DNA of 64,000 nt, taken from Bacteroidota bacterium (lineage in GTDB: Bacteria > Bacteroidota > Bacteroidia > AKYH767-A > OLB10). A program made the translations under genes and the position numbers. The stretch lies in NCBI GenBank assembly GCA_016714535.1, contig JADKDR010000001.1:466998-530997 (forward strand). Reading direction: 5' to 3'. The notes below the pieces were generated by a model. That model did not search any database. It saw only the letters and a list, made by a program, of their open reading frames with translations, and had not been told where the DNA came from. Below, piece by piece: positions 1 through 64,000 of the stretch (within the stretch, counting starts at the first letter, position 1; the number at the start of each line of letters is the position of its first letter).

Positions 1-1341
1 ATCAATTCCATCAAGGTTATAAAGTCCAGTAAAAGCACCAAGGCGGTCGCTGCCTGCAAAAAACCACTTATACCTGAATGCTAACCCAAGCCGGTGCTGA
101 TAGTAATTGTAAAAGCTATAAGGCAAGGCAATCTCAAACTTGCGTGTTTCGTATCGCGGGGTTATGGCGATTATATCGCTTCGTTGCACCTGATGTGCAA
201 ATAGATTAATGTGTTGCACCCACGTGGCACCAACATATATATGCCTAGTGACAGCATAGTCAGCCTGAATACTAAATGCGGCCGGATGGTACATTCGGAA
301 ATTATCTGTGATGTACGCACCATCAGGGGCTCCGGTAAATTTTACTCCGAGCATACTATCGTTATATGCCAGATTCTTAAAATCGGTTGTGTCTATTCCT
401 AACCATACGGTATTACGATTTGTGTATGAAAAATATTTGGTTTGATTCATGTATTGTATCGTTCCTACATCTATCAAAGAGACTCCCACCCGGTAGTTAT
501 ACAGTTTAGCCTTTGCCTTACCATTGTATGCCGATGGGTTGCGACCGTTCATATAATTTAATCCAATATTGAAATGGCCGCCAATGCCTCGAGGTCGCAA
601 CAAATCAAACGGAGTTATGCGTTGCCCGCCAAATGCGTAACCATAATCCAGATTTACATTACTAACATTCAACTCTTCGGAATTGGGAAGGTAATAATCC
701 ATGTTTTTGCCATCGGCAAAAAAAGCGGCATTACCTATATCAAGCGATCCGGTTACTCCGGTAGTAAGATAATGCAAATCGCTTTGTATCAGGCTTCTTC
801 CAGAGGTTATCCCAATTTCGTAGAATGACATAAAATTCAACTTGTAAGGGTCGGTGGTGAAATTAATTTTATGTTGGGGATAATAATTAAACCCTTCGAG
901 CATAAACTTGGCAATGTGATAGTCCACATCGCGAGCACTCATTGCATGCCTGTATGCTAAATTCCATGCAAAGCCTGAATTTTCGCTGGAGCGCATTTTA
1001 CCCGGCCCTCTTACATCAAGTTTATAGTATGCTTGCTTATCGGGGCTTTGTGTATAACGATCGCTTACCGATTGTTTTTTAATATCGCCCTTGGTCAGTT
1101 TGAAAATACTTTTAGAATAACGAGGCAAATACACATAATTGTTATGAACAGATAATCCCATCGAAAAAAGATGAAATTCCTTATTAAACGGAGCACCGAC
1201 AACAGTGGCCGGATTGATATTTAAACCGGTATTGCCCGCAAAGTTGCTTCCTGCTATGCCCAACCACTCTTGCGCTATTAACCTTTTGCCTGAAGGCAAA
1301 AGTGCAATGAGAATGATGAAGTAGAGATATACCCTTTTCAT
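1..1341 (-). CDS. Putative outer-membrane beta-barrel protein with N-terminal signal peptide (MKRVYLYFIILIALLPSGKRLIAQ). The 3' end lies beyond the window start.
   Basis: Read directly on the minus strand: ATG at 1341-1339, followed by a hydrophobic signal peptide and a long open frame reaching position 1. The track omits it because no stop lies in the window. The alternating aromatic/polar composition is typical of outer-membrane proteins. Confidence 0.5.
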   Translation of the reverse strand, partial: MKRVYLYFIILIALLPSGKRLIAQEWLGIAGSNFAGNTGLNINPATVVGAPFNKEFHLFSMGLSVHNNYVYLPRYSKSIFKLTKGDIKKQSVSDRYTQSPDKQAYYKLDVRGPGKMRSSENSGFAWNLAYRHAMSARDVDYHIAKFMLEGFNYYPQHKINFTTDPYKLNFMSFYEIGITSGRSLIQSDLHYLTTGVTGSLDIGNAAFFADGKNMDYYLPNSEELNVSNVNLDYGYAFGGQRITPFDLLRPRGIGGHFNIGLNYMNGRNPSAYNGKAKAKLYNYRVGVSLIDVGTIQYMNQTKYFSYTNRNTVWLGIDTTDFKNLAYNDSMLGVKFTGAPDGAYITDNFRMYHPAAFSIQADYAVTRHIYVGATWVQHINLFAHQVQRSDIIAITPRYETRKFEIALPYSFYNYYQHRLGLAFRYKWFFAGSDRLGAFTGLYNLDGID

Positions 1342-1608
1342 GACGTTTAATTAAAGGGCAAAATTATTTATTTAAAGCTGCCATGTTTTCTTTTTAACCA
1401 ATTAATTAATCAAATTATAAATGGGCATATGTTGTAGCCTATTGCTTGTTACGGTAAGTGTATACTACTGATACTAAATTTTTCGCCAAGTCATTTTGAC
1501 TCTGTGCTTAAGCCAGCGCCATGTTCCTGCAAAGTTAAGAAGCAAATGCCTGATTCCTTTTCTTTATGAATATGCATAATGACAGGTAGAACATGTCGAA
1601 AAAAAGAA

Positions 1609-2265
1609 TTATAAACTCAAAATTTTATCACCGCCAATAGCAAAAATGCTTGCACCCTTTTCTGCTTTAATACTAACGCCTCCAGTAAGGTTGCCAAAGG
1701 CCGGCAAGAGGCAATGCGTTTGGTTGATATAAAAACAAGGCAATTTCAAATGTTGATGTGCTTTACCGGCAATGGTAATGGCCGGATGTATATGGCCCGA
1801 AAAACTAAAGCAATCTCCTTTGCCTTTTGCTTCGTGACTGAAGTAAATACCTGATTCCAGATAACTATGGGTATATACGTTTACTTCCAGTTGTTCATAC
1901 ATACTATGATCGATTATATCATGATTTCCCTTTATCAAAATTATTTCGAGTGGTGGTAAAGATTTTTTCCATGCGCCAAAAAAAATAAAATCCGCGTTAG
2001 CATGACTATGAAACATATCACCGGTAATTATTAAACGGCCGGCTTGATGCTGTGTAATTAAAGTTGTAAGCTTGTGCAAATCGCTTATAGCGGCTGCCGA
2101 ACTAATAGGGATTCCTGACTTTCTGAAATGACCGGTCTTGCCAAAATGCAAATCCGATAAAATGAGAGTACTCGTATTTTGCCACAGCACACACTTTTCT
2201 TTCAACAAGGTAAAATACTGATCACCGTATTTGAATGAATGCTGCTGTCGAAAAATTTCAACCAT
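1609..2265 (-). CDS. Calcineurin-like metallophosphoesterase, PdeM-like (ligase-associated DNA damage response endonuclease family).
   Basis: 218 aa. Contains LILSDLHFGK, GDMFHS and GNHD metallophosphoesterase motifs. Size and N-terminal motif match the PdeM family. Confidence 0.6.
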   Translation of the reverse strand: MVEIFRQQHSFKYGDQYFTLLKEKCVLWQNTSTLILSDLHFGKTGHFRKSGIPISSAAAISDLHKLTTLITQHQAGRLIITGDMFHSHANADFIFFGAWKKSLPPLEIILIKGNHDIIDHSMYEQLEVNVYTHSYLESGIYFSHEAKGKGDCFSFSGHIHPAITIAGKAHQHLKLPCFYINQTHCLLPAFGNLTGGVSIKAEKGASIFAIGGDKILSL

Positions 2266-2278
2266 GTTGCACGGTTGA

Positions 2279-2743
2279 TTATAACTCGAGTGCCGCCTTT
2301 ATTTTTTCAAAATCGGGCACCTCACTGGCGTTATCTAATACTTCAGCATATGTTACTACCCCTTGTTCATTGATAACAAAAGCCGAACGCTTGCTGGTAC
2401 CGCGCATGCCAAAGGCAAATACATCGTAGGCTACTCCAAAGGCTGCGGTTACCTCCTTATTGTAGTCACTTGCTAAGATAAAATTCATAGCTTGTTCTTC
2501 TTTCCACCGTGCTAGCGTAAAAAGGCTATCGGTAGAAATTCCTACTACGACTGCATTCAGGTTATTATAGTAGGCAATATCATCGCGCACGCCACAAAAC
2601 TCTTTGGTACATACACTTGTAAAAGCGGCTGGAACAAACAAGAAAAGGGCTTTCTTCCCATTTATAGTATCGTTGTTAAATTCCTTTTTTTGACTATCGA
2701 ACATAGAAAAGGCTGGCACCTTATCACCAATTTTTAAACTCAT
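2279..2743 (-). CDS. Peroxiredoxin (AhpC/TSA / redoxin family).
   Basis: 154 aa. FVPAAFTSVCTKEF peroxidatic-cysteine motif in a thioredoxin-fold-sized protein. Confidence 0.8.
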   Translation of the reverse strand: MSLKIGDKVPAFSMFDSQKKEFNNDTINGKKALFLFVPAAFTSVCTKEFCGVRDDIAYYNNLNAVVVGISTDSLFTLARWKEEQAMNFILASDYNKEVTAAFGVAYDVFAFGMRGTSKRSAFVINEQGVVTYAEVLDNASEVPDFEKIKAALEL

Positions 2744-2903
2744 AATTTCATTTTTTTTGCGAATGTAGTTATTTCGCTAATTAGCTAATGGTGGTAGCTT
2801 AAATAATATTGGGCGGTTTGTTTTTATTTTAAAACGTCCTGGCTTACTCTTCAAATTAACTAACTAATATTTATAATTTTGCTAAACCAAACCCTTAATT
2901 AAA

Positions 2904-3773
2904 ATGAACAAATTCAATTGTAATTTACTAAAGGTTACCGCTATTGTATTGGCATGTAGTTGTGGTGCGCCAACAGAAAGAGAAAATAAAAATGCAACTG
3001 ATAGCAGCACATCCTCCACGGCAGAAGCCCGACAAGGCTCTTCCACGACCGAAGATAGTTTTGAAAACGATACCATTAGCAAACTACAAGACCAACAAAG
3101 CAGTGCTGCATGGTTTAGAGCCCCTGATGGCAATGTTTACAAAGTTGAACTGGCTGATGAAGATGGCAATTTAGTTACTCCTCAATCGTATCAGGAAAAA
3201 TCAGTTAACCCATTATACTGCAGCACTGATTTGTTCTTAGGAATAGAGCGTAAAAAACAAAAGTCAACTTTTCTTATAAAGTTGATGAAAAATTATGCAA
3301 CGGTTAATGCCTTGCGAAAAAGTTTTCCATCTGATTCGGTTATGAAAAATCTTTCACCTCCCATAACTACTGACAGTAACTCGTCACGTGTACAACAAGA
3401 AAAAAGAAATGTGAGAATTAACACTGCCTTTATTTACGCCATAAGCCGCGAGGCGGATAACGACTTCCATGTTATTGTAGGCGATACTGTACCATTCAAT
3501 GCTGGACGGTCTATTATAGTTGAAATAGCAGGATTACCCAATCCTGCTAATGCTTCAAGCGATACGATACAACATGCGCGTACGGTATTCGAAAATTTCT
3601 TTGGTGAAAAATGTAGTGGAGCTTATAGTGTTTTTACCCCTCCCATAAGGGCCACTATAGCCGGCACTATATTTTATGACATAGGGCACAATCCCGGCAC
3701 TATCGGGACAGGAATCCATAAGCCTAATACATCGTGGGAAATTCATCCCATTAGCGAATTTATTTTTAAATAA
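2904..3773 (+). CDS. Hypothetical lipoprotein.
   Basis: 289 aa. N-terminus MNKFNCNLLKVTAIVLACSC has a lipobox-like signal, then a Ser/Thr-rich linker. No family recognised. Confidence 0.5.
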   Translation: MNKFNCNLLKVTAIVLACSCGAPTERENKNATDSSTSSTAEARQGSSTTEDSFENDTISKLQDQQSSAAWFRAPDGNVYKVELADEDGNLVTPQSYQEKSVNPLYCSTDLFLGIERKKQKSTFLIKLMKNYATVNALRKSFPSDSVMKNLSPPITTDSNSSRVQQEKRNVRINTAFIYAISREADNDFHVIVGDTVPFNAGRSIIVEIAGLPNPANASSDTIQHARTVFENFFGEKCSGAYSVFTPPIRATIAGTIFYDIGHNPGTIGTGIHKPNTSWEIHPISEFIFK

Positions 3774-3845
3774 TCAATTTACGTTCATAGCCTAACTTTA
3801 GTGAAACCAAAAAAACGAGTTAAATGAATTGGTAGATAAAAGGAT

Positions 3846-5126
3846 TTATTTTCTGTCAATTATGAAACGCTTTCCAAAATGTCCTTCGTTCGTTCTGATA
3901 ACAACAAAATAGGCACCTTGTGCTAAGTGACTCACGTTAATGCTTTCGATATTATCTCCATGAGCATAAAAGTTTTTTATCGGTTGTGAGCTAAATTTTC
4001 CATCAGCGGAAAATAGTTCCATCATAACCTTCGTTCTTCGAAACAAGAGCATAGATAAAAATAACTCATCGTTGTTAACAGTAAGTTGAAACTCATGGGT
4101 GATGTTCGGAGTTGAGGGTATGCTTGCAAGCATGGTATCGGGATGGAATTTATAAATGGTGCGACCACTGCCTATTAAATTGGTGCTATCAAGTGCGTGA
4201 ATCCGATCGATACTAATAAACAAATTTCCGGTTAACGATGTGTTGCCTCCGTCTTTGCTAATGGCCATGCCAGGCAAATGCTGATCGCCAGTAAATAACA
4301 CACTGTCGTTCATAATAGCAATACCTCCTAAATTACCCACATTAGTTCCGTTCATTACATGATGTGTCCAGGTTTTACCACTGTCTGAAGTAGTAAGCAA
4401 TTCGCCAAGTGAAAAATTTTCGATCGAGGCCACTCCTATTCCATTTGGTTGAAAAAATATCTTCCATGTATATGTACCCACATTAGGTGCTATTGCATTT
4501 TGCGACTATGTTAGACCACCGTTATCAGTGTAAAGCATATTGGCCTTAAAGCTATTTGCTGCAGTTGCAGCGCCTCCAACAAGTATATGTAACGAATCGA
4601 ATACATAGCAATCTATCAGACAAGAAGAGAATGAAGACAAGTCATGAAAAGCCCAGTTAATGCCGCGGTCATGTGAAATATACAGTTGTGCCGGAGTATT
4701 AACACTTCCTACAGCTACAACCATATCCTTATAATGTGCCATACCACAAATGCCGGCATTAGGGCCCGGTAATGAGTCTAATAATTTCCAACTAAGACCA
4801 CCATCAGTTGTGCGAAAAATATTGGTAGTGTTTAATCCTAAAGGCAAAGTACCAACAAAACCAACACTATCATCCAAAAACTCGATGCTACGGATATAGC
4901 CAAATTTTATGGTATCACAAATGATATTCCATGTGTCGCCACCATCATTGGTCATGTAAATGGAATCTGCTTGTGCTATCCATCCCTTTGTTGGGCTAAT
5001 AAAACTAATATCTTCAAACCGGCCATAATCAGGCGCTCCTGCCACTTTGTACCAACCGTAGGATTAAGCCATTATGTTTAAGCCTGAGACCAAGGCAACA
5101 AAACTGAGAAGTAATCGAACTTTCAT
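3846..5126 (-). pseudogene. BNR/Asp-box repeat beta-propeller protein (Ycf48-like / sialidase-like fold) with T9SS type-A C-terminal domain. Interrupted by two in-frame stop codons.
   Basis: A single reading frame carries a signal peptide (MKVRLLLSFVALVSGLNIMA, ATG at 5126), then TAA at 5066-5064, then the body (track ORF 4506..5045), then TAG at 4508-4506, then the rest (track ORF 3846..4481). SxDxGxTW-type repeats (TNDGGDTW, TTDGGLSW, SHDRGINW, TSDSGKTWT). C-terminal YFVVIRTNEGHFGKRFII sorting-domain-like tail. Confidence 0.6.
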
Positions 5127-5233
5127 AACAATGCAATTAATTAAAACAAATCTACTCATCATTAATATCATGTGCAATGATGTAATCACTTCTTTACATA
5201 TAAATGGCAAAGCACATGCCTATGGCATGGCAA

Positions 5234-5806
5234 TCAGTTGAGTCGTCTCGAAATCAGATTTTGCAGTTTTTCGAAAAGTTGTAACGGTTTATATATACGC
5301 CAGTTTAAATCATCCATCTCACCTCCCGAAATAAAATAGCTATCAATATTATTTCGGTTCATTTCTCTGCGTACATGTTCGCGAAAATTAAGCATCACTA
5401 ACCACCCGTTATCATCTGCAAGGTCATCATACCACTCTTCGTAATAACAATCATCGCTTGCATGATAGTTTAATACATTCTCGCCTATAAAAATAAAGTG
5501 TTTGATACCCTGCGACATTAGTTCTTCGGCAATATCTCTTTTCAGGGTCATAATATCATTGTTTATGGCATCATTCCATTCTCCTATCATTTCGATAATG
5601 GCAAAGCCCAACTCATAATCTACAAAAAGCAATTTGATATACAGTGTTGGGGATCCTATATCATCCCATTGCGGGTGTATGTAATAATTGTATATCGTAT
5701 TTGTAAATTCAAACTCGTTGTATTCGCGCCCAAAAAAAGGAGACCCCTCATCCATGGAAGCATCGTACAAATCGCGCCAGCGGTAATATGGCTCTATATC
5801 CTGCAT
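5234..5806 (-). CDS. Hypothetical acidic cytoplasmic protein.
   Basis: 190 aa ORF with no signal peptide, rich in D/E/W/Y. No family recognised. Confidence 0.45.
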   Translation of the reverse strand: MQDIEPYYRWRDLYDASMDEGSPFFGREYNEFEFTNTIYNYYIHPQWDDIGSPTLYIKLLFVDYELGFAIIEMIGEWNDAINNDIMTLKRDIAEELMSQGIKHFIFIGENVLNYHASDDCYYEEWYDDLADDNGWLVMLNFREHVRREMNRNNIDSYFISGGEMDDLNWRIYKPLQLFEKLQNLISRRLN

Positions 5807-5917
5807 ATAATTATCTTAACGCAAAAGTACCGCAATTATTAACCAATTGTAAAGTCTTTATCTGCGAATTTATTTTTTTAAATATTTTTTTTGGGTACAG
5901 TATTTTGTTTATTGCGA

Positions 5918-6442
5918 CTATTGTAAGTAGGCATAAACTTCGATATTAAGATAATTGCCGTGCATTTTTTCTGCATCTTTTAAAGTTCCTTCTAATGCAA
6001 ACCCCAAACGAACAGGAATTTTTTTGCTTCGCTCATTGTCTGTTGCGCAGCGTATTTCTACCCGGTGTATATGATACACGTTATGCGCATGTTGCATGAG
6101 TGCCTTTGTGCAATCGGAAACAATTCCATTGCCTGCAAACTCTTCTCCAATCCAGTATCCAATCTCACAAGCGCAGTTGTAGGTGTCAATTTTATATAAA
6201 CCAATCCTGCCAACAATTTTATTTTCGAAAACAATAACAAATGCCTCTTCTGTGCCTTGTGCATATCGTTGCAAGGAGTTTTTTATAAAATTGGAAATAA
6301 AACTTGAATCGTGCATGTGTTCAACCCATGGCAGCCATTTGCCAAGGTATGCTCTATTCCTATTTGCCAAATCATATAATGGTATGGCCTGATGCTGGGC
6401 TAAACTTTCAAGATATATGTTGCTGCTTACATGTAGAACCAT
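5918..6442 (-). CDS. GNAT family N-acetyltransferase (RimJ/RimL-like).
   Basis: 174 aa with a GNAT acetyl-CoA binding region (RIGLYKID...CEIGYWIGEEFAGNGI). Confidence 0.75.
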   Translation of the reverse strand: MVLHVSSNIYLESLAQHQAIPLYDLANRNRAYLGKWLPWVEHMHDSSFISNFIKNSLQRYAQGTEEAFVIVFENKIVGRIGLYKIDTYNCACEIGYWIGEEFAGNGIVSDCTKALMQHAHNVYHIHRVEIRCATDNERSKKIPVRLGFALEGTLKDAEKMHGNYLNIEVYAYLQ

Positions 6443-6605
6443 TTTACAAAACTATTTCTTTTTTGCAAAGACAAATTGCCTTTTGTTTGATGCAAATCAA
6501 AACAAAAAAAACAGCCATCGCAACTTAAGCAATGGCTGTTTTTAAAATTAGTATTTACTTTTTATCTCGGATTAAAATAAGCCTAACGTTTTACGATGGC
6601 ACTTA

Positions 6606-9518
6606 TTAATGAATCACCGAAAACTTCTTTGAGCCGAATATTTTCTCGTTGCTTACTACTATCTGATACATACCTGCATCCAATGCCGCTATGTCAATAG
6701 TTTGCCTGTTCTTTCCTGTTGTTGAGGTAATAAACATAGAGCGAATTACTTTTCCTGCTACATCGTATATGGTCATGGTTACAGGCTCTGCGTTGTCTTG
6801 TTGCCAGCGGATAGACAATACATCTTGCGCTGGATTGGGGCTTACTGCAATGGCAGCATTGGCGTTTACTTCGTTTACAGAAAGTGGTGGACCATCCCAA
6901 ATTACCAGTTCATCTAAGGCGGCCTCCACTAAGCTTCCAGACGGATTAAGATTTGGATTCGGTATATCACTGGCAACAAATTTTACAGTAACATTATTGC
7001 TTGCTGTTATGTAATCAAGCGGTCTAAAAGCATATCTGCGCCAGCTGTTGTCTGAAACATTGGTGTATTCAATGGGTACATAGTTTACGCCATCGTTACT
7101 AATGCTAACATCCCAAAAATCCTTGCCGGGGTTAGCACCAGCATCATTCACATACCAGCGGTAATAGCTAAAGGCCGGATTGGTATATTGTGTAAGGTCA
7201 TATACTGGTGAAATAATGGTGGTAACACCACCATCAATATCAAATGATCCAATGCCGGTTCCCGGGTCGGCTTGTGTTACAGCACATGCAATTCCTCCTG
7301 GTGTTACCTGATTATCAGGCTGCACCAGAGCACCACTTGTAGTATATGTTCCAATAGGTACAGCTACTTCCCACATGCCTGTTGTGGCATCATCGTTAGG
7401 AAGGCCTATGGTCCAGTTGCCTTGCAGGTTGTCAAAATCCTCGTTACTCAACTGTGTATATCCTACCAAAATATAATAAGGAATATTTGCATTGGTATCG
7501 TTGGCACTGAAAGGCAATACACTCACTGCACTGCCACTGCTATCTTCGGCTACAAGATAGTATGCTACCAATGTACCACCCGGCTGTCCGGGTATTTGTC
7601 CCTGATAATTATTGCCACCAGTGTTAGCCAATGGAAATTGATTCCATGTAGTTTGGTTATTGAGGCGGTAATATCCACTTACTCCTTTAAGGCCAAACCA
7701 AGGAAACTGCGAGGTATAACTCAAGGTGGCATCTACCGTAATAGGTGCCCATCCATTATTGTTCTTTAATTCTGTGTGTGCAAAATTTACATTTTGAATT
7801 AAGTATATTCCATGATCCGCAAATGCATCTAAAATTTCATTTAAGTGTGGCGTTCCATTATTTAAATTTCCATCATTATCGTCTACGGTAATTGCTTCAA
7901 TAAGCACATCGGTATACAGTGCTCCTTCGCTGCCATTAGGTCCGGTAATACCGGCATCATAGGTTTGCTTAAATATATCTACAGACAATTGAAGATCGTT
8001 TAAATAAAGTCCAAGATCCCACCAGGCACCGGCTATAATTTCGCCATCTGCATGCACCTGACCAACAAGATCCTGAGGATAAACTTTCTTATTGACATCA
8101 TACCTGCGTACAAAGCCTTGAGCATTATTTGTAAAAAATCCAATTCCCAATACAGGACTGCCCGTAATTCCTAAAGCCCAAATATCTGCATATCCTTCGC
8201 CCATAGCACCATTACCAAATGAGGTGCCTATCGATTGATAATATTTATCGTTTATGCCATGCCCGTATTCATGATAAACTACATCGGTTACAGTTGATGT
8301 AGCATTACAACCACCACCTGCATCAAAAAAGTTAATAGATGACCCATCATAAAAAGCATTACACGAACCAGTAACATCAATATTGGTTGGCAAAGAAAAA
8401 TCCATACCTGTAAAATTCGGAAACTTGCTTTTACAATAATCGTGTACGACATTCACGGCTGCATAGGCCGACATTTCCTTATCATTTGAATTATTATCAA
8501 AACTAATATTATTTACACCCGGAGTAATTTGTTGTGTAAATTGAGGCACAACACTGTTGGTTCTTGTGGTGCTCCACAACCCTTCTAAATAAAATGTTGC
8601 ATTTATAGCTGCAGTGTTGCTAAGGCCTAAATATCCTATTGAATCGGTATTGTAATTTGTTCCTCCTACATTGACACGCATATTGGCTAATGGCAAAAAT
8701 TGAGTTGGATTATAATTATGAGTTGGATAATAGGTGCCCTTTACATGAACATCCATGTTTGCATGACATACTTCATTGGCACGGTAAAGGATTTGACCAC
8801 TATGTGCATCAATAAGCGTTAGATATCTCGAAGGCACTTTGTATTCACTCATAGTTGAAACGGTTGCCTTATAAACTAATTTAAATTCGTAAGAACCTAC
8901 AAAAGGAACAGGAAGTATATATAGAGAGGCATCGGCAGTATAGTTAACTACGGGGTAAACCATATCTTTTTTTGCAATTACTTCAATTTGAGCAGGCGAT
9001 AGTTTAGGTGAAACATCAACACTTATTTTTGAAAATACATCCAAACCAAAAGTAATAATGCTGTTATCGGCAAGCATTTTAATATAGGCATCGCTCCATA
9101 ACACTTCTAATCCCTTATGACGCTGTATAAAATGCAGATAGTTAAATCTGGTATTAGATACCGAACTTCGTAATTCGAGTTCATTAATTGGTAATGAAAA
9201 AGCAGCAAGGTCATTTGACATAAACTGCATAGCTATTTCTGAAGCCGCACCGGTATAACCGGTATGTATGGCATTGCCATAGGCACGTTGTGGCAAAGCA
9301 TTGTCTTCATTGAAGGTAACACCCCAACCGGCATGCTTGCTCAAAAAAGATTGCCATGATGGCGCGTTGCGCAATTGCTGCTGCACTTGCATGTTTGCAG
9401 TGCGTTTTGTTTTCGTGATAAATGTTTTGTTCAATGGGTCGCTTTCATGCACATGACCTTGCGAATTGGCAATCATAAACGACAATAACAAAAACATTGC
9501 TGTCAGATTTTTTTTCAT
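6606..9518 (-). CDS. Secreted zinc metallopeptidase (HExxH: VVYHEYGHGINDKYY; M6/M36-like) with T9SS type-A C-terminal sorting domain.
   Basis: The long ORF runs 6606..9689. The probable start is the ATG at 9518, which opens the signal peptide MKKNLTAMFLLLSFMIANSQG. HEYGH zinc-binding motif is present. The C-terminal 80 aa (SPNPAQDVLSI...YQIVVSNEKIFGSKKFSVIH) resemble a Por secretion tail. Confidence 0.7.
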   Translation of the reverse strand: MKKNLTAMFLLLSFMIANSQGHVHESDPLNKTFITKTKRTANMQVQQQLRNAPSWQSFLSKHAGWGVTFNEDNALPQRAYGNAIHTGYTGAASEIAMQFMSNDLAAFSLPINELELRSSVSNTRFNYLHFIQRHKGLEVLWSDAYIKMLADNSIITFGLDVFSKISVDVSPKLSPAQIEVIAKKDMVYPVVNYTADASLYILPVPFVGSYEFKLVYKATVSTMSEYKVPSRYLTLIDAHSGQILYRANEVCHANMDVHVKGTYYPTHNYNPTQFLPLANMRVNVGGTNYNTDSIGYLGLSNTAAINATFYLEGLWSTTRTNSVVPQFTQQITPGVNNISFDNNSNDKEMSAYAAVNVVHDYCKSKFPNFTGMDFSLPTNIDVTGSCNAFYDGSSINFFDAGGGCNATSTVTDVVYHEYGHGINDKYYQSIGTSFGNGAMGEGYADIWALGITGSPVLGIGFFTNNAQGFVRRYDVNKKVYPQDLVGQVHADGEIIAGAWWDLGLYLNDLQLSVDIFKQTYDAGITGPNGSEGALYTDVLIEAITVDDNDGNLNNGTPHLNEILDAFADHGIYLIQNVNFAHTELKNNNGWAPITVDATLSYTSQFPWFGLKGVSGYYRLNNQTTWNQFPLANTGGNNYQGQIPGQPGGTLVAYYLVAEDSSGSAVSVLPFSANDTNANIPYYILVGYTQLSNEDFDNLQGNWTIGLPNDDATTGMWEVAVPIGTYTTSGALVQPDNQVTPGGIACAVTQADPGTGIGSFDIDGGVTTIISPVYDLTQYTNPAFSYYRWYVNDAGANPGKDFWDVSISNDGVNYVPIEYTNVSDNSWRRYAFRPLDYITASNNVTVKFVASDIPNPNLNPSGSLVEAALDELVIWDGPPLSVNEVNANAAIAVSPNPAQDVLSIRWQQDNAEPVTMTIYDVAGKVIRSMFITSTTGKNRQTIDIAALDAGMYQIVVSNEKIFGSKKFSVIH

Positions 9519-9973
9519 ATTTTTTAAATTAGTATTTAATTGTTTGGTAGCGCAAATATAACACAAATCATATATTGTATCTTGACTAAAGAGCGTTGGG
9601 TAGTTTTTTTTTTCAATGCTTTGGATCTCAGCCATTAAGCATTGGCTGTTCCAAATAATGAGAAAGGCAGGATGTAATACATTGACCACGTATCTGCCAA
9701 TAAGCCTTGACGATTTTCATGCTTGATGTTGCGCAATCGCACTATGATTGGTTTTTTGATATTAGCAGCTAAAGTGCCAAGCATGCTTTTGCCATTTGCA
9801 AAAAAAGTCGTACCTGTTTGTTGGAAATTTTTCATGTTTTACTGCTATCTATTATATCATAAAGTATACGTGCAATTCTGTCAGTTTGGTGGATTGCAGC
9901 AAACTAAATACATCATACAATATTTATCTCTTCAAATAAACAAAAAGAGATTTAAAAAGTTTAACATTGCCAC

Positions 9974-10687
9974 ATGACAAAGTTGAGTGTAAATATTAAT
10001 AAGCTTGCCACCCTACGAAATGCTCGAGGTGGCAATAATCCTGATTTACTAAAAGCCGCTATAGACATAGAAAGTTACGGGGCTGATGGAATTACGGTTC
10101 ATCCACGACCTGACGAGCGTCACATCCGTTATGCCGATGTGTATGAATTAAAAAAGATAGTAACCACTGAATTCAACATTGAAGGGTATCCTGACGACCG
10201 ATTTTTACAATTAGTTCATGATGTTAAACCGCATCAGGTAACGCTGGTGCCCGATGCTCCTGATGTGCTAACAAGTAACAATGGTTGGGATGTTATCGCC
10301 AATAAAAAAATGTTGCAATCCATTATAACCGATTTGCAAAAAGCAGGTATGCGAGTGTCAATTTTCATGAACCCTGATGCAGACATGATGGAACATGCAG
10401 GAAATACCGGCACCAATCGTGTTGAGCTTTATACCGAAGCATATGCAACGCATTATGCACAAAGGCGAGAACTGGCAATAGCCAATTATCTGAACGCAGC
10501 AAAGGTAGCATTCGGGCATGGCTTGGGCATTAACGCAGGCCATGACCTTGACTTGCATAACCTAAAATATTTTGCACAGCATATTCCCAACTTACTCGAA
10601 GTCAGCATTGGGCATGCGTTAATTTGCGATGCTATTTACTACGGCCTGCAGAATGCAGTGCCTATGTATAAACGATTATTGCAGTAG
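9974..10687 (+). CDS. pdxJ: Pyridoxine 5'-phosphate synthase.
   Basis: 237 aa with a typical PdxJ N-terminus (LSVNINKLATLRNARGGNNPD) and correct length. Ends with TAG. Confidence 0.9.
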   Translation: MTKLSVNINKLATLRNARGGNNPDLLKAAIDIESYGADGITVHPRPDERHIRYADVYELKKIVTTEFNIEGYPDDRFLQLVHDVKPHQVTLVPDAPDVLTSNNGWDVIANKKMLQSIITDLQKAGMRVSIFMNPDADMMEHAGNTGTNRVELYTEAYATHYAQRRELAIANYLNAAKVAFGHGLGINAGHDLDLHNLKYFAQHIPNLLEVSIGHALICDAIYYGLQNAVPMYKRLLQ

Positions 10688-10914
10688 CCAAACTACTGCT
10701 ATATTAATATAAATCAGATTGATACAAGAAAACGGTCACGTGCAAATTTCAAAGCAGACCTTTTTCCTTTGTAACCGCGGCCAAAGCTTTGAGCTTACAA
10801 AGGCTGGTAGAAGAAGTTTCCAAAAATAATTGGGCTCAAAAATTATTAACACACAATTCAATTAAAACAAAAGCCTTAATATTGTGGTTTAAATAATAAT
10901 ACATCCTTAATTGG

Positions 10915-12786
10915 ATGATTCAGAAAAATTTCAGTTTACTTATGGATAAGCAGACACAAACCCTTCAACAGGTAATTATCAAATTTGCAGGAGACAGTGG
11001 CGATGGTATGCAACTTACCGGCACACAATTTACAAATACGACTGCCTTGTTTGGAAATGACTTAAGTACATTTCCTGATTTTCCGGCAGAGATACGTGCA
11101 CCTCAAGGAACATTAGCTGGTGTTTCGGGGTATCAGCTGCATTTTGGTTCGGTCAACATATACACTCCAGGTGACAGCTGCGATGTACTTGTAACCATGA
11201 ATGCCGCAGGCCTAAAAGCAAATATAAAAAATGTAAAAAAAGGAGGCACCATCATTGCCAATACAGATGGCTTTGATCCAAAAAACCTACGATTGGCCCA
11301 CATACCCGAAGCTGAAAATCCGATAGAAAATGGATCGCTGGATGGGTACAAGCTTATAAAAATTGATGTAACCAAACTTACCCGCAGTGCACTCGAAGGC
11401 AGCGGCCTTGGAACCAAAGAGATTGATCGCAGTAAAAATATGTTTGTGTTAGGATTCCTTTATTGGATGTATAACCGTGACCTTACCCTGTCGATAAAAT
11501 TTCTTGAAGAAAAATTTTCAAAGAAGCCGGATATACTTGCCGCCAATATTAAGTTGTTGCAAGCAGGTTATGCATATGGTGAAACAACGGAGACTATCGA
11601 AACACGCTTTCAGGTAAATCCTGCGCCTATGAAGCCCGGCATTTACCGCAATATTATGGGCAATCAGGCATTGGCTATAGGTCTGGTAGCTGCAAGTGAG
11701 CAAAGTAAGCTGCCACTTTTTTATGGAACCTATCCTATAACTCCGGCTTCCGATATTTTGCACGAATTATCTAAATATAAAAATTTCGGAGTACGCACTT
11801 TTCAGGCAGAAGATGAGATAGCAGCAATTTGCAGTGCTATTGGAGCAAGTTTTGGCGGTGCCTTGGGAATTACTGCCTCGTCAGGTCCGGGTATAGCCTT
11901 AAAGGGCGAAGCTATGGGCCTTGCAGTCATGCTCGAATTACCTTTGGTAATTTGCAATATACAACGTGGTGGACCCTCTACCGGCCTGCCAACCAAAACC
12001 GAACAAAGCGATTTGTTGCAAGCCATGTATGGCCGCAATGGAGAAGCACCTATGCCTGTGATAGCTGCATCAACACCAGCCGATTGCTTTCATGTAGCAT
12101 TAGAAGCTTGCCGCATAGCAGTTGAGTTTATGACCCCGGTAATGTTACTTAGCGATGGTTACATTGCAAATGGAGCCGAACCATGGCAGTTTCCGCAACA
12201 AAAAGATTTGCCCGCTATAAACGTTTCTTTTTTACAAGAGAAAAATGGGGATAAATTTTTGCCATACAAGCGTGATGAAAAGCTATCACGTCCTTGGGCA
12301 ATTCCCGGCACTCCGGGCTTAGAGCATCGCATTGGTGGATTAGAAAAACAACACGAAACAGGAAACATTAGTTACGACAATGAGAATCATGAGTTCATGG
12401 TAAAATTGCGTCAGAGTAAGGTTGATAAAGTGGCCGATTATATTCCGTTGCAAAAAATGGATAATGGAAATGAAAAAGGAAAATTGCTGGTAGTTGGTTG
12501 GGGAAGCACCTATGGCGCCATAAAAAGTGCAGTATTGCAGGCGCGTGCCAAAGGATACGATGTTAGTCATGCACATATAAAATACATTTCGCCTTTCCCA
12601 AAAAACTTAGGAGAGTTGTTTTATAATTTCGAAAAAATACTTGTTCCCGAAATGAACACAGGGCAATTAATCATGATGATTCGCAGTAAATTCCTGGTGC
12701 CTGCTGTTGGGTTAAATAAAATAAAAGGAATTCCATTTGAAGCAGGTGAGATTTTAAATAAAATAGAAGAAATGATAGGGCAATAA
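10915..12786 (+). CDS. korA: 2-oxoacid (2-oxoglutarate):ferredoxin oxidoreductase subunit alpha.
   Basis: 623 aa. The N-terminus IIKFAGDSGDGMQLTGTQF is characteristic of KorA/OorA. Followed directly by the beta subunit. Confidence 0.85.
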   Translation: MIQKNFSLLMDKQTQTLQQVIIKFAGDSGDGMQLTGTQFTNTTALFGNDLSTFPDFPAEIRAPQGTLAGVSGYQLHFGSVNIYTPGDSCDVLVTMNAAGLKANIKNVKKGGTIIANTDGFDPKNLRLAHIPEAENPIENGSLDGYKLIKIDVTKLTRSALEGSGLGTKEIDRSKNMFVLGFLYWMYNRDLTLSIKFLEEKFSKKPDILAANIKLLQAGYAYGETTETIETRFQVNPAPMKPGIYRNIMGNQALAIGLVAASEQSKLPLFYGTYPITPASDILHELSKYKNFGVRTFQAEDEIAAICSAIGASFGGALGITASSGPGIALKGEAMGLAVMLELPLVICNIQRGGPSTGLPTKTEQSDLLQAMYGRNGEAPMPVIAASTPADCFHVALEACRIAVEFMTPVMLLSDGYIANGAEPWQFPQQKDLPAINVSFLQEKNGDKFLPYKRDEKLSRPWAIPGTPGLEHRIGGLEKQHETGNISYDNENHEFMVKLRQSKVDKVADYIPLQKMDNGNEKGKLLVVGWGSTYGAIKSAVLQARAKGYDVSHAHIKYISPFPKNLGELFYNFEKILVPEMNTGQLIMMIRSKFLVPAVGLNKIKGIPFEAGEILNKIEEMIGQ

Positions 12787-12905
12787 TTGATTGCATGCCA
12801 AGAAAAAACTTTCGTAAACAGGGAATGGCGAATACGAAATGAAAATCAGATTTTAAGCCATTCAAAAAAAATAAAATGAAACCAGAATTAAAGAAATACT
12901 AAGAT

Positions 12906-13943
12906 ATGTCAAGCAAGCCAAATTCGTTAACGACCTTTACGTCAAAAGAATTAGTAACCGATCAGGATGTGCGCTGGTGTCCGGGGTGTGGAGATTACTC
13001 CATTTTAAAACAGGCACAAACTGTTATTCCTGAATTAGGAATACCACGCGAGAATATTGTATTTATATCCGGTATAGGATGTTCATCGCGCTTTCCCTAT
13101 TATATGGAAACATATGGCATGCACAGCATACATGGCCGTGCTATGGCATTTGCCAGTGGAATTAAAAGTACCCGGCCAGAATTAAGCATATGGGTAGTAA
13201 CAGGCGATGGCGATGCCATGTCGATTGGCGGCAACCATTTTATACATATGATGCGCAGAAATTTTAATCTGAATATTCTGTTATTCAATAATCAGATTTA
13301 TGGATTAACCAAAGGGCAGTATTCACCAACTAGCGAAGAGGGCAAAATCACAAAGTCGACACCTTATGGCTCACTCGATCATCCTTTTAATCCAATAGCA
13401 CTTGCTATGGGCGCTGATGCCACCTTTGTAGCACGCAGTATGGATCGCGATCCGGTACATTTGAAAGATATGCTTCGCAAAGCACATGCTCATAAGGGCG
13501 CCTCGTTTGTCGAGATTTATCAAAACTGCAATGTTTTTAACGATGGTACATTTGAAATTTTTACCGAAAAATCTTCGAAGAAGCAAGAGACCTTAATGAT
13601 AGAACATGGCAAACCACTTGTGTTTGGCGCTACTAGTGAAAAGGGAATCAAGCTTGATGGATTTACACCAACCATTGTTGATATTGGTGACAGCGTTAGT
13701 GTTGACGATTTATGGGTGCATGATGAAACCGACCGTGTAAAGGCGGGAATCATTTCTCGCTTTTTTGATAATCCAATGACTGACGGACATTTTCCACGTC
13801 CATTTGGAATTTTCTGGCGCGAAAACCGCAAGTGCTACGAAGATGATTTGAATCAACAAATACAAGATGTGATAACTAAAAAAGGGAATGGCAAACTAGA
13901 TGACTTGCTGCGTGGCAGGGATGTTTGGGAAATCAAAGCCTAA
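12906..13943 (+). CDS. korB: 2-oxoacid:ferredoxin oxidoreductase subunit beta (TPP-binding).
   Basis: 345 aa. Contains the TPP-binding GDGD motif (WVVTGDGDAMSIGGNHFIH). Operonic with korA. Confidence 0.85.
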   Translation: MSSKPNSLTTFTSKELVTDQDVRWCPGCGDYSILKQAQTVIPELGIPRENIVFISGIGCSSRFPYYMETYGMHSIHGRAMAFASGIKSTRPELSIWVVTGDGDAMSIGGNHFIHMMRRNFNLNILLFNNQIYGLTKGQYSPTSEEGKITKSTPYGSLDHPFNPIALAMGADATFVARSMDRDPVHLKDMLRKAHAHKGASFVEIYQNCNVFNDGTFEIFTEKSSKKQETLMIEHGKPLVFGATSEKGIKLDGFTPTIVDIGDSVSVDDLWVHDETDRVKAGIISRFFDNPMTDGHFPRPFGIFWRENRKCYEDDLNQQIQDVITKKGNGKLDDLLRGRDVWEIKA

Positions 13944-13977
13944 AATATTTTTTTAGTAAACTAAAAATAAAAATTTT

Positions 13978-14010
13978 GGCGGTGATGTCGTTTGGGTTGA
14001 CAGTCACCGC
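13978..14010. terminator. Hairpin (GCGGTGA-18 nt loop-TCACCGC) with flanking A/T runs. Candidate bidirectional terminator downstream of korB and ancestrally of tonB.
   Basis: Inverted repeat seen directly, flanked by aaaaataaaaatttt on the left and ttgaattaaaa on the right. Confidence 0.4.
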
Positions 14011-14215
14011 TTTGAATTAAAACTACCCCTTTTAATTTTTTATATGATTGAAAAGTATCATTGTCAATTTTTTTGTAGTGCTTTCAAGTACAATGTAATA
14101 ACGATTGACTTTATACTTTGTTTTATTGTTAAGCATTTTTTAACGGTACTAAGTTTTTGCCTCTTTGTATAATAGTACGAACGCATTTCATAGTTCGTTA
14201 GTGCATATTCAAATT
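13978..14215. repeat. Copy 1 of a ~235 bp direct repeat. Part of a decayed ~870 bp segmental duplication of the tonB 3' flank.
   Basis: About 85-90% identical by eye to 14847-15085. Shared strings include atgtcgtttgg, ttgaca, tcaccgct, gaattaaaactaccccttttaattttttatatg, tgttttattgttaagcatt, gcctctttgta and agtacgaacgcatttca. Confidence 0.6.
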
Positions 14216-14400
14216 TTTTTTTATTTTTAAAGCAAGTTCAATTTAACATTTAAACGTTGGCTGATTTGTACTTCTGGTTTCTATTTAGGTATTGCGCAAA
14301 TCAAGCGGATAGCATTTCAAAATCAACTGCTGCTTTCCGTCCGCAGTTGAAATGTATATGGTTAATAATTTTGTAAAACAAAAAAGTTCCAGGAGGCTAT
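14216..14400 (-). pseudogene. Degenerate remnant of the tonB 3' coding end (duplicate of 15089-15270).
   Basis: Copy-1 sequence ttctggtttctatttaggtattgcgcaaatcaagcgg...tttcaaaatcaactgctgc...cagttgaaatgtatatggtt parallels the tonB end ttcctggtttccatttaggcatgatgccaattaatcgtgc...tttcaaaatcagctgctcc...cttcaatgccattaatggtt. No intact ORF. Confidence 0.4.
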
Positions 14401-14808
14401 AAAATCAAAATCGAATTCATGTTGCTTTTTTATTGCAGAAACTTCCAGCTACATATTTTGAATTTTTTACTTCATAGAGAATCCGATAAAAATAATTTTT
14501 CATTCAGTTCATTAATTATTCTTAGAAGATAGCAGGCCATCCTATAGTTGACGTGAGCTGCAAGCTTATGCTAGCCATGCTAATGTTTAATAAAACTAAC
14601 AGTAACAGAATTTTGAAAACAAGAAAACTAGAAGATAAATTATTTGCTGGGACGAGCTAAACGCTCGCGCCAGCAGCGGATCTAGATGAGGATATTTCAT
14701 TACAAGGCCTATTAAAAAATCTATAAACGCCTTTACCTTTTATTTGAAGTAAAAGATTTTCTTGGTTACCTATAAATAAGGAATCCGAATTACTTCGGAT
14801 TTTTTTGT
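14380..14808 (+). ncRNA. Candidate small transcript or sRNA. Bacteroidetes-type -7 box TAATTTTG at 14366-14373, internal GC-rich hairpin at 14646-14674, intrinsic terminator at 14781-14808.
   Basis: Motifs seen directly. The 14646-14674 hairpin is GCTGG-GA-CGAGC-taaac-GCTCG-CG-CCAGC. A 37-codon ORF at 14419-14532 is not convincing as a coding sequence. No known RNA family recognised. Confidence 0.2.
14781..14808 (+). terminator. Rho-independent terminator.
   Basis: Stem AATCCGAA/TTCGGATT with a 4 nt loop, followed by TTTTTTT. Confidence 0.55.
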
Positions 14809-14846
14809 CTTTGTTGCAACTTAAATATGCACCAATAAAAAAGCGG

Positions 14847-15085
14847 AGATGTCGTTTGGTTTGACAATCACCGCTTAGAATTAAAACTACCCCTTTTAAT
14901 TTTTTATATGTTAGAAAAGTTATATTGTCAATTTTTTGTAGTGCTTAATTGGCAAGTACATTATTAGAACGATTGGCCTTATGCTTTGTTTTATTGTTAA
15001 GCATTATTTAACGCTACCAAGTTATTGCCTCTTTGTATGAAAGTACGAACGCATTTCAATTTTCGTTAGTGCCATCCGCAAAGTT
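14847..15085. repeat. Copy 2 of the ~235 bp direct repeat. This is the functional tonB 3' flank, including a terminator hairpin at 14847-14882 read on the minus strand.
   Basis: Matches 13978-14215. The minus-strand hairpin AAGCGGTGA...TCTCCGCTT is followed by TTTTTTATT. Confidence 0.6.
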
Positions 15086-15088
15086 TTT

Positions 15089-15907
15089 TTATTTTGTTTT
15101 AAATGCAATGGGTAAGTTCATAATTACATTAACACTTTGCCCGTTCTGAATTCCTGGTTTCCATTTAGGCATGATGCCAATTAATCGTGCAGCTTCCTTT
15201 TCAAAATCAGCTGCTCCTGCTACCCCTCTTAAAACTTCAATGCCATTAATGGTTCCGTCTTTTCGTACCACAAAACTCATATACACAGTTCCTTCTGCAC
15301 CTATCTCAAGCAGGTGGCGTGGGTACTTTACCTTGCTCTGAATAAACTGCAACATAGCTTCATATCCTCCGGGATACTCCGGCATATTCTGTACAACACG
15401 ATGATTGGTATTGTTGCCAACATCTGTTGAGTCTATACCCTTGCCTCCGCTATTATCAATAATTGCAAGACTATCAGTACCCTTGCCCGTTGAGCCGCTC
15501 GTATTAACAGACTTGTCGTCCAGATTTAGCTTTGCCAGATCATCGTCATCTGCATTGAGCGAATCGTCTGCAACAATCAAAGGTTGTAAATTTTCTTTGG
15601 GTGCTGGTGCAGGCGCAGCAGCTTGTTCTTGTTTAGGCGTTGCCAACTCCTCCTTTGGCGCTATAAAAATGTCTTCCATAATATGCGGAATGCTTACAAA
15701 TTTATCTTGCACATTGGTAACCGGATTAAAATATTGCCATGCAAATGCCATAATAATTGCAGTAGCTATCAATCCATAAGCAGCTAACATCCCTTTTACC
15801 GTGCGCGCAGCTGCATTTGTGCGCAACTCATATGCTCCGTATGCTTTGTTCTTGTTTTCGAAAAGTTGGTCACACCAGCCTTTCGAATAAATGCCTTGTT
15901 GTTTCAT
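15089..15907 (-). CDS. tonB: Energy transducer TonB.
   Basis: 272 aa with an N-terminal TM anchor, a Pro/Ala-rich linker (AAAPAPAPKE) and a TonB C-terminal domain (GAEGTVYMSFVVRKDGTINGIEVLRG). Confidence 0.8.
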   Translation of the reverse strand: MKQQGIYSKGWCDQLFENKNKAYGAYELRTNAAARTVKGMLAAYGLIATAIIMAFAWQYFNPVTNVQDKFVSIPHIMEDIFIAPKEELATPKQEQAAAPAPAPKENLQPLIVADDSLNADDDDLAKLNLDDKSVNTSGSTGKGTDSLAIIDNSGGKGIDSTDVGNNTNHRVVQNMPEYPGGYEAMLQFIQSKVKYPRHLLEIGAEGTVYMSFVVRKDGTINGIEVLRGVAGAADFEKEAARLIGIMPKWKPGIQNGQSVNVIMNLPIAFKTK

Positions 15908-16062
15908 CTTCTTTTTTTTTGAGTGGTTTAATCATAAGATGAAAAGGCATTTAATTTTCCATAAGCAACTATAATAACATCATGTTTAGTTACATAATTT
16001 TGACAAACGAATAATGGGAAACTAAAATGTGCAGGGTTTGATTTTGCAGGAGCACGAAAAAT

Positions 16063-17049
16063 TTACCGGTAAACTTCGGTAGCCCCTGACCCAAAGCGCA
16101 AGCTATCAGCATCGCGAAATCTAAGAAACGTAAATTGCCTTAACTCTTCTCTTATTAATCGTTTCAGCACTCCGTCCCCAACTCCATGAATAAAAATAAT
16201 TTGCTCTCCATTCTTAACTATAAAGTTGTTAAGAGCCATCTTAAACGCTTGCATCTGATGCCAAATGATTGTTTCGTTAGGGGTGTTATTGGTGTTCACC
16301 TTCAGCGCTTCGGTATGCAAATCAACAACAACCGGAGCTGACAGTTCTCTTTGATACGAAACATCCTTAATGGGAACGTGTTTGATGGAGCCCAGATTTT
16401 TTAATAGTTCAATATCTATTTCTTCTTTTATAAAGTTATAGAGTAACTGCATGCGCACAAACGCAAATCTACCTTTATGCTGATGGTCAACCACATCACG
16501 CCCGGGCATTTGAAAAGGGATAGTGCTTGCTTGGGGACGATAATAGTTAGTCAAATTATTGTCGAGCAAAAGCAAATCAACTTGCAGTGCACTAACCTGC
16601 GAAAAATATTTTCTTTCCTTGTTATCAATAACCTTATACGTTCCAGATTCAATCAACTCTAAACACAATGGAATTTTGGGCTCAACAGCTAATGAAACAC
16701 CAATGGCTATGCGGCAGTTAGTCCGGTTTACAATAGCTATTTCTATCGGCCCCAGATTAATCTGCGTATCGTCAGCGGGCAGGGATATCAATGCCACAGT
16801 TCCATCAGGCGCAAGGCTGGTATACTTATCTGCTGCTTGCTTTACTGTTTCTTCGTTTTCTCGTTCACGAAAAATACTTTCCACAGCAGCAGGTTTTATG
16901 AATACTGCGGCTAACTCATTTTCCGAAACATCGATAGGAAAGTCGCCATCCACTTCAACCTTTACCGAACCATCCTTATTATAAGACAGTATCGTTCCTT
17001 CTAATTTTTCGTTTTTAAAGGTTACAAACTCACCTGCTTTAAATTTCAT
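16063..17049 (-). CDS. DUF2027-like protein with a C-terminal Smr domain.
   Basis: 328 aa with a C-terminal Smr-like segment (VVVDLHTEAL...IIFIHGVGDGVLKRLIREEL). Confidence 0.65.
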   Translation of the reverse strand: MKFKAGEFVTFKNEKLEGTILSYNKDGSVKVEVDGDFPIDVSENELAAVFIKPAAVESIFRERENEETVKQAADKYTSLAPDGTVALISLPADDTQINLGPIEIAIVNRTNCRIAIGVSLAVEPKIPLCLELIESGTYKVIDNKERKYFSQVSALQVDLLLLDNNLTNYYRPQASTIPFQMPGRDVVDHQHKGRFAFVRMQLLYNFIKEEIDIELLKNLGSIKHVPIKDVSYQRELSAPVVVDLHTEALKVNTNNTPNETIIWHQMQAFKMALNNFIVKNGEQIIFIHGVGDGVLKRLIREELRQFTFLRFRDADSLRFGSGATEVYR

Positions 17050-17100
17050 TTCGTTATACTGTCAATTTGAGCGCTAAATAACGATTTCGTTTTCTAACTT

Positions 17101-20005
17101 TTAATCAGCCTTATAAAACATAACCCTTTCGGCAAATTCACTGTTGCTAATCTCCATGAAGTAATAGGCTGAAGCAAAATAGCTTAGATCAATTTCCAAT
17201 TGCGCAGCGGCAAAGGGGTAATATTTTTCAAAAACCTTTTTACCTGCGGCACTGTAAATAGTACAAATCAGGCTTTTATTTTTTACAGTGGCAGGCAAGT
17301 TTACATACATAACCTGTTGCACAGGATTTGGATACACCTGAATATTTATTAAACCTTGAGTAACGCCTTGCCTTATATTTACAATACTGATAGAATTATT
17401 TCGCGCACACTTTTTATTGTCCTTTACGGTAACAATATAATTTCCAGCAACCAATCCGGTGGCAGTTTGTGTGGTTTGCAATGGACTGGTATTCCAGGTA
17501 TATCGGTAAGGTGTAAATCCATTGGTTGGTGTGGCTGTAGCTGTTCCATTGTTAAATAATGGTGCTGTGGCATCGGTTTTACTCATTGCTATTTGTATTT
17601 GTGCGGGCTGTGTTAATGTTGCTGCAATCGATTTGGTACAAGCATTAGCATCTGTAATGGTACAGGTGTAGGTGCCAGCTACGAGATTATTAATACTGGC
17701 AGTAGTTTTATTATTGCTCCACAAATAGGAATATGAACCTCCACCTCCCGAAGGGGATACGGTGGCTATACCATTTTTACTACCAAAACATTTTAGAATA
17801 GTTTGCGTTAAATTAGGGACAATGTCAGTAAACTGACTTACTGTAAAAGAGGATGTGGTGCTTACGCCATTTGTTCCGGTAACGGTAACAGTATATGTTC
17901 CTGCACCAAGATTGCCTGCAGGATTGGTAGTTGCACCATTGCTCCAAAGATAACTATACAAAGGCATACCTCCATTTGCAGAAATATTAATGCTGCCATT
18001 AGTTTGCCCAAAACATCCGGCATCTGTAACGTTGCCACTGTCAACTACAAGTGGTGCAGGTGCTGTTATAGTAAAATTGGTATTTGATATATCGAAAAAA
18101 TAATTATCTGCAGCTTCTACTCTTATACGATTAGTGCTTCCGGGATTATTGGGTACAATGAGTACTTCACTACCATCATTGGGTGAACTTGCATTAACAA
18201 TTATGGGATAAGTATTTCCCCCATCGGTACTAAGTAATATTCTAACATTGGCACAGTTTACCGGAGGTAGGTTGGTATTAATTACATTCCAACTAACGGT
18301 TTGATAAGTGCCAGCCTGCCAGGTAAGACCTGTGTTTGGAACGGTCACCGTAAACGGCCCTGATGCACTGTCAACCGTTAATACAACCAATGTATCGTTG
18401 TTAGTAATGCCTGCACCATTCGTGCGATTGTCGCGCACAGTAAGCCTGAATGCCATGTTACGATTATAACCTGGCAGTATTTCACCAATCGTTGTAGTAT
18501 TGTTTATTATATCCGAAATCTTGGGAAAAGTGCGCGTAGCACTTACTACAGGAATAAAAGGCCTGAACAATGGGGCATTACCAGCAGGTACATTCCATGT
18601 ACCTGCTGGCCCAAGGTCAAACTGCTCCCAGCAATAAGTTAAGGCATCATTGTTTGCATCTGTGGCAGCACCTGTTAAGCTAAATGGTGTATTTCGGGGA
18701 ATGGTCTTATTAACTGGTAAGGAAGTAATTACAGGAGGGGTGTTTCCGGTAGCAATAATAGTAGCGCACGTATTTCCATTTCCGGTTTGAGTAAAGGTAA
18801 CAAGATCATTAAAGCTCTTTGCATGAAATGTTGGGATACTATTAGGCGCCAGATTGTTTACACCACAAATGCCTGCATACGCCTGAATGGTTATTCCACT
18901 GCCGGGCTCGTATGCAGATGAAGAAGAACGATTGCCATTACAAGAATTGGTAATGGCATTAAAAGTATGCGGGCCACCATACTGATGTCCTATTTCATGA
19001 GCTACATAATCGATATCAAATGGATCGCCAATGGGGTTACCACCTCCGGTAACTCCACGTGCTTTGAAGTGCTGCTGCAAGGAGAATTTAACGAGGCAAC
19101 ACCTCCTCCACCGGTACTAAATACATGTCCTATATCATAGTTAGCAGTTCCAATAACAGCATCGCAATTGGTTTGGTTCTGTCCAAGCATAGTGCTACCG
19201 CTATTATTGGTATAAGGATCTGTTGCGCCATCGGTATAGATAATTAGCGTATCATTTGGAATTAGTAACATGCGAATATCCACTTCTGATTCATAAACTC
19301 CATTTACACGATTAACAGAAGTAATAATACCTGCCAAAGCACCCGCTTTAGTACCACCATAGTAAGTGGTGTACTCACCCGTAGCAGCCATAGCCAGTCG
19401 GTATGTACGCAACTGTGTGCCACTGCTTCGGTTGCTGTTGTTGGCCACCGATTTAATTTCATTCATATCTACCACATCATCGTTTTCACAAACAAAGGGA
19501 TACTGCCGCTTGCATTGGTTTTTATCAAACACGGCATAATACTTTTCGTTACCATGAATACAAGGGTTAATCAATATCCATTGCTCACCACCAAAAACCA
19601 TTGCATGAAAACCCCATGGTGTATAATCAATTCTTGCTTTTATATGACGGCTTCCAATCTCACTTGCAAGAAAAGTTTTTATTTCAAATGCCTTTTCCTC
19701 TTCTTCAATAATCAGGTTATAATGATAAACTTCAAAATGATGCAAACTGCCATCCGGAAAAGGAAGCGTAAACCGCAGACCCGGAGAAGGCTTTGCATCA
19801 AACGACTCTTGTGGCGCCTTATTTAATTCGGATTTTACTGCATCAAAATCAATGCTATAGTAACTTGTCGAAACCGGATAATCCATTGCTAAACTTCCGG
19901 AAATAACAGGGCGACCAATTCTTTTAAAGAATGACTGTGAGTGCGCAGTGCTAAGGAGAATTGAAAAAATGATACTTAGCTTAATGGCGTATTTTATTTT
20001 ATTCA
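17101..20005 (-). CDS. Secreted reprolysin-like (M12B-type) zinc metallopeptidase with SprB-type repeats and a T9SS type-A C-terminal domain. The reading frame is interrupted by an apparent 1 nt deletion near 19064-19066.
   Basis: N-terminal part (track ORF 19002..20156; probable start MNKIKYAIKLSIIFSILLSTAHS at 20005) and C-terminal part (17101..19080) overlap in different frames. [14 protein letters not shown] HExxH motif. Restoring one A in the minus-strand AAA run gives the continuous read ...[30 protein letters not shown]. SprB-like repeats (CFGQTNGSINISANGGMPLYSYLWSNG). C-terminal QVYPNPVQQVMYVN...MEISNSEFAERVMFYKAD tail. Confidence 0.65.
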
Positions 20006-20226
20006 TATGAATGATGGATTTATTTTTTTTTAAAAGTAGAGAATCTTTTTCAATAAGATATAACACACACTGAAAGCCTGAAAAAAAAATCGCGGAAGCA
20101 TTGAAGCTAAAACATTTAAAACAGGAAAATTGGAAAGTATTTGCTTTAATAAACAAACCACTAAATGAATAGTTTCCTTAAACGTTGGATAAATGTTTGT
20201 AAATTATTCGTGCTAAAAAGCTGTAA

Positions 20227-20784
20227 TTAATTACTGATAAATGCCGGGCGCTTATCGTACTTGCTGGATATATGCAACATTATGCGGATGCCGTTATCAG
20301 TAATTTTGCTGTTGATATTACTATATAAGGCAATACCTATTCCCAAATCTTCGAGAGGTTTTACAACAATAGGCATGTTGGCGCTAGCGCCAATGGTTCG
20401 AAAGAACTTGCCTTCAATATCGTAACCACTTTGTACGGCAGGGCCTAAAAACATACCATATAAGAATAAACGATTGCGCACCACGTAGCCGGCAGCCAGG
20501 TGAAAGGAGTAAACAGAGTATTCACTTTGAAAAATGCTGAAACTTTCTACTCCACCTTGCAAATAAATTTTACCTAATGCACGGTTGTAATCAAAATAAT
20601 AGTTGAGCCCATTGCCACCGCTACCAAGGCGTTCCATGGTAAATCCCAAAGCAAGGTTGCCCCATTGGTAGGCTTTCTTTTTTGGTTTCTTGGTAGCTGA
20701 CTGTGCAGTTGCCCTCATATTTGATAAACCTAGCAAAAGACCTAAAGCGAAAAAAATTTTAAGTAAATTATTCCGTGTGAACAT
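20227..20784 (-). CDS. Small outer-membrane beta-barrel-like protein with signal peptide.
   Basis: 185 aa. Signal peptide (LLGLSNMRATAQS), then alternating hydrophobic beta-strand-like segments. Last gene of the SCO1/MbnP/peroxidase cluster. Confidence 0.45.
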   Translation of the reverse strand: MFTRNNLLKIFFALGLLLGLSNMRATAQSATKKPKKKAYQWGNLALGFTMERLGSGGNGLNYYFDYNRALGKIYLQGGVESFSIFQSEYSVYSFHLAAGYVVRNRLFLYGMFLGPAVQSGYDIEGKFFRTIGASANMPIVVKPLEDLGIGIALYSNINSKITDNGIRIMLHISSKYDKRPAFISN

Positions 20785-20809
20785 TGCGGCAAAAATAGAT
20801 GTTGTTAAA

Positions 20810-21835
20810 TTATTCGTTGAACAATTTGTTTTGAAGAAAGTTCTTATCGGTTAACGTCAATAAAAATGCTGTTAAATTTTCTTTTTCAATTTGAGTAAGT
20901 GTTATACCGTTGGTTAACAAAGTATCTAACGTGTAACTTTGTTTTACATTGCCGTAGTGTGTCAAAACCTTGTCAAGAGTAAGAAAACGACCGTCATGCA
21001 TATAGGGGCCCGTAACTTCAATGTTGCGAAGCGAAGGAACTTTAAACTTGCCGCTATCGCCAAGGTCAAAAGTTATTTTAGCTCTTCCCGGGTCTTTATC
21101 AAAATAACTATCTAGCCCATTGTTGCGATAGGTTAAATCGGTCATCAATGGTTCGCTATGACAGGTACTGCATTTAGCTTTGTAAATAGTATAGCCATCT
21201 GACTCGGCAGCAGTAAGTGTTTCCTTTCCCTTTTTGTATAAATCAAATTTCGATTGTGCCGAAGTTATCATCACCATGAACGTGCTTAAAGCACGCAACA
21301 TTCTTTGGCTATTGACTTCGTCAGTGCCAAAGGCACTGCGAAACATTTCGCGATAGGTGGCATCCACTTTTAATTTAGCAACAACATTTTCGATGGTTTC
21401 GTCCATCTCAACCGGATTGGTAATGGGCCCTATAGGTTGCACTTCCAGATTATTTATTCCTCCATCCCACATAAACTCTGCATGATATGCCAGATTAAAT
21501 ATTGGAGGAGCATTGCGTGTGCCTAAAAGCCCGTTAATGCCGTGACTCACTCCGTGCTCGCTATGCGCAAAACCAGCATGTTGCTGATGACACTCGCCAC
21601 ACGAGATAGTGTTATCTTTAGATAAGCGTGTATCATAAAAAAGTTTTTTGCCCAGCAAAAATTTTTCGGTAGTAACCGGATTTTGAACAAAATCATATAC
21701 AGCTTGCGGAAATCCCTCCGGATGTTCGTATACAATTGGTACTTTTATTTCATCTGATTCCAAATCCGGGTCAACCTTACAACCTGCAAGGCAAAGCATT
21801 GAAATAAAAATATAAACTATTGTTTTACTGCGCAT
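20810..21835 (-). CDS. Di-heme cytochrome c peroxidase (CCP/MauG/MbnH family) lipoprotein.
   Basis: 341 aa with two CxxCH heme motifs (CGECH, CSTCH) and a lipoprotein signal (MLCLAGC). Confidence 0.8.
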   Translation of the reverse strand: MRSKTIVYIFISMLCLAGCKVDPDLESDEIKVPIVYEHPEGFPQAVYDFVQNPVTTEKFLLGKKLFYDTRLSKDNTISCGECHQQHAGFAHSEHGVSHGINGLLGTRNAPPIFNLAYHAEFMWDGGINNLEVQPIGPITNPVEMDETIENVVAKLKVDATYREMFRSAFGTDEVNSQRMLRALSTFMVMITSAQSKFDLYKKGKETLTAAESDGYTIYKAKCSTCHSEPLMTDLTYRNNGLDSYFDKDPGRAKITFDLGDSGKFKVPSLRNIEVTGPYMHDGRFLTLDKVLTHYGNVKQSYTLDTLLTNGITLTQIEKENLTAFLLTLTDKNFLQNKLFNE

Positions 21836-22611
21836 TGACTATATTTTGAATTGAGAACATATCTTGACTATTAGAAGAAATGTAAACCCCATCCTTGGCC
21901 GAGGTTAAAAAAGGTTGTGAAGCAAAATCAATCAGATTAGGTGTTTTAAATACTTCGTTTATTTCTGCCTGCAAGGTAACTATACTTGTTTTGCCGTTGC
22001 TAATCTTAAGTTGAGTGGCAGTTAAGGGCAAGTTAACTGTTACAATATTCATATATGGATTTTTAAAACCACCAACATGAAAGGCAATATTATTTCCATT
22101 GATACTAGCTTGAGGCGAAGTGCCTTCTAGTTTAAAAAATATATAACCTGTACTCCATGACCAAAACATATTATTGGAGGGATCCAACGCTCCTGTTTGA
22201 GCACCGGTAGTATTTCGAGCACTATCAACACCAATCAAATAAGACATTTGGGTGTAATCGCCAACCGGTATTTTATTAATCACAAGTTTTTTAGACGATT
22301 CTTTGCCATCATCAATTAAAAAATAAGTGTCAGGTAATTTTACTTTGCTGCCACTGGAAGTAGTTAATTCAAAATTCGATAAATAATACTTTAGCCTGTT
22401 GATGGTATAAATATCACCATTGGGATTTGTATAATTCACGCTGCCATCGGTAACAGCTGTTACCCCATCAACGGTGTTAAGCACGTTAATTTCAACCGAC
22501 CCTTCCTGAACGGTTACAGGGGGCTGAATATCTTTGTCATCATCATCATCCTTTTTACAAGAATTAAATGTTACTGCATAGCATGAATAAAATTGTGAGT
22601 TTAATTTTCAT
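21825..22611 (-). CDS. MbnP-like partner protein of the di-heme peroxidase. The N-terminal signal peptide appears frameshifted.
   Basis: Body ORF 21825..22484 overlaps the peroxidase start by 11 nt. The gene order and size match MbnP/MbnH pairs. An ATG at 22611 opens MKIKLTILFMLC in the +1 frame. The body frame continues ...YAVTFNSCKKDDDDDKDIQPP, a lipobox-like stretch, but has no start codon of its own. Confidence 0.5.
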
Positions 22612-22624
22612 TTTTTTAAATTTT

Positions 22625-23269
22625 TTAATGTTCGGTTTTTAATTTCCTGATATCTGTTATTAGCTTGGTAATTTCAGCGGGGTTTGTGCCATCATAATAC
22701 CCTCTTATTTCAAAATCTCTATCTATTAAAATTAAATTTTGAGTATGCACAAAATCATCCACTCCACCATCACCATCATCGGTAGCTGCAAAGTACGATT
22801 TTCTGGCCAGACTATAAATTTGTTTCTTATCACCGGTAACAAACAACCAGCGTTTGTCGGTTACACCCAGCTCATCGGCATAGGTCTTTAATGTTGCTAC
22901 CGAATCGGTCTCCGGATCAACAGTATGAGATAATATACGGACATCATCATCTTTTGCAAATGCTTTATATACTATATTGAGGTTATTACTCATCTTGGGG
23001 CAAATGGTTTGGCAGGTAGTGAAGAAAAAATCAGTTACATATATTTTTCCATCAAACGTTTCATTGGTAACTGTTTCGCCATATTGATTGGTAAGGTTAA
23101 ACTGGCTCACTTTATGATTGCGGCCATCTTCTGCCTTTGGCCCAAACACCGGAAGCGCCTTATGTCTCGTATTACGCTTCTGAATGTTATAGGCAGCAAA
23201 AATGGAACTCGAAATAATCAATACAATGATGATAATGCCATATGTCCAGGTATTCCTTTTGCCACTCAT
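22625..23269 (-). CDS. SCO1/SenC family copper chaperone (thioredoxin-like).
   Basis: 214 aa with an N-terminal TM anchor and the CQTIC (CxxxC) motif. Overall SCO1-like. Confidence 0.75.
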   Translation of the reverse strand: MSGKRNTWTYGIIIIVLIISSSIFAAYNIQKRNTRHKALPVFGPKAEDGRNHKVSQFNLTNQYGETVTNETFDGKIYVTDFFFTTCQTICPKMSNNLNIVYKAFAKDDDVRILSHTVDPETDSVATLKTYADELGVTDKRWLFVTGDKKQIYSLARKSYFAATDDGDGGVDDFVHTQNLILIDRDFEIRGYYDGTNPAEITKLITDIRKLKTEH

Positions 23270-23525
23270 GATGATGTTAGTACAAGATTTCGTTTGTAAA
23301 ACTACTACTTATTTTTCTTTTAAAGATTCAAATGATAAAATCTTAAACGTATAAAGGTTAAATAAGTTTAAAGTTGACGTTGTGTTTAATTTCATATGGT
23401 GAAATGATAATTATCATAAACGAAAATTAAAAAATATTTTTTGCAATAAAACATGATTAACAATTAGGTTGATATTAAAATATTTTCATTCCTTTATCAC
23501 AGATAAAGAAAAAACAAATGTAACT

Positions 23526-23906
23526 ATGACCACACTTAATAAAATAAAATTGGAATTTCCGATTAAAGCATCACCTAAAATCATATACTCCTACCTTAGC
23601 ACACCCGCAGGCCTAAACGATTGGTTTGCAGAAAAAGTAACTACGCGGGATAATATTTATACTTTTCATTGGGGCGAAGAAGAAACGCGAGCAAAGATTT
23701 CGCATAAGCGCGAAAATCAAATGGTGCGTTTTAATTGGCTCGATGATGAAGACCATCCATATTTTGAAATTGAAATTATTACCGATGAAATAACCGGAGA
23801 AGTTGCATTGCTTGTTACGGACTTTTCGGCACCTGAAGATGTTGATGAAATGCGCATGCTTTGGGAGCAGCAGATTCACGATTTAAAAAGCATTATTGGT
23901 GCTTAA
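23526..23906 (+). CDS. SRPBCC (START/Aha1-like) domain protein.
   Basis: About 126 aa from MTTLNKIKLEFPIKASPKIIYSYLSTPAGLNDWFAEKV. This is the typical N-terminus of the AHSA1/SRPBCC family. Confidence 0.6.
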   Translation: MTTLNKIKLEFPIKASPKIIYSYLSTPAGLNDWFAEKVTTRDNIYTFHWGEEETRAKISHKRENQMVRFNWLDDEDHPYFEIEIITDEITGEVALLVTDFSAPEDVDEMRMLWEQQIHDLKSIIGA

Positions 23907-24480
23907 TGTTTTGTAAAAACATTTCGTAAAAATTAAGCGTTTCTATTTTTAACGTTTCTACCTTATCAAACTCAATCACCTTTGTAAGTTTTAGAAAATC
24001 GTTTAACGGAGTGAAATTGGAATCTTCCGAAATTTCCCGATAGCCCGATGTAATATAGTGTTGCCACAATTGGTCATCATGCAACTGATACACATTCATT
24101 TGGCTAAAACTTTTTATTACTTCAGGTAAGTAAGGTTGATAGTGCAAGAAATATTTCCCTGAAATTGCTATGTTTAATGTAAAATACTTGCCCCATAAAA
24201 AAATCAAACGAAAGGCAAATATGCCATCGTTACTAAAAACATTTGGATTGTCGAGTACCATATATGGCAGGTTGTTATAATTCTCGCCACGCGAAATCTT
24301 TCCTTGCTTACGATTCACTTCGGCAGGCAGGTTTTGATTATACTTTTCTTTAAGCTTATTTATATGGTTGTTAATTTGCAGAAAGCGTTCGTGCAACGAA
24401 GCGAATATTTTATTCTTTTGCACAAAGAAATAATCACCCGAAATTAAACTTAGTTCTTCCTCACTAAATGGTTGTACCAT
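23893..24480 (-). CDS. Hypothetical protein.
   Basis: 195 aa ORF with no recognisable motifs. Confidence 0.4.
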   Translation of the reverse strand: MVQPFSEEELSLISGDYFFVQKNKIFASLHERFLQINNHINKLKEKYNQNLPAEVNRKQGKISRGENYNNLPYMVLDNPNVFSNDGIFAFRLIFLWGKYFTLNIAISGKYFLHYQPYLPEVIKSFSQMNVYQLHDDQLWQHYITSGYREISEDSNFTPLNDFLKLTKVIEFDKVETLKIETLNFYEMFLQNIKHQ

Positions 24481-24604
24481 GAGGACAAAAGTATAGAAAT
24501 AGAATACGTGGAGGATAAAAAATCGAATAAGCCTTCCGGCAAATACGGTTGGTCGCCAATTAAGAAACTACACTTGCTGGTATTACGAGCATGGTTAGGC
24601 CTTT

Positions 24605-26002
24605 TTGCTTACCTTTAGCATTAGCGTATTTATACTATTGATGCAATTTTTGTGGAAGTATGTGGATGATATGGTAGGTAAAGGCCTTGAAATATCAATC
24701 CTGATGGAGTTGCTTATGTACTCAGCAGTACAAATGGTGCCGCTGGCTTTGCCGCTGGCTATATTAATTAGCAGCATTATGACCTTTGGTTCGCTAGGCG
24801 AGCATTATGAAATTGTTGCAGCCAAAGCTTCAGGTGTTTCGCTTTTGCAATTACTGCAACCTATGTTTGTTACCAGTGCACTTATTTGCCTGTTTGCTTT
24901 TTACTTTAGCAATTATATTTTACCAATTGCCAATTTGCAACAAGGCGCATTGCTATATGATGTTACACACAAAAAACCGGCACTTAACATACAGGAAAAT
25001 GTTTTTTACAAGGGAATAGAAAACTATAGCATTCGTGTAAAGAGCAAAGCCAAAGACGGACAAACACTTTATGGCATCATCATATACGATCATAGTGACA
25101 ACATGGGCAACACCAAAGTAATGATGGCCGACTCGGGCTCTATGCAAATGTCGACCGATGGCAATATACTCATGGTAACTTTGCGCAATGGCAGCAGCTA
25201 CGAGGAGTTGCACCAAGGCCGCAAAGGACGATACACACGACCGATGGTACGTACCCAATTTGCATACGAACAAGTGCGCTTTGACTTGAGTGAATTTGCT
25301 TTGAAGCGAAGCGACAAAGAGCTTTTTAAAGAAAACAAAGGCATGCTTAATATTTGGCAATTGCAAAACATTATGGATAGCATGAAGGTAGAAATTGAAG
25401 AACGCCATGAGGCATACCTTCGCTCAGCAGGAATCTATTATACCATTATAAGCGACTCTCAAAATTTTTATAAAGCTTACCCTGCAGCCAAAGCAGTCAA
25501 TCCGGAGTTGATTGTTGGGCCTGCACGTATGGCACAATGCAAAGCACAAGCATTAACACAAACCAATATTATTAAAGATATTTTTAATGTGCTCAAGATT
25601 GAATACGGAATGAAAAAAGAAAACATTGCACGTTATAAAATTGAGTGGCATCGCAAATTCACATTATCAATAGCGTGTATAATTTTATTCCTGATTGGAG
25701 CTCCGTTGGGTGCCATCATACGTAAAGGGGGGTTGGGCGTGCCCATTATTATTGCCATATTATTCTTTCTCATTTTTCATGTACTAAGTATAAGTGGCGA
25801 AAAGATGGCTCGCGAAATGCAATCTACCGCATTGTTTGGCATGTGGCTAAGCACCCTCGTACTTGCACCTGTGGGCTTATTCCTAATATACCTTGCCAGT
25901 AAAGATTCGGTTATCATAAATAGCGAAGTCTATAAGAAGGCCTGGAATTGGATGGTATCTCTTTTTGCGAAGCGAAATAAAACTGCTAACCCTACAACAT
26001 GA
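24605..26002 (+). CDS. LptF/LptG family permease (YjgP/YjgQ).
   Basis: 465 aa. Multi-TM N-terminus, periplasmic beta-jellyroll region and C-terminal TMs typical of LptF/G. The N-terminus may be truncated: expected first ~18 aa are missing and there is a TAG just upstream. Confidence 0.7.
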   Translation: MLTFSISVFILLMQFLWKYVDDMVGKGLEISILMELLMYSAVQMVPLALPLAILISSIMTFGSLGEHYEIVAAKASGVSLLQLLQPMFVTSALICLFAFYFSNYILPIANLQQGALLYDVTHKKPALNIQENVFYKGIENYSIRVKSKAKDGQTLYGIIIYDHSDNMGNTKVMMADSGSMQMSTDGNILMVTLRNGSSYEELHQGRKGRYTRPMVRTQFAYEQVRFDLSEFALKRSDKELFKENKGMLNIWQLQNIMDSMKVEIEERHEAYLRSAGIYYTIISDSQNFYKAYPAAKAVNPELIVGPARMAQCKAQALTQTNIIKDIFNVLKIEYGMKKENIARYKIEWHRKFTLSIACIILFLIGAPLGAIIRKGGLGVPIIIAILFFLIFHVLSISGEKMAREMQSTALFGMWLSTLVLAPVGLFLIYLASKDSVIINSEVYKKAWNWMVSLFAKRNKTANPTT

Positions 26003-27204
26003 AAGTACTTCAATTATGCCTTCGTATTCCTTTTCAACAAACTGATGGAGGTAATATTGCCATGTACAATATTGCCGATAGTCTGGTGGATGCAGGTTGC
26101 ACGGTGAAGATGCTTGCCTTTAATACGAAGAAACACTTTCTAAAAGAAAATGAAATTGACGCTGATAAGAAAAAACGCTTTCAGTTGCAGTGGGTTTATC
26201 TAAATGCTGATGTGACTGCAATGGGTGTGGTCAAAAATTTTTTCACTAACGAGTCTTATCACATTAGCCGCTTTCATACAGCAGAGATGGAAACTGTATT
26301 GCGCGAGCTCCTGATAAACGAAACTTTTGACATTATTCAATTTGAAAGTTTATTTATGGCACCTTACCTTGCTGTAGCGCGCAAATACAGCAGCGCCAAG
26401 TGTGTGTTGCATGCTCACAATGTAGAAACCATTATATGGCAGCGGTTAGCAGCTGGCGAAAAAAATTTTTTAAAAAGAAAATACCTCGGTTACCTCACTG
26501 CCAAGCTTGACCAATATGAAAAAAAAATGTTGCAACAGTTTGATGCTATTGCAGCACTTACACCGGAAGATAAAAAATTGATGCAGCTAATGGGAAGCAC
26601 TTTACCCATTCAAAGTTTCCCTATTGGAATTGATACAGGCCGTTATAAACAAGAATTAACATTCAACACTAAAATAAAATTGTTTCACTTAGGCTCCATG
26701 AACTGGCTACCTAACGTTGAAGCCATTCAGTGGTTTGCCGATAGCATACTTCAACCCTTAGTTCAGACACTGCCTAACATCGAAGTGCATCTTGCAGGCA
26801 GGCATATGCCTGTGGCATTTTTCAATTTACATGATAACACTTCATGCTTCGTATATGGTGGCATTGACAACCCACTAGAATTTGTACATGACAAGCAAAT
26901 AATGATTGTACCCTTGTTGAGTGGTGGAGGAATGCGGGTAAAAATTATTGAAGGCATGGCTGCGGGAAAAATTATTGTAAGCACTACCGTAGGTGCCGAA
27001 GGTACCGGCACGGTAGATGGCAAAGACATTCTAATTGCTGACACGCCATCAGCATTTATAGAAAAAATAAAGCTGGCTGTTACTGACAAAAATTTAATGT
27101 TGCGAATTTCGGAGAATGCTATTTTTACAGCCCGCGAAAAATTCGATAATAAGGTTATCGCTAAAAATATATGTGAGTTTTATTCATCATTAATAACTAA
27201 ATAG
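25999..27204 (+). CDS. Glycosyltransferase family 4 (GT-B fold).
   Basis: 401 aa. Start overlaps the lptF/G stop (ATGA). C-terminal GT1/GT4 motif region (EGMAAGKIIVSTTVGAEG). Confidence 0.75.
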   Translation: MKVLQLCLRIPFQQTDGGNIAMYNIADSLVDAGCTVKMLAFNTKKHFLKENEIDADKKKRFQLQWVYLNADVTAMGVVKNFFTNESYHISRFHTAEMETVLRELLINETFDIIQFESLFMAPYLAVARKYSSAKCVLHAHNVETIIWQRLAAGEKNFLKRKYLGYLTAKLDQYEKKMLQQFDAIAALTPEDKKLMQLMGSTLPIQSFPIGIDTGRYKQELTFNTKIKLFHLGSMNWLPNVEAIQWFADSILQPLVQTLPNIEVHLAGRHMPVAFFNLHDNTSCFVYGGIDNPLEFVHDKQIMIVPLLSGGGMRVKIIEGMAAGKIIVSTTVGAEGTGTVDGKDILIADTPSAFIEKIKLAVTDKNLMLRISENAIFTAREKFDNKVIAKNICEFYSSLITK

Positions 27205-27207
27205 AAA

Positions 27208-28065
27208 ATGCTAACTACAAAAAGAATTATTCTTCTCCTGGTAATGAGCCTTACAAGCTTTCAACTATTGCATGGTCAAAGCTGTTGTGTCAAACCTAAA
27301 TCAAACACAGGTATGGCAGTGTTTGCCAGTAACATCGCATTTCAGAATGCACATGCAGAACCCATTCCTTACGATGGCGAAAAACACAAAGGCACCATGA
27401 AAGGAATTGTGATAGACCCAGCAGGTACAGAAATGAACTGCTACCTGGTTGAAAGCAGCGGCAGCAATAAGTACCTTATTGTAGTGCATGAGTGGTGGGG
27501 ACTAAACGATTATGTAAAACAAGCATGTGATAAGTATGCCGGGGCATTGCCGGGAGTTAACATTCTTGCAGTAGATTTATATAAAGGCGCGGTTACAGAT
27601 AATCGCGAAGCTGCCAGCGAGTTGATGCAAAAAGTTTCGAACGAAGAAGCCTATGTTTCGTTGCAGGCCGTAATATATTCATTGGGCGAAAAAGCTGAAA
27701 TAGCAACCACCGGCTGGTGCTTCGGTGGTGGATGGTCATTGCAGGCAAGTATGATTGCAGGTAATAATGCCAAGGCATGCGTAATGTATTACGGTATGCC
27801 CGAAGAGGATAATACGAAATTAAAAAATCTTAGCGCTCCTGTTCTTGGCATTTTTGCAAAGAAAGACATGTGGATACTTCCCGAAATGTATAAAGCCTTC
27901 GAATACAAACTTACCAAAGAGATGAACAAATCCATGGAGTTAATTGAATTTGATGCTGAACATGCATTTGCAAATCCAAGCAATCCCAACTATGATAAAG
28001 AAGCCGCAGCTGCTGCGTATAAAAGAGAAATTGCCTTTCTAAAAGAAAAACTTCAAGTGAAATAA
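27208..28065 (+). CDS. Dienelactone hydrolase family protein with signal peptide.
   Basis: 285 aa. VVHEWWGLNDYV and GWCFGGGWS nucleophile-elbow-like motifs, typical of the dienelactone hydrolase fold. Confidence 0.6.
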   Translation: MLTTKRIILLLVMSLTSFQLLHGQSCCVKPKSNTGMAVFASNIAFQNAHAEPIPYDGEKHKGTMKGIVIDPAGTEMNCYLVESSGSNKYLIVVHEWWGLNDYVKQACDKYAGALPGVNILAVDLYKGAVTDNREAASELMQKVSNEEAYVSLQAVIYSLGEKAEIATTGWCFGGGWSLQASMIAGNNAKACVMYYGMPEEDNTKLKNLSAPVLGIFAKKDMWILPEMYKAFEYKLTKEMNKSMELIEFDAEHAFANPSNPNYDKEAAAAAYKREIAFLKEKLQVK

Positions 28066-28320
28066 TTCCCTTTTTTTGATTAACAAAAACTTTGCTGCTT
28101 CTATAAACCTGTGGTGCTTTGCACCGCAGGTAATCGAGATTTTATTGCACGATTTACACCATCAAAAACAGGTTGTACAAGGCGCTAAAAAAATTTCAGC
28201 ACAATTTTTGATTAAAGGTTGAATCTGCATGTTTACACGTTGCTCCTTATTGCCAGTGTTTCATCACTGTTAATGCATTCGTTTACAAAACAGCACATGA
28301 TAACTTTTTAGGGTTGGCAG

Positions 28321-28348
28321 TTGTTATTAAAATCAAAACTTATATTTG
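28321..28348 (+). promoter_or_regulatory. Bacteroidetes sigma-A-type promoter candidate for topA: -33 TTG at 28321-28323, -7 TATATTTG at 28341-28348.
   Basis: TAnnTTTG motif with TTG 17 nt upstream. Lies about 55 nt upstream of the topA ATG. Confidence 0.35.
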
Positions 28349-28401
28349 CCCGCCAAAATTTTGAGGATCGCATCACATTAATAAGTAGTAATAATATATA
28401 C

Positions 28402-30837
28402 ATGGCTGAAAATTTAGTAATAGTAGAGTCACCTGCCAAAGCAAAGACAATCGAGGGTTTTTTAGGAAAAGATTTTATCGTAAAATCTTCGTACGGTCAT
28501 GTTCGCGATCTGGCAAAAGGAGACAAGGCAGTTGATATAAAAAATCAGTTTAAGCCAACATATGAAATAAGCGAAGACAAAGAGCGAGTAATAGCAGAGT
28601 TGCGCAAGCTATGCAAAACCACTAAGCATGTATGGCTGGCAACGGATGAGGACCGCGAAGGAGAAGCCATATCGTGGCACCTGGCCGAAGTACTTGGACT
28701 TGATATTCCTACAACAAGGAGAATCGTATTTCATGAAATTACCAAAAAAGCAATAAACGAAGCCATACAGAAACCGCGCAACATCGATATGGATTTGGTA
28801 AATGCACAACAAGCACGCAGGATACTCGATCGCCTTGTTGGATTTGAACTATCGCCTGTGTTGTGGAAAAAAGTTAAGCCAAGCCTATCAGCCGGTCGGG
28901 TACAGTCGGTAGCAGTGCGTTTAATAGTAGAACGCGAGCGCGATGTTGAATCACACAATTCTACTTCAGCATTTAAAGTGGTAGGTTACTTTACAGTGCC
29001 TGATGGCAAGGGGAATTCTACGATATTAAAGTCAGAATTGTCGGATAAATTCCCAACCGAAGTTGAAGCACAAAATTTTTTAGAAAAATGCAAAGGTGCT
29101 ACTTATACAATAACGGATATAGAAACCAAACCTGGAAAGAAAACTCCTTCGGCACCATTTACTACAAGCACCTTGCAACAAGAGGCAAGCCGCAAGCTCG
29201 GCTTCTCAGTAGCGCAAACCATGCTGGTAGCCCAACGACTTTATGAGGCCGGAAAAATAACCTACATGCGTACCGATAGTGTCAACCTATCGGAGTTTGC
29301 GTTGGATGCTGCCCGCAATACCATTACACAAAGTTATGGCAGCAACTATCATTACAAACGTGTATATAAAAACAAAAGTGCCAATGCACAGGAGGCCCAC
29401 GAAGCCATACGCCCATCTTACTTTGAGAACAGCACCGTAGAAGGAGAAAATAATGAACGCAGATTATACGAGTTGATTTGGAAACGCTCCATAGCCTCGC
29501 AAATGGCCGATGCCATTTTAGAAAAAACCATTATTACCATTGCTATAAGTACTGCCACCGAAAGATATATTACTACAGGAGAAGTAATAAAGTTTGATGG
29601 TTTTTTGAAAGTATATATGGAGAGCACCGATGAAGAAACCGAAGATGATGATGTAAAGGGATTGTTGCCTCCGGTTAATAAAGGGCAAGTAATTGATTTT
29701 AAAAATGCCATAGCAACACAAAAATTTACGTATCCACCTGCACGCTTTACCGAGGCAAGCCTGGTAAAGCGACTAGAAGAGCTTGGCATTGGTCGACCCT
29801 CAACCTATGCACCAACAATAAGCACGGTACAAAAACGTGGATATGTTATAAAGGAAGACCGGCAAGGGCGCGAACGCAGTTATACCATGATGATATTGCA
29901 GCATGATAAAATTACAAGTGAAGTAAAAACAGAAATCACTGGTGCAGAACGCAGCAAATTATTCCCAACAGATATTGGTACGGTAGTTACCGATTTTCTG
30001 GTAAAGAATTTTGATGATGTGTTAGACTACAGTTTTACTGCAAGAGTAGAAGAAGAGTTTGACGAAATATCGCGTGGCGAAAAACAATGGGAACATATGC
30101 TCAATGAATTTTATGAGCCTTTTCATAAAGACGTTCTTATAACAGAAAAAGAAAGTGAACGTGCTAACGGTGAGCGTATACTTGGTACCGATCCCGTTAG
30201 TGGAAAAATAGTAAGTGCTCGTATAGGCAGGTTTGGCCCGCTTGTACAATTAAGTACCGGCCCCGATGACGAAAAACCACAGTATGCCAAACTACGTGTA
30301 GGACAAAGGCTTGAGACCATAACCATGGAAGAAGCGCTTGAACTATTTAAACTTCCACGTGTTGCAGGCATGTTCGAAGATAAGGATATGACTATAGGTA
30401 TTGGCCGCTTTGGTCCATACATCAGGCACGATAGTGCTTTTTACTCATTAGGAAAAACAGACGACCCTTATGAAGTAGATGAGCCGCGCTGCATTGAAAT
30501 AATTACGAACAAACGACAAGCTGATATTGACAAAGTAATACGCACCTATACTGAAAATCAATATGTGAGAGTATTGAAAGGTCGTTGGGGACCTTTTATA
30601 TCGTATGGAAAATTGAACCTGAAAATTCCTAAAGGCACCGAACCGGCATCGCTCACCTATGAAGACATCGTACAGATAGCTAATGGAGCACCTGAACCAA
30701 CAGCCCCTGTAGCAAAAAAGGCTGCTACACGCAGAGTTGCAAAAAAAGCCTCAGCAAACTCAGGAACTCCATCCAAAAAAGCAGCAGCAAAAAAAGCGCC
30801 TTCGAAAAAAACGTCAGCAAAAAAGAAAACAGAGTAA
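28402..30837 (+). CDS. topA: DNA topoisomerase I with a lysine/alanine-rich C-terminal tail.
   Basis: MAENLVIVESPAKAKTIEGFLGKDF Toprim N-terminus, and topoisomerase IA domains throughout. The C-terminal AKKAATRRVAKKASANSGTPSKKAAAKKAPSKKTSAKKK tail is common in Bacteroidota TopA. The track ORF starts at 28321, but the ATG at 28402 matches the family N-terminus. Confidence 0.9.
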   Translation: MAENLVIVESPAKAKTIEGFLGKDFIVKSSYGHVRDLAKGDKAVDIKNQFKPTYEISEDKERVIAELRKLCKTTKHVWLATDEDREGEAISWHLAEVLGLDIPTTRRIVFHEITKKAINEAIQKPRNIDMDLVNAQQARRILDRLVGFELSPVLWKKVKPSLSAGRVQSVAVRLIVERERDVESHNSTSAFKVVGYFTVPDGKGNSTILKSELSDKFPTEVEAQNFLEKCKGATYTITDIETKPGKKTPSAPFTTSTLQQEASRKLGFSVAQTMLVAQRLYEAGKITYMRTDSVNLSEFALDAARNTITQSYGSNYHYKRVYKNKSANAQEAHEAIRPSYFENSTVEGENNERRLYELIWKRSIASQMADAILEKTIITIAISTATERYITTGEVIKFDGFLKVYMESTDEETEDDDVKGLLPPVNKGQVIDFKNAIATQKFTYPPARFTEASLVKRLEELGIGRPSTYAPTISTVQKRGYVIKEDRQGRERSYTMMILQHDKITSEVKTEITGAERSKLFPTDIGTVVTDFLVKNFDDVLDYSFTARVEEEFDEISRGEKQWEHMLNEFYEPFHKDVLITEKESERANGERILGTDPVSGKIVSARIGRFGPLVQLSTGPDDEKPQYAKLRVGQRLETITMEEALELFKLPRVAGMFEDKDMTIGIGRFGPYIRHDSAFYSLGKTDDPYEVDEPRCIEIITNKRQADIDKVIRTYTENQYVRVLKGRWGPFISYGKLNLKIPKGTEPASLTYEDIVQIANGAPEPTAPVAKKAATRRVAKKASANSGTPSKKAAAKKAPSKKTSAKKKTE

Positions 30838-30860
30838 GTATGGTTCACTTTGCAATCTGT

Positions 30861-30890
30861 AATGCAACCTTGAGTTGCATTTATTAATTG
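30861..30890 (+). terminator. Hairpin downstream of topA (AATGCAAC-cttga-GTTGCATT, then TATTAATT).
   Basis: 8 bp perfect stem seen directly. The T tract is weak. Confidence 0.4.
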
Positions 30891-31208
30891 CTCAAAAGAT
30901 TATACACTTCCTCGTATTCATCTATTTATTTGAAGTTAGCTCGCGCTAACCTGCTGCATCAATCATAATGAATATCAGATAACTCGAAAGGAATACTGCA
31001 TGAAAATTTCTATGACTTTTTACAATAAAAAATCACATAGAAAATTTAGCGAAATAACGGAGCGTGAAATCATTAATAAGAATGCGACCGCCAACTATTA
31101 GGTGATTTAATACCACCATAATCTATCTATTAAATACAGAAAAGTGAATTTAAAATTATGATGGTCTAACAAGAATCTGATAAGTGATAAAAGGACGAAG
31201 AGCAAAAA

Positions 31209-31853
31209 CTACATCAACAATGTTTTGATAGTTTCTGCAGGGTCTTGTGCACTAAACACCGTATTGCCAGCAACTAATACAGTTGCGCCTGTGTCAATCA
31301 ACTTTTTATAATTATTCAAATCTACTCCGCCATCAATCTCTATAAGTGCCGAAGATTTTTTTTCAGCAATAAGTTCTCTGGCTTGGGTAATTTTGTTGTA
31401 CGTATTCTCAATAAATTTTTGTCCACCAAACCCGGGATTTACACTCATCATACAAATCAAATCAACATCCGAAATAATATCTTCTAACAAATGAACAGGT
31501 GTATGTGGGTTTAATGCTACACCGGCTTTCATACCCGCAGCTTTAATGGATTGTACCACACGATGCAGATGTGTGCATGCTTCCAGGTGTACCGTCAAAA
31601 CATTGGCACCGCAATCGCGAAACTCATTTACATACCGACCCGGATCCACTATCATCAGATGTATATCAAGCGTTTTGGTTGTATGCTTACGTATGGCTTT
31701 TATTACCGGCATACCAAACGAAATATTAGGAACAAAAACACCATCCATTACATCCAGATGTAACCACTGACATGCGGTGCTGTTGCACATTTCGATATCG
31801 CTTTGCAAGTTGGCAAAGTTGGCTGCAAGTATAGAGGGGGCTACTATGTGCAT
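31209..31853 (-). CDS. rpe: Ribulose-phosphate 3-epimerase.
   Basis: MHIVAPSILAANF...HLDVMDGVFVPNISFG...VNPGFGGQKF are canonical Rpe motifs. Confidence 0.85.
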   Translation of the reverse strand: MHIVAPSILAANFANLQSDIEMCNSTACQWLHLDVMDGVFVPNISFGMPVIKAIRKHTTKTLDIHLMIVDPGRYVNEFRDCGANVLTVHLEACTHLHRVVQSIKAAGMKAGVALNPHTPVHLLEDIISDVDLICMMSVNPGFGGQKFIENTYNKITQARELIAEKKSSALIEIDGGVDLNNYKKLIDTGATVLVAGNTVFSAQDPAETIKTLLM

Positions 31854-31972
31854 GTTTTTTTTTGGCAAAGGTAAAGGTTGTCAAATGCAATACAATCATT
31901 AATTAATAAAATTGATTTCGGTTGTTGAGATTTTGTATAGCTTTACCTGTAAATTAATCCTATACTATATCA

Positions 31973-34900
31973 ATGAAAATCACTCTTTTTCTTTTAGTAT
32001 ATATTATATTCATGCAAAACCTATTGCATGCACAAGTAAATACTTGGCAGCGTTCGCATGGCACAAGCAAAGATGATCACTGCAATAACGTAATAGTTGC
32101 ACAGGATGGCAATTACATTGCCTGCGGCTATAGTTACGGTACTGATAGCCTTGGTACAGCCGACTTTCATATGATTAAAGTGGACTCAACCAACGGAGAT
32201 TTATTATGGACCTGGTCAGAAGGTAATGGTGGCCAGGAAACAATAACAACTATAGAAGAAACAAAAACAGGTGCTTTATTAGTTGCCGGAAATACATCAC
32301 CAGTCCAACTTTATTTGTCCAGTGATGTTATGCTATGCAAGGTTTCAGCAAATGGAAATTTGATTTGGAAACAAACATATCAATTGCCAGATTCGCAATT
32401 CTGCAATGATATTGCTATTCTACCTGATGGCAATATTTGCTTGGTTGGCTTGAATCGTACTGCTGCCGGTGATTCTTCCGGATTTTTTATGAAGGTTGAT
32501 GCAACAGGAAATTTAATTGACTTTAAGCTGTATGACATTATAGGAAGCGAATATTTTTCAGGAATTGTTTTTACAAAAGACTCCATGCTAGCTGTAAACG
32601 GCACAAGTATTCAACCATTTCCTGCCAGCAACAAAATTTGGATGCTAAAATTCGACTGGAATGGAGATACGATTTTTACTAAATTAAATACGTTTTATAA
32701 GTACTACACCGGTGTACCATTAGTGCAAAATATAAATGGAAATTTTATCTTGAATGTGCGCGAATTAAACACTTGGTCTTGGGTACACATCCTTTTGTAT
32801 GATAGCAATTTTAATTTGTTAGACGATTTAAATTGGGCAAACTATTACAGCAGTCCTCTTTGTATATCCGTTTCAGGGATTAATGAAAAATTTACGGTGG
32901 GCAGGTCTGATTCATATGGCCTCATGATTGAGCATTATAAAGATACGGGTGCAATTGAAGATTTAATGAGTTATAATCAGGTATTTCGCCCGAGTAAATT
33001 TTATGGTGGCGGTATTGACTTTGCCCTGTCTACAAAATACTACGCGATAAATAATTCGAAGGAAGGCATTGTTGTAGCAGGCAGTACAACTTTTAACCTC
33101 AACAACTCTTTTGATTTTTGTTTGGTAAAATATTCCGACTCACTTAAGTTAAATTTTAATACGTTAACTCCTACACCAAATTTTGTTACCGATACCATAT
33201 GCGAAAGCGATTCTATTTTGCTTTACGTTATGCTGAATGACAAGCTGAATAATATCTGGCTGATAAATGACGATACAATTTATGGACTTGGAGATTCAAT
33301 TTATGCTAAACACAGCGGGTCTTATACCCCAATTGGTTTTGATATTGAACAGAATTTTATAGCAGGAACCAGTGCACGTGTTGTTGTGTTAGACACGTCA
33401 ATTGTAGGTTCTATGTACATTAGTATTAACAAACCATACTGTAAATATGATGGCGATACAGCAATCATAATAGCACCTTTGAATAGTAAGGCAACTTATC
33501 AATGGCAATTGAATGGGGTAAATATTCCCGGAGCAACAAGCAATCAGGTAAAAGCAAACGGCACCGGAAACTATCAATGTGTGTATAATTTTGGTTGTGC
33601 CACCAAGGTTTCCAATGTTGTATATATAAATGACAGTGCTGCAATTACTGTTAGTTTGAATACCTCAACTGGGATATACCGTAGTTATTGTAGTGGAAGC
33701 AAAATGGATCCTTCATTATTAATAATGCAAGCATCAAACAATGTTACCTATAACTGGTACAATAACGGTAACTTAGTTAATACCGGTACTAATTTGCCTA
33801 CAATCAAAGAAAACGACAGTATTTGGTATGTAGTGTCTGTAAATGGCTGTGGTATAGACACATCATTATTTGCGTATTATATTGATGAGCCTTTACAACA
33901 AACCACTGCATGTAATTATGTTGGTGATACAATAGAATTTTGCAACAATGACAGCGTAGAATTTTGCAGTGGAAGTACAAACTGGAAGCGAAACGGAACT
34001 ACCATACCAAACGTTACATTGCCGTTTTATGCTACACTTGCCGGGTCGTATCAATATTATTATCAAACCGGAAACTGCGGGGCTTGGTCTATTCCCATTT
34101 TTATTGTAGATAATTTACCTGACAGTATTAATTTCAATACCTATCCTAATGATACAGTATGTACAAGTAAGGTTAGTATATATGCCTTGCCATATAATAA
34201 TTTATCAACCTACTCCTGGTATTATAAAGGCAACTATTTAAACGACACTGCCAGCATAACTGCCGACAGTACCGGATGGTATAGGTGTGTTGTTCATTCT
34301 CCCAATTGTTTGCAACAAATAGTGGATAGTATATACATTGTAAAATTGGGGTCAGCTGCAAAATGTATTGCACAGGATTCAATGTATAACACTTGCACCG
34401 ATAGTGTAATAATAAAAGATGCAAGTCCAGATAGTAATGCAAATTATGTATGGTAGAAAAACAATAGTAACATGCAGTTGCCTTCAAATACCACGCAGAT
34501 ATTAGCAAATGAAGCTGCCAACTACAAATTTACTAAGACCATTTATGGCTGCAACTTGAATTCAAATACGATATTAACTCAGGCAAGCTTTAATGAGTTG
34601 ATAGATACAGATACAAACACTTGTGTACCATGTAATGGAAGTGTTAGTATACTAATTGATTCCGTTTTGCAACCACAATACTTATGGTCGAATAGCAATA
34701 CCACAAACAAAAATGAAATGCTTTGCCCTGGTGTTTATTATGTAACAGTAACAAATAGCACATGCAGCAAAGTTATAACCACCTCTATTCTGCAAGGAAT
34801 AAATCTTGATGCCAACTACTCTACAAGCCCGCCAAGTGCAGCAGGATGTGATGGTAATTTTTCTTCCATTATTTATGGTGGAACTCCACCCTACAACAAA

Positions 34901-36022
34901 TCATTTATTCCAATTGCAACAGACAGCACACTTTGCGTAAATACTACTTATAACTTCCTAGTTGAAGATAGCAAAGGTTGCATAGTTACAAAAACCAATG
35001 CCTATTATTACCATAGCGACAATGATACCTTGTGGCCAGGCGATGCTGACAAGAATGGCTATGTTGACAATTATGATTTAATGTCTATCGTAATGCATAA
35101 TTATGAAAACGGTATTGCACGCAATACACTGACCATACAATGGCAACCCATATTTCCAACAATAAATTGGATGGGGACTTTACAAATAAATAATGTTGAT
35201 CGCAAACATTCTGATTGCAATGGAAATGGCCTGATAGACACCATTGATGCTGATGCAATTATTTTAAACTATGGTATTACAGGAAAAAACAGTTATGCAA
35301 AACCGTTTGATCCTGCCGGGCCGGAATTGAAATTTATTTCTGCAAAAACCAACTATGCAGCAGGCGAAATGGTTGAAATAATTGTAGTAGCCGGAACAAG
35401 CCAAAAACCAATATACAAACAAAAGTTTCTGGGCGTACAAGTTGAATTGCCATTACAAGTAATTGAGCCAGGAACAATATCTGCGACTGATATTTACAAT
35501 CAGTCATTTCCATTATGGGATGATTATAAATTTGCACAGAGTGATGGTGCCATACAATGTGATTTTGCACATGCAGTTTTTAATAATTTTAATTTATTCA
35601 ACTGGCATGGAGAAGTTTTCAGAATAAGTTTTCAGGTTGCAAATAATTTGCAAAGTGTTCAATCACATCAAGTTGAAATTAAAAACTACAGACTAATTGA
35701 TATGACTGATGCATCAATAATAATGAATTACCAGCCATTAACCCTAGCATTCAATCCGGTTTCGATAGCCGATCAAATGCATGACAATGGTATTAGTATT
35801 TTCCCTAACCCTGCGAATGGCGAGCTTAATATATACGCTAACAAACAAATGATACGCTATGTTGAACTAACAGATGCAGCAGGCCGCGCAATTGTACAAT
35901 TGGCAACAATGGAAAACCAAATTAAATTAAACATAAGCGATGTTAGCAATGGATTATATCAATGCAAAATAATATTGAATAATGATCAAGAAATAAAGTC
36001 AAAAGTGAATATAATGCATTAG
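31973..36022 (+). pseudogene. Giant T9SS cargo paralog 1 (signal peptide, beta-propeller-like repeats, SprB-type Ig repeats, dockerin-like module, type-A C-terminal domain). Interrupted by an in-frame TAG at 34454-34456.
   Basis: Track ORFs 31973..34456 and 34472..36022 are in the same frame. Alignment to paralog 2 (DTDATYTWYKNNFQVAL vs DSNANYVW*KNNSNMQL) puts the TAG where paralog 2 has Tyr (TAT). C-terminal FPNPANGELNIY...YQCKIILNNDQEIKSKVNIMH sorting tail. Confidence 0.6.
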
Positions 36023-36033
36023 ATATAAAAGGC

Positions 36034-36050
36034 AGCACAATAATTGTGCT
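36034..36050. promoter_or_regulatory. Perfect 17 bp palindrome AGCACAAT-A-ATTGTGCT in the 53 nt spacer between paralogs 1 and 2.
   Basis: Seen directly. Could be a small hairpin (6 bp stem, 5 nt loop) or a dimeric protein-binding site. Confidence 0.25.
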
Positions 36051-36075
36051 AAGTAAATATGAATTCTACCTTTAT

Positions 36076-39000
36076 ATGAAGCAGTTTATAATTGTTATAT
36101 TTATATGTATGAATTTCGCTAATGCTTCAGCGCAAGTCAATACTTGGCGCAGGGCTCATGGGACATCAGGACAAGACTATGCCCAATCTATAAAAGTTGC
36201 GCCAGATGGAAATTTCATAGTTGCCGGAACCTCAAATGGTAGCGATACCACTGGCACCAATAATTTTTATATTATGAAATTGGATTCCTCAAATGGAAAC
36301 AAACTGTGGAGTATATCAATTGGTGATGGCGGATATGAAAATTTGACTGCAATGAAAATCAGTAAAAATGGAGACATTATTGCTGCAGGCGTTAAAGCTG
36401 CTATTATCGGAAATCCCATAAAATTTGAAGATGTAATAGTTTGCAGGATATCGCAACAAGGCAACCTACTATGGCAACAAACTTACCAGTTGCCCGATAC
36501 ACAATTTTGCAAAGACTTAGTTGAGCTTCCGGATTATAGTATATGTATAATAGGATATAACCTGAGTCCGCAAAATGTAAAATCCGGAATGTTTTTGAAA
36601 ATAGATTCAGCTGGAACATTTATTGCCATCAAAAAACATATTTACTCAAGTCCAATTGTTTACCTGGGAATAGTATTTACCCATGATTCAATACTTATGG
36701 TAAATGCAATGAGTAATGAATTATCAGTTTCAAGTATATTATGGATGATTGCATTGAATGATGAAGGTGACACTACCAAGGTTAAATGGACGTCATTTTA
36801 TAAGAGTAATGCCAAGTTTCCAATGGTACAAACATTATGTAACAACTTTATTCAGTCGAAAGAGTATTCGGATACTTGGAGCTGGATTCATATTGTACGT
36901 CATGATAGCACTGGTAACTATAAAGATTATGACGACTATGGTACGTATTATAGTTTTAGTGGCGTTGCATCACCCTCATTAATTTCTTGCAGCGCAGCAA
37001 TTTGCGAAGGCACACATTACGGAGTAGGTGTGAGTATATATAAAGATTCGTTCAACCTGGAGTTTAAAAAATATGCAACGGTTGTAGGGCCTATAAAAGA
37101 TTGGATTTGGACATTTCAGAATCACATTGATGTAAGTTTCTACTTACTTGATTTCCAAACTGAGGGATTAGTTGCTTTGGGCTCAGCTAAATATGGGGGC
37201 AATGGGACTTATGATTATGTTGTAATGAAATTTGATCAGAACCTCGCTTTAAATTTCGATGTTAGTAAGCCGATACCGAACATTGCTTCTGCAAAGAATT
37301 GCGAAAGTGATTCAACCTTATTGTATGTAAAAACGAATAAAAAAAAATATACCACTTGGGTTCATCCTAATGGAAATGTGGTTGCCAATCATGATTCAAT
37401 TTATGTAGTTAACACGAATGAATATGTTCCAATTTCGTATGATGATGATAGCAATTATGTGGTTGGACAAATTGCCACAATTCAATATGTGGATACCTCT
37501 ATCAATCCCATATTAGGAATTAACGGACTTGCAAACTATTGTAAATATGATGGAGATACGGCAATATTAACCGCAACGGCTAATGGAAACGCAACCTACC
37601 AATGGCAATTGAATAACATTGATATACCTGGAGCAATAAATAATGTTTGTAAAGCTAATGGAATCGGAACTTACCAATGCCTATATAATTTTGGATTTGC
37701 ACAACAAGTCTCAAATTTAATTGCTATAAACGATTCATCAAAAACTAAAGTTGACTTAAATACGTCATTAGGAATATACCGCGACTATTGCATCCCTAAA
37801 ATGGATCCATTATTAAAATTTACTACCATTAACAATAATGCTACTTTTAATTGGTATAATAATGATTCTTTAGTTTATACAGGAACAACATTGCCTATAG
37901 CCAATTACAATGATAGCATATGGTATATACAAGCCGTTACTGGATGCGGAACCGATACTTCTCTATATGCGTATTATATCGATGAACCTCTACAACAAAC
38001 TATTGCCTGTAATTTTGCAGGAGATACGATTGACCTTTGCTTAGCTGACAGCATTGAATTATGTGGTGGAGGAACCGCATGGAAACGCAACAACTTATTG
38101 ATTCCGAATGTACAACTACCATTGTATATAAAGCAGACAGGAACGTATCAATATCAATATACCACAGGCAACTGCACTACGTGGTCTTTGCCGATTTATA
38201 TAACTGATAATTTACCAAAGAATTTGCAAATCATTTCTTCACCAAATGATACAGTATGCGATAGCATCGCTACCTTAAATGTTGTACCGGTGGTAAATAA
38301 CTGTATTTATACCTGGTATAAAGATGGAGTAATGATATTAGATTCTACCATATTGTCAGTTAATGAAGATGGCTGGTATAAAAACAGTGCCACAGTAAAT
38401 GGCTGCCCGGCTGCATATACAGATAGTATATTTATTAAGATTGTCAATTTCAAATCAAATTTAACTACCTTAGACACCAATTTGAATCTTTGCAAAGATT
38501 CAATACTGATATATGATCTTTATCCTGACACAGATGCTACCTACACTTGGTATAAAAACAATTTTCAAGTAGCACTAGCAAACCCAACTTTTAGTTTGTG
38601 GGTAACTGATTCGGGTAAGTATCAAGTAAAAAAGGAAAAATATTTATGCAACAGTTACTCTCCAATGATTACAACTTACAAAAATATAGCAACTTCTTTA
38701 AATATTACCAATTCGTCATGTGTAACTTGCAATGGCTCAATTAAATTGACTACTGATTCAGCTTTGCAATTATATTATTTGTGGTCGACAGGTCAAACTA
38801 TAAATGCAATAAATAATTTATGTCAGAATTTGTATACCGTTACAGTTTCGAATACCTATTGTACCAAAACGCTAGGAATAAATATACTAAGCATGCCATT
38901 TATTTCCGCATTTTTTAATCCCAAGCCTCCTGATATTAATATTTGCAATGGCAAACTTAATGCGAACATTGTAGGTGGTAAGCCGCCTTATTCAATTACG

Positions 39001-40119
39001 TGCATTCCTCCGGCCACAGATACTACATTATGCCAGAATACTAGTTATACAATAAATATTACAGATAGTCTTGGGTGTGTTGTAAGCTATAACCAGGCAT
39101 ATTTTTTTGCTACCATTAATGATACCATTTGGCCTGGCGATGCCGATAACAATAACATAGTTGACAACTACGATTTATTACCAATTATAATGCATCATGA
39201 TGAAACCGGCTTTATACGCACCAATCAATCTATCTCCTGGCAACCCCTTACTCCTACTTTTGACTGGTTAGGAATATTACAGCAAAATGGAAAAAATCGC
39301 AAACATGTAGATTGTAATGGCAACGGTGTAATTGACACCAATGATGCTGCCGCAATTAAATTAAATTACAATATAACAGGCAAAACGAATTATCCCCTAC
39401 TAACTGATTTAACCGGACCACCATCAAAAATAAATACGACAAAATTAAATTATATAAATGGCGAATATGTAGACTTGCTTGTAACTGGAGGTTCTTCTAT
39501 AAAAAAAGTACAAGGCCTAAAGTTTATAGGGGCTCAACTAGAAATCCCATCTTACCTTGTTGAACCGGGAACCTTTGTTGCCACTGATTCGAGCAATCAG
39601 CTATACAACTATCTTGAAAATTATAAAATGTTAAATTACGACACTTCTTACCAAGTCGATTTTGCACAATGTATATTTGATAACATCTACCTTAATCAAT
39701 CTTACGGAGAGCTATTTAGAATAAAATTTAAATTGAATTCAAATTTACCATCTAATCTTTCACATACCTTTTCAATAAAAAATTATTTGGCGATAAATAA
39801 TTTTGATACTGCCATATTAATGAATGTGATACCATTAACACTGACTTTTAATTCATATTTGTATGTCGATTTTTTAGAAACTCACGGAGTTTCAATCTAT
39901 CCTATTCCTGCAAAAGATTATGTCGATATTTATTCCCCGAATGAGAGAATTAATCAACTTGATTTAATTGATACAAAAGGAAACATGATATATACATTTA
40001 TGATTGGAGAAAACAACTACAGAATAAATTTAAAATCTATAAGCAATGGTAATTATTATTGCAACATCTATCTTAATAGTAATATTAAATTAAATAAAAG
40101 GATCACTGTTTTACATTAG
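36076..40119 (+). CDS. Giant T9SS cargo paralog 2 (intact, about 1347 aa): signal peptide, beta-propeller-like repeats, SprB-type repeats, dockerin-like module, type-A C-terminal domain.
   Basis: Single uninterrupted ORF. Probable start MKQFIIVIFICMNFANASAQ; the track lists an upstream GTG at 36046. Contains the WPGDADNNNIVDNYDLLPII and DCNGNGVIDTNDAAAIKLNY calcium-binding loops. C-terminal VSIYPIPAKDYVDIY...YYCNIYLNSNIKLNKRITVLH. Confidence 0.7.
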   Translation: MKQFIIVIFICMNFANASAQVNTWRRAHGTSGQDYAQSIKVAPDGNFIVAGTSNGSDTTGTNNFYIMKLDSSNGNKLWSISIGDGGYENLTAMKISKNGDIIAAGVKAAIIGNPIKFEDVIVCRISQQGNLLWQQTYQLPDTQFCKDLVELPDYSICIIGYNLSPQNVKSGMFLKIDSAGTFIAIKKHIYSSPIVYLGIVFTHDSILMVNAMSNELSVSSILWMIALNDEGDTTKVKWTSFYKSNAKFPMVQTLCNNFIQSKEYSDTWSWIHIVRHDSTGNYKDYDDYGTYYSFSGVASPSLISCSAAICEGTHYGVGVSIYKDSFNLEFKKYATVVGPIKDWIWTFQNHIDVSFYLLDFQTEGLVALGSAKYGGNGTYDYVVMKFDQNLALNFDVSKPIPNIASAKNCESDSTLLYVKTNKKKYTTWVHPNGNVVANHDSIYVVNTNEYVPISYDDDSNYVVGQIATIQYVDTSINPILGINGLANYCKYDGDTAILTATANGNATYQWQLNNIDIPGAINNVCKANGIGTYQCLYNFGFAQQVSNLIAINDSSKTKVDLNTSLGIYRDYCIPKMDPLLKFTTINNNATFNWYNNDSLVYTGTTLPIANYNDSIWYIQAVTGCGTDTSLYAYYIDEPLQQTIACNFAGDTIDLCLADSIELCGGGTAWKRNNLLIPNVQLPLYIKQTGTYQYQYTTGNCTTWSLPIYITDNLPKNLQIISSPNDTVCDSIATLNVVPVVNNCIYTWYKDGVMILDSTILSVNEDGWYKNSATVNGCPAAYTDSIFIKIVNFKSNLTTLDTNLNLCKDSILIYDLYPDTDATYTWYKNNFQVALANPTFSLWVTDSGKYQVKKEKYLCNSYSPMITTYKNIATSLNITNSSCVTCNGSIKLTTDSALQLYYLWSTGQTINAINNLCQNLYTVTVSNTYCTKTLGINILSMPFISAFFNPKPPDINICNGKLNANIVGGKPPYSITCIPPATDTTLCQNTSYTINITDSLGCVVSYNQAYFFATINDTIWPGDADNNNIVDNYDLLPIIMHHDETGFIRTNQSISWQPLTPTFDWLGILQQNGKNRKHVDCNGNGVIDTNDAAAIKLNYNITGKTNYPLLTDLTGPPSKINTTKLNYINGEYVDLLVTGGSSIKKVQGLKFIGAQLEIPSYLVEPGTFVATDSSNQLYNYLENYKMLNYDTSYQVDFAQCIFDNIYLNQSYGELFRIKFKLNSNLPSNLSHTFSIKNYLAINNFDTAILMNVIPLTLTFNSYLYVDFLETHGVSIYPIPAKDYVDIYSPNERINQLDLIDTKGNMIYTFMIGENNYRINLKSISNGNYYCNIYLNSNIKLNKRITVLH

Positions 40120-40145
40120 CTAAGTTTAAGATTTATAAAACCTAT

Positions 40146-43100
40146 ATGAAACAACTACTATTAATTTTTTTGTTATTGATTTTTGGGTTTCAATCCAAAG
40201 CCCAGGTAACTACCTGGTGCAGGGCACATGGAACTCAATTTCACGACTATATCAAAGAAATAAAGGTAGCAAATGATGGCCATTATATTGCATCAGGTCA
40301 TTCAATTAATCCCGACACTAACTTACTTGCAGATTTTTATGTTATAAAAGTGGACTCTTCAAATGGCGAATTGATTTGGCAAACCTATGTGAGTGCGGCC
40401 GAAAGTCAGAAGTTGGTTGCTATGGATATTTCGAGCAATGGTGAGATAATTTTGGTTGGCAGCAATGACGCGAAAGATGTTTCTTATTGGGGAAATAATG
40501 GAGACCAAGTAGCTGTTGCTAAACTAGCATCTAACGGCAAGCTTATTTGGAACAAAATTATAGCCATACCCGATACCCAATATTGTCATGATGCAATTTG
40601 TTTGCCTGATGGCAGTATTGCAATTGTAGGTCTTAATAGAAATGCCGCAGGTGTTTTTAGCAATTTTTTTATGAAACTTGATTCGGCTGGTGATTTTCAA
40701 TTTATCAAGCTATATGGTAGCACGCCAAGCGATAGGTTTAGTCATATAATAAATACCAACGATTCCTTAATAGCAGTTTTTGGAAACACCAATAGTAATA
40801 GCCAATTTGTAAAATTTTGGTTTCTGAAATTTGATTTGAATGGCGATACCATTTTCGCAAATAATTCGTACTTTGGATCGGACGGTGTGTTTACTCAAAT
40901 GAAAAATGATACGTATGTAGTAAACGGAAGAGTTTCTCTTGGCTCGAATGTTGCAATTTTAAATTTTGACAGTTCATTTTCTTTGACAGGTTCTAATAAT
41001 TACAGTTCATATAGCAACTATCCAAAATCAATAAGCGCTTCCAAAATTACAAACAAGGTAATTGTTTCAAATTATCAATATTCAGGTAAATATTATGTAT
41101 TTAAAGACACTGCTAGTCAGATGGTCATTGATAAACAATTTTATATATTTAATGACCAAACTCTGTTTTACCTTTTGCAAGGGAATGCCCCATTGAGTTG
41201 GTATGAGATAGGAAATAGTCAAGAAGGGTTCGTAGCTGCTTTTGAAAAATCAATGAATTCTAGCATGGGATTAGATTTTATAATATCTAAGTACGATCAG
41301 AATTGTAATCTTAATTACAGTAATAGTAAACCAACAGTAAACGTTCCTGCCGGTGACACTTTGTGCTTAGGTGATTCAGTCTTACTATATATTACAACAA
41401 ACAAAAAACTTTACACCAACTGGATATCAAATGATGGAAAATTCTACCATAAAGGTGATAGCTTTTATGTTAAGAGTACTGGAAATTATTTTGCAGTATG
41501 TTATGATATTGACAGCAATTTGATATTAAGTGAGATACGAAATATATATTTTAAAGACACTGTGCCAAGTTCCTCAATAAAAGTAAATGGCCCATCAGAA
41601 TTTTGCAGACTTGCCGGTGATTCACTTTTTTTATCAGTTGATTCAAACATATATGTTCAATTACAATGGCAACTAAATGGAATAGATATTCCTGGTGCTA
41701 CTAAAAAAAGTGTATAAAGTACTTGCTACAGGAAATTATCGTTGCGCTTTTATTTATTCCTGCGATACAATCTTCTCAGCTCCAGTATTTATAAATGATT
41801 CCACTCCACCTAATGTATCACTTAATTCCTCAATTGGCACCTACTACCCTTACTGTAACAATAAAATGTTTCCGCAATTGTCGGCAACTTCCAGCACCAA
41901 AAACACTTTATTCAAATGGTATAATAATGGAATCCTTATAGATTCAAGTCAATCTCAATACTTAAATCCAAGTTATGGGAATGATAGTATATGGCATGTG
42001 GTGGCAGTTACTGCCTGCGGCACCGATACATCACTTTATGCTTACTATAGTTTGGAACCGCAACAACAAACTCTTGCATGTGGCATGGCAAACGATACTG
42101 CGATTTTGTGCTTTAATGATAGTATTGAATTTTGCACAGGAGGCACCTATTGGTACCTCAATGGAATTTACACAAACAATGTTACGCTACCACTTTATAT
42201 TAGCAAGCCGGGAACATATAAATATGAGTACACAACAGGCAACTGCACTACATGGTCCTTGCCAATATATGTTATTGATAAAATGAATGATAGTTTGAAA
42301 ATAAAAATATCACCCAATGACACAGTGTGTAATAAAAAAGTGACATTAAATGTAATGAGCCCGCAAGCAAACGTGCTATATACTTGGTATAGAAATGGAC
42401 TTTTTTTTAGCACCAATGATACCGTTATCACAGGGGTATCAGGTAACTTTCATTGTGAAGCCTTTATAAATGGTTGCGATACTTTATATTCAGACACTGT
42501 CTATATTCAGACTGATTCAGTGCCGGCCGAAATATTTAAGCTAAATAATTTTACCAATTTATGCGATGCTGACTCTATATTCTTATTCGACTATAATTTT
42601 GACACCAATTATGTATATGCATGGAAAAGGGTAGGTAACAGCTTTGTATATAGCAATACTTACTTTTATCGCCCGTTAGCAGTTGGGAATTACTATTTTA
42701 CAAAGTCTTCGAAAACTTGTGTTGTGATTTCTGATACTGTGCAAATTACATCTAACAATTCTAACCTAAACGCAACCATAACTACAACGCCCTCGGCTTG
42801 CAGCCCATGCAATGGCAGTGCAACTATCACCGCTAATAACCCTACCAACTTTAATTACTTGTGGAGCAATTCCCAAACCAATCAAACCGCTTACAATTTC
42901 TGTGGAGGTACATATACAGTTACAGTTAGCGTACCGGGCTGCAGTAAGAGTTTTAATTTCATGTTGGGCAACAGCACTCCGGTATCTGCAATTGCAACTA
43001 CTACAACGCCTTCTTTTGGCATATGTGACGGAACAATTGCCTTTAATATTATCGGAGGCTTTGCACCTTATCAAACTTCGCTTATTCCAAGTGCCCCGTT

Positions 43101-44196
43101 GACTGCACTTTGTCAGGATGTAAATTATAAGGCTACACTAACTGATAATAAAGGATGTACATTTGTAATAGACTCTGCGTTTTACTACAAACTAAGTTAC
43201 GATACAATATGGCCTGGCGATGCTGATAATAATGGCTTTGTTGACAATTATGATGTTGTACCCTTGCTACTGCAAGATGGCCGTACAGGAGCAACTCGCG
43301 TTGATACAACTATTGCTTGGCATCCCATCTTTCCGGCATATGATTGGAATGGGACTAAGCTTTACAACAATATAAATTGCAAACATATAGACACAGACGG
43401 AAATGGAATAATCAACATAAAAGACACTGCGGCTATCACTCTAAACTATGATGTTACAGGCAAGAAAAATTACAACCTGCAATTAAATCCGCAAGGGCCT
43501 GAGCTATATGTTACTGCCAATGCATCACAGTTTATGCCTGGCAATCAAGTGGTACTGAATTATTATGCAGGCACGCAATCAAACCCCTTTTATATTCTAC
43601 GCGCTTTTGCTGCACAGACATTTATTCCTAAAGAAGTTATTGAGCCCGGCACATTTAATTTAAGCTCACAAAATAATTTTTTAACAAACTTTTCTTTTGG
43701 GTATTTCTTTGTTAAATCAGATACTAATTTTCAAATAGATGTAGCTTTTGGTAATTATAAATATGGGTTTCCAAATGTTTATGGAGAACTATTTACCATT
43801 TCATTCGATGTTGCGAGCTCCCTATCGCAAGTAGTGAATTTTGCTCCAGCTATTAATAATTATACGGCTCATGTTTCAAATGAATTACAAATAGCATGCT
43901 CACAATCAATTACGCCACTTACCTTTTTGCCTGTAGGTATTTATGAAACACATTTGCAAGACAATATAATTATCTATCCTCATCCGGCTAAAAATGAAGT
44001 TTCAATCAGCTCTTCTAATGACATAATCAAAGCCATTAAGATTTATAACTCAAGCAGTAAAAATGTTTTCTCCGCAAATTCAAATTCGAATAGATTTACT
44101 ATCCAAACCGAAAATTTCCCAAACGGATATTATCAAATTCAGATACAACTCGGTAATGGAAACTATGCAAATAAAAAATTAATAATAATTCATTAA
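40146..44196 (+). CDS. Giant T9SS cargo paralog 3. The reading frame is broken by a +/-1 shift in an A7 tract (41703-41709).
   Basis: Track ORFs 40146..41717 and 41695..44196 overlap. Both paralogs 1 and 2 read through the equivalent position (YQWQLNxxxIPGA...NGxGxYQCxYNFG). Same domain order as paralogs 1 and 2. C-terminal IIIYPHPAKNEVSI...YYQIQIQLGNGNYANKKLIIIH. Confidence 0.6.
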
Positions 44197-44222
44197 GTAT
44201 AAACTCCAAATCTATTTTTAAT

Positions 44223-47200
44223 ATGCAATCGATAAAAAAAACAACCGCAATTTGCTTTCTGTTAATGATGCAAATAACATTGCATGGACAAGTAATTGTG
44301 AAGCAAGAATGCATAGGTGGCACTGGTCAAGAATCGAAACCAAGCATGGTATTATTGCCTTACGAATCGAAATTAGTTGGCAGTTCAACAAATTCTGGAA
44401 TTGGTGGCGATAAGTCGCAAAATTCTCGTGGTGGCTATGATTATTGGATTATAATGCTCGACTCAAATAATGTAAAAATTTGGGACAAAGGTTACGGTGG
44501 CTCTGCAGACGATATTCTGATAGAAGTTATTTCTGTATCAGGAGGAGGATTTTTATTAGCCGGCCACTCAAAAAGCGACAGCAGCTTTGATAAAAACGAA
44601 CACAACTATGGCTCAATAAATTCTAATGACTTTTGGATTATTAGAATAGATGATGCCGGAAATATACTTTGGCAAAAGACAATAGGCGGCTCATCAAATG
44701 AAGAATTAGCAAATGTAATTCAAACATCTGACGGAGGTTTTTTGATAGGTGGAATTTCTGACTCGCCAATCTCTGGTTTAAAAACGGAAGCCAATATTGG
44801 TTGGTTCGATTTGTGGTTGGTAAAATTAGATGCCAATGGGAATTTAATTTGGGAAAATACCATTGGTGGGTCAGGAAATGAATTGTGTGCCAAGATGCAT
44901 CAGCTGCCCAATGGCAACATCATTATTGCATCTAGCAGTACAAGCGGAGTGAGTGGAGACAAAACAAGCACAAATAAAGGAAGTTATGATTTTTGGCTTT
45001 TGCAAATTGATAACGGTGGCAATATACTTTCTCAATTTAGCATTGGAGGCAACAGCAGTGACTATTGTAAAAAGGCAGCTCCATCAACTGATGGAAGCAT
45101 AATTGTTGCCGGATATTCTGCATCAGGCGCTGGCTTTGACAAAACCCATGCTTCAAAAGGAGCCAATGATTATTGGATAATGAAAACAGACACCATGCTC
45201 AACATTATCTGGCAAAAAACAATTGGAGGCAATGCCGATGATAATCTTGTAGACTTTTCAGAAAAAATCAATAATGAAATTGTCCTTCTTGGTTCATCAT
45301 TTTCAAATGTAGGTGGTGATAAAAAGAAAAATTGTCGCGGTTTCTCAGACTTTTGGATTGTAGGTCTTGATGCTTCGGGAAATATTAATTATGAAAACAC
45401 AATAGGCGGAACCCAGGCAGATATCCCTACTGCAATTTCTTGCTTCGGAAAATACCAAATGATGTTTGTAGGGCAATCAGCCTCAAATGCAGGTTTTGAA
45501 AAAAAATGTGTTTCGAGCAATACTGATATTTGGCTATGCAACGCTTCCGACAAATATTATACGTTTAGAGGAAATTTATTTTATGATTTAAACCAAGATG
45601 GAATTAAAAATGGAAATGATGTTTTTGCAGCAAATCGCAATGTTTTCCTTTCTGATTACTCACAATTTGTACTAACAAATTCAATCGGCAATTATGAAAT
45701 AACGGTAATTGATTCAGGCCAATACATATTGAAGCCAGAGATTGTCAACTTGTGGACTTCGCATCCAGATTCAATTTCCATCTCCACCGATTCTAATAGA
45801 ATATATAACCTAAGTCCTTTTTATTATGATACGGATACACAATTAATTGATTTAAGAATTACGATTACGCCTACTTCCGCATTTCGTCCCGGCTTCGATG
45901 CCAGTTATACTATTACCTATGAAAATATCGGAAATACTGCTATTGCCCCTACAATTATTTTTTATCCACATAATTCCGTTACGTTTTTAGCTGCAAGTCA
46001 AACTCCAAGTTCAATTTATAGTGATTCAGTAATTTGGTCACTGGGTATATTGCCTGTGTTTGGGAAAGGAACTATTTCGATAAGTGTTAATGTTGGCTTA
46101 GTCCAAATTGGTTCTTTATTAAATTCGTCTTGTAAAATAGATCCCATGAGTCAAGATTATTTTACATCTAATAATACGCATGCATGGGAAGTTATTGTAA
46201 CAGGCTCATACGATCCCAATGATATAAGTGTAAATATTGATACAATATTCACAACTCAGCTTAATGATCCTCCATTTTTATATTATCATATCAATTTTCA
46301 AAACACTGGAAATGATACAGCCTTCAATATACGTGTAGTTAATCCGATAGACACAGCAATTCTTGATCTCACATCTTTTGAATTAATTGCCAATTCACAC
46401 CCCATAGATGCTACGTTTAAGGCAAGCACTCAATTTATGGAATTTCAATTCGACAATATATTACTTCCAGATAGCAATATTGATGAACAGAACAGCCATG
46501 GGTATGTTACGTATAGAATAAAACCAAAGGAATCTACCAAAGATGGAAGTATTATACATAGTGTAGCAAGCATATATTTTGATTTTAATGCTGCGGTAGT
46601 AACCAATACTGCCACTACCTATTTTAAAATGCCTGAAAATTTCTTTGGAACTAATATTTCGGGGGCAATTAATGTTTGCCTTGATACCAGTTTAATATTT
46701 AACTATAAAACAGACGCAAATGCCGGCTCCCTTTATCAATGGATTATACCAGATGCTTTTATTATTGGTGATTCTACCTTAAATAATATTGATATAAAAT
46801 GGCAAAGTGCAGGATTGAAGCAAATGATATTAATAGAATGCGACAGCAATAATTTCGTTTGTGACACCGATATGATTTTGGTAAATGTGTATCCCACACA
46901 ATTACTCATAACTAACAGTGTAATTTGTAATGGCGACAGCGTTTTACTTGGTACCTCCTGGCAATCGCAAGCAGGCATATATTATGATACCCTGGCAACA
47001 TACTATGGTTGCGATTCTATTCTAAAAAACATATTAGCAGTTAATCAAACCTTCAATTCAATCCTATCTTATAACCTATGTATGGGCGATAGCATTTATG
47101 CTGGCGGGCAATGGCAAATAACTAACGGAACTTATTTTGACAACTATACATCTCAAAATGGCTGCGATAGTTTGGTGACAACAAATGTACTTTTCCACCC

Positions 47201-47615
47201 AACGTATATGGTATATGATACATTACAAATTGCAGTTGGCGACAGTGTTTTTCTATTTGGAAACTGGCAATCAACTACTGGAGTCTATTCAGGAAATTTA
47301 GTTTCAGTATATGGCTGCGACAGCATTATGAATACCTACTTAAGTGTAGTAACTGCGCTAACCAATACAATCAAACGTTTTGATTTCAAAATATTTCCGA
47401 ATCCCGTCACGGATGAGTTATGCATTCAATTCAATATGATTTCTATGCCATTGTCAAGGGCAACTATCTATACGGAGTCTGGGGTGCAGGTTTCTTCATT
47501 TGCATTTGATAAAGAACTTATTTGCTATGATACTTCCGTTTTGCAATCAGGAAATTATCTTGTCGAAATCAAGAATGGGAATAGAAAAATGATAAAAAAG
47601 TTTATTAAAAAGTAA
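44223..47615 (+). CDS. Giant T9SS cargo protein 4 (1130 aa): about seven SBBP-like beta-propeller repeats, DUF11/CARDB-like repeat domains, cysteine-containing C-terminal repeats, type-A C-terminal domain.
   Basis: Signal peptide MQSIKKTTAICFLLMMQITLHGQ. Repeats of about 50 aa (GGSxxDxxxxVxxTSDGGFLxxGxSxSxxSGxKT...DxWLVKLDxNGNLIW). C-terminal KIFPNPVTDELCIQF...YLVEIKNGNRKMIKKFIKK. Confidence 0.7.
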   Translation: MQSIKKTTAICFLLMMQITLHGQVIVKQECIGGTGQESKPSMVLLPYESKLVGSSTNSGIGGDKSQNSRGGYDYWIIMLDSNNVKIWDKGYGGSADDILIEVISVSGGGFLLAGHSKSDSSFDKNEHNYGSINSNDFWIIRIDDAGNILWQKTIGGSSNEELANVIQTSDGGFLIGGISDSPISGLKTEANIGWFDLWLVKLDANGNLIWENTIGGSGNELCAKMHQLPNGNIIIASSSTSGVSGDKTSTNKGSYDFWLLQIDNGGNILSQFSIGGNSSDYCKKAAPSTDGSIIVAGYSASGAGFDKTHASKGANDYWIMKTDTMLNIIWQKTIGGNADDNLVDFSEKINNEIVLLGSSFSNVGGDKKKNCRGFSDFWIVGLDASGNINYENTIGGTQADIPTAISCFGKYQMMFVGQSASNAGFEKKCVSSNTDIWLCNASDKYYTFRGNLFYDLNQDGIKNGNDVFAANRNVFLSDYSQFVLTNSIGNYEITVIDSGQYILKPEIVNLWTSHPDSISISTDSNRIYNLSPFYYDTDTQLIDLRITITPTSAFRPGFDASYTITYENIGNTAIAPTIIFYPHNSVTFLAASQTPSSIYSDSVIWSLGILPVFGKGTISISVNVGLVQIGSLLNSSCKIDPMSQDYFTSNNTHAWEVIVTGSYDPNDISVNIDTIFTTQLNDPPFLYYHINFQNTGNDTAFNIRVVNPIDTAILDLTSFELIANSHPIDATFKASTQFMEFQFDNILLPDSNIDEQNSHGYVTYRIKPKESTKDGSIIHSVASIYFDFNAAVVTNTATTYFKMPENFFGTNISGAINVCLDTSLIFNYKTDANAGSLYQWIIPDAFIIGDSTLNNIDIKWQSAGLKQMILIECDSNNFVCDTDMILVNVYPTQLLITNSVICNGDSVLLGTSWQSQAGIYYDTLATYYGCDSILKNILAVNQTFNSILSYNLCMGDSIYAGGQWQITNGTYFDNYTSQNGCDSLVTTNVLFHPTYMVYDTLQIAVGDSVFLFGNWQSTTGVYSGNLVSVYGCDSIMNTYLSVVTALTNTIKRFDFKIFPNPVTDELCIQFNMISMPLSRATIYTESGVQVSSFAFDKELICYDTSVLQSGNYLVEIKNGNRKMIKKFIKK

Positions 47616-47865
47616 GTGGCAATTATATTTTAACTAAGTATCCCGCGTTTGGCGTAGTCTCCGACTACGTCTTTCTATAATACAATTTCCCATTGTGTTA
47701 GACAATTTAATTTCTCAGTTTAGCTTTGCCCTTTGTTAGTCTTTACTCATTTTTTTTGCAAATAAATAAATCGGAGATTTAATTAAATTGGGGGGTAGTC
47801 AGAGATTACGCCAAAATGAAGATGCAGATAATTAATTCATATCGTAAAAAAAAATGTGGTGCCCT

Positions 47866-48627
47866 TTATATTTTCTCCAAGGCCTTCTCGTCTATCCAAC
47901 CCTCATTGCCGTTTGCAATGCGAATTTTTTTCCATCCCTTTAATTCATCGAGGATAGTAACCTTGGTACCATCGTGTAACATAAATAGGTTTGCGCCTTT
48001 ATCGTCAGGCGAACTTTTCACATATGGATTGGTTGCAAAAATGATGGCCTCGGGAGTATCGTTCAGAATTTTGCTTTGTGAAGAGGCAACATACCAAAAC
48101 GTGAGTGTAAGCACCAGGCAAATTAACGATGCAAAAAACGAAAACTGCCTCAATCCATATTTGATTGAAAACAAATAAACGATGAAAAAAATAAGCGTAA
48201 GCCAAAGACATATAATAACGGTATAGCTGCGTATGTTAAGCGATGTACCTGCAATAAATCCATACCACCACTTTTGATAAAACACCTGAGGCACCGGTTC
48301 TATCTTATCTACTGTTTGCAAATTTGCTAAACGCAAATTGTAAATAACATCCTCATCAGCAGGATTAATTCTTAAAGCGCGCTCAAAGTTTAAAATCGAC
48401 TTAGCTATTTCGCCTGATTTGTAATAAGCATTTCCTAGATTATAATATAAAGCAGCATTAGCCGGGCTTTGCTTTATCATTTGCTCATATGCAATGGCAG
48501 CCTTTTCAAAATCGCCATTCTTATAAAACAATGCAGCATCGTTTTCTTTATTTGCCATGGCAAATAGAAAACTTAGCTGCATGCCAAGTAAGAGCACTAT
48601 GTTATGCTTTCGAAATTTCATTTTCAA
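47866..48627 (-). CDS. batE: BatE-like protein (TPR repeats, TM segment, SH3-like domain).
   Basis: 253 aa. TPR region (ALYYNLGNAYYKSGEIAKSILNFERAL), a central TM, and a C-terminal SH3b-like segment (GTKVTILDELKGWKKIRIANGNEGWI). Last gene of the Bat operon. Confidence 0.65.
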   Translation of the reverse strand: MKMKFRKHNIVLLLGMQLSFLFAMANKENDAALFYKNGDFEKAAIAYEQMIKQSPANAALYYNLGNAYYKSGEIAKSILNFERALRINPADEDVIYNLRLANLQTVDKIEPVPQVFYQKWWYGFIAGTSLNIRSYTVIICLWLTLIFFIVYLFSIKYGLRQFSFFASLICLVLTLTFWYVASSQSKILNDTPEAIIFATNPYVKSSPDDKGANLFMLHDGTKVTILDELKGWKKIRIANGNEGWIDEKALEKI

Positions 48628-50463
48628 TTTGAGTAATCACCTTTACCGCATTTTCGTATACGAGCTTTGTTTCGGTAGCAGCATTTGGAGCAAAGCGCGC
48701 AAACTCGCATTTATCAAGCGTTTGGGTAAGCATGGCAATGGTTTCGGACTGCACTTGCTTTGCCTGCAATTTTTCGGTTGCGTTCTCTTTACTAAAATCA
48801 CTTAGGGGCAAAGTAATTTTATCGCTTACATATCCTATCAGTGCTTTATATGTTTCATCATAAAACTCGTTAGTTTTATTTTCATTTTGAAACTTGCTGG
48901 CTAGTGCTAATTTTTTTGAAGCAATGCGTCCGGCACCCCGGCTTTTTGCTAAGGCAACATTACCTTGCAATTCGCTTAGTCGCGACTTATAAGCTATAGC
49001 TCCTGCCCCTAACAGCAACGGCAATAATAGCAGCGAATAAAATTTCCATGTACCATAAAAGTCGTTGCCTCCGGCCGATTGCAAAGCCTCACCGGTTTTA
49101 TATAACGTATATCCTTACTTATTACAGCTACATCTGTTTTGTTGGCTCCGGCATTTTCTATCACCGTTGCATTATTGCCATCGCCCTTGGCCACTTTAAT
49201 GGTGAAGGGGCCTTTGGCCACTTCCTTATATGTTTTTGTTTCGAGGTCGAAGTAGGAAAATCGCAATGCATCAATGGTGTATTCCCCTTCATGTCGGGGT
49301 ATAAGCAGATATTCAAATGTTTTGTTTCCACTTGTTCCGCTTTCAGAAACATTGATGTTATCATCCACCTTGGGGTCATAAGTTTCTATATCTCCCGGCA
49401 CACTTATTTTTGGGGCTTCAACTAATTTCAAATTTCCCTTACCACTAACTTTTACTTTTAAGGTAACCGCTTCGTTGGCTTTGGTTTCGCCCTTGTCAAG
49501 TTGTGCATCAAACTGCAGTCGGCCTACAGCTCCATTAAATGATGCAGGTGCATTTGCCGGCAAGTCTTTTACATTTATCTTAAAAGCATCGCTGCGTATC
49601 TCAACTTTTTGATTTTGATATCCTCCTCCAAAAAAAGGATCATTAAAAATATCAAATGGATCGTTCGGATTACGATTGCGTTTTACCTGCACCTGCGCAA
49701 TAGCCTCGCCCTTCATAGGGTCTATGGTGATGGTACCACTTTGCTGTGGGAATAAAATAAATTTCTTAACTACCAATGTTGCGTAACGCGTCCCATTATA
49801 ATTCTCGTAAGTAGCAGGTGTGTTTTCGGGCACATTAATTTCTGAACTCCAAAATCCATTAAAGGATGGCAGATCGGAAATCATGGGACTAGACAAGGCA
49901 ACACTAGTATATAGTTTATAGGTAATAAGTACTCCCTCGCCTATATATAGATTACTTTTATCTATGGAGGCACGTATAAATACTTGTTTATTGGAAGTTG
50001 CCGATGTAGCATTATTAGCTCCATTGTTTACTCCCGGATTTTGCGATTGTGCCTGATTAGATGCCTGACCTTTGGTGCAGGTCATCGTGATTGCGTTACT
50101 GGTATATGTTTTGCCATCAATATTCACACTGGCACTTCCTATTTTCAATGAGCCTTCCTTTAATGGAGTTAGGTAGTAGCTGTATGATGAGGATACGGTA
50201 GTACGCCCGTTTACCATGGTAAAATTATTGCTTTGAAAAGGTCCGCCAATTACCTGAAAATCTTTAAAGTCAGGCTGCTTAAAGGCATTGCCATTTCCTC
50301 CTTCAATGGTAAAAGTTATTTGAAAACGGTCGCCAACGGCAACCTGATTTCTGTTAACGGTAGCTGTAAACGATTGTGCTCCAACAAACTGATAAAAGAA
50401 TAACATCGCCCCACAAAGGATTATGGAATGAGTCAGTAGTCTTTTTATGTTTTCCATTACCAT
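48602..50463 (-). CDS. batD: BatD-like protein. The reading frame is interrupted by an apparent 1 nt indel in a T4/A4 run at 49096-49099.
   Basis: Track ORFs 49009..50463 and 48602..49084 overlap. Adding one A gives the continuous read ...DIRYIKTGEALQSAGGNDFYGTWKFYSLLLLPLLLGAG, which is a typical BatD C-terminal TM helix. N-terminal signal peptide present. Confidence 0.6.
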
Positions 50464-50466
50464 GGG

Positions 50467-51216
50467 TTACCAGTTTTTGCTTATTGATGTTCTTACTGCT
50501 TCCTTCTTTTGCATTTTCTTTTGCAAATCCTTTTCATCATCTTTCAGTGCCTGCAGCATTCGCTCAGCATCTTCTTTAGATATTTTTGGCTTTTGCTGCT
50601 CTTGCTGTTTTTGTTGTTCCTTTTGTTGTTCTTTATTTTGTGCCTGCTGTTCTTGCTGTTGTTGTTGATCTTTTTGATCCTGCTTTTGATCCTGCTTTTG
50701 ATCCTGCTTCTGTTCTTGTTTCTGGTCCTGCTTATTCTTGTCGTTCTTATTTTGTTGTTGCTGTTGTTGCTGCTGTTGTTGCAGTTTGCTCATGGCATAG
50801 GCCAGGTTGTAACGCGTTTGTTCATCCTTCGGATTGAGACGCAACGATTCTTTTAACGCACTTACACTCTCTTCATACTTTTCCTGTTGCATCAACGAAT
50901 TTCCCATATTGTGATACGCCTTCGCTTTTACATCCTTAGGTGCTTTGCTATTAATGGTACTTTGAAATTGACTACTCGCCTCATCAAACTTCTTTTGCTT
51001 GTACAAGGCATTGCCAAGGTTATAGGTACCTGCCGATGAACCACTATTGGCATCCAGGGCCTTGCGATATTGTGTTTCGGCCTCGTTGTATTTTTTGCTG
51101 TTATACAACTCATTCCCTTTGCGCACATTCTTTTTTTCTTCCGTAGTTTGTTGCGCAATCAATTTCATGCCTGCAAGCAGGCATGTCAACATTAGTATAT
51201 ACTTTCCCAATTTCAT
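50467..51216 (-). CDS. batC: BatC-like TPR protein with a Gln/Lys-rich low-complexity C-terminal region.
   Basis: 249 aa. Signal/TM at the N-terminus, TPR repeats, then QQQQQQQQNKNDKNKQDQKQEQKQDQKQDQKQDQKDQQQQQEQQAQNKEQQKEQQKQQEQQKPK. Confidence 0.7.
   Translation of the reverse strand: MKLGKYILMLTCLLAGMKLIAQQTTEEKKNVRKGNELYNSKKYNEAETQYRKALDANSGSSAGTYNLGNALYKQKKFDEASSQFQSTINSKAPKDVKAKAYHNMGNSLMQQEKYEESVSALKESLRLNPKDEQTRYNLAYAMSKLQQQQQQQQQQNKNDKNKQDQKQEQKQDQKQDQKQDQKDQQQQQEQQAQNKEQQKEQQKQQEQQKPKISKEDAERMLQALKDDEKDLQKKMQKKEAVRTSISKNW
50640..50790. repeat. Coding tandem repeat (12 nt period tcctgcttttga x ~5, plus a CAG/CAA-type tract) inside batC.
   Basis: Seen directly on the plus strand (ctgcttttgatc ctgcttttgatc ctgcttctgttc ttgtttctggtc...), followed by ttgttgctgttgttgctgctgttgttgc. 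Confidence 0.5.
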
Positions 51217-52271
51217 TTTACGCTTGTTTTTTTATCACCAAACAAATTCAAACTTTCTATCCATTTACTTTTGGTTTCGCTCAATATAAATTCAAGAATC
51301 AAAAATAACAATCCAAGGCCAAGAAACCACTGAAACTGATCTTCATAATCTGTAAATAATTGTGAAGAGAATTCGCGGTCGGTAAGTTTGCTTAACTCTT
51401 TAAATACTATGGCTAAACCATCATCACTGGTAGAGGCGCGAATAAATTTTCCTTTGCCCGCATCGGCTATCTGCATCAGGTTATTCTCATCTAGTTTAGT
51501 CATAATAGTTTGCCCGCTTTCGTCTTGCATAAAACCAACACGCTGACCATACTGCATAATTGGGATTGGTGCGCCACTTGCAGAGCCCATGCCTATGGTA
51601 TGCACTACAATGCCTTTTTCGGCTGCCTCTTTTGCTGCTTCTATAGCATCGTCTTCGTGATTCTCGCCATCAGTAATTACAACAATGGCTGCATTATGCC
51701 TGCGTATACTATCACCAAACGATTGCACGGCCAGCTCAATGGCGCTGCCAATGGCAGTACCCTGCGTAGGTACCATATCTGTATTTATAGTTGAGACCAT
51801 CAACTTGGCAGCACCATAATCTGTAGTTATGGGAAGTTGGGTGTAGGATTGCCCTGCAAATACGATGATACCTAAACGGTCGCCATCCAGTTTATCTATC
51901 AGGCGGAACAATGCCTGCTTGCTGCGCTCGATACGCGAAGGCTTTAAATCTTCAGCATTCATAGAGTTGGATACATCCAGACAAACAACCAGATCAACAC
52001 CCTTTCGTTTTACCTCTTCCAGTTTACTTCCAAGTTGAGGTCCAATTATAGCAGTAATAATGAAAAGCATTGCAATCGTAATTAAAACAAATTTACTTAT
52101 CAACTTAGCGTTGGACACGGTAGCAAACAAAGGCTGTATCACTTGCCTCTCGCCAAACCTACGCAATGCATTTTTTCGCCATTGATAAAACAATAGAAAA
52201 AGCACTATCATAACCGGAATGGCAAGATATGCGTATATCCATACTTCGTGTGCTATTCTAAACTCTTTCAT
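51213..52271 (-). CDS. batB: BatB-like von Willebrand factor A domain protein.
   Basis: 352 aa with N-terminal TMs and a VWA domain (DLVVCLDVSNSMNAED, MIDAS-like). Confidence 0.8.
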   Translation of the reverse strand: MKEFRIAHEVWIYAYLAIPVMIVLFLLFYQWRKNALRRFGERQVIQPLFATVSNAKLISKFVLITIAMLFIITAIIGPQLGSKLEEVKRKGVDLVVCLDVSNSMNAEDLKPSRIERSKQALFRLIDKLDGDRLGIIVFAGQSYTQLPITTDYGAAKLMVSTINTDMVPTQGTAIGSAIELAVQSFGDSIRRHNAAIVVITDGENHEDDAIEAAKEAAEKGIVVHTIGMGSASGAPIPIMQYGQRVGFMQDESGQTIMTKLDENNLMQIADAGKGKFIRASTSDDGLAIVFKELSKLTDREFSSQLFTDYEDQFQWFLGLGLLFLILEFILSETKSKWIESLNLFGDKKTSVK

Positions 52272-52275
52272 TCGC

Positions 52276-53283
52276 TTATGGCAATGATTTCAATATTAAA
52301 TACTTTAATAAAAACTCAAGTAACAATAAAAAAGCAGCAGCAACTGCAAAGGGCAAATATTCTTCGGTATACCTTCTGAACTCAGTTACATTGATCTTTG
52401 TTTTTTCCATCTTATCAATTTCTGCATAAATCTCCTGCAACTTTTTCTTATTGGTAGCTCTAAAATATTTTCCATCTGTTTGTTTGCTTATTGCTTGTAA
52501 CACATCCTCGTCAATTTCGACCGGAATGTTCTGATATTGAATTCCAAAAGGCGTGCGCATGGGATAAGGTGCAAAACCCTTGGTACCAACACCAATGGTA
52601 TATACACGTACTCCAAATGTTTTTGCAATTTCTCCCGCCATAGCTGGTGCTATGCTGCCGGCATTGTTCTGCCCATCGGTAAGAAGTATAACTACTTTAC
52701 TTTTTGTTTTAGCATCTTTCACTCGCGCAACAGCGGTAGCAAGACCTTCGCCAATAGCTGTTTGTGGTGTAGGAATAAGATCGCTGTTAAGCTTGCTTAA
52801 CAGGTTAACCAATACCGAATGATCGGTTGTTATAGGGCATGAGGTAAAACTTTCGCCTTTAAAAATCACTAAACCAATCTGATCGGTGGCACGGCCTTTT
52901 ACAAAATCTATTGCTACTGACTTAGCAGCTTCTATACGATTTGGTTTAAAATCTTCGGCTAACATAGACTCACTAATATCCAGTGCCATTACAATTGAAA
53001 TGCCTTCGCTACTTACATTGCGGCCCTTGCTGCTTGATTGTGGTCGTGCCAAACCAAGTATAATGGCGCTTACTGCTAATAAGCGCAGCACCAATGGCAT
53101 ATTTACCAGCCGTTGCTTTAGGGTTGGTTTAAAAAATTGGAAGGGGGCGGTCTGACTGAAATTTATGGTTGCTTTTTTTTTGCGAAGCACAAAAAAATAC
53201 CAGGCTAACATGATGGGCAACGTCAGGAACAACCATAAAAAATGTGGTTGCGAAAATCGTATATCGTTATACCATTCTATCAT
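52276..53283 (-). CDS. batA: BatA-like von Willebrand factor A domain protein.
   Basis: 335 aa with N-terminal TMs and a VWA domain (ISIVMALDISESMLAEDFKPNRIEAAK). Confidence 0.8.
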   Translation of the reverse strand: MIEWYNDIRFSQPHFLWLFLTLPIMLAWYFFVLRKKKATINFSQTAPFQFFKPTLKQRLVNMPLVLRLLAVSAIILGLARPQSSSKGRNVSSEGISIVMALDISESMLAEDFKPNRIEAAKSVAIDFVKGRATDQIGLVIFKGESFTSCPITTDHSVLVNLLSKLNSDLIPTPQTAIGEGLATAVARVKDAKTKSKVVILLTDGQNNAGSIAPAMAGEIAKTFGVRVYTIGVGTKGFAPYPMRTPFGIQYQNIPVEIDEDVLQAISKQTDGKYFRATNKKKLQEIYAEIDKMEKTKINVTEFRRYTEEYLPFAVAAAFLLLLEFLLKYLILKSLP

Positions 53284-54272
53284 TGTTGATTGCCATTGTT
53301 TTGATTATTTGATGCAGTTGCATTAGCAACCTGTACCTGCATAGTGCTTTTAATAAAATCAAAAGCATCGGTCATGCTTCGCTCATTCTCGCCACCTATA
53401 GGAATGGTCTTGGCAAACTTTACCAAATCGGCAAGGGTAAGCATCTCCCTCAACTTAATGTTATCAGTAGCAGCCAATTGCTGAATGGTAGAACTCTGCA
53501 TTATTTCGTCACTAGTAAACTCCATTGCATTTATTCGGTAGCGATGTTCAAGATACTGCCTCATTATATCTGTCAGTTGAGTATGGTACTGCTTGTAGTT
53601 TCCTTGTTGCCAAAGTTTTTGTTCTTTCAATTCATTCAATTTTTCAAATGCAATTTCGTGTGCAGGCCTTGTTGGAATTTTCTTTTCTAAAACTACCGGC
53701 TTCAGTTTTCTTTTGCGTAAAAAATAAATAAGCACACCTGCCAGCACCACCAATGCTATTGCTCCTACTATATACCAGATGTAATCCATAATATCAAACG
53801 GCACATCTATTACCCCTTTAATATCTTTAATAGCCTTGGTAGTATCTACAGGAATTGTTTGTACACCAAGCATGATTGGTTGGGTGCCTATGCCAATGCC
53901 GGTTGCAGAAGAATCAAGGTTGCTTCGCAAATACAAAGGCGGAATGGTATGCAACCCACTATCAAATGAAGTGATTACAATTCGCTGACTTAATAGAAAT
54001 CCATTGGCACTTGCAATCGTATCTATGGTGTCGCGCAATATCACTTCAATCGTATTAAAAGTATCAGGCACTGCAAACCAAATTCCTTTTTCTTTTTGCG
54101 TTAAGGTGGCACTTAAACGCAACGATGTTTGATCACCAATTTTTATAAAATTGGTATCCAGTTTTGCAGAAACCTGTGGTTGGGCATTTACCAATGTAAA
54201 AAAACCAATACACCATGCCAAGCAAAAAGCGAAACAAAATACATTGTGATATTTTACATTAAACATGTTCAT
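53280..54272 (-). CDS. Hypothetical membrane protein of the Bat operon (signal peptide, central TM, C-terminal cytoplasmic coil).
   Basis: Probable start MNMFNVKYHNVFCFAFCLAWCIGFFTLVNAQ. Conserved operon position between the DUF58 gene and batA. Confidence 0.55.
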   Translation of the reverse strand: MNMFNVKYHNVFCFAFCLAWCIGFFTLVNAQPQVSAKLDTNFIKIGDQTSLRLSATLTQKEKGIWFAVPDTFNTIEVILRDTIDTIASANGFLLSQRIVITSFDSGLHTIPPLYLRSNLDSSATGIGIGTQPIMLGVQTIPVDTTKAIKDIKGVIDVPFDIMDYIWYIVGAIALVVLAGVLIYFLRKRKLKPVVLEKKIPTRPAHEIAFEKLNELKEQKLWQQGNYKQYHTQLTDIMRQYLEHRYRINAMEFTSDEIMQSSTIQQLAATDNIKLREMLTLADLVKFAKTIPIGGENERSMTDAFDFIKSTMQVQVANATASNNQNNGNQQ

Positions 54273-54282
54273 TATTTCTCGT

Positions 54283-55155
54283 TTACCTTCTTTCACGTTT
54301 TTTAAATAATGCCATTAATGGTTTCACATAATTCTGGTTAGTGCGCAAGTCCACACCATCTACACCACATTTGATAAGTGTATCATTATGCTGTGCAACA
54401 CGTTTTTCAAAAAACCGTGCATAATAATTTCTTAACGATGCATTGGTTGTATCCACTATGATGCTACGTTTAGTTTCAGAGTCGGTTATTTGCATTAAAC
54501 CTACATTAGGTAATTGTTGCTCGCGCTCATCGTATATGCGCAAGGCAACCAAATCGTGCTTTCGCGCGGCTATTTTAAGCGCATCTTTATAATCGGGCGA
54601 CATAAAATCGGAAATCAAAAAAGAGATAGACCTTTTTTTAATTACATTGGTAAAATATCGCAAGGCCATAGCCACATCGGTTCCGCGACCTTCGGGTTTT
54701 AATTCTATCAGTTCGCGAATAATACGGAGGATATGCGATTTCCCTTTTTTAGGAGGAATAAATTTTTCAATACGGTCGCTAAAAAAAATCACTCCTACCT
54801 TGTCATTATTTTTTATTGCAGAAAAAGAAAGTACTGCACATATCTCAGTAATTAACTCACGCTTAAACTGGTATTGAGTTCCAAACTCTCCGCTTCCACT
54901 TATGTCAACTAATAACACAACCGTTAACTCACGCTCTTCTTCAAAAACTTTAACGTACGGATTATTGAAACGTGCTGTTACATTCCAATCGATACTGCGT
55001 ATATCATCACCGGGAGTATATTCTCTAACTTCGCTAAAAGCCATACCACGACCTTTAAAGGCACTATGATATTCGCCCGAAAAAATCTGATTGCTCAGAC
55101 CACGGGTTTTAATTTCGATTTTTCGAACTTTTTTAATTAACTCCTGCGTTTCCAT
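54283..55155 (-). CDS. DUF58 domain protein (MoxR partner with VWA-like fold).
   Basis: 290 aa. Sits immediately downstream of the MoxR ATPase, as in Bat operons. LLVDISGSGEFG VWA-like motif. Confidence 0.75.
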   Translation of the reverse strand: METQELIKKVRKIEIKTRGLSNQIFSGEYHSAFKGRGMAFSEVREYTPGDDIRSIDWNVTARFNNPYVKVFEEERELTVVLLVDISGSGEFGTQYQFKRELITEICAVLSFSAIKNNDKVGVIFFSDRIEKFIPPKKGKSHILRIIRELIELKPEGRGTDVAMALRYFTNVIKKRSISFLISDFMSPDYKDALKIAARKHDLVALRIYDEREQQLPNVGLMQITDSETKRSIIVDTTNASLRNYYARFFEKRVAQHNDTLIKCGVDGVDLRTNQNYVKPLMALFKKRERR

Positions 55156-55193
55156 CCCTGTAATAGTTTAAGACTTATTTGAGCCAACAAATC

Positions 55194-56180
55194 TTATGGT
55201 ACTTCAACTGCATTAAGTACATCGTTAATTACTTGTTCGGTAGTAACGTTTTCAGCTTCGGCCTCATAGGTAAGCCCAATGCGATGGCGCAACACATCAT
55301 GCGCTATCGCACGCACATCTTCGGGTATTACATATCCTCTACGCTTGATAAATGCAAATGCCTTGGCTGCCAAAGCCAGATTAATACTTGCACGTGGCGA
55401 GCCTCCATAGTTAATCAGCTGCGCCAATTTAGGAAGTTTGTTTTCCTTTGGAAAACGTGTACTAAAAACAATATCTACAATATACTTTTCAATTTTTTCA
55501 TCCATATACACTTCTCTCACAGCCTTGCGAGCGTTCATAATTTGCGGTGTGCTTACTACCGCGTTTATCTTGTTCTCTTCGTTGCTTAAGTTTTGTCTGA
55601 TAATGGATTTTTCTTCTTCCTTACTCGGATAACCAATTACCACCTTGAGCATGAAACGATCTAACTGCGCTTCGGGCAAGGGGTACGTTCCTTCTTGTTC
55701 AATTGGATTTTGTGTGGCAAGCACTAAAAATGGTTGCGGCAATTCGAAGGTGTTTTCTCCTATGGTTACTTGTTTTTCCTGCATGGCTTCGAGCAAGGCA
55801 CTTTGTACCTTGGCAGGAGCGCGGTTAATTTCATCGGCTAAAACAAAGTTGGCAAACACAGGGCCTTTGCGTATTGAGAATTCCTCCTTCTTCTGATTGT
55901 AGATCATGGTGCCAATTAAATCGGCAGGCAACAAGTCAGGAGTAAATTGAATACGCGAAAACTTTGCTTCGATGGCGGTGCTAAGCGATTTTATGGCTAA
56001 GGTCTTAGCCAGGCCCGGAACACCTTCGAGCAAAATGTGCCCATTACTTAGCAAACCAATTAGCAGTCGCTCTATCATATACTTTTGCCCTACTATGGAT
56101 TTTCCTATTTCAAGGTTAATCAAATCTACAAAAGCGCTTTCCTGTTGGATACGCTCGTTTATTTCTTTTATATCAGTCAT
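55194..56180 (-). CDS. moxR: MoxR family AAA+ ATPase.
   Basis: 328 aa. Walker A GHILLEGVPGLAKT, Walker B LLADEINRA, typical MoxR length. Confidence 0.85.
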   Translation of the reverse strand: MTDIKEINERIQQESAFVDLINLEIGKSIVGQKYMIERLLIGLLSNGHILLEGVPGLAKTLAIKSLSTAIEAKFSRIQFTPDLLPADLIGTMIYNQKKEEFSIRKGPVFANFVLADEINRAPAKVQSALLEAMQEKQVTIGENTFELPQPFLVLATQNPIEQEGTYPLPEAQLDRFMLKVVIGYPSKEEEKSIIRQNLSNEENKINAVVSTPQIMNARKAVREVYMDEKIEKYIVDIVFSTRFPKENKLPKLAQLINYGGSPRASINLALAAKAFAFIKRRGYVIPEDVRAIAHDVLRHRIGLTYEAEAENVTTEQVINDVLNAVEVP

Positions 56181-56596
56181 AAGTTTGAATGCGTAATTTT
56201 TACGAGGTGCAATTTTAACACTTTGAGGCCATAACGTTTGTTACACTTGCGTTACATTGAGTTAAAATGTTGTTAATGATATGCGGGCTTTTTTTGTAGA
56301 CCTACCATAATGCTTTGCCTTGGGTTTTCTTCAATTATTTTTTTGTTGGGGAAATTAAAGCAGAAGGGTGAGAGAATTAATAAAATAATATTGAGTGAAT
56401 TATAAAAAGCTTGCTCTAATAAAAACTTTTTCGTTTAATTTGTAATTGCCTAAAAGTTATAAGGGTTACCAAACATTTAAAAACTTAAATCCAATGGAAA
56501 ATCAAAACACATTGCTACAGCTTGCAGAAGAAAATTCCCAATCTTTTTTATCAAACAAGCGTAAAACTTTTTTTCCTAAGAAAAAAAGTTTATTAA

Positions 56597-57850
56597 TTGC
56601 CCCCTGCGCAAATTATAATTTTGTTACCTCTATTTACAATAAACATTCTTAAATCACAGTGTCCTGTAAATCCCAATGTAACATTAATCAATGCAGGAGG
56701 AACCGTTGTTTTACCTTCAGGCACTTATAATGACATTATTATTGATAATGCTACCACAGTCGAAATAAACGCTTCCACAATTATCCAAATGAATCCGGGC
56801 AATAGAATAATAGTGAACCCCGGCAGTACCTTATTCATAAACGATGGCACAATTGAAAATGAAGATGATGAAAACATATTAGAAAGCGAATTGAGAATTG
56901 CGCAGGATATACCTGTTACCCTTGAATATGAGCTGGGTATTTTAGAATTAGCCAAGACTACACTTTATCAACGAATACGCGATAGTATTTTAGATATTGA
57001 TACAAGCACTGTTTTGCAGAATTTTTATAGTCTAAATCAAAATGGCCGTTACAATAATTTTGCTGATGCATCACATTTACGTCTAGATTTTGCAAAAGCA
57101 ATAGATGATTTACACTTAGATTATGAACCACAAATCCAATTAATAAAAAGTTATTTGGAAAATAAAAGCCTTCTGTTGGCTAGTATCGGCACCAACAGCA
57201 ATTTGATTTCTTACAAGACAACCTTAACAAATACATTTGTAATACAAGGTAATATACAACAAAGTGAAATTGCAATGCGAAATGCTTATTTATTAAAAAA
57301 GCCAATCTTAGACGCTCTGCAAACCAACTGGAGCAATAGTATCAGTTCTATTACCGATAATACATTAATGACTACAAATCTTCAACAATTAACGCCAATA
57401 TTAAATAAGATAGTATTTGATAATTTATACTCACTAACCCAAGGGGACATTGAACTTGTTACAACGCTTGCCAATGCATGCCCTTATACTGATGGTGTTG
57501 CTGTTAACTATGCACAAGGTATAATAAAATCGCTTGACCATACCTTTGTAGCAGACAATAAATATAATTGTACACAGGTTGGCATTAATTATAAAGCTTC
57601 GAATGTTGTAAATGATAAAGGGCAACACATTCCATTTTCAATTGTTGATGAAGTAATTTCATTGCCTATTGAGATAATGCAAGATTATATCGAAATAAAT
57701 GTGTTCGACATGTATGGAAAGGTGATAGAAAAAACCAACCCTAACAAGAATACAATAGGCACTACTTCTTGGCCTAATGGAATTTATGTGCTGCAAGTGA
57801 TTAGAAAAAACCGTACTTCTCGAAATTACAAATTTAATCTAGTAAAGTAA
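56597..57850 (+). CDS. Hypothetical secreted protein with T9SS type-A C-terminal domain.
   Basis: TTG start with a hydrophobic N-terminus (MPPAQIIILLPLFTINILKSQ), a beta-helix-like Asn/Thr/Ile-rich N-terminal segment, and a C-terminal NVFDMYGKVIEKT...GIYVLQVIRKNRTSRNYKFNLVK tail. Confidence 0.55.
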   Translation: MPPAQIIILLPLFTINILKSQCPVNPNVTLINAGGTVVLPSGTYNDIIIDNATTVEINASTIIQMNPGNRIIVNPGSTLFINDGTIENEDDENILESELRIAQDIPVTLEYELGILELAKTTLYQRIRDSILDIDTSTVLQNFYSLNQNGRYNNFADASHLRLDFAKAIDDLHLDYEPQIQLIKSYLENKSLLLASIGTNSNLISYKTTLTNTFVIQGNIQQSEIAMRNAYLLKKPILDALQTNWSNSISSITDNTLMTTNLQQLTPILNKIVFDNLYSLTQGDIELVTTLANACPYTDGVAVNYAQGIIKSLDHTFVADNKYNCTQVGINYKASNVVNDKGQHIPFSIVDEVISLPIEIMQDYIEINVFDMYGKVIEKTNPNKNTIGTTSWPNGIYVLQVIRKNRTSRNYKFNLVK

Positions 57851-59349
57851 TGAAGCGCATCTATCTAATTGCCTTTTTGTTTTTGTTGTCAGCCATAGGC
57901 TTTTCACAATCAATGAAAGACAATATTATTTATGGGTCAGGCTTAAATGCTTTTCCGTTGTGGGGTCCTGCTATTATAAAATACTCGAATGGAGTGTTTA
58001 CTAATTATGCCATTAATTCAGGTTTTGGAATTACAATGACTTCATTAGCAGCAAATGACTCAAGCGGCAACTTACTTTTTTATAGTAATGGCTTGTATGT
58101 AAACAATAGATTCCATAATCGAATAAAAGGCTGTGATTCAGTATTTATTGATTCAACTTTCTATACTGACCCGTTTTATCTTGACATAGGCTTAGGTGTA
58201 GCGGATGGGCTTTTCTCTATACCAAAACCCAACGTTCCCCATCACTATCTTGTGTTCCAATTAAACTATGATTTCAGTATTTTTTATCAGGATGCACGGC
58301 TTACTTATTTTGAAGTGGACATGGATGCTGACAGTGGTCGTGGGGAGGTTATCTCATGTAAAACAAATGTAGTGTACGATACGCTTGCCGATGGTTTTTT
58401 ATCAGGCGTAAAGCATGCCAATGGGCGCGATTGGTGGATAGTATGCTTAGAGGCCTTTACCAATAAATACTACAAAGTATTGGTAACACCCGACACCATG
58501 CTGGTAAGTGAACAACTCATTGGACCAATTTTAGATTCTATTGAATATACCGGGCAAGGAAATTTTAGCAACGATGGCAACTGGTATGCACGTGCCGATG
58601 CTAACGGAGGAATTGTAATAATGCAATTTGACCGCTGTACCGGCATGTTTAGTAATCCCATACATGATACCACGCTTATTATGCAATGTGGGGGTGTCGG
58701 CTTTTCGCCAAATAATAAATTCTTGTATGTGTCAACATGGCTCGATTTGTATCAATACAATTTAGAAGATTCGGCAAATATGGTAGCTACTAAAATTCAC
58801 GTAGCGCATACTGATACATTCATTATGCCTAGTTCGCCTTTCTTTAATACCTTTTACAGGCATTTTCTGGGGCCTGATAATAAACTGTATGTAATAACAC
58901 AGGCCAACTACAAAGCCATCAATATTATTAACCAACCCGATAACCTGGGCCTTGCATGCGATGTGCAGCAACATGCTTTTCCATTGCTTAAACTTAATCA
59001 GCGCTCGGCTCCCAATTGGCCTAATTATGATTTAGGCCCAGTGTTGGGTAGTGTGTGCGATAGTTTAGGCCTTGGGGTAACACCTAATGCAGTGTTCCAG
59101 GATTTACGTATCAGTCCCAATCCCGCTATGGAATGGTTCTATATCAACTATACCTTGCCACAGAATACTTCGGCATTGGCAGTGTTGTACGATATAATGG
59201 GCACCCGCATAGACCAACGAATGTTGTATGGCCACTTTGCTTCGCTGCGGTGGGATTTGCCGCACTTGTCAACAGGGGTGTATATGTTGCATATTACAGG
59301 CAAGGGGATTAACACTTGTAAACGTGTTATGGTCATTGACTCGCAATAA
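57850..59349 (+). CDS. Hypothetical secreted protein with T9SS type-A C-terminal domain.
   Basis: Signal peptide MKRIYLIAFLFLLSAIGFSQ. C-terminal RISPNPAMEWFYINYTL...GVYMLHITGKGINTCKRVMVIDSQ. Confidence 0.6.
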   Translation: MKRIYLIAFLFLLSAIGFSQSMKDNIIYGSGLNAFPLWGPAIIKYSNGVFTNYAINSGFGITMTSLAANDSSGNLLFYSNGLYVNNRFHNRIKGCDSVFIDSTFYTDPFYLDIGLGVADGLFSIPKPNVPHHYLVFQLNYDFSIFYQDARLTYFEVDMDADSGRGEVISCKTNVVYDTLADGFLSGVKHANGRDWWIVCLEAFTNKYYKVLVTPDTMLVSEQLIGPILDSIEYTGQGNFSNDGNWYARADANGGIVIMQFDRCTGMFSNPIHDTTLIMQCGGVGFSPNNKFLYVSTWLDLYQYNLEDSANMVATKIHVAHTDTFIMPSSPFFNTFYRHFLGPDNKLYVITQANYKAINIINQPDNLGLACDVQQHAFPLLKLNQRSAPNWPNYDLGPVLGSVCDSLGLGVTPNAVFQDLRISPNPAMEWFYINYTLPQNTSALAVLYDIMGTRIDQRMLYGHFASLRWDLPHLSTGVYMLHITGKGINTCKRVMVIDSQ

Positions 59350-59542
59350 TATTGGGAGGTAATACGGGAGAGGTGAAAAACATAGAACTGCACTATGGTG
59401 AGAAGTGAATAAATAAGCAACTGATTAAATAGCCAAACCAGAGCGACAGGTTAATAGAAAATGCAAAAAACATCAACATAGCCCCAGCGGGGCGACACAA
59501 ATAAAATCATAATGGGTATCACAAATTTTCCCTCGCTACAGA

Positions 59543-59663
59543 AAGCGTCCACACTTGTGGCCGTTTATTATCGCAATGCTTTCAATGAAATATTTCTATG
59601 ACAAGTAATAAAAATGAATGGATATTACACAAACGTGCTATAGGCCACAAGCGTGGACGCTTG
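59543..59663. repeat. 20 bp inverted repeat (AAGCGTCCACACTTGTGGCC / GGCCACAAGCGTGGACGCTT, 19 of 20 match) enclosing an ~81 nt AT-rich spacer.
   Basis: Seen directly, in the intergenic region between two convergent T9SS cargo genes. Confidence 0.4.
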
Positions 59664-59758
59664 CGGGAGATGTGAGTTGCACGAATTAGAACAAAGGAAA
59701 ATTCCTATAGCCTGAAGGTTAATAAAATCGACTAGTTTCCTTTTGGAATGCAAATTAC

Positions 59759-59782
59759 AGCCCATGGCATCTGCCATGGGCT
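59759..59782. terminator. Perfect 11 bp hairpin AGCCCATGGCA-tc-TGCCATGGGCT just downstream of the minus-strand FG-GAP gene.
   Basis: Seen directly. A/T-rich flanks on both sides, so it may terminate transcription from either strand. Confidence 0.5.
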
Positions 59783-59790
59783 ATGTTAAT

Positions 59791-61998
59791 TTACAATTTT
59801 ATCAACCTATACCCACCCGTTGCATTTTCAATGACCAACGTATATACTCCCGGTGACATACTACTGATATCAATGACGTTGTTGTAGGCCGTTAGCCTTG
59901 CACTTTTTACTTCCTGGCCAAGCGATGAAAAAATTCTTACCATAAAGGAAGATGTGTTATTCAAAATAGTTTTTGAAACGGTAACCGTATTAGTTGCCGG
60001 ATTTGGAAAAACGGAATACGCTGATGAAGCTACCTGCTCTTCAACAGCGCTAGCGCTGTTGTAATAGATGCCTAGTCCTCCGCTGCGGTTACCAATGCAT
60101 AAATCCATTGATCCATTGCCATTAATATCAAATACTGCGGGAGCTATATTCGGCCCTTCGGTACCATTAATTAATGTTTGTCCCAAATTATAATTGCCCA
60201 TCATGTTGCCATCTATATTGTCATATATGTACACATTACCCGATTCGCTGCCTATAGCAAGTTTAGTTACACCATTTTCTTTATAAAATGCCGGTGCTGC
60301 ATATCCGGTTATGGCAAATATGGGTGCCACATTTATGCCCCCTAAGGTATCTTTGGTTGGTATATTGCTGAACTGTGGGCTTGCTGCAGTTCCGGTGTTT
60401 TCAAAATATTGCATCCAACCTCTTCGCCTTCCAATTACTAAATCGAGTCTACCATCTGCATTCAAATCTATAATCTGCGGCATGCTATAATTACCCACAT
60501 CAATGCTAAAATAGTTTGGGCTTGTCAATACAAAATTGGCAACACTACCAATAGGGTTATTTGCAAAATAATGCAACTGCCCATCTTCAGTACCAATAAT
60601 CATGTCTATATCTCCATCGTTATCCATATCACCAAACGAAGGTGTTGCTCCTCCGGTAGCGAGGTTAAGTGAATTAACATCTGCAAAATTGCGATCTATT
60701 AATTCAAACTGTGGTGCTTGTGCGGTACCAATATTTTTCAATAACATCAATCCGGTTTTTATTCCATTTTCCTCTGGAAAATATTTTTCGTTACCGACCA
60801 CTAAATCCATCAGACCATCGCCATTATAATCGAAAAATTGTGGGAATGCATACGCTCCCGTTTCTATCATATCGCGTTGCAGAAAAAGACTATCGTTAAA
60901 ATGAAAATAAGGATCCTGTGTAGTCGATGTATCTGTATAAAGCCAAACAGAATGATTATTATAATCGCGTATGGCGCAAAACAAAATGTCTTTGCGTCCG
61001 TCATTGTTGGCATCGCTCAAACCATGTTGAATAAATGTTTTTACTTCTGCAGGTTTATCGTACGAAGGAAACGACTGATCTTGACTATCGGCAATGGGCA
61101 AAAAATTATCGCCACCATTGTGCGCCATAAGTGAAAACTCTGAATTCACATCACCAAATAATAATTCAGGATCACCATCACCATCTTCATCAAAAGCGGT
61201 AAGGCTGCTCAGTGTGTCATCACGCTTAGCTGCATCCGAAGGGTTGTAATCAGCATACCATTCATCAATCGGATTTTTTGCAAACAAACTGCATGTGGCA
61301 TTAAACTGGCATACTCCATTTGTTCCTAAACATAAAACCATTTTGCCCCAGCAAAATGTATCGGTAACAAAAATGAGAGAATCACAACCAAACCCTAACT
61401 GACTTGATTTATTGCGATGCAAGAAAACGGTTCCATCTGGAAAATTAGGCCAGGCAAAAATGTCAAGGTCGGTGTCGTTATCCAAATCCCAAAAAGTAAT
61501 TGCTTGTTCGGAGCTTGCATATATATTGGTGGGCAGTGGTCCAAAGTTTGTCATAAGTTGAGAGGTAACCAAGGTAAACTGCACATTGCCCGTAGTGGAT
61601 GTATTTTTATAAACTGCCACATTGCCCTGTATATTGCTATGTGTAAAAATATCGGCCTTGCCATCACAATCATAATCCTGACAAAGTATCCAATCTTTGA
61701 ATTGGGTAAAGTATTGAGCATACTCTACAGCGTACTGATAGCTGGTATTTCCGGCACTTCCTTTATTAAGAAAAACAGAAGGCTTATTTGTTTTCATATC
61801 AAAAAACAACAAGTCGTTTTTTCCATCCAAGTCAATATCAATTTCAGAAGGAATACAATTATTAAGCCCACCTGCCCAAGGGTCGGCAAGCGTATTGCCA
61901 TTGTGTGTAACCATTGGATTAGCCCTAAAATAAAATTGGGCCGTAGAAATTTTTACAATTACCAGTACAACAAAAGCTGTACACAAAATTTTATTCAT
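59791..61998 (-). CDS. FG-GAP/VCBS repeat protein with T9SS type-A C-terminal domain.
   Basis: 735 aa. Signal peptide. Multiple DxDxDG calcium-binding FG-GAP loops (DLNADGRLDLVIG, DYNGDGLMDLVVG, DMDNDGDIDMIIG, DINGNGSMDLCIG). C-terminal YSVFPNPATNTVTVS...GVYTLVIENATGGYRLIKL. Confidence 0.7.
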   Translation of the reverse strand: MNKILCTAFVVLVIVKISTAQFYFRANPMVTHNGNTLADPWAGGLNNCIPSEIDIDLDGKNDLLFFDMKTNKPSVFLNKGSAGNTSYQYAVEYAQYFTQFKDWILCQDYDCDGKADIFTHSNIQGNVAVYKNTSTTGNVQFTLVTSQLMTNFGPLPTNIYASSEQAITFWDLDNDTDLDIFAWPNFPDGTVFLHRNKSSQLGFGCDSLIFVTDTFCWGKMVLCLGTNGVCQFNATCSLFAKNPIDEWYADYNPSDAAKRDDTLSSLTAFDEDGDGDPELLFGDVNSEFSLMAHNGGDNFLPIADSQDQSFPSYDKPAEVKTFIQHGLSDANNDGRKDILFCAIRDYNNHSVWLYTDTSTTQDPYFHFNDSLFLQRDMIETGAYAFPQFFDYNGDGLMDLVVGNEKYFPEENGIKTGLMLLKNIGTAQAPQFELIDRNFADVNSLNLATGGATPSFGDMDNDGDIDMIIGTEDGQLHYFANNPIGSVANFVLTSPNYFSIDVGNYSMPQIIDLNADGRLDLVIGRRRGWMQYFENTGTAASPQFSNIPTKDTLGGINVAPIFAITGYAAPAFYKENGVTKLAIGSESGNVYIYDNIDGNMMGNYNLGQTLINGTEGPNIAPAVFDINGNGSMDLCIGNRSGGLGIYYNSASAVEEQVASSAYSVFPNPATNTVTVSKTILNNTSSFMVRIFSSLGQEVKSARLTAYNNVIDISSMSPGVYTLVIENATGGYRLIKL

Positions 61999-62054
61999 GT
62001 TGAAGTGATTTTATTTATAAACGAATTTAAAGCAAAAGTGTTTGATGTCTGATT

Positions 62055-64000
62055 TTAATAGACAACATTAATAATTCCCTGACGGTAGTGCCTCTTACCA
62101 AGATCATCCTGAATAAAAATGGTATAAGCATAAGCACCTTGCTGAACTCGCTTTCCGGCAAAGTCAGTTCCGCGCCATTGAAAATTTTTGTTCTTTGTGT
62201 TAAACACCATTTGGCCCAGACGGTTAAACAAACTGAATTCAATATTATCTACACCTTCCCAAACAGCCTTTAATACATCATTGAATCCATCTTCATTCGG
62301 AGTAAAAGCATTAGGCAAATACAAGGCATAAAATGGATTTATTTCAACTACAATGCTGATCGAATCCTTGCATCCTCCTGCACTGGTTGTGTATAACCAT
62401 ACAATATACGTTCCTGTATCCTGATAGGTGTGTAAGACATTGTCACAACCTAAATGGGTTGTGCCATCACCAAAATCTATCAGGCACGAATCGCCATATT
62501 GAGTAGTATTGATAAACTGGATTAAAGGATTGGCAATAGTGGCTACCAATGGGTCAGCATCAAGTCCCGGGATAGGCGTTTGTGTTACATTAACCAAGGA
62601 GCTATCTGTATAAGTTGTACTGCAACCATTTGGTGATGTAACCGTTAGGCTTACATGGTAAACTCCTGATACCGTATAGGTATACGATGGGTTTTGCAAA
62701 GAAGATGTATCTCCGTTTCCAAAATTCCAGAGGTACGTACTACCCGGTGGTGCGCTGCTGCTATCAGTAAAATTGGTAGTCAATGGTGGACAACCTAAAA
62801 TCGTATCGGCACCAAAATCAACCGTAGGTGCATCTAATATGGTTACCGTTACAGTATCCGTATCGGGAGGGCAACCATTGGCCGAAGTTATCAGACTAAC
62901 AATATAGGTACCAATCTGATTATAAGTAACTCCTGTTACAGTCGCAGTATTGGCATTGGCAGGGGCAGCATTGGCCGTAAAATCCCAAATGATTCCGGCA
63001 CCCTGAACCAACGGGGCATTTATGGTAAAATCAAAACTGTTATTACTAATACACTGGGTTAACAAGGTAGTACTTCCTATAACCGCTTCCTGGTTTGCGG
63101 TAACCGTAACGGTTACCGTATCGGTAGCTGAGCAATAGGTATTGCTCACCGTTAGGTAATAGGATTGAACGAGCGCGGTATTTCCGGTGTTTTGCAAATT
63201 GCAATACGGTTGGGCTACCGAAGTTGAACTTAACGAAACAGCAGGCGACCATGCATATGTAATTAATGGAATGATTGGAGCACCAAGTTGTCCACTATCG
63301 AGCGAACAAAAGGCAAGATCGATTCCTGCATCGGCCACCGGAGTTATGCCTACATAAATAGTATCGGTAAGGGTATCATTGCAATTACTATTAATCATGA
63401 TTAACGAAACAATGTGTGGGCCCGAAGTTGCCCAGTCAATGTCAAATGGTCCAAGGTTACTGCCTGAAATAATATTTCCGCCATCAAAGTCCCAAAAATA
63501 AGTGGCTCCCGGAGTTGAACCGGTGTAGGTAATTGTAACTGTTTCTCCGGTGCAAAGTGTGTCATCACTAAGAGAAAAATTTGCATCGGGAGAATCCTGA
63601 ATATATATAGTATCCGTTGTGGGTTTCGAAATGCAACCGTTTTCAAGCACTGCAAGCCCAACAATATACGTACCTGAAGTAGCGAAGGTAAGGGCATGTG
63701 GCCCCTGCACTGTGCCACCCGGCACGGCAGTAGCTCCTCCGAATATCCAGTTATACAAACCTGCTATTGTACCGGTACCGGTATATGTTGTTAGCACAGG
63801 TTGATTGGTGCATGCAGTATCCGTAATAAAAAAGGAAGAAGTAGGTTTTTCATTAACCGTAATTAGCTGATAAGTTAACGCGCTTATACATCCGGCATCG
63901 TTTACTTGTAAGCCGATGCTGTCAAGTTGAGGGGTGCTCCATGTAAGCATCAAAGTGTCGTTTCCATTACCGCCAACCACAAAGGCATTTCCGGTATTCC
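62055..64000 (-). CDS. PKD/Ig-repeat surface protein with T9SS type-B (gliding-motility-associated, CHU_C) C-terminal domain. The 5' end lies beyond the window end.
   Basis: The ORF runs to the window edge. PKD-like repeats (FGDGTTHLGCDNVLHTYQDTGTYIVWLYT, WNFGNGDTSSLQNPSYTYTVSGVYHVSLTV). C-terminal FTPNEDGFNDVLKAVWEGVDNIEFSLFNRLGQMVF... matches the type-B sorting domain signature. Confidence 0.65.
   Translation of the reverse strand, partial: NTGNAFVVGGNGNDTLMLTWSTPQLDSIGLQVNDAGCISALTYQLITVNEKPTSSFFITDTACTNQPVLTTYTGTGTIAGLYNWIFGGATAVPGGTVQGPHALTFATSGTYIVGLAVLENGCISKPTTDTIYIQDSPDANFSLSDDTLCTGETVTITYTGSTPGATYFWDFDGGNIISGSNLGPFDIDWATSGPHIVSLIMINSNCNDTLTDTIYVGITPVADAGIDLAFCSLDSGQLGAPIIPLITYAWSPAVSLSSTSVAQPYCNLQNTGNTALVQSYYLTVSNTYCSATDTVTVTVTANQEAVIGSTTLLTQCISNNSFDFTINAPLVQGAGIIWDFTANAAPANANTATVTGVTYNQIGTYIVSLITSANGCPPDTDTVTVTILDAPTVDFGADTILGCPPLTTNFTDSSSAPPGSTYLWNFGNGDTSSLQNPSYTYTVSGVYHVSLTVTSPNGCSTTYTDSSLVNVTQTPIPGLDADPLVATIANPLIQFINTTQYGDSCLIDFGDGTTHLGCDNVLHTYQDTGTYIVWLYTTSAGGCKDSISIVVEINPFYALYLPNAFTPNEDGFNDVLKAVWEGVDNIEFSLFNRLGQMVFNTKNKNFQWRGTDFAGKRVQQGAYAYTIFIQDDLGKRHYRQGIINVVY

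Follow-up and report, generated by a model that had tools for sequence, protein, structure and literature searches.

Small RNAs (sRNAs) that derive from the 3'-UTR of an mRNA and share the terminator of the parental gene include CpxQ, SdhX, DapZ and MicL of enterobacteria, and paralogous sRNAs that arose by local duplication are exemplified by OmrA/OmrB and by the Qrr sRNAs. Elements that integrate at the 3'-end of a gene, such as e14 in icd of Escherichia coli, duplicate the end of that gene. The 3'UTR-derived class with a shared parental terminator is also recognised in Bacteroidota, where 21 UTR-derived sRNA candidates have been listed for Bacteroides thetaiotaomicron (PMC7366714). In the literature on this phylum we found no description of a tonB-linked or korB-linked sRNA.

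In this context, we analysed a stretch of 64 kb from a Bacteroidota bacterium (the window), in which the convergent genes korB and tonB are separated by an intergenic region of 1145 bp that carries two copies of a unit of ~240 nt (Table 1). On the sequence evidence this unit is probably an undescribed small structured RNA. Like the 3'UTR-derived sRNAs, it has its start at a stop codon or directly past it and its end at the hairpin and U-run terminator of the gene, it is conserved far above neutral sites, and it combines hairpins with invariant single-stranded stretches. It differs from them in its length, which is long for the class, and in being known here from sequence alone; moreover, neither its sequence nor Rfam relates it to a described sRNA, and a second copy of it persists away from the parental gene. 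The two copies resemble OmrA/OmrB and the Qrr sRNAs in being direct-repeat units within 1 kb that are both under selection and diverge mainly in their linkers, but here the duplication of the unit brought a coding fragment along.

Table 1 Features of the korB-tonB locus (positions are those of the window; '.' denotes no assigned strand)
Feature	Position	Strand	Basis or remark
korA	10915-12786	+	Pfam
korB, 2-oxoacid:ferredoxin oxidoreductase beta subunit	12906-13943	+	ORF; Pfam TPP_enzyme_C 5.9e-30
Unit A, orphan copy of ~240-nt non-coding element	13979-14226	.	Repeat search, blastn, alignment with L005
Unit A helices	H1 13978-14011; H2 14014-14038; H3 14052-14119; H4 14124-14148; H5 14175-14204		
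Unit A T run	14216-14225		
tonB 3'-end pseudogene fragment	14227-14381	-	Clear 14228-14331, faint 14332-14381
TGATTTTG, one-mismatch match to Bacteroidetes -7 box TAnnTTTG	14318-14325	-	Edge of well-preserved remnant
Region X, unique non-coding spacer separating units A and B	14382-14777	.	
korB-type terminator, hairpin and U run (AAGGAATCCGAATTACTTCGGATTTTTTT)	14778-14805	+	Terminator scan; dG -11.4 kcal/mol, z -3.1
Unit B H1 and adjoining U run (AAUAAAAA on + strand), tonB intrinsic terminator	14834-14875	-	
Unit B, ancestral position, directly downstream of tonB stop codon	14843-15090	.	
Unit B helices	H2 14878-14902; H3 14916-14987; H4 14992-15016; H5 15043-15072		
Unit B T run	15084-15095		
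tonB, intact (1TM_TonB_rel and TonB_C)	15089-15907	-	Pfam TonB_C 3.2e-14

Comparison of each copy with the window by blastn gave a single off-diagonal match, 13979-14334 against 14843-15218, with 78.2% identity over 377 columns (E=3e-83); all other matches in the 64 kb had E values of at least 0.026, indicating exactly two copies, far beyond chance. A repeat search resolved the same region into direct repeats at 13979-14073/14843-14937 (91%) and 14085-14204/14953-15072 (87%), spaced 864-868 bp apart, and a third pair at 14299-14334/15183-15218 (75%) that lies within the coding end of tonB. These searches clearly show that the two direct repeats which a sequence-only reading of this DNA had placed in the korB-tonB gap are real, and the self-comparison that it had proposed as a check returned off-diagonal similarity well beyond chance. 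The segmental duplication of ~870 bp that it had also described did not stand, as 870 bp is the spacing of the copies and the homology extends only from 13979 to about 14335-14381. The duplicated stretch comprises about 360-400 bp, i.e. the ~240-nt unit and the last 35-50 codons of tonB, and the remaining ~460 bp of the 868-bp period consists of unique sequence and a displaced korB terminator; this terminator and the spacer next to it (14778-14842) are single-copy. Copy B, which had been put at 14847-15085, is a genuine repeat but starts at 14843, and the proposed homology into the coding end of tonB is clear to about 14335/15218 and faint to about 14381. The hairpin and U tract at the end of the unit were likewise found, although at 14842-14875 and 14834-14841 respectively (tonB strand) and not at 14847-14882.

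Region X had no similarity to tonB, to any ORF of the window or to any fetched locus, and contained no ORF longer than 39 aa, no mobile-element hallmarks and no integrase. A weak full-length match to the RNA family RT-3 (RF03068) at 14528-14684 (20 bits, E=0.09) was treated as chance, as it reached half of the gathering score of 40.5 and many of its consensus pairs were non-canonical. The hairpin that follows this region aligns to positions 9104-9128 of L005, a contig of the closest relative, where it is the terminator of korB; in the window, korB is now parted from it by an insert of 835 bp.

The sequence adjoining unit A is what is left of the end of tonB. Its minus-strand translation, AIRLICAIPK*KPEVQISQRLNVKLNL, aligned to residues 239-265 of TonB in a tblastn search, and because it carries an in-frame stop together with deletions of 12 and 4 nt it is a tonB 3' pseudogene fragment. 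Copy A differs from both unit B and the relative at 24% of sites in 14228-14331 and at 52% in 14332-14375; the A-specific changes are distributed 13/17/9 over the codon positions, and the changes in unit B and the relative fall almost all at the third. Judged by these substitutions, the remnant is decaying neutrally, and the uniform distribution led us to reject a divergent functional tonB allele or assembly haplotype. More generally, an artefact, in which a tandem of two strain haplotypes was created during metagenome assembly or AT-rich, low-complexity sequence matched by chance, is extremely unlikely. Although the source is a metagenome-assembled genome and the region is AT-rich, the E value given above, the restriction to two copies in the window and the unique sequence of region X are hard to reconcile with it, as are the stop, the indels and the uniform codon-position changes of the copy A fragment, which mark a pseudogene and not a second functional allele, and the fact that three independent Logan contigs carry the unit at the orthologous site.

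Those three contigs (L005-L007), which carry one unit between tonB and korB, represent the sole close relative that we found, and all comparisons of the unit rest on three distinct sequences from two genomes. KorB shares 99% amino acid identity with the L005 orthologue, and the tonB product, which is identical with MBK8845373.1, shares 78% with P0002 of L005; in protein searches these values dropped to 84% for KorB and to 52% or less for TonB, indicating an isolated clade, and a scan of GTDB genomes with TonB gave only relatives at 29-44% identity. Between the window and L005, overall nucleotide identity was 74-84%, third positions were 49-69% identical and four-fold sites 32-57%, so that synonymous sites are near saturation. 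The matched share was 51-55% of the length in control intergenic regions, 70% in the tonB promoter region and 82-85% in the unit. The unit is 83-88% identical between the genomes, with 87.6% identity between unit A and the L005 unit and 82.9% between unit B and the L005 unit; units A and B are 85.5% identical.

A three-way alignment assigned the changes to individual copies. Among 240 sites of the unit, 10 changes were specific to A, 20 to B and 15 to the relative, and the corresponding counts among 152 sites of the adjoining tonB part were 39, 10 and 7. Copy A has thus changed at 4.2% of sites in the unit versus 25.7% in the remnant attached to it (Fisher p=7e-10), with 22 of 104 sites changed when only the well-aligned remnant is counted. 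The substitution patterns show strong purifying selection on the unit in all three known copies, which holds it at 14-28% of the neutral rate. The suggestion of the sequence-only reading that the duplicate lost its coding part to decay but kept the unit is therefore borne out, and because unit A is little changed while its remnant decayed, the unit is selected independently of tonB. Gene conversion between A and B was rejected, as the identity of A with B does not exceed that with the relative.

These counts also bear on the idea that the unit is merely a cis-acting tonB 3'-UTR, i.e. a stability or translation element with a terminator, and that copy A is a non-functional by-product. The position of the unit between stop codon and terminator in unit B and in L005 and its conservation across the two genomes would suit this view, but a by-product should decay like the remnant (39/152), whereas unit A has changed at 10/240 sites and conversion from B does not account for this. 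A purely cis-acting role is insufficient because the orphan copy, which has no tonB, evolves slowest of the three, and we consider this explanation very unlikely. Of the earlier description of a long structured tonB 3'-UTR or a 3'UTR-derived sRNA, the stop-to-terminator layout is thus retained and the pure cis UTR is not.

The unit is non-coding. Its variable sites are distributed 17/20/18 over the three phases, without codon periodicity, indels of 1-2 nt and 5 nt break every frame, and no ORF is common to the three copies. A short ORF beginning MLNNKTK has a start that is invariant in nucleotides, but the changes after it are non-synonymous, and a small protein gene was rejected on these grounds. 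In the alignment of the three copies some blocks of 22-33 nt are invariant; the invariant single-stranded ones are the H2 loop (CUACCCC/GGGGUAG), the H4 loop and a U-rich linker.

The most stable local structure in the unit is H1 (dG -13.7 to -19 kcal/mol, z -2.5 to -5.4). On the tonB strand, its stem of -13.7 kcal/mol in unit B is directly followed by UUUUUUAUU and its stem of -19.0 kcal/mol in L005 by UUUUUUAUUU, which makes it an intrinsic terminator in both, and a partial one in copy A, where the stem is intact (-15.9 kcal/mol) but CAAAA is inserted before the U run. A simple terminator scanner had missed H1, because its 9-nt loop exceeds the scanner's limit of 8. Within the spacer only the A run before H1 is conserved, and conservation ends at the H1 U run in unit B and in the relative. 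As both of these units span the distance from the tonB stop codon to the H1 hairpin and U run on the tonB strand, the unit in its ancestral position must, from this layout, be transcribed as the 3'-end of the tonB mRNA. Both units come from the 3' region of a gene and share its terminator, as in the definition of a 3'UTR-derived sRNA (PMC7366714).

We favour the interpretation that the unit is a lineage-restricted structured non-coding RNA, independent of tonB coding, whose active form is a trans-acting tonB-sense 3'UTR-derived sRNA, and give it slightly less than an even chance. At roughly 240-350 nt, this tonB-sense RNA would have its terminator in common with tonB, and it would arise either by processing or through transcription from a promoter within the final ~110 nt of tonB. 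A putative internal promoter for such an RNA is the box TGATTTTG, whose counterpart in the real tonB lies at 15202-15209 and in L005 reads CGATTTTG at the same place; this assignment is speculative, and one-mismatch matches to TAnnTTTG occur at 11 per kb-strand, so that the box is at background frequency. A motif scan found no full TAnnTTTG promoter beside the unit on either strand, and promoter scans for TAnnTTTG with TTTG gave matches at the background rate and nothing conserved. For copy A the box is the only candidate for a tonB-sense promoter, and this and the displacement of its U run from H1 count against the favoured model. A target search with the complement of the H2 loop gave one site in tonB, which was dismissed because it is not conserved in L005.

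The unit is predicted to fold into five hairpins on either strand, and single-sequence tests were about equal for both. The consensus fold had an energy of -44.7 kcal/mol in the korB sense versus -31.1 kcal/mol in the tonB sense, with column-shuffled z values of -4.5 (-4.46, 0/300) and -3.3 respectively. Substitutions were shown to avoid the predicted stems: variable columns made up 15/114 of the stem columns versus 43/130 of the others in the tonB-sense model (p=3e-4), and 14/134 versus 44/110 in the korB-sense model (p=7e-8). In H3, three transitions stay paired as G-U on the korB-sense strand and one does so on the tonB-sense strand. The consensus energy, the shuffle z and the three H3 transitions lean to the korB-sense strand and against the favoured model. 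However, with 109 T of 251 the + strand is T-rich, a composition that alone promotes G-U pairing and lowers folding energies there, and we judged a strand call from the G-U pairs too weak because it rests on three events versus one and on a T-rich strand. Covariation amounted to one double change, with a score equalled or beaten in 321/500 (+) and 194/500 (-) shuffles; it did not rise above the controls because there are only three sequences from two genomes. Indirect backing for the helices is given by the shuffle z values and by the scarcity of variable sites in stems.

A functional RNA on the korB-sense (+) strand, i.e. an sRNA of ~250 nt or a 3'-UTR module of korAB, is accordingly a realistic alternative, although a somewhat doubtful one. 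Such an RNA would start at H1, as a protective 5' hairpin, and end at H5 and a U9 run that overlaps the tonB stop codon; in the ancestral layout it would be produced from the spacer or by polymerase reading past the korB terminator, and in the window copy A would be the direct 3'-UTR of korAB. Besides the better consensus fold, the stronger depletion of variable sites in stems and the G-U pairs of H3, this alternative is favoured by the T9 run of copy A, which is kept while the direct U run on the other strand has been lost. As unit A begins 35 nt past the korB stop codon and the terminator scan found no terminator hairpin between them, it must be transcribed from korAB unless H1 halts the polymerase, and this would explain why it is the best conserved copy. 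On the other hand, apart from the T-richness discussed above, the hairpin proposed for the 3'-end is weak (-8.5 to -11.2 kcal/mol, z -1.1 to +0.35), the units of B and L005 sit behind a good korB terminator with a spacer that has no conserved promoter, and the conserved A run before H1 is readily understood as a U tract of the opposite strand.

The near-equal folding of the two strands in single-sequence tests, and terminator-like features that face both ways, could also point to an element that works at the DNA level, such as a protein-binding platform or a bidirectional termination or insulation module, or to both strands acting together as overlapping antisense 3'-ends, in place of a single-stranded RNA gene. 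The invariant blocks exceed what structure would need, and after the duplication each of the convergent genes has its own copy, both of which fit this proposal. We nevertheless consider it unlikely, as a gap between convergent stop codons is no promoter region, a terminator needs about 40 nt and not 240, and the avoidance of predicted stems by substitutions points to RNA structure.

Searches for the unit elsewhere were consistent with a lineage-restricted element. Rfam 15 gave no match overlapping the unit even at E<=5 in window positions 13000-16500; the whole window yielded no match that reached the gathering threshold, and L005 none at E<=1. ARAGORN returned no tRNA or tmRNA. An nhmmer profile of the three copies had no match on any other locus, including the next-closest korB relatives (L008-L011) and the loci of TonB orthologues at 36-37% identity (L022 and L023), and overall the unit was not found in 19 other loci, in plasmids or phages or in metagenome pattern scans. 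Distant-mode blastn against plasmids and phages gave no match, and an invariant 28-mer had 0 metagenome matches; a two-anchor pattern gave nine metagenome matches and one viral match, all of which were rejected as chance by nhmmer.

We propose that an old partial duplication, of about the age of the split from the relative, copied the unit together with the 3'-end of tonB, and that this copy was inserted, along with ~400 nt of unrelated sequence, between the korB stop codon and the korB terminator. The coding fragment would then have decayed neutrally, and the RNA part would have been retained as a second, paralogous copy. The outcome resembles e14 and icd in that an intact tonB end and a displaced, decaying copy stand in direct orientation with foreign sequence between them. 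It is unlike e14 in that the ~400 nt between the copies lack an integrase, ORFs of more than 39 aa and mobile-element hallmarks, and in that copy B has retained the ancestral terminator and spacer while copy A is fused to the korB flank. An att-type duplication of the gene 3'-end was rejected, given these ~400 nt without an integrase or mobile element, and so was a MITE or other mobile repeat, as there are only two copies in 64 kb and the unit occupies the orthologous site in L005-L007. A more remote idea is that the copied piece was a cDNA of an mRNA 3'-end, since its start coincides exactly with the base of the terminator stem and it extends back into coding sequence.

A partial duplication of this kind is a natural experiment that parted a non-coding element from the gene it follows, and as sequence-only evidence for autonomous non-coding function it is unusually clean, in a phylum with few known sRNAs. 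If confirmed, the unit would found a new sRNA family of rather long members, with two paralogues, and might connect the regulation of TonB-dependent uptake with that of a central ferredoxin-dependent oxidoreductase. The reach of the finding is limited, as the element is known from two uncultured genomes and does not depart from known kinds of bacterial non-coding RNA. Because the new copy lies behind the convergent korAB operon, the default transcriptional contexts of units A and B are opposite. It is conceivable, if quite improbable, that the duplication in this way made a trans-acting sense/antisense pair, with unit A korB-sense in the korAB 3'-UTR and unit B tonB-sense in the tonB 3'-UTR. 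The two RNAs would be ~85% complementary over 240 nt, so that expression of korAB, a central-metabolism operon, could be coupled to the fate of the tonB mRNA through an extended duplex; if this were true, convergent read-through in the single-copy relative would give the same coupling in cis.

The korAB genes and tonB are convergent, with 1145 bp between korB and tonB. A blastn comparison of both repeat copies against the whole window paired 13979-14334 with 14843-15218 (78% identity over 377 columns, E=3e-83), an off-diagonal similarity above chance which bears out, with slightly corrected coordinates, the two direct repeats that the sequence-only reading had placed in this gap. The same pair was returned by a repeat search and by pairwise alignment, and blastn detected no further copies beyond chance in the 64 kb. 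Each copy opens with a noncoding unit, and units A and B are 85.5% identical. Beyond the unit, copy B is genuine tonB C-terminal coding sequence, and its counterpart in copy A is a broken yet recognizable TonB end, translating as AIRLICAIPK*KPEVQ... and carrying 12-nt and 4-nt deletions. The segmental duplication of ~870 bp that had been proposed was not upheld: the duplicated length is only ~360-400 bp, homology fades over 14335-14381, the spacer at 14382-14777 (X) is unique and 14778-14842 is single-copy.

Features of the korAB-tonB locus and the two copies of the unit
Feature	Coordinates	Strand	Basis or description
korA	10915-12786	+	ORF call, Pfam
korB	12906-13943	+	ORF call, Pfam
Unit A	13979-14226		first ~240 nt of copy A
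Unit B	14843-15090		first ~240 nt of copy B
TonB_C-domain gene (tonB)	15089-15907	-	ORF call, Pfam
Smr-domain gene, preceding tonB	16063-17049	-	ORF call, Pfam

The window's KorB and TonB are identical to MBK8845372.1 and MBK8845373.1, on one 789-kb contig from a Bacteroidota MAG, consecutive accessions which indicate that no gene is annotated between them. Protein searches of 5.8 billion sequences yielded one close relative only (Logan contigs L005-L007; amino-acid identity 99% for KorB and 78% for TonB), in which tonB and korB lie 334 bp apart. Its order is tonB stop, a single unit (L), the hairpin H1 with its U run, a ~35-nt spacer, a korB-facing hairpin with a U run, ~30 nt and the korB stop. 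In the window the korB-facing hairpin and spacer adjoin unit B (14778-14842) and unit A lies directly at the korB flank; compared with the ancestral layout, therefore, a block of ~835 bp (unit A, the tonB 3' fragment and X) sits between the korB stop and the korB terminator; this is not a simple tandem duplication. The left edge of the block is the base of the H1 stem, so that at the junction, 13978, the copied piece runs from the exact terminator stem base back into tonB coding sequence; this breakpoint may reflect illegitimate recombination promoted by the hairpin; that the 3' end of the mRNA served as template for the copy is much less likely. The layout bears a superficial likeness to the duplicated gene ends that arise when an element integrates into the 3' end of a gene, an origin rejected here as no integrase or mobile element lies between the copies. 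In a distant relative (L022, 2321-4498; TonB 37% identical) korB and tonB are co-directional neighbours, so their adjacency predates both the unit and the convergent arrangement, and the 327-nt gap between them shows no similarity to the unit.

The window and L005 have diverged widely: their aligned blocks share 74-84% nucleotide identity, with 49-69% at third codon positions and 32-57% at four-fold sites. Matches cover 51-55% of the length of neighbouring intergenic regions, 70% of the tonB promoter region and 82-85% of the unit, which contains invariant blocks of 22-33 nt. Across 12906-17049 rates are very uneven, KorA being 97% and the Smr-domain protein 75% identical, and four-fold-site identity falls from 50-57% in korAB to 32-41% in tonB and smr. 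In a three-way comparison, 10, 20 and 15 copy-specific changes in the unit (240 columns) were assigned to A, B and L respectively, and 39, 10 and 7 in the adjoining tonB part (152 columns). Copy A has thus changed at 4.2% of the unit vs 25.7% of the remnant (Fisher p=7e-10), as expected from the earlier proposal that the unit was preserved while the coding part decayed, and the contrast survives restriction to the securely aligned remnant (22/104). In the remnant, changes specific to A fall evenly on the three codon positions (13/17/9), indicating neutral decay, whereas nearly all changes of B and L are at third positions; this pattern rejects a diverged functional tonB allele and excludes a haplotype-assembly artefact. 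Unit A is 85.5% identical to B vs 87.6% to L, so gene conversion was rejected as the cause of its preservation, and the branches to B and L are of nearly the same length, which together make the duplication roughly as old as the genome split. With the remnant branch (Jukes-Cantor length 0.31) as neutral yardstick, the rate of the unit is ~14% of neutral in A, 21% in L and 28% in B, the difference between A and B not being significant (p=0.09). Judged by these substitution patterns, the unit has a function of its own, and constraint on the orphan unit A is at least as strong as on unit B behind tonB. The evolutionary evidence is unusually clean, though only two uncultured genomes are known to carry the element.

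A protein-coding unit was rejected: variable sites are spread over the three phases without preference (17/20/18), indels disrupt every frame and no ORF is common to the A, B and L units. No Rfam family matched the unit in searches of the korB-tonB region, the whole window and L005, and no homologue was found in the other fetched loci, plasmids, phages or metagenome pattern scans. It is absent from the korB relatives that rank next (84% and 80%) and from TonB orthologues (36-37%), one of whose genes has a short, ordinary 3' UTR. Neither its sequence nor covariance models place the unit in a described family. RNAalifold predicted on either strand five hairpins, H1-H5, closed by an A-run/U-run helix. 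Compared with column-shuffled alignments, the consensus energy of these three sequences gave z -4.46 in the korB sense (+; 0/300 as good) and -3.3 in the tonB sense (-; 1/300). Variable columns were fewer at paired than unpaired positions in both senses (+, 14/134 vs 44/110, p=7e-8; -, 15/114 vs 43/130, p=3e-4), the structures being predicted from the same sequences. Single-sequence fold z scores are modest and alike on both strands, with the lowest support for copy B, and the unit may alternatively have a DNA-level role. The unit is best explained as a structured RNA, and we consider it probable, with good confidence, that selection maintains it as a structured non-coding RNA in two paralogous copies, which behave like a paralogous sRNA pair.

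As to its sense, H1 is the strongest local structure of the unit (dG -13.7 to -19 kcal/mol, z down to -5.4) and is directly followed, in the tonB sense, by UUUUUUAUU in B and L; this U tract is the sole conserved part of the spacer, and conservation ends there. As H1 is the first terminator after the tonB stop, the 3' end of the tonB transcript in the ancestral layout is necessarily formed by the unit. The earlier assignment to a tonB 3' UTR or a 3'UTR-derived sRNA stands in this respect, but conservation of the orphan copy speaks against a purely cis-acting 3' UTR. sRNAs that derive from 3' UTRs and carry the parental terminator are a recognized class, reported in Bacteroidota (PMC7366714), and the unit likewise lies at the tonB 3' end with the tonB terminator and would resemble them in its mode of working. 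Such a tonB-sense RNA would act independently of the tonB coding sequence, a reading we hold tentatively, at slightly less than even chances. A motif scan found no full promoter motifs beside the unit on either strand; a TGATTTTG box at 14318-14325 (tonB counterpart 15202-15209) is similar to the Bacteroidetes -7 motif, with preservation of copy A stopping ~10 nt upstream of it, and is a candidate internal promoter, although only a lead, one-mismatch matches being common. The main rival, a functional RNA in the korB sense, seems rather unlikely to us. Its consensus fold has the lower energy (-44.7 vs -31.1 kcal/mol) and three stem transitions stay G-U paired on the + strand only, vs one on the other, but the T-richness of the + strand inflates G-U pairing. 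Copy A retains the T9 run at its right end, and on the other strand CAAAA separates H1 from the U run, yet the hairpin proposed for the 3' end is weak, its z score not being significant. Copy A, 35 nt behind korB with no terminator, is certainly transcribed in the korB sense, whereas units B and L lie behind a good korB terminator. At 15220-15229 the tonB mRNA reads AGAGGGGUAG, complementary to the invariant H2 loop and stem (CUACCCCUUU) of the korB-sense unit, a match put down to chance as it is not conserved in L005 (CCACACCACG, + strand).

Elsewhere in the window, Tandem Repeats Finder reported T/G/C-rich arrays of period 12 and 51 (71-94% matches) at 50594-50782, probably a repetitive coding segment unrelated to the unit. 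The ~400-nt spacer X is non-coding, with a G+C-richer core, a strong hairpin (GCTGGGACGAGC...GCTCGCGCCAGC, about 14645-14673) and a sub-threshold match to RT-3 RNA (RF03068; 14528-14684, 20 bits, E=0.09). Only one perfect Bacteroidetes -7 box occurs in the region, TAATTTTG at 14366-14373 (+ strand). As this box is just upstream of X and the displaced korB terminator stands at the end of X, X could be a separate, putative + strand transcript of ~400 nt.

Follow-up and report, generated by a model that had tools for sequence, protein, structure and literature searches.

An in-frame TAG in one of three tandem T9SS cargo genes of a Bacteroidota genome: an ordinary stop codon and perhaps a very young nonsense allele

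Does the in-frame TAG at positions 34454..34456 interrupt a gene of the living organism, is it translated as a sense codon, or was it introduced when the sequence was determined? The codon lies on the forward strand in the first of three tandem paralogs, here called P1, P2 and P3, within the 64-kb stretch of DNA which we analyzed as a whole and which we refer to as the window. The sequence from 34448 to 34480 is GTA TGG TAG AAA AAC AAT AGT AAC ATG CAG TTG and is translated as V-W-stop-K-N-N-S-N-M-Q-L. As asserted in the preliminary description, the open reading frames 31973..34456 (827 aa) and 34472..36022 (516 aa) have a common frame and are split by the TAG only; re-reading the sequence confirmed this. 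The open stretches which flank the TAG comprise 832 codons and 521 codons and the TAG is the sole stop between them.

When the TAG is read through, P1 becomes a protein of 1349 aa, and its alignment with P2 spans 1350 columns with 42.4% identical residues (E = 0). A match of this quality rules out chance, and the alignment shows that both halves of P1 are collinear with the intact P2. The codon alignment of both genes verified that TAT is the P2 codon opposite the stop. The rest of the local 15 nt is the same in both genes (TGG TA[T/G] AAA AAC AAT); a single T-to-G change, as proposed earlier, would give rise to the stop. The preliminary description also spoke of a conserved tyrosine. P2 indeed has a tyrosine here, but the term is overstated since P3 has a lysine or a gap at this column, and since in the internal repeat motif of the family, [YF]xW?xxG, the tryptophan is followed by Y in only 6 of the 11 instances and otherwise by Q (3), K (1) or S (1). 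Likewise the duplicated family that had been described is real but consists of three tandem copies instead of two. The TAG is a substitution and there is no homopolymer at the site (GTATGG-TAG-AAAAAC). Within the 4 kb of P1 we detected no second stop and no frameshift. We take the lesion to be a premature stop that arose by the exchange of one base, with TAT (Tyr) to TAG as the most parsimonious path; the tandem paralogs, of which P1 is one, are old.

The paralogs are 36-43% identical to each other. The N-terminal part of P1 (31973..34453, forward strand, 827 aa; MBK8845388.1, hypothetical protein IPO27_02070 in GenBank) starts with a putative Sec-type signal peptide, MKITLFLLVYIIFMQNLLHAQ, and continues with weak delta-60-like repeats and with Ig-like repeats which bear a Y-x-W-x-x-N-G motif. 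The signal-peptide-like N-terminus (MKITLFLLVYIIFMQNLLHAQ/VNTW) was judged by eye; it begins with charged residues, has a hydrophobic core, ends in AQ and is conserved in P2 and P3. The C-terminal part (34457..36022, forward strand, 521 codons) contains SprB-type repeats, a weak dockerin-like module and a T9SS type A sorting domain, and is without a signal peptide. Its annotated open reading frame starts at the ATG at 34472 and encodes 516 aa (MBK8845389.1). P2 (36076..40119, forward strand, MBK8845390.1, IPO27_02080) served as the intact reference for P1 and has 1347 aa when counted from the ATG at 36076; its open frame can also be given from 36046. The third paralog P3 (40146..44196, forward strand) is split into 40146..41717 and 41695..44196, the downstream part being MBK8845392 in GenBank.

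The type A CTD is recognized by Pfam PF18962 in all three proteins with 46.6 bits in P1, 28.8 bits in P2 and 38.7 bits in P3 (cut-off 27), and by NCBIfam TIGR04183 in the C-terminal part of P1 with 41.8 bits (cut-off 23). In P1 the whole of this sorting domain is encoded after the TAG. The middle modules of the family are weak delta-60-like repeats, weak Ig_7-like repeats and the weak dockerin-like module, and two of the family's modules match repeats of the giant SprB-repeat proteins, which P1 resembles in these repeats. With a signal-peptide-like N-terminus (by eye) and a C-terminal TIGR04183/PF18962 domain above the cut-off, P1 is built like a T9SS type A CTD cargo with SprB repeats, and its gene shares the window with about 11 others that encode CTD proteins. 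Going by these predicted domains, the P family is a set of three tandem T9SS cargo proteins of about 1350 aa which form an orphan family. Given eleven CTD-bearing genes within 64 kb, the T9SS machinery itself is likely to be encoded in this genome.

Relatives of the P family are scarce. A search of 5.8 billion clusters retrieved only the N-terminal part of P1 itself and P2, and thus no full-length homologue outside this MAG. When a profile of the C-terminal part was run against 1.84 billion representatives, the full-length matches among the 150 listed were the MAG's own three proteins. Exact-protein look-ups of window proteins gave no match. The GTDB representative genomes scanned with the family alignment yielded partial matches only (21-51%), most of which fell in the region of the Ig and SprB repeats, and the same scan of metagenome contigs returned distant and partial matches only; the exact DNA pattern around the stop had 0 matches in the metagenome contigs. 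As none of the collections searched contains an orthologue, dating of the P1 lesion by comparison with related strains is impossible at present.

Could the TAG be read as an amino acid? A suppressor tRNA, a pyrrolysine-like decoding or a leaky UAG-A context would allow full-length P1 to be made still. The frame downstream of the stop would suit such a mechanism as it is open for 521 codons and conserved as well as in P2. In addition, a further in-frame TAG is present in a BNR gene of the window (see below), and the base 3′ to the P1 stop is an A, which in E. coli provides a weaker termination context. The usage of TAG in the window, however, argues against this possibility. Among 40 window genes, TAA is the terminator of 30, TAG of 6 (15%) and TGA of 4, and the genes ending in TAG encode proteins with proper C-termini. 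For example, the Pfam match of PdxJ extends over profile positions 1-233 of 234 and stops 2 residues short of its TAG, and the match of Rpe covers the full 198-position model and ends 14 residues ahead of its TAG. The TAG terminators that had been named before (pdxJ at 10685-10687, the glycosyltransferase at 27202-27204 and P2 at 40117-40119) are all correct, and the case made from them against a genome-wide codon reassignment holds. The BNR gene contains an in-frame TAA and further signs of decay as well, so that its TAG is damage and not code. Moreover the residue replaced by TAG is not the same in both genes, being a Tyr-like one in P1 and a Trp in the BNR gene. The 120 nt 3′ to the P1 stop are unstructured (fold z = +0.93), a tRNA search of the window found none, and an Rfam search of the window gave no match. 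The locus shares with pyrrolysine decoding and with the TAG-to-Gln decoding of some phages that an in-frame TAG is found where homologues have a sense codon, but differs from both in that TAG is a frequent and well-placed terminator, that no structure follows it, that an in-frame TAA occurs too and that the two TAGs replace different residues. We know of no bacterial TAG reassignment within the Bacteroidota. Terminator usage, the co-occurring in-frame TAA, the missing structure and the absence of a tRNA in the window led us to reject recoding; the P1 TAG is an ordinary stop codon without recoding or programmed read-through, and it is extremely improbable that full-length P1 is still produced across it.

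The stop codon could be a product of the assembly, and the origin of the sequence is therefore important. The protein accession MBK8845388 with the locus tag prefix IPO27_ is bracketed by the proteins MBK7291221, MBK7854582 and MBL0105591 (IPP51_) from three Danish activated-sludge MAGs. From this accession and locus-tag series we infer that the window is part of a Nanopore-assembled and Illumina-polished activated-sludge MAG of project PRJNA629478. In the corresponding pipeline the Nanopore reads were assembled with CANU and the assembly was polished with Racon, two times with medaka 0.6.5 and with one round of Racon using Illumina reads (Singleton et al. 2021, PMC8012365). The errors which remain in a Nanopore consensus are homopolymer indels (Sereika et al. 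2022, PMC9262707). About twelve homopolymer runs of 8-9 nt lie in coding sequence of the window, and these are in frame in intact genes. Since such long homopolymers are correct, short-read polishing has worked in the window, and polishing of this kind also removes substitutions, which of all errors are the easiest to correct in this way.

Besides the P1 TAG we found five gene-breaking lesions in the window, three single-base frameshifts and two nonsense codons. In P3 one surplus A, in the A7 run that spans 41703-41709, breaks the frame; if the run were A6, the region would read GATKKVYKVLATGNYRC and would be equal in length to the corresponding stretch of P1 and P2. A gene for an M12B (reprolysin-like) peptidase that also carries SprB repeats and a T9SS CTD (17101..20156, reverse strand) has a 1-base deletion in an A3-4 run near 19061-19066, so that positions 3-120 of the Reprolysin_4 profile are found in the upstream and positions 124-193 in the downstream open reading frame. 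The third frameshift, a 1-base deletion from A5 to A4 at 49096-49099, affects the BatD gene (48602..50463, reverse strand), which sits in a conserved MoxR-Bat operon. A BatD orthologue of 616 aa and 86% identity is uninterrupted and reads DIRYIKTGDALQ, and nearly all of the best 120 homologues listed have about 580-650 aa; the GenBank entry for the window's gene is a 482-aa stub named 'protein BatD'. Sibling MAGs carry the same kind of lesion: a MiaB-like gene is broken between UPF0004 and Radical_SAM and a beta-lactamase gene is broken as well, and their junction regions contain a T7 run and a T6 run, respectively. We therefore believe that the frameshifts in P3, the M12B peptidase and BatD are probably assembly errors. 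The screen of sibling MAGs was crude as it covered Pfam-confirmable genes only (82 kb); it turned up 2 genes split by frameshifts and none with a confirmed split by a nonsense codon, which as a control for the type of error is suggestive only. The noisy Nanopore reads, the single Illumina Racon round and the three error-like frameshifts in the same window also speak against a real P1 allele. An enrichment of lesions in cargo genes was considered as well; these genes carry 5 of the 6 lesions but account for about half of all coding sequence, and the enrichment is not significant (binomial p about 0.11).

The two other nonsense codons are both located in a BNR/Asp-box T9SS cargo gene (3846..5126, reverse strand) about 29 kb from P1. 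A TAA at 5064-5066 stands for the Gln at the end of the signal peptide (...NIMA-Q-SYGW), and a TAG at 4506-4508 stands for the Trp of an Asp-box SxDxGxTW (TDNGGLT-W). In a related organism, in which the neighboring genes are 66-90% identical to those of the window, the syntenic orthologue is intact (425 aa, 71% identity) and has Q and W at the stop positions. In an alignment of 12 sequences both stop columns are conserved in at least 90%. The BNR gene has further changes, D-to-N and W-to-S in two Asp-boxes and an I-to-M, at columns which are invariant in 11 homologues. It thus deviates uniquely at 5 conserved columns as compared to 1 for its nearest orthologue. Five conserved-site changes within 1.3 kb with intact neighbors on the flanks indicate decay and not sequencing noise. 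Judged by this alignment, the BNR gene is demonstrably a real, decaying pseudogene and proves that nonsense-type decay of T9SS cargo occurs in the lineage, which counts in favor of a real P1 allele.

In a relative-rate test with P3 as outgroup, 140 changes are unique to P1 and 148 to P2 (p = 0.64); downstream of the stop the numbers are 45 versus 54. As P1 shows neither a rate acceleration nor a second lesion, the lesion must be either very young or artefactual. A lone lesion without acceleration fits an artefact equally well, and to this extent it counts against a real allele. The preliminary description had offered a recent nonsense mutation, a base-call error and, as the least likely option, read-through; the absence of acceleration and of a second lesion and the normal use of TAG as terminator support this choice of options.

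How can the two remaining explanations be weighed? A consensus or polishing error would mean that the organism has a sense codon (TAT, TAC or another one) and that the G at 34456 was generated by Nanopore basecalling and consensus or by the single Racon round with Illumina reads. P1 would then be an intact gene of 1349 aa. This explanation is in line with the accession and locus tag, which fall inside the activated-sludge MAG series of Singleton et al. (2021), and with the single-base frameshifts in the A-runs of P3 (A7), BatD (A5 to A4) and M12B (A3-4), which hit otherwise well-conserved genes and have their like in the sibling MAGs. P1 is without relaxed constraint and without a second lesion, as expected for such an error, and a collection of 15 billion proteins holds no Illumina-derived copy of the P family, which may mean that short-read coverage was low. 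The lesion thus shares with the known errors of Illumina-polished Nanopore R9.4.1 MAGs its inferred assembly source and the company of homopolymer frameshifts, both in the window and in the siblings. It is, however, a T-to-G-type substitution outside of any homopolymer, whereas the typical residual Nanopore errors are homopolymer indels, and the correct long homopolymers of the window imply that polishing was effective. Furthermore, of random substitutions in the 58.4 kb of coding sequence of the window only 4.6% lead to a stop. With substitution errors assumed to be as common as the 3 frameshifts, 0.14 nonsense errors would be expected in the window, with a probability of 0.13 for one or more and of 4e-4 for three or more. 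The observed number of nonsense codons is three, one in P1 and two in the BNR gene. A nonsense to frameshift ratio of 1:1 is the spectrum of natural pseudogenes and is unlike Nanopore noise. On the other hand T to G is a rare type of natural substitution in an AT-rich genome. A systematic miscall linked to methylation would call for a common motif, and by inspection the three nonsense sites have no significant one; all that they have in common nearby is the 4-mer CCAT/ATGG, and by our estimate a shared 4-mer would be found by chance in about 20% of cases.

In our view a consensus error is possible but rather doubtful, and we consider it fairly probable that the P1 TAG is a real, very young and possibly still polymorphic nonsense allele. 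The true base at 34456 in the cells would then be G. If the allele is real, the lack of further lesions suggests an age which we estimate at well under 1% neutral divergence. P1 has in common with known young single-lesion pseudogenes the one in-frame stop, two halves which are both homologous to an intact paralog, a normal terminator codon and the loss of an essential C-terminal domain. It differs from typical cases in that it is known from a MAG consensus alone, has no relaxed constraint and lacks an orthologue for dating.

We suggest that P1, taken as a real nonsense allele, would be a very young null allele in the sampled population, a pseudogene in the making. Translation would end after residue 827, and the product with its putative signal peptide would reach the periplasm. 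This N-terminal product would be devoid of the SprB-type repeats, the dockerin-like module and the type A CTD and should neither be exported by the T9SS nor be attached to the surface. The downstream open reading frame from the ATG at 34472 retains the sorting domain, but as it lacks a signal peptide its product could not reach the T9SS even if it were translated. What we propose for both fragments is derived from established knowledge on T9SS cargo proteins. As the stop removes the sorting domain, P1 should be functionally dead if the stop is real.

One could further speculate that the lesions have a function. P1, by its TAG, and P3, by a slip tract of A7, might be held in an 'off' state by reversible lesions, which would amount to a rudimentary type of phase or antigenic variation. 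It would fit that two of three old and otherwise intact paralogs, 36-43% identical, bear exactly one lesion each and that one of these, in P3, is within a mononucleotide tract. A point nonsense codon, however, is not a reversible switch, and A7 is below the typical length of a contingency tract. Similar lesions are present in the unrelated BatD and M12B genes and frameshifts also in the sibling MAGs, and chance lesions are to be expected in the P genes as they are the longest of the window. Such switching is therefore hardly credible. It is also quite unlikely, if somewhat less so, that the lineage is shedding or silencing its T9SS surface proteins by point lesions, with P1, P3, M12B and BNR all being true null alleles. 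Were this the case, a recent shift in lifestyle or a diversifying on/off selection on an orphan adhesin family would have to be assumed, possibly with a low-level rescue via read-through or transcriptional slippage.

A premature stop in a member of a redundant family is an ordinary finding, and both young pseudogenes and assembly errors are thoroughly known. The biological weight of the P1 stop is accordingly small: if real, it adds a further young pseudogene to a redundant secreted-protein family, and otherwise it is an assembly error. It has consequences for annotation as GenBank has one entry for each half of P1, an entry of its own for at least the downstream part of P3, and BatD in truncated form. 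Those who use this MAG should regard the six lesions of the window with caution.

A minor point which is unrelated to the TAG is the domain structure of the P family. Unlike in known T9SS cargo proteins, a delta-60-like N-terminus is combined with Ig-like repeats, 2 SprB-type repeats, a dockerin-like module, an unknown domain and the CTD, and unlike with SprB-repeat cargo Pfam's SprB model does not report the P-family proteins. The P family thus appears to be a new and mildly interesting architecture of T9SS type A cargo.

The third tandem paralog of the P family, P3 (window 40146-44196), is also broken, by one A too many in the A7 run at 41703-41709. As P1 is split by an in-frame TAG, two of the three members are thus disrupted, with a single lesion in each. 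At least the downstream piece of P3 (P3b) is listed separately in GenBank, as entry MBK8845392. The three copies occupy window 31973-44196 and show pairwise identities of 36-43%. Among the modules of the family are a weak dockerin-like one (WPGDADNNGxVDNYD ... DCNGNGxID) and a further domain of about 200 aa ahead of the C-terminal sorting domain (CTD) of the type IX secretion system (T9SS). Outside the source MAG no full-length homologue was found in sets of 5.8 billion clustered and 1.84 billion representative proteins, in the GTDB representative genomes or in the JGI metagenome contigs; the relatives retrieved in these searches were matched by the Ig-like and SprB-type repeat region only. 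A related organism (locus L079; Logan assemblies SRR14932590 and SRR14932592) is syntenic with window 1-9518, that is over at least 9.5 kb, with amino-acid identities of 66-90%. Protein searches returned no P-family protein from this organism or from any other source outside the MAG.

Single-base lesions are also found in other genes of the window. BatD (48602-50463, minus strand) belongs to a conserved MoxR-DUF58-BatA-BatB-BatC-BatD-BatE operon. An A5-to-A4 deletion at 49096-49099 breaks the gene in two. Its orthologue P0296 is unbroken (616 aa, 86% identical), and the 482-aa stub carries the name 'protein BatD' in GenBank. The BatD split is probably a Nanopore homopolymer error. A 1-base deletion at about 19061-19066, immediately upstream of the HEIGH zinc motif, splits the gene of the M12B reprolysin-like peptidase that combines SprB repeats with a T9SS CTD (17101-20156, minus strand). 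Sibling MAGs from the same sequencing project likewise have genes split by frameshifts: a MiaB-like gene is split between UPF0004 and Radical_SAM at 16200-16300 of locus L015, where a T7 run lies in the region of the junction, and a Beta-lactamase2 gene is split at 14620-14725 of locus L062 (profile positions 1-44 and 69-214), where the junction region has a T6 run. These split genes suggest that homopolymer frameshifts occur in that data set at a background level of about one per 20-40 kb.

The BNR/Asp-box T9SS cargo gene (3846-5126, minus strand) is a genuine, decaying pseudogene. It carries two in-frame stops, TAA at 5064-5066 and TAG at 4506-4508, which sit at one conserved Gln and one conserved Trp, and three additional replacements, all at invariant columns. 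An intact syntenic orthologue, P0008 (71% identical), is present at loci L079 and L080 of the related organism.

The window is unusually rich in T9SS cargo. About 11 genes have Por_Secre_tail or CHU_C domains, namely the M4 and M12B peptidases, the BNR gene, P1-P4, two small CTD proteins, an FG-GAP and a PKD/CHU_C protein, and cargo genes account for about half of the coding sequence by length.

The 1.1 kb at 13944-15088, in which neither an ORF of at least 50 aa on either strand nor an Rfam match or a tRNA was found, is T-rich and has several T7-T9 runs.

Follow-up and report, generated by a model that had tools for sequence, protein, structure and literature searches.

On the + strand of the 64-kb window (the whole stretch of DNA analysed), three neighbouring genes predicted to encode surface proteins are, judged from their translations, real paralogs (Table 1). 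Among the deposited proteins, MBK8845389.1 (P0002) and MBK8845392.1 (P0003) are the downstream pieces of the split paralogs 1 and 3, and MBK8845390.1 (P0004) is identical to paralog 2 from residue 22 on; the signal peptide of paralog 2 probably starts at M11 (nucleotide 36076). Direct reading of the translations gave the N-terminal Sec signal peptides of the paralogs, namely MKITLFLLVYIIFMQNLLHAQV, MKQFIIVIFICMNFANASAQV, and MKQLLLIFLLLIFGFQSKAQV. Downstream, an N-terminal beta-propeller-like region is followed by Ig/SprB-like repeats and by a conserved cassette comprising the last ~340 residues, in which the order in each paralog is a dockerin-like segment, a cohesin-like domain, and a T9SS type A sorting domain. 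The C-terminal modules of the other two paralogs are 47% and 35% identical to that of paralog 2.

Table 1. Positions of the three paralogs and of their C-terminal features in the window
Feature	Position	Strand	Description or support
Paralog 1	31973..36022	+	T9SS cargo gene; ORFs 31973-34456 and 34472-36022, split by an in-frame TAG
Paralog 1, in-frame TAG	34454-34456	+	NYVW*KNN at the junction vs YTWYKNN in paralog 2
Paralog 1, peptides of the preliminary description	35033-35098, 35213-35272	+	located in translation
Paralog 1, dockerin-like module	35018..35287	+	family Doc HMM E = 1.7e-27; Dockerin_1 14.4 bits, profile positions 1-53 of 57
Paralog 1, predicted calcium loops	35042-35077, 35213-35248	+	loop pattern
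Paralog 1, cohesin-fold domain	35312..35758	+	family Coh HMM E = 2.9e-23; fold inferred from paralog 2 model
Paralog 1, T9SS type A C-terminal sorting domain	35798..36007	+	Por_Secre_tail E = 4.3e-12; TIGR04183 E = 7.6e-11
Paralog 2	36046..40119	+	intact T9SS cargo gene, 1357 aa
Paralog 2, peptides of the preliminary description	39130-39195, 39310-39369	+	located in translation
Paralog 2, dockerin-like module	39115..39387	+	AlphaFold pLDDT 90-96; Dockerin_1 13.4 bits
Paralog 2, predicted calcium loops	39139-39174, 39310-39345	+	loop pattern
Paralog 2, cohesin-fold domain	39406..39855	+	two AlphaFold models and Foldseek vs PDB
Paralog 2, T9SS type A C-terminal sorting domain	39895..40104	+	Por_Secre_tail E = 1.5e-6, 28.8 bits
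Paralog 3	40146..44196	+	T9SS cargo gene; ORFs 40146-41717 and 41695-44196, split by a frameshift
Paralog 3, frameshift	41703-41709	+	within an A7 run
Paralog 3, peptides of the preliminary description	43210-43275, 43390-43449	+	located in translation
Paralog 3, dockerin-like module	43195..43470	+	family Doc HMM E = 1.2e-28; no Dockerin_1 match at E<=1
Paralog 3, predicted calcium loops	43219-43254, 43390-43425	+	loop pattern
Paralog 3, cohesin-fold domain	43486..43914	+	family Coh HMM E = 1.1e-17
Paralog 3, T9SS type A C-terminal sorting domain	43972..44187	+	Por_Secre_tail E = 1.2e-9; TIGR04183 E = 9.4e-7

The Por_Secre_tail scores of the sorting domains (46.6, 28.8, and 38.7 bits for paralogs 1, 2, and 3, respectively) all exceed the cut-off of 27, and TIGR04183 recognises two of the three paralogs, namely 1 and 3. 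In type A cargo of the T9SS, cleavage removes the sorting domain and exposes a new C-terminus, which becomes joined to anionic lipopolysaccharide. Given six further sorting-domain genes in the window, the genome likely encodes the T9SS machinery. The dockerin–cohesin cassette is absent from these six other cargo genes, which indicates that it is an optional accessory rather than a part of the export signal.

A preliminary description of this DNA had placed two calcium-loop-like peptides in each paralog and ascribed to them the signature of type I dockerins. All six peptides are encoded on the + strand, essentially where they had been placed. Further, a scan of all six-frame pieces of at least 50 aa (42,161 aa) for the 12-residue calcium-loop pattern D.[DN].[DN]..[ILVM][DN]..D returned six occurrences, every one of them at these sites, against a mean of 0.03 expected by chance from residue shuffles. 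Asp or Asn ligands occupy positions 1, 3, 5, 9, and 12 in both loops of all three paralogs, and the Asp residues at positions 1 and 12 are fully or almost fully conserved throughout the family. The family Doc HMM recognises paralogs 1 and 3 (Table 1), both of which lay outside its training alignment.

Structure prediction, which had been proposed as a check on the dockerin assignment, yielded a high-confidence model with two F-hand loop–helix repeats. The dockerin-like part contains only two helices in this model (model residues 20-28 and 77-85, pLDDT at least 90), each of which begins at loop position 10, with no helix preceding either loop. The segment thereby resembles type I dockerins (PF00404; clostridial and ruminococcal cellulosomes), which have two 12-residue loops with the same Asp/Asn positions and a helix after, but not before, each loop. 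It differs from them in (i) a loop start-to-start distance of 57 residues in all three paralogs, as opposed to 33-34 (PDB 8x39_A); (ii) a conserved, family-specific, non-helical insertion of ~24 residues between the loops (pLDDT >90 in the model), in which G34, R37, and W53 are invariant and W44 nearly so; (iii) the lack of internal symmetry, since positions 10-11 are NY in the first repeat and variable in the second; and (iv) an internal location, ahead of a cohesin and a T9SS tag instead of at the end of an enzyme. Neither the three-helix fold nor the ~33-residue repeat spacing of canonical dockerins was found, the loop–helix repeats of the model notwithstanding. Of the earlier assignment, a dockerin-type double calcium-loop module therefore stands, whereas canonical type I membership, at a spacing of 57 instead of 33-34 residues, does not. 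From sequence and model, we classify the segment as a divergent dockerin, and calcium binding is predicted at its two putative loop–helix sites.

The Pfam Dockerin_1 scan that had also been proposed did not recover the window copies, which remain below the cut-off of 22.9 bits or, in paralog 3, unmatched (Table 1). Among 38 members of the family, however, 22 match Dockerin_1 at E<=0.01 across both repeats (best 4.5e-8), and three of them (P0005, P0010, and P0032) score above the gathering threshold, with 24.3-24.8 bits over profile positions 1-53 of 57. These observations bear on a reading that we consider very improbable, namely that the segment is a generic EF-hand-type pair of calcium loops unrelated to dockerins and that its neighbour is an unrelated Ig-like spacer. 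The sub-threshold scores of the window copies, the non-canonical 57-residue spacing, and the predominance of calmodulin-type loops when a Doc-only profile was searched against PDB sequences would all suit it, but none of the 38 members matches an EF-hand family at E<=0.01, and the repeats of the model lack the entering helices. Moreover, the neighbour is specifically cohesin-like, and a chance juxtaposition of look-alikes of both partners of one system is unlikely.

This neighbouring domain, ~150 residues that follow each dockerin-like segment, was missed in the preliminary description, which had seen no obvious cohesin partner in the window. A Foldseek search of the PDB with the first AlphaFold model returned cohesins as all of its best 50 matches; with the second model, the best 41 were all cohesins, as were 49 of the 50 among the matches listed (E from 6.5e-8 to 1e-5; target-normalised TM-score up to 0.76-0.78). 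The pLDDT of the domain rose from 70-92 in the first model to ~90 in the second. The domain thus shares its beta-sandwich fold with cohesins (PF00963), including the non-cellulosomal ones of Archaeoglobus fulgidus (2xdh) and Clostridium perfringens (2vo8), but is only 8-17% identical to known cohesins in sequence, and it occurs as one copy per unit, always with its own dockerin-like part ahead of it. Pfam Cohesin did not match the window copy; it does match 11 of the 38 relatives at E<=0.01, and P0008 exceeds its cut-off (26.2 versus 24.1 bits). The family profile matched PDB cohesin sequences with E = 3e-4. A cohesin-fold domain within the same polypeptide makes the arrangement a fixed 1:1 fusion in cis rather than a plug in search of a separate scaffoldin. 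This alters what follows from the earlier proposal that a dockerin in T9SS cargo implies cohesin–dockerin docking on the cell surface: the partner taken to be missing lies in the same protein.

The combined unit is not confined to this locus. A profile search in which the ~250-residue dockerin plus cohesin unit was matched as one stretch gave 5,889 protein clusters at E<=1e-3 and 1,039 at E<=1e-30, and the confirmed genomic copies are almost entirely from Bacteroidota (Chitinophagales, Flavobacteriales, Saprospiraceae, and Lewinellaceae). Dockerin-like and cohesin-like parts occur 1:1 in all of 151 proteins and in 88 units from 79 independent genome loci; no relative with only one of the two parts was found among these proteins and loci, sets that are biased toward full-length matches, and the family HMMs detected no other copy of either part in the window. 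In P0006, P0007, P0038, and L076, the unit has been duplicated as a whole, proteins with two or three units occur, and two cassette genes are present at 7 of the 79 loci (three in the window). Throughout the set examined, ~92-93 residues separate the end of the unit from the stop codon, and the sorting domain follows directly. Across a very large Bacteroidota family, the same parts recur in the same order, with their fold and strictly paired 1:1, and the two halves evolve as a single unit. The unit is without a Pfam or NCBIfam model, we found no published description of it, and public records call the proteins 'hypothetical' or name them for the sorting domain only.

In the relatives, the N-terminal parts resemble adhesins and not enzymes (PKD, SprB, beta-propeller, and galactose-binding-like), and neither the paralogs nor 10 relatives contained a glycoside hydrolase domain. 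Cohesin–dockerin pairing is the classic plug-and-socket principle of Gram-positive cellulosomes. A cellulosome- or amylosome-type system was rejected here because the two parts are paired 1:1 in cis in the 151 proteins and 79 loci, glycoside hydrolases are lacking in the proteins scanned, and the window holds no other dockerin-like or cohesin-like part; nor does the unit resemble scaffoldins, since it forms no array of cohesins alone. The adhesin-like character of the cargo also suits a different function, in which the cassette would bind a surface polysaccharide, lipopolysaccharide, or a T9SS attachment component, with the cohesin-fold sandwich acting like a carbohydrate-binding or protein-binding module and the calcium loops serving only to stabilise it. 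The cohesin fold is indeed a beta-jelly-roll of the kind common to carbohydrate-binding modules, and the site immediately before the sorting domain adjoins the lipopolysaccharide anchor. We nonetheless regard this function as improbable: the best structural matches are nearly all cohesins, with no carbohydrate-binding module among the matches listed; the only Pfam matches in the unit region of the 38 members are Dockerin_1 and Cohesin; no test pointed to a ligand; and the other T9SS cargo in the window, devoid of the cassette, indicate that anchoring in general does not require it.

Our favoured, though tentative, interpretation is that the dockerin-like and cohesin-like halves pack against one another into a single rigid module, stabilised by calcium and close to the membrane. 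Each paralog is a Sec-exported, T9SS-sorted, adhesin-like surface protein, in which a short conserved linker joins the divergent dockerin to its own cohesin-like half; the former would pack in cis on the latter, and both halves would form a rigid two-domain unit stabilised by calcium. After cleavage of the sorting domain and attachment to lipopolysaccharide, this unit would form the foot of the anchored protein, next to the membrane, and keep its adhesive N-terminal part at a distance from the cell, and the dockerin would not be a free plug for a separate scaffoldin. With an alignment of 38 sequences, the whole 255-residue unit was modelled at a mean pLDDT of 90.3 and a pTM of 0.84; an alignment of only four sequences gave a pTM of 0.63, with confidence in the cohesin half only. 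By simple arithmetic, a pTM of ~0.6 would be expected for two domains of 95 and 155 residues oriented independently of each other, and the value of 0.84 therefore indicates, indirectly and by way of a model score, a confidently fixed relative position of the two halves. The gap between the ends of the Doc and Coh HMM matches is short (median 6 residues, range 2-29), and the linker is conserved, with N86 invariant and H91 nearly so; cellulosomal linkers are variable and rich in Pro and Thr.

Single-chain prediction places two interacting domains in cis even where the true contact is intermolecular, and, to our knowledge, every experimentally characterised cohesin–dockerin pair acts between molecules. 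The main alternative, possible if doubtful, is that the dockerin-like part of one cargo protein binds the cohesin-like part of another, be it the same or another cassette-bearing protein; head-to-tail or lateral calcium-dependent links would then join the T9SS cargo into chains or a network, held at one constant height over the outer membrane. The two halves are homologues of the two partners in a known intermolecular pair, several cassette genes occur per genome and often lie in tandem, two or three units would make a protein multivalent, and the equal distance of all units from the sorting domain suits lateral pairing. A membrane-proximal position, tandem gene arrays, and multi-unit proteins suit such a trans network equally well as packing in cis. 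The short conserved linker and the high single-chain pTM, on the other hand, favour a fixed cis unit, as does the lack of relatives with either part alone, within the bias of those sets toward full-length matches; in addition, at 35-47% identity in the module, cross-recognition among the window paralogs is not assured. A further step, which we hold to be rather unlikely, would make the cassette a surface self-assembly device, by which exported, lipopolysaccharide-anchored cargo plug, each with its dockerin-like half, into the cohesin-like half of a neighbour in a calcium-dependent manner, and thousands of adhesin-like cargo proteins are thus arranged in chains or a lattice.

A precedent for both partners in one secreted protein is Amy4 of Ruminococcus bromii, whose cohesin was shown experimentally to bind its own dockerin, which was read as multimerisation (PMC4611034) and which lends support to docking in trans. 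Amy4 differs in being a Gram-positive amylase with a C-terminal dockerin; in the family described here, the dockerin-like part precedes the cohesin-like part by a linker of 2-29 residues, and the unit is fixed beside a T9SS sorting domain in non-enzymatic, adhesin-like Bacteroidota proteins. Candidatus Stygibacter (Cloacimonadota), for which a cellulosome-like system has been proposed, likewise combines cohesin and dockerin domains with a conserved C-terminal surface-attachment domain in a Gram-negative lineage, but in the classical trans layout, with dockerins on enzymes and tandem cohesins on a separate 3,755-aa scaffoldin (PMC8542988), as opposed to one dockerin fused to one cohesin in every protein.

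Papers on Bacteroidota routinely state that the phylum is without cohesin–dockerin components (for example PMC5831590 and PMC6247017). The present family places a divergent but recognisable dockerin–cohesin pair, fused and directly before a T9SS sorting signal, in thousands of protein clusters, unannotated and widespread in this phylum. Pairing in cis, if true, would define a novel type of base module, stabilised by calcium, for cargo anchored at the surface and exemplify a binding pair frozen into a single domain; pairing in trans would amount to a general mechanism organising the Bacteroidota surface layer, and self-assembly to a Gram-negative, non-cellulolytic counterpart of cellulosome assembly. 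Proteins of A. fulgidus also combine a cohesin with a dockerin in a single polypeptide. Within T9SS cargo, the closest parallel in position is the pre-CTD Ig-like IgSF domain of Porphyromonas gingivalis RgpB, likewise a beta-sandwich just ahead of a type A sorting domain; the sandwich of the present family differs in being cohesin-like and in being paired with a dockerin-like part that is predicted to bind calcium.

A divergent dockerin is joined by a short conserved linker to a cohesin-fold domain that follows it, always directly before a T9SS type A sorting domain (CTD), in three tandem plus-strand paralogs of ~1,350 aa each and across a very large Bacteroidota family. We refer to the two modules as the Doc and Coh halves and to the Doc-Coh unit with its sorting domain as the cassette. 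All three paralogs carry a typical Sec signal peptide, as read from their translations, and a significant sorting domain (Por_Secre_tail, E = 4e-12, 1.5e-6, and 1.2e-9 in paralogs 1, 2, and 3, respectively), which TIGR04183 also matches in paralogs 1 and 3. The cassette is real, and the dockerin label given in a preliminary description is half right; what chiefly needs correcting is the partner, which is present in cis.

T9SS cargo genes of the window
Gene	Position	Strand	Remarks
Paralog 1	31973-34456 + 34472-36022	+	Cassette; divided by in-frame TAG at 34454-34456
Paralog 2	36046-40119	+	Cassette; intact ORF
Paralog 3	40146-41717 + 41695-44196	+	Cassette; divided by frameshift in A7 run 41703-41709
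M4 peptidase	6606-9689	-	Sorting domain, without cassette
Reprolysin + SprB repeats	17101-19080	-	Sorting domain, without cassette
DUF11 + DUF7619 + PKD_6	44223-47615	+	Sorting domain, without cassette
Unknown protein	57850-59349	+	Sorting domain, without cassette
FG-GAP	59791-61998	-	Sorting domain, without cassette
PKD with type B CHU_C signal	62055-63980	-	Sorting domain, without cassette

The six calcium-loop peptides quoted in the preliminary description were all found where it had placed them. A strict 12-residue calcium-loop pattern, searched against six-frame pieces of at least 50 aa (42,161 aa), gave six matches, all at these sites (shuffles give 0.03), and the loop-to-loop distance is exactly 57 residues in every paralog. 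The Pfam Dockerin_1 scores of paralogs 1 and 2 (14.4 and 13.4 bits, respectively), with alignments covering both repeats (profile positions 1-53 of 57), lie below the 22.9 cut-off, and paralog 3 was unmatched. Further, Pfam Cohesin did not match the window copies, NCBIfam returned nothing for the Doc-Coh region, and a phmmer search of a window copy against PDB sequences gave single-loop matches only (E>0.9). Taken alone, these window-copy results would be just the outcome that the preliminary description had named as telling against a dockerin.

Among the 38 members of our family alignment, each scanned singly against Pfam, Dockerin_1 was matched by 22 (best E = 4.5e-8) and Cohesin by 11 (best E = 6e-7) at E<=0.01; these were the sole Pfam families matched at this threshold, and no member matched an EF-hand family. 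The gathering score of Dockerin_1 is exceeded in three full-length relatives (P0005, P0010, and P0032; 24.3-24.8 bits, both repeats covered) and that of Cohesin in another (P0008; 26.2 bits), and in P0005 the Dockerin_1 and Cohesin matches are adjacent. Against PDB sequences, the family profile matched the dockerin 2y3n_B at 1.7e-3 and cohesin sequences at 3e-4. A Doc-only profile searched against the same sequences was dominated by calmodulin-type EF loops via summed single-loop hits, which do not separate dockerin from EF-hand, and this result was not counted towards dockerin identity.

In an AlphaFold model built from the 38-sequence alignment (255-residue unit of paralog 2, 39109-39873), the Doc half contains only two helices (residues 20-28 and 77-85), which start at loop position 10 of the calcium loops D11-D22 and D68-D79, respectively, with no helix preceding either loop; as modelled, the loops and helices are arranged in the F-hand manner of dockerins. 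Helix 1 and loop 2 are separated by 45 non-helical residues with pLDDT >90, which include three that are invariant (G34, R37, and W53) and one that is nearly invariant (W44) in the family alignments. The loops are 57 residues apart, as against 33-34 in PDB dockerin-type repeats (8x39_A), on account of this conserved insertion. The dockerin label is upheld by homology through the relatives and by the F-hand model; the sub-threshold window copies and the loop spacing do not fit a canonical type I dockerin. Three cysteines are conserved in the Doc half of most family members: (i) before SVWPGD, (ii) before the DW motif, and (iii) at loop 2 position 2 (DCNGDG). Paralogs 1 and 2 keep the loop-2 cysteine alone (35216-35218 and 39313-39315, respectively), and paralog 3 has none (DTDGNG), so that the family-typical disulfide is seemingly absent here.

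Because the sequence past loop 2 has the look of a beta-sandwich, residues 1015-1283 of paralog 2 were modelled, initially from a 4-sequence alignment. In this first model, the Doc half had pLDDT <50 and the next ~155 residues pLDDT 70-92. Its best 50 Foldseek matches in the PDB are 50 cohesins (E to 4e-7, target-normalised TM-score to 0.78), comprising type I, type II, and non-cellulosomal cohesins, the last from Archaeoglobus fulgidus and Clostridium perfringens. The Coh half of the second, 38-sequence model had cohesins as its best 41 PDB matches (E to 6.5e-8), and the one non-cohesin among the 50 listed, at rank 42, is a C. perfringens pilin domain. The claim that the window lacks a cohesin partner is contradicted by these Foldseek results, as the next domain in the same protein has the cohesin fold.

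An exhaustive profile search, queried with the three paralogs and one metagenomic relative, revealed the extent of the family: it matched 5,889 cluster representatives at E<=1e-3, of which 1,039 had E<=1e-30, and the ~250-residue Doc-Coh stretch was matched as one piece. A word-indexed homologue search is nearly blind to the family, giving 1 match from one sequence and 12 from the 38-sequence profile. Separate Doc and Coh HMMs, built from the 38-sequence alignment, which does not contain paralogs 1 and 3, recovered paralog 1 (1.7e-27 and 2.9e-23, respectively) and paralog 3 (1.2e-28 and 1.1e-17), and neither HMM had further matches within the window. In the 151 retrieved proteins, Doc and Coh occur 1:1, with one unit in 146, two in 3, and three in 1; the remaining protein, P0131, is truncated at its N terminus and carries an additional partial unit. 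In these proteins, Doc and Coh are separated by a median of 6 residues (range 2-29), and a median of 93 residues lie between the end of the unit and the C terminus. Por_Secre_tail is present on 10/10 full-length relatives, whose N-terminal parts vary (PKD, DUF7948 + SBBP beta-propeller, PKD_6, SprB repeats, and a galactose-binding-like domain) and contain no enzyme domains.

Independently, one genome per species was scanned with a single peptide pattern ([KM]HADCNGD, from a six-sequence subset), yielding 308 confirmed stretches, nearly all in Bacteroidota (Taibaiella, Flavipsychrobacter, other Chitinophagales, Flavobacteriales, Saprospiraceae, and Lewinellaceae). Complete genomes with the cassette include CP197396.1 and that of Taibaiella soli. 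No relatives were obtained from the scanned genomes with the three-paralog alignment, which places the source genome and its close kin outside the set of species representatives. The 79 loci kept contain 88 units, again 1:1, with a median of 92 residues from unit end to stop codon; one protein has three units. Two tandem cassette genes, head-to-tail within 3 kb as here, occur in 7 of the 79 (L011, L025, L028, L039, L040, L052, and L060), and tandem paralog arrays therefore recur in other Bacteroidota genomes. Some relatives have two or three complete units per protein (P0006, P0007, P0038, and L076:2065-6603); both units are directly adjacent in P0038 and ~485 residues apart in P0006 and L076. 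Two cassette loci on short contigs, L013 (CAZSUF010000271.1) and L042 (JANPKH010000391.1), come from MAGs labelled Bifidobacterium and Gammaproteobacteria, and are probably binning contaminants rather than occurrences outside Bacteroidota.

The second model of the whole unit reached a mean pLDDT of 90.3 (the five models span 87.5-90.3) and a pTM of 0.84, compared with 0.63 for the first. By our own arithmetic, pTM would not exceed ~0.6 for domains of 95 and 155 residues oriented independently of each other; read from pTM, the higher value suggests that the predictor fixes the relative position of the halves. Doc and Coh may therefore pack on each other in cis, forming a single calcium-stabilised rigid unit. 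Type A T9SS cargo loses its sorting domain by cleavage, and the C terminus so formed is attached to anionic lipopolysaccharide; the Doc-Coh unit would then lie at the base of the anchored protein, closest to the membrane. We hold this cis reading tentatively, at slightly less than an even chance. A single-chain prediction would look the same for a swapped trans contact, and Doc and Coh might instead pair between molecules, linking cargo into chains or a lattice; we consider this the main rival, though less likely than the cis reading. It has a precedent in R. bromii Amy4, in which the cohesin recognises the dockerin of the same protein, read as multimerisation (PMC4611034). A role for the cassette in the T9SS export signal is unlikely, because six other cargo genes of the window have sorting domains without it. 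A cellulosome-type system is excluded, given the lack of enzymes in the paralogs and ten relatives, the lack of a separate scaffoldin, with no further Doc or Coh in the window, and the strict 1:1 fusion in the 151 proteins and 79 loci.

Cohesin-like and dockerin-like modules are already known outside cellulosomes, as are proteins with both, namely Amy4 and A. fulgidus proteins (PMC4611034). Several Bacteroidota papers describe the phylum as being without cohesin/dockerin components (e.g., PMC5831590, PMC6247017), and the layout proposed for Cloacimonadota differs from ours in being in trans, with a CTD-anchored scaffoldin (PMC8542988). Full-text literature searches gave no description of a fixed dockerin-cohesin-CTD cassette, although Peer et al. 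(2009), who surveyed cohesins and dockerins outside cellulosomes, may include some such proteins. Neither Pfam nor NCBIfam has a model for the Doc-Coh unit.

In the public records of these proteins (MBK8845389-92; MAG with the label Bacteroidetes bacterium), the names given are "hypothetical protein" or "T9SS type A sorting domain-containing protein". The break in paralog 1 reads NYVW*KNN, and the matching stretch of paralog 2 is YTWYKNN; its TAG is either a true nonsense mutation (pseudogene) or a base error of the MAG assembly. Deletion of one A from the A7 run of paralog 3 restores GATKKVYKVLATGNYRC, parallel to paralog 2, and this frameshift may reflect either an error of the assembly or phase variation at a slippage-prone site. 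For the first ~400 residues of each paralog and of the adjacent 1130-aa cargo (31973-33200, 36076-37300, 40146-41400, and 44223-45500), only weak beta-propeller-type matches were obtained (PQQ_2/BamB, DUF5122, and delta-60 repeat), and these residues look like an uncharacterised propeller-like head domain common to these four adjacent genes. Further downstream, a BatD-family gene (49009-50463, minus strand, E = 6e-49) heads a same-strand run of ORFs down to ~56180 that looks like a Bat/aerotolerance-type operon, unrelated to the cassette.
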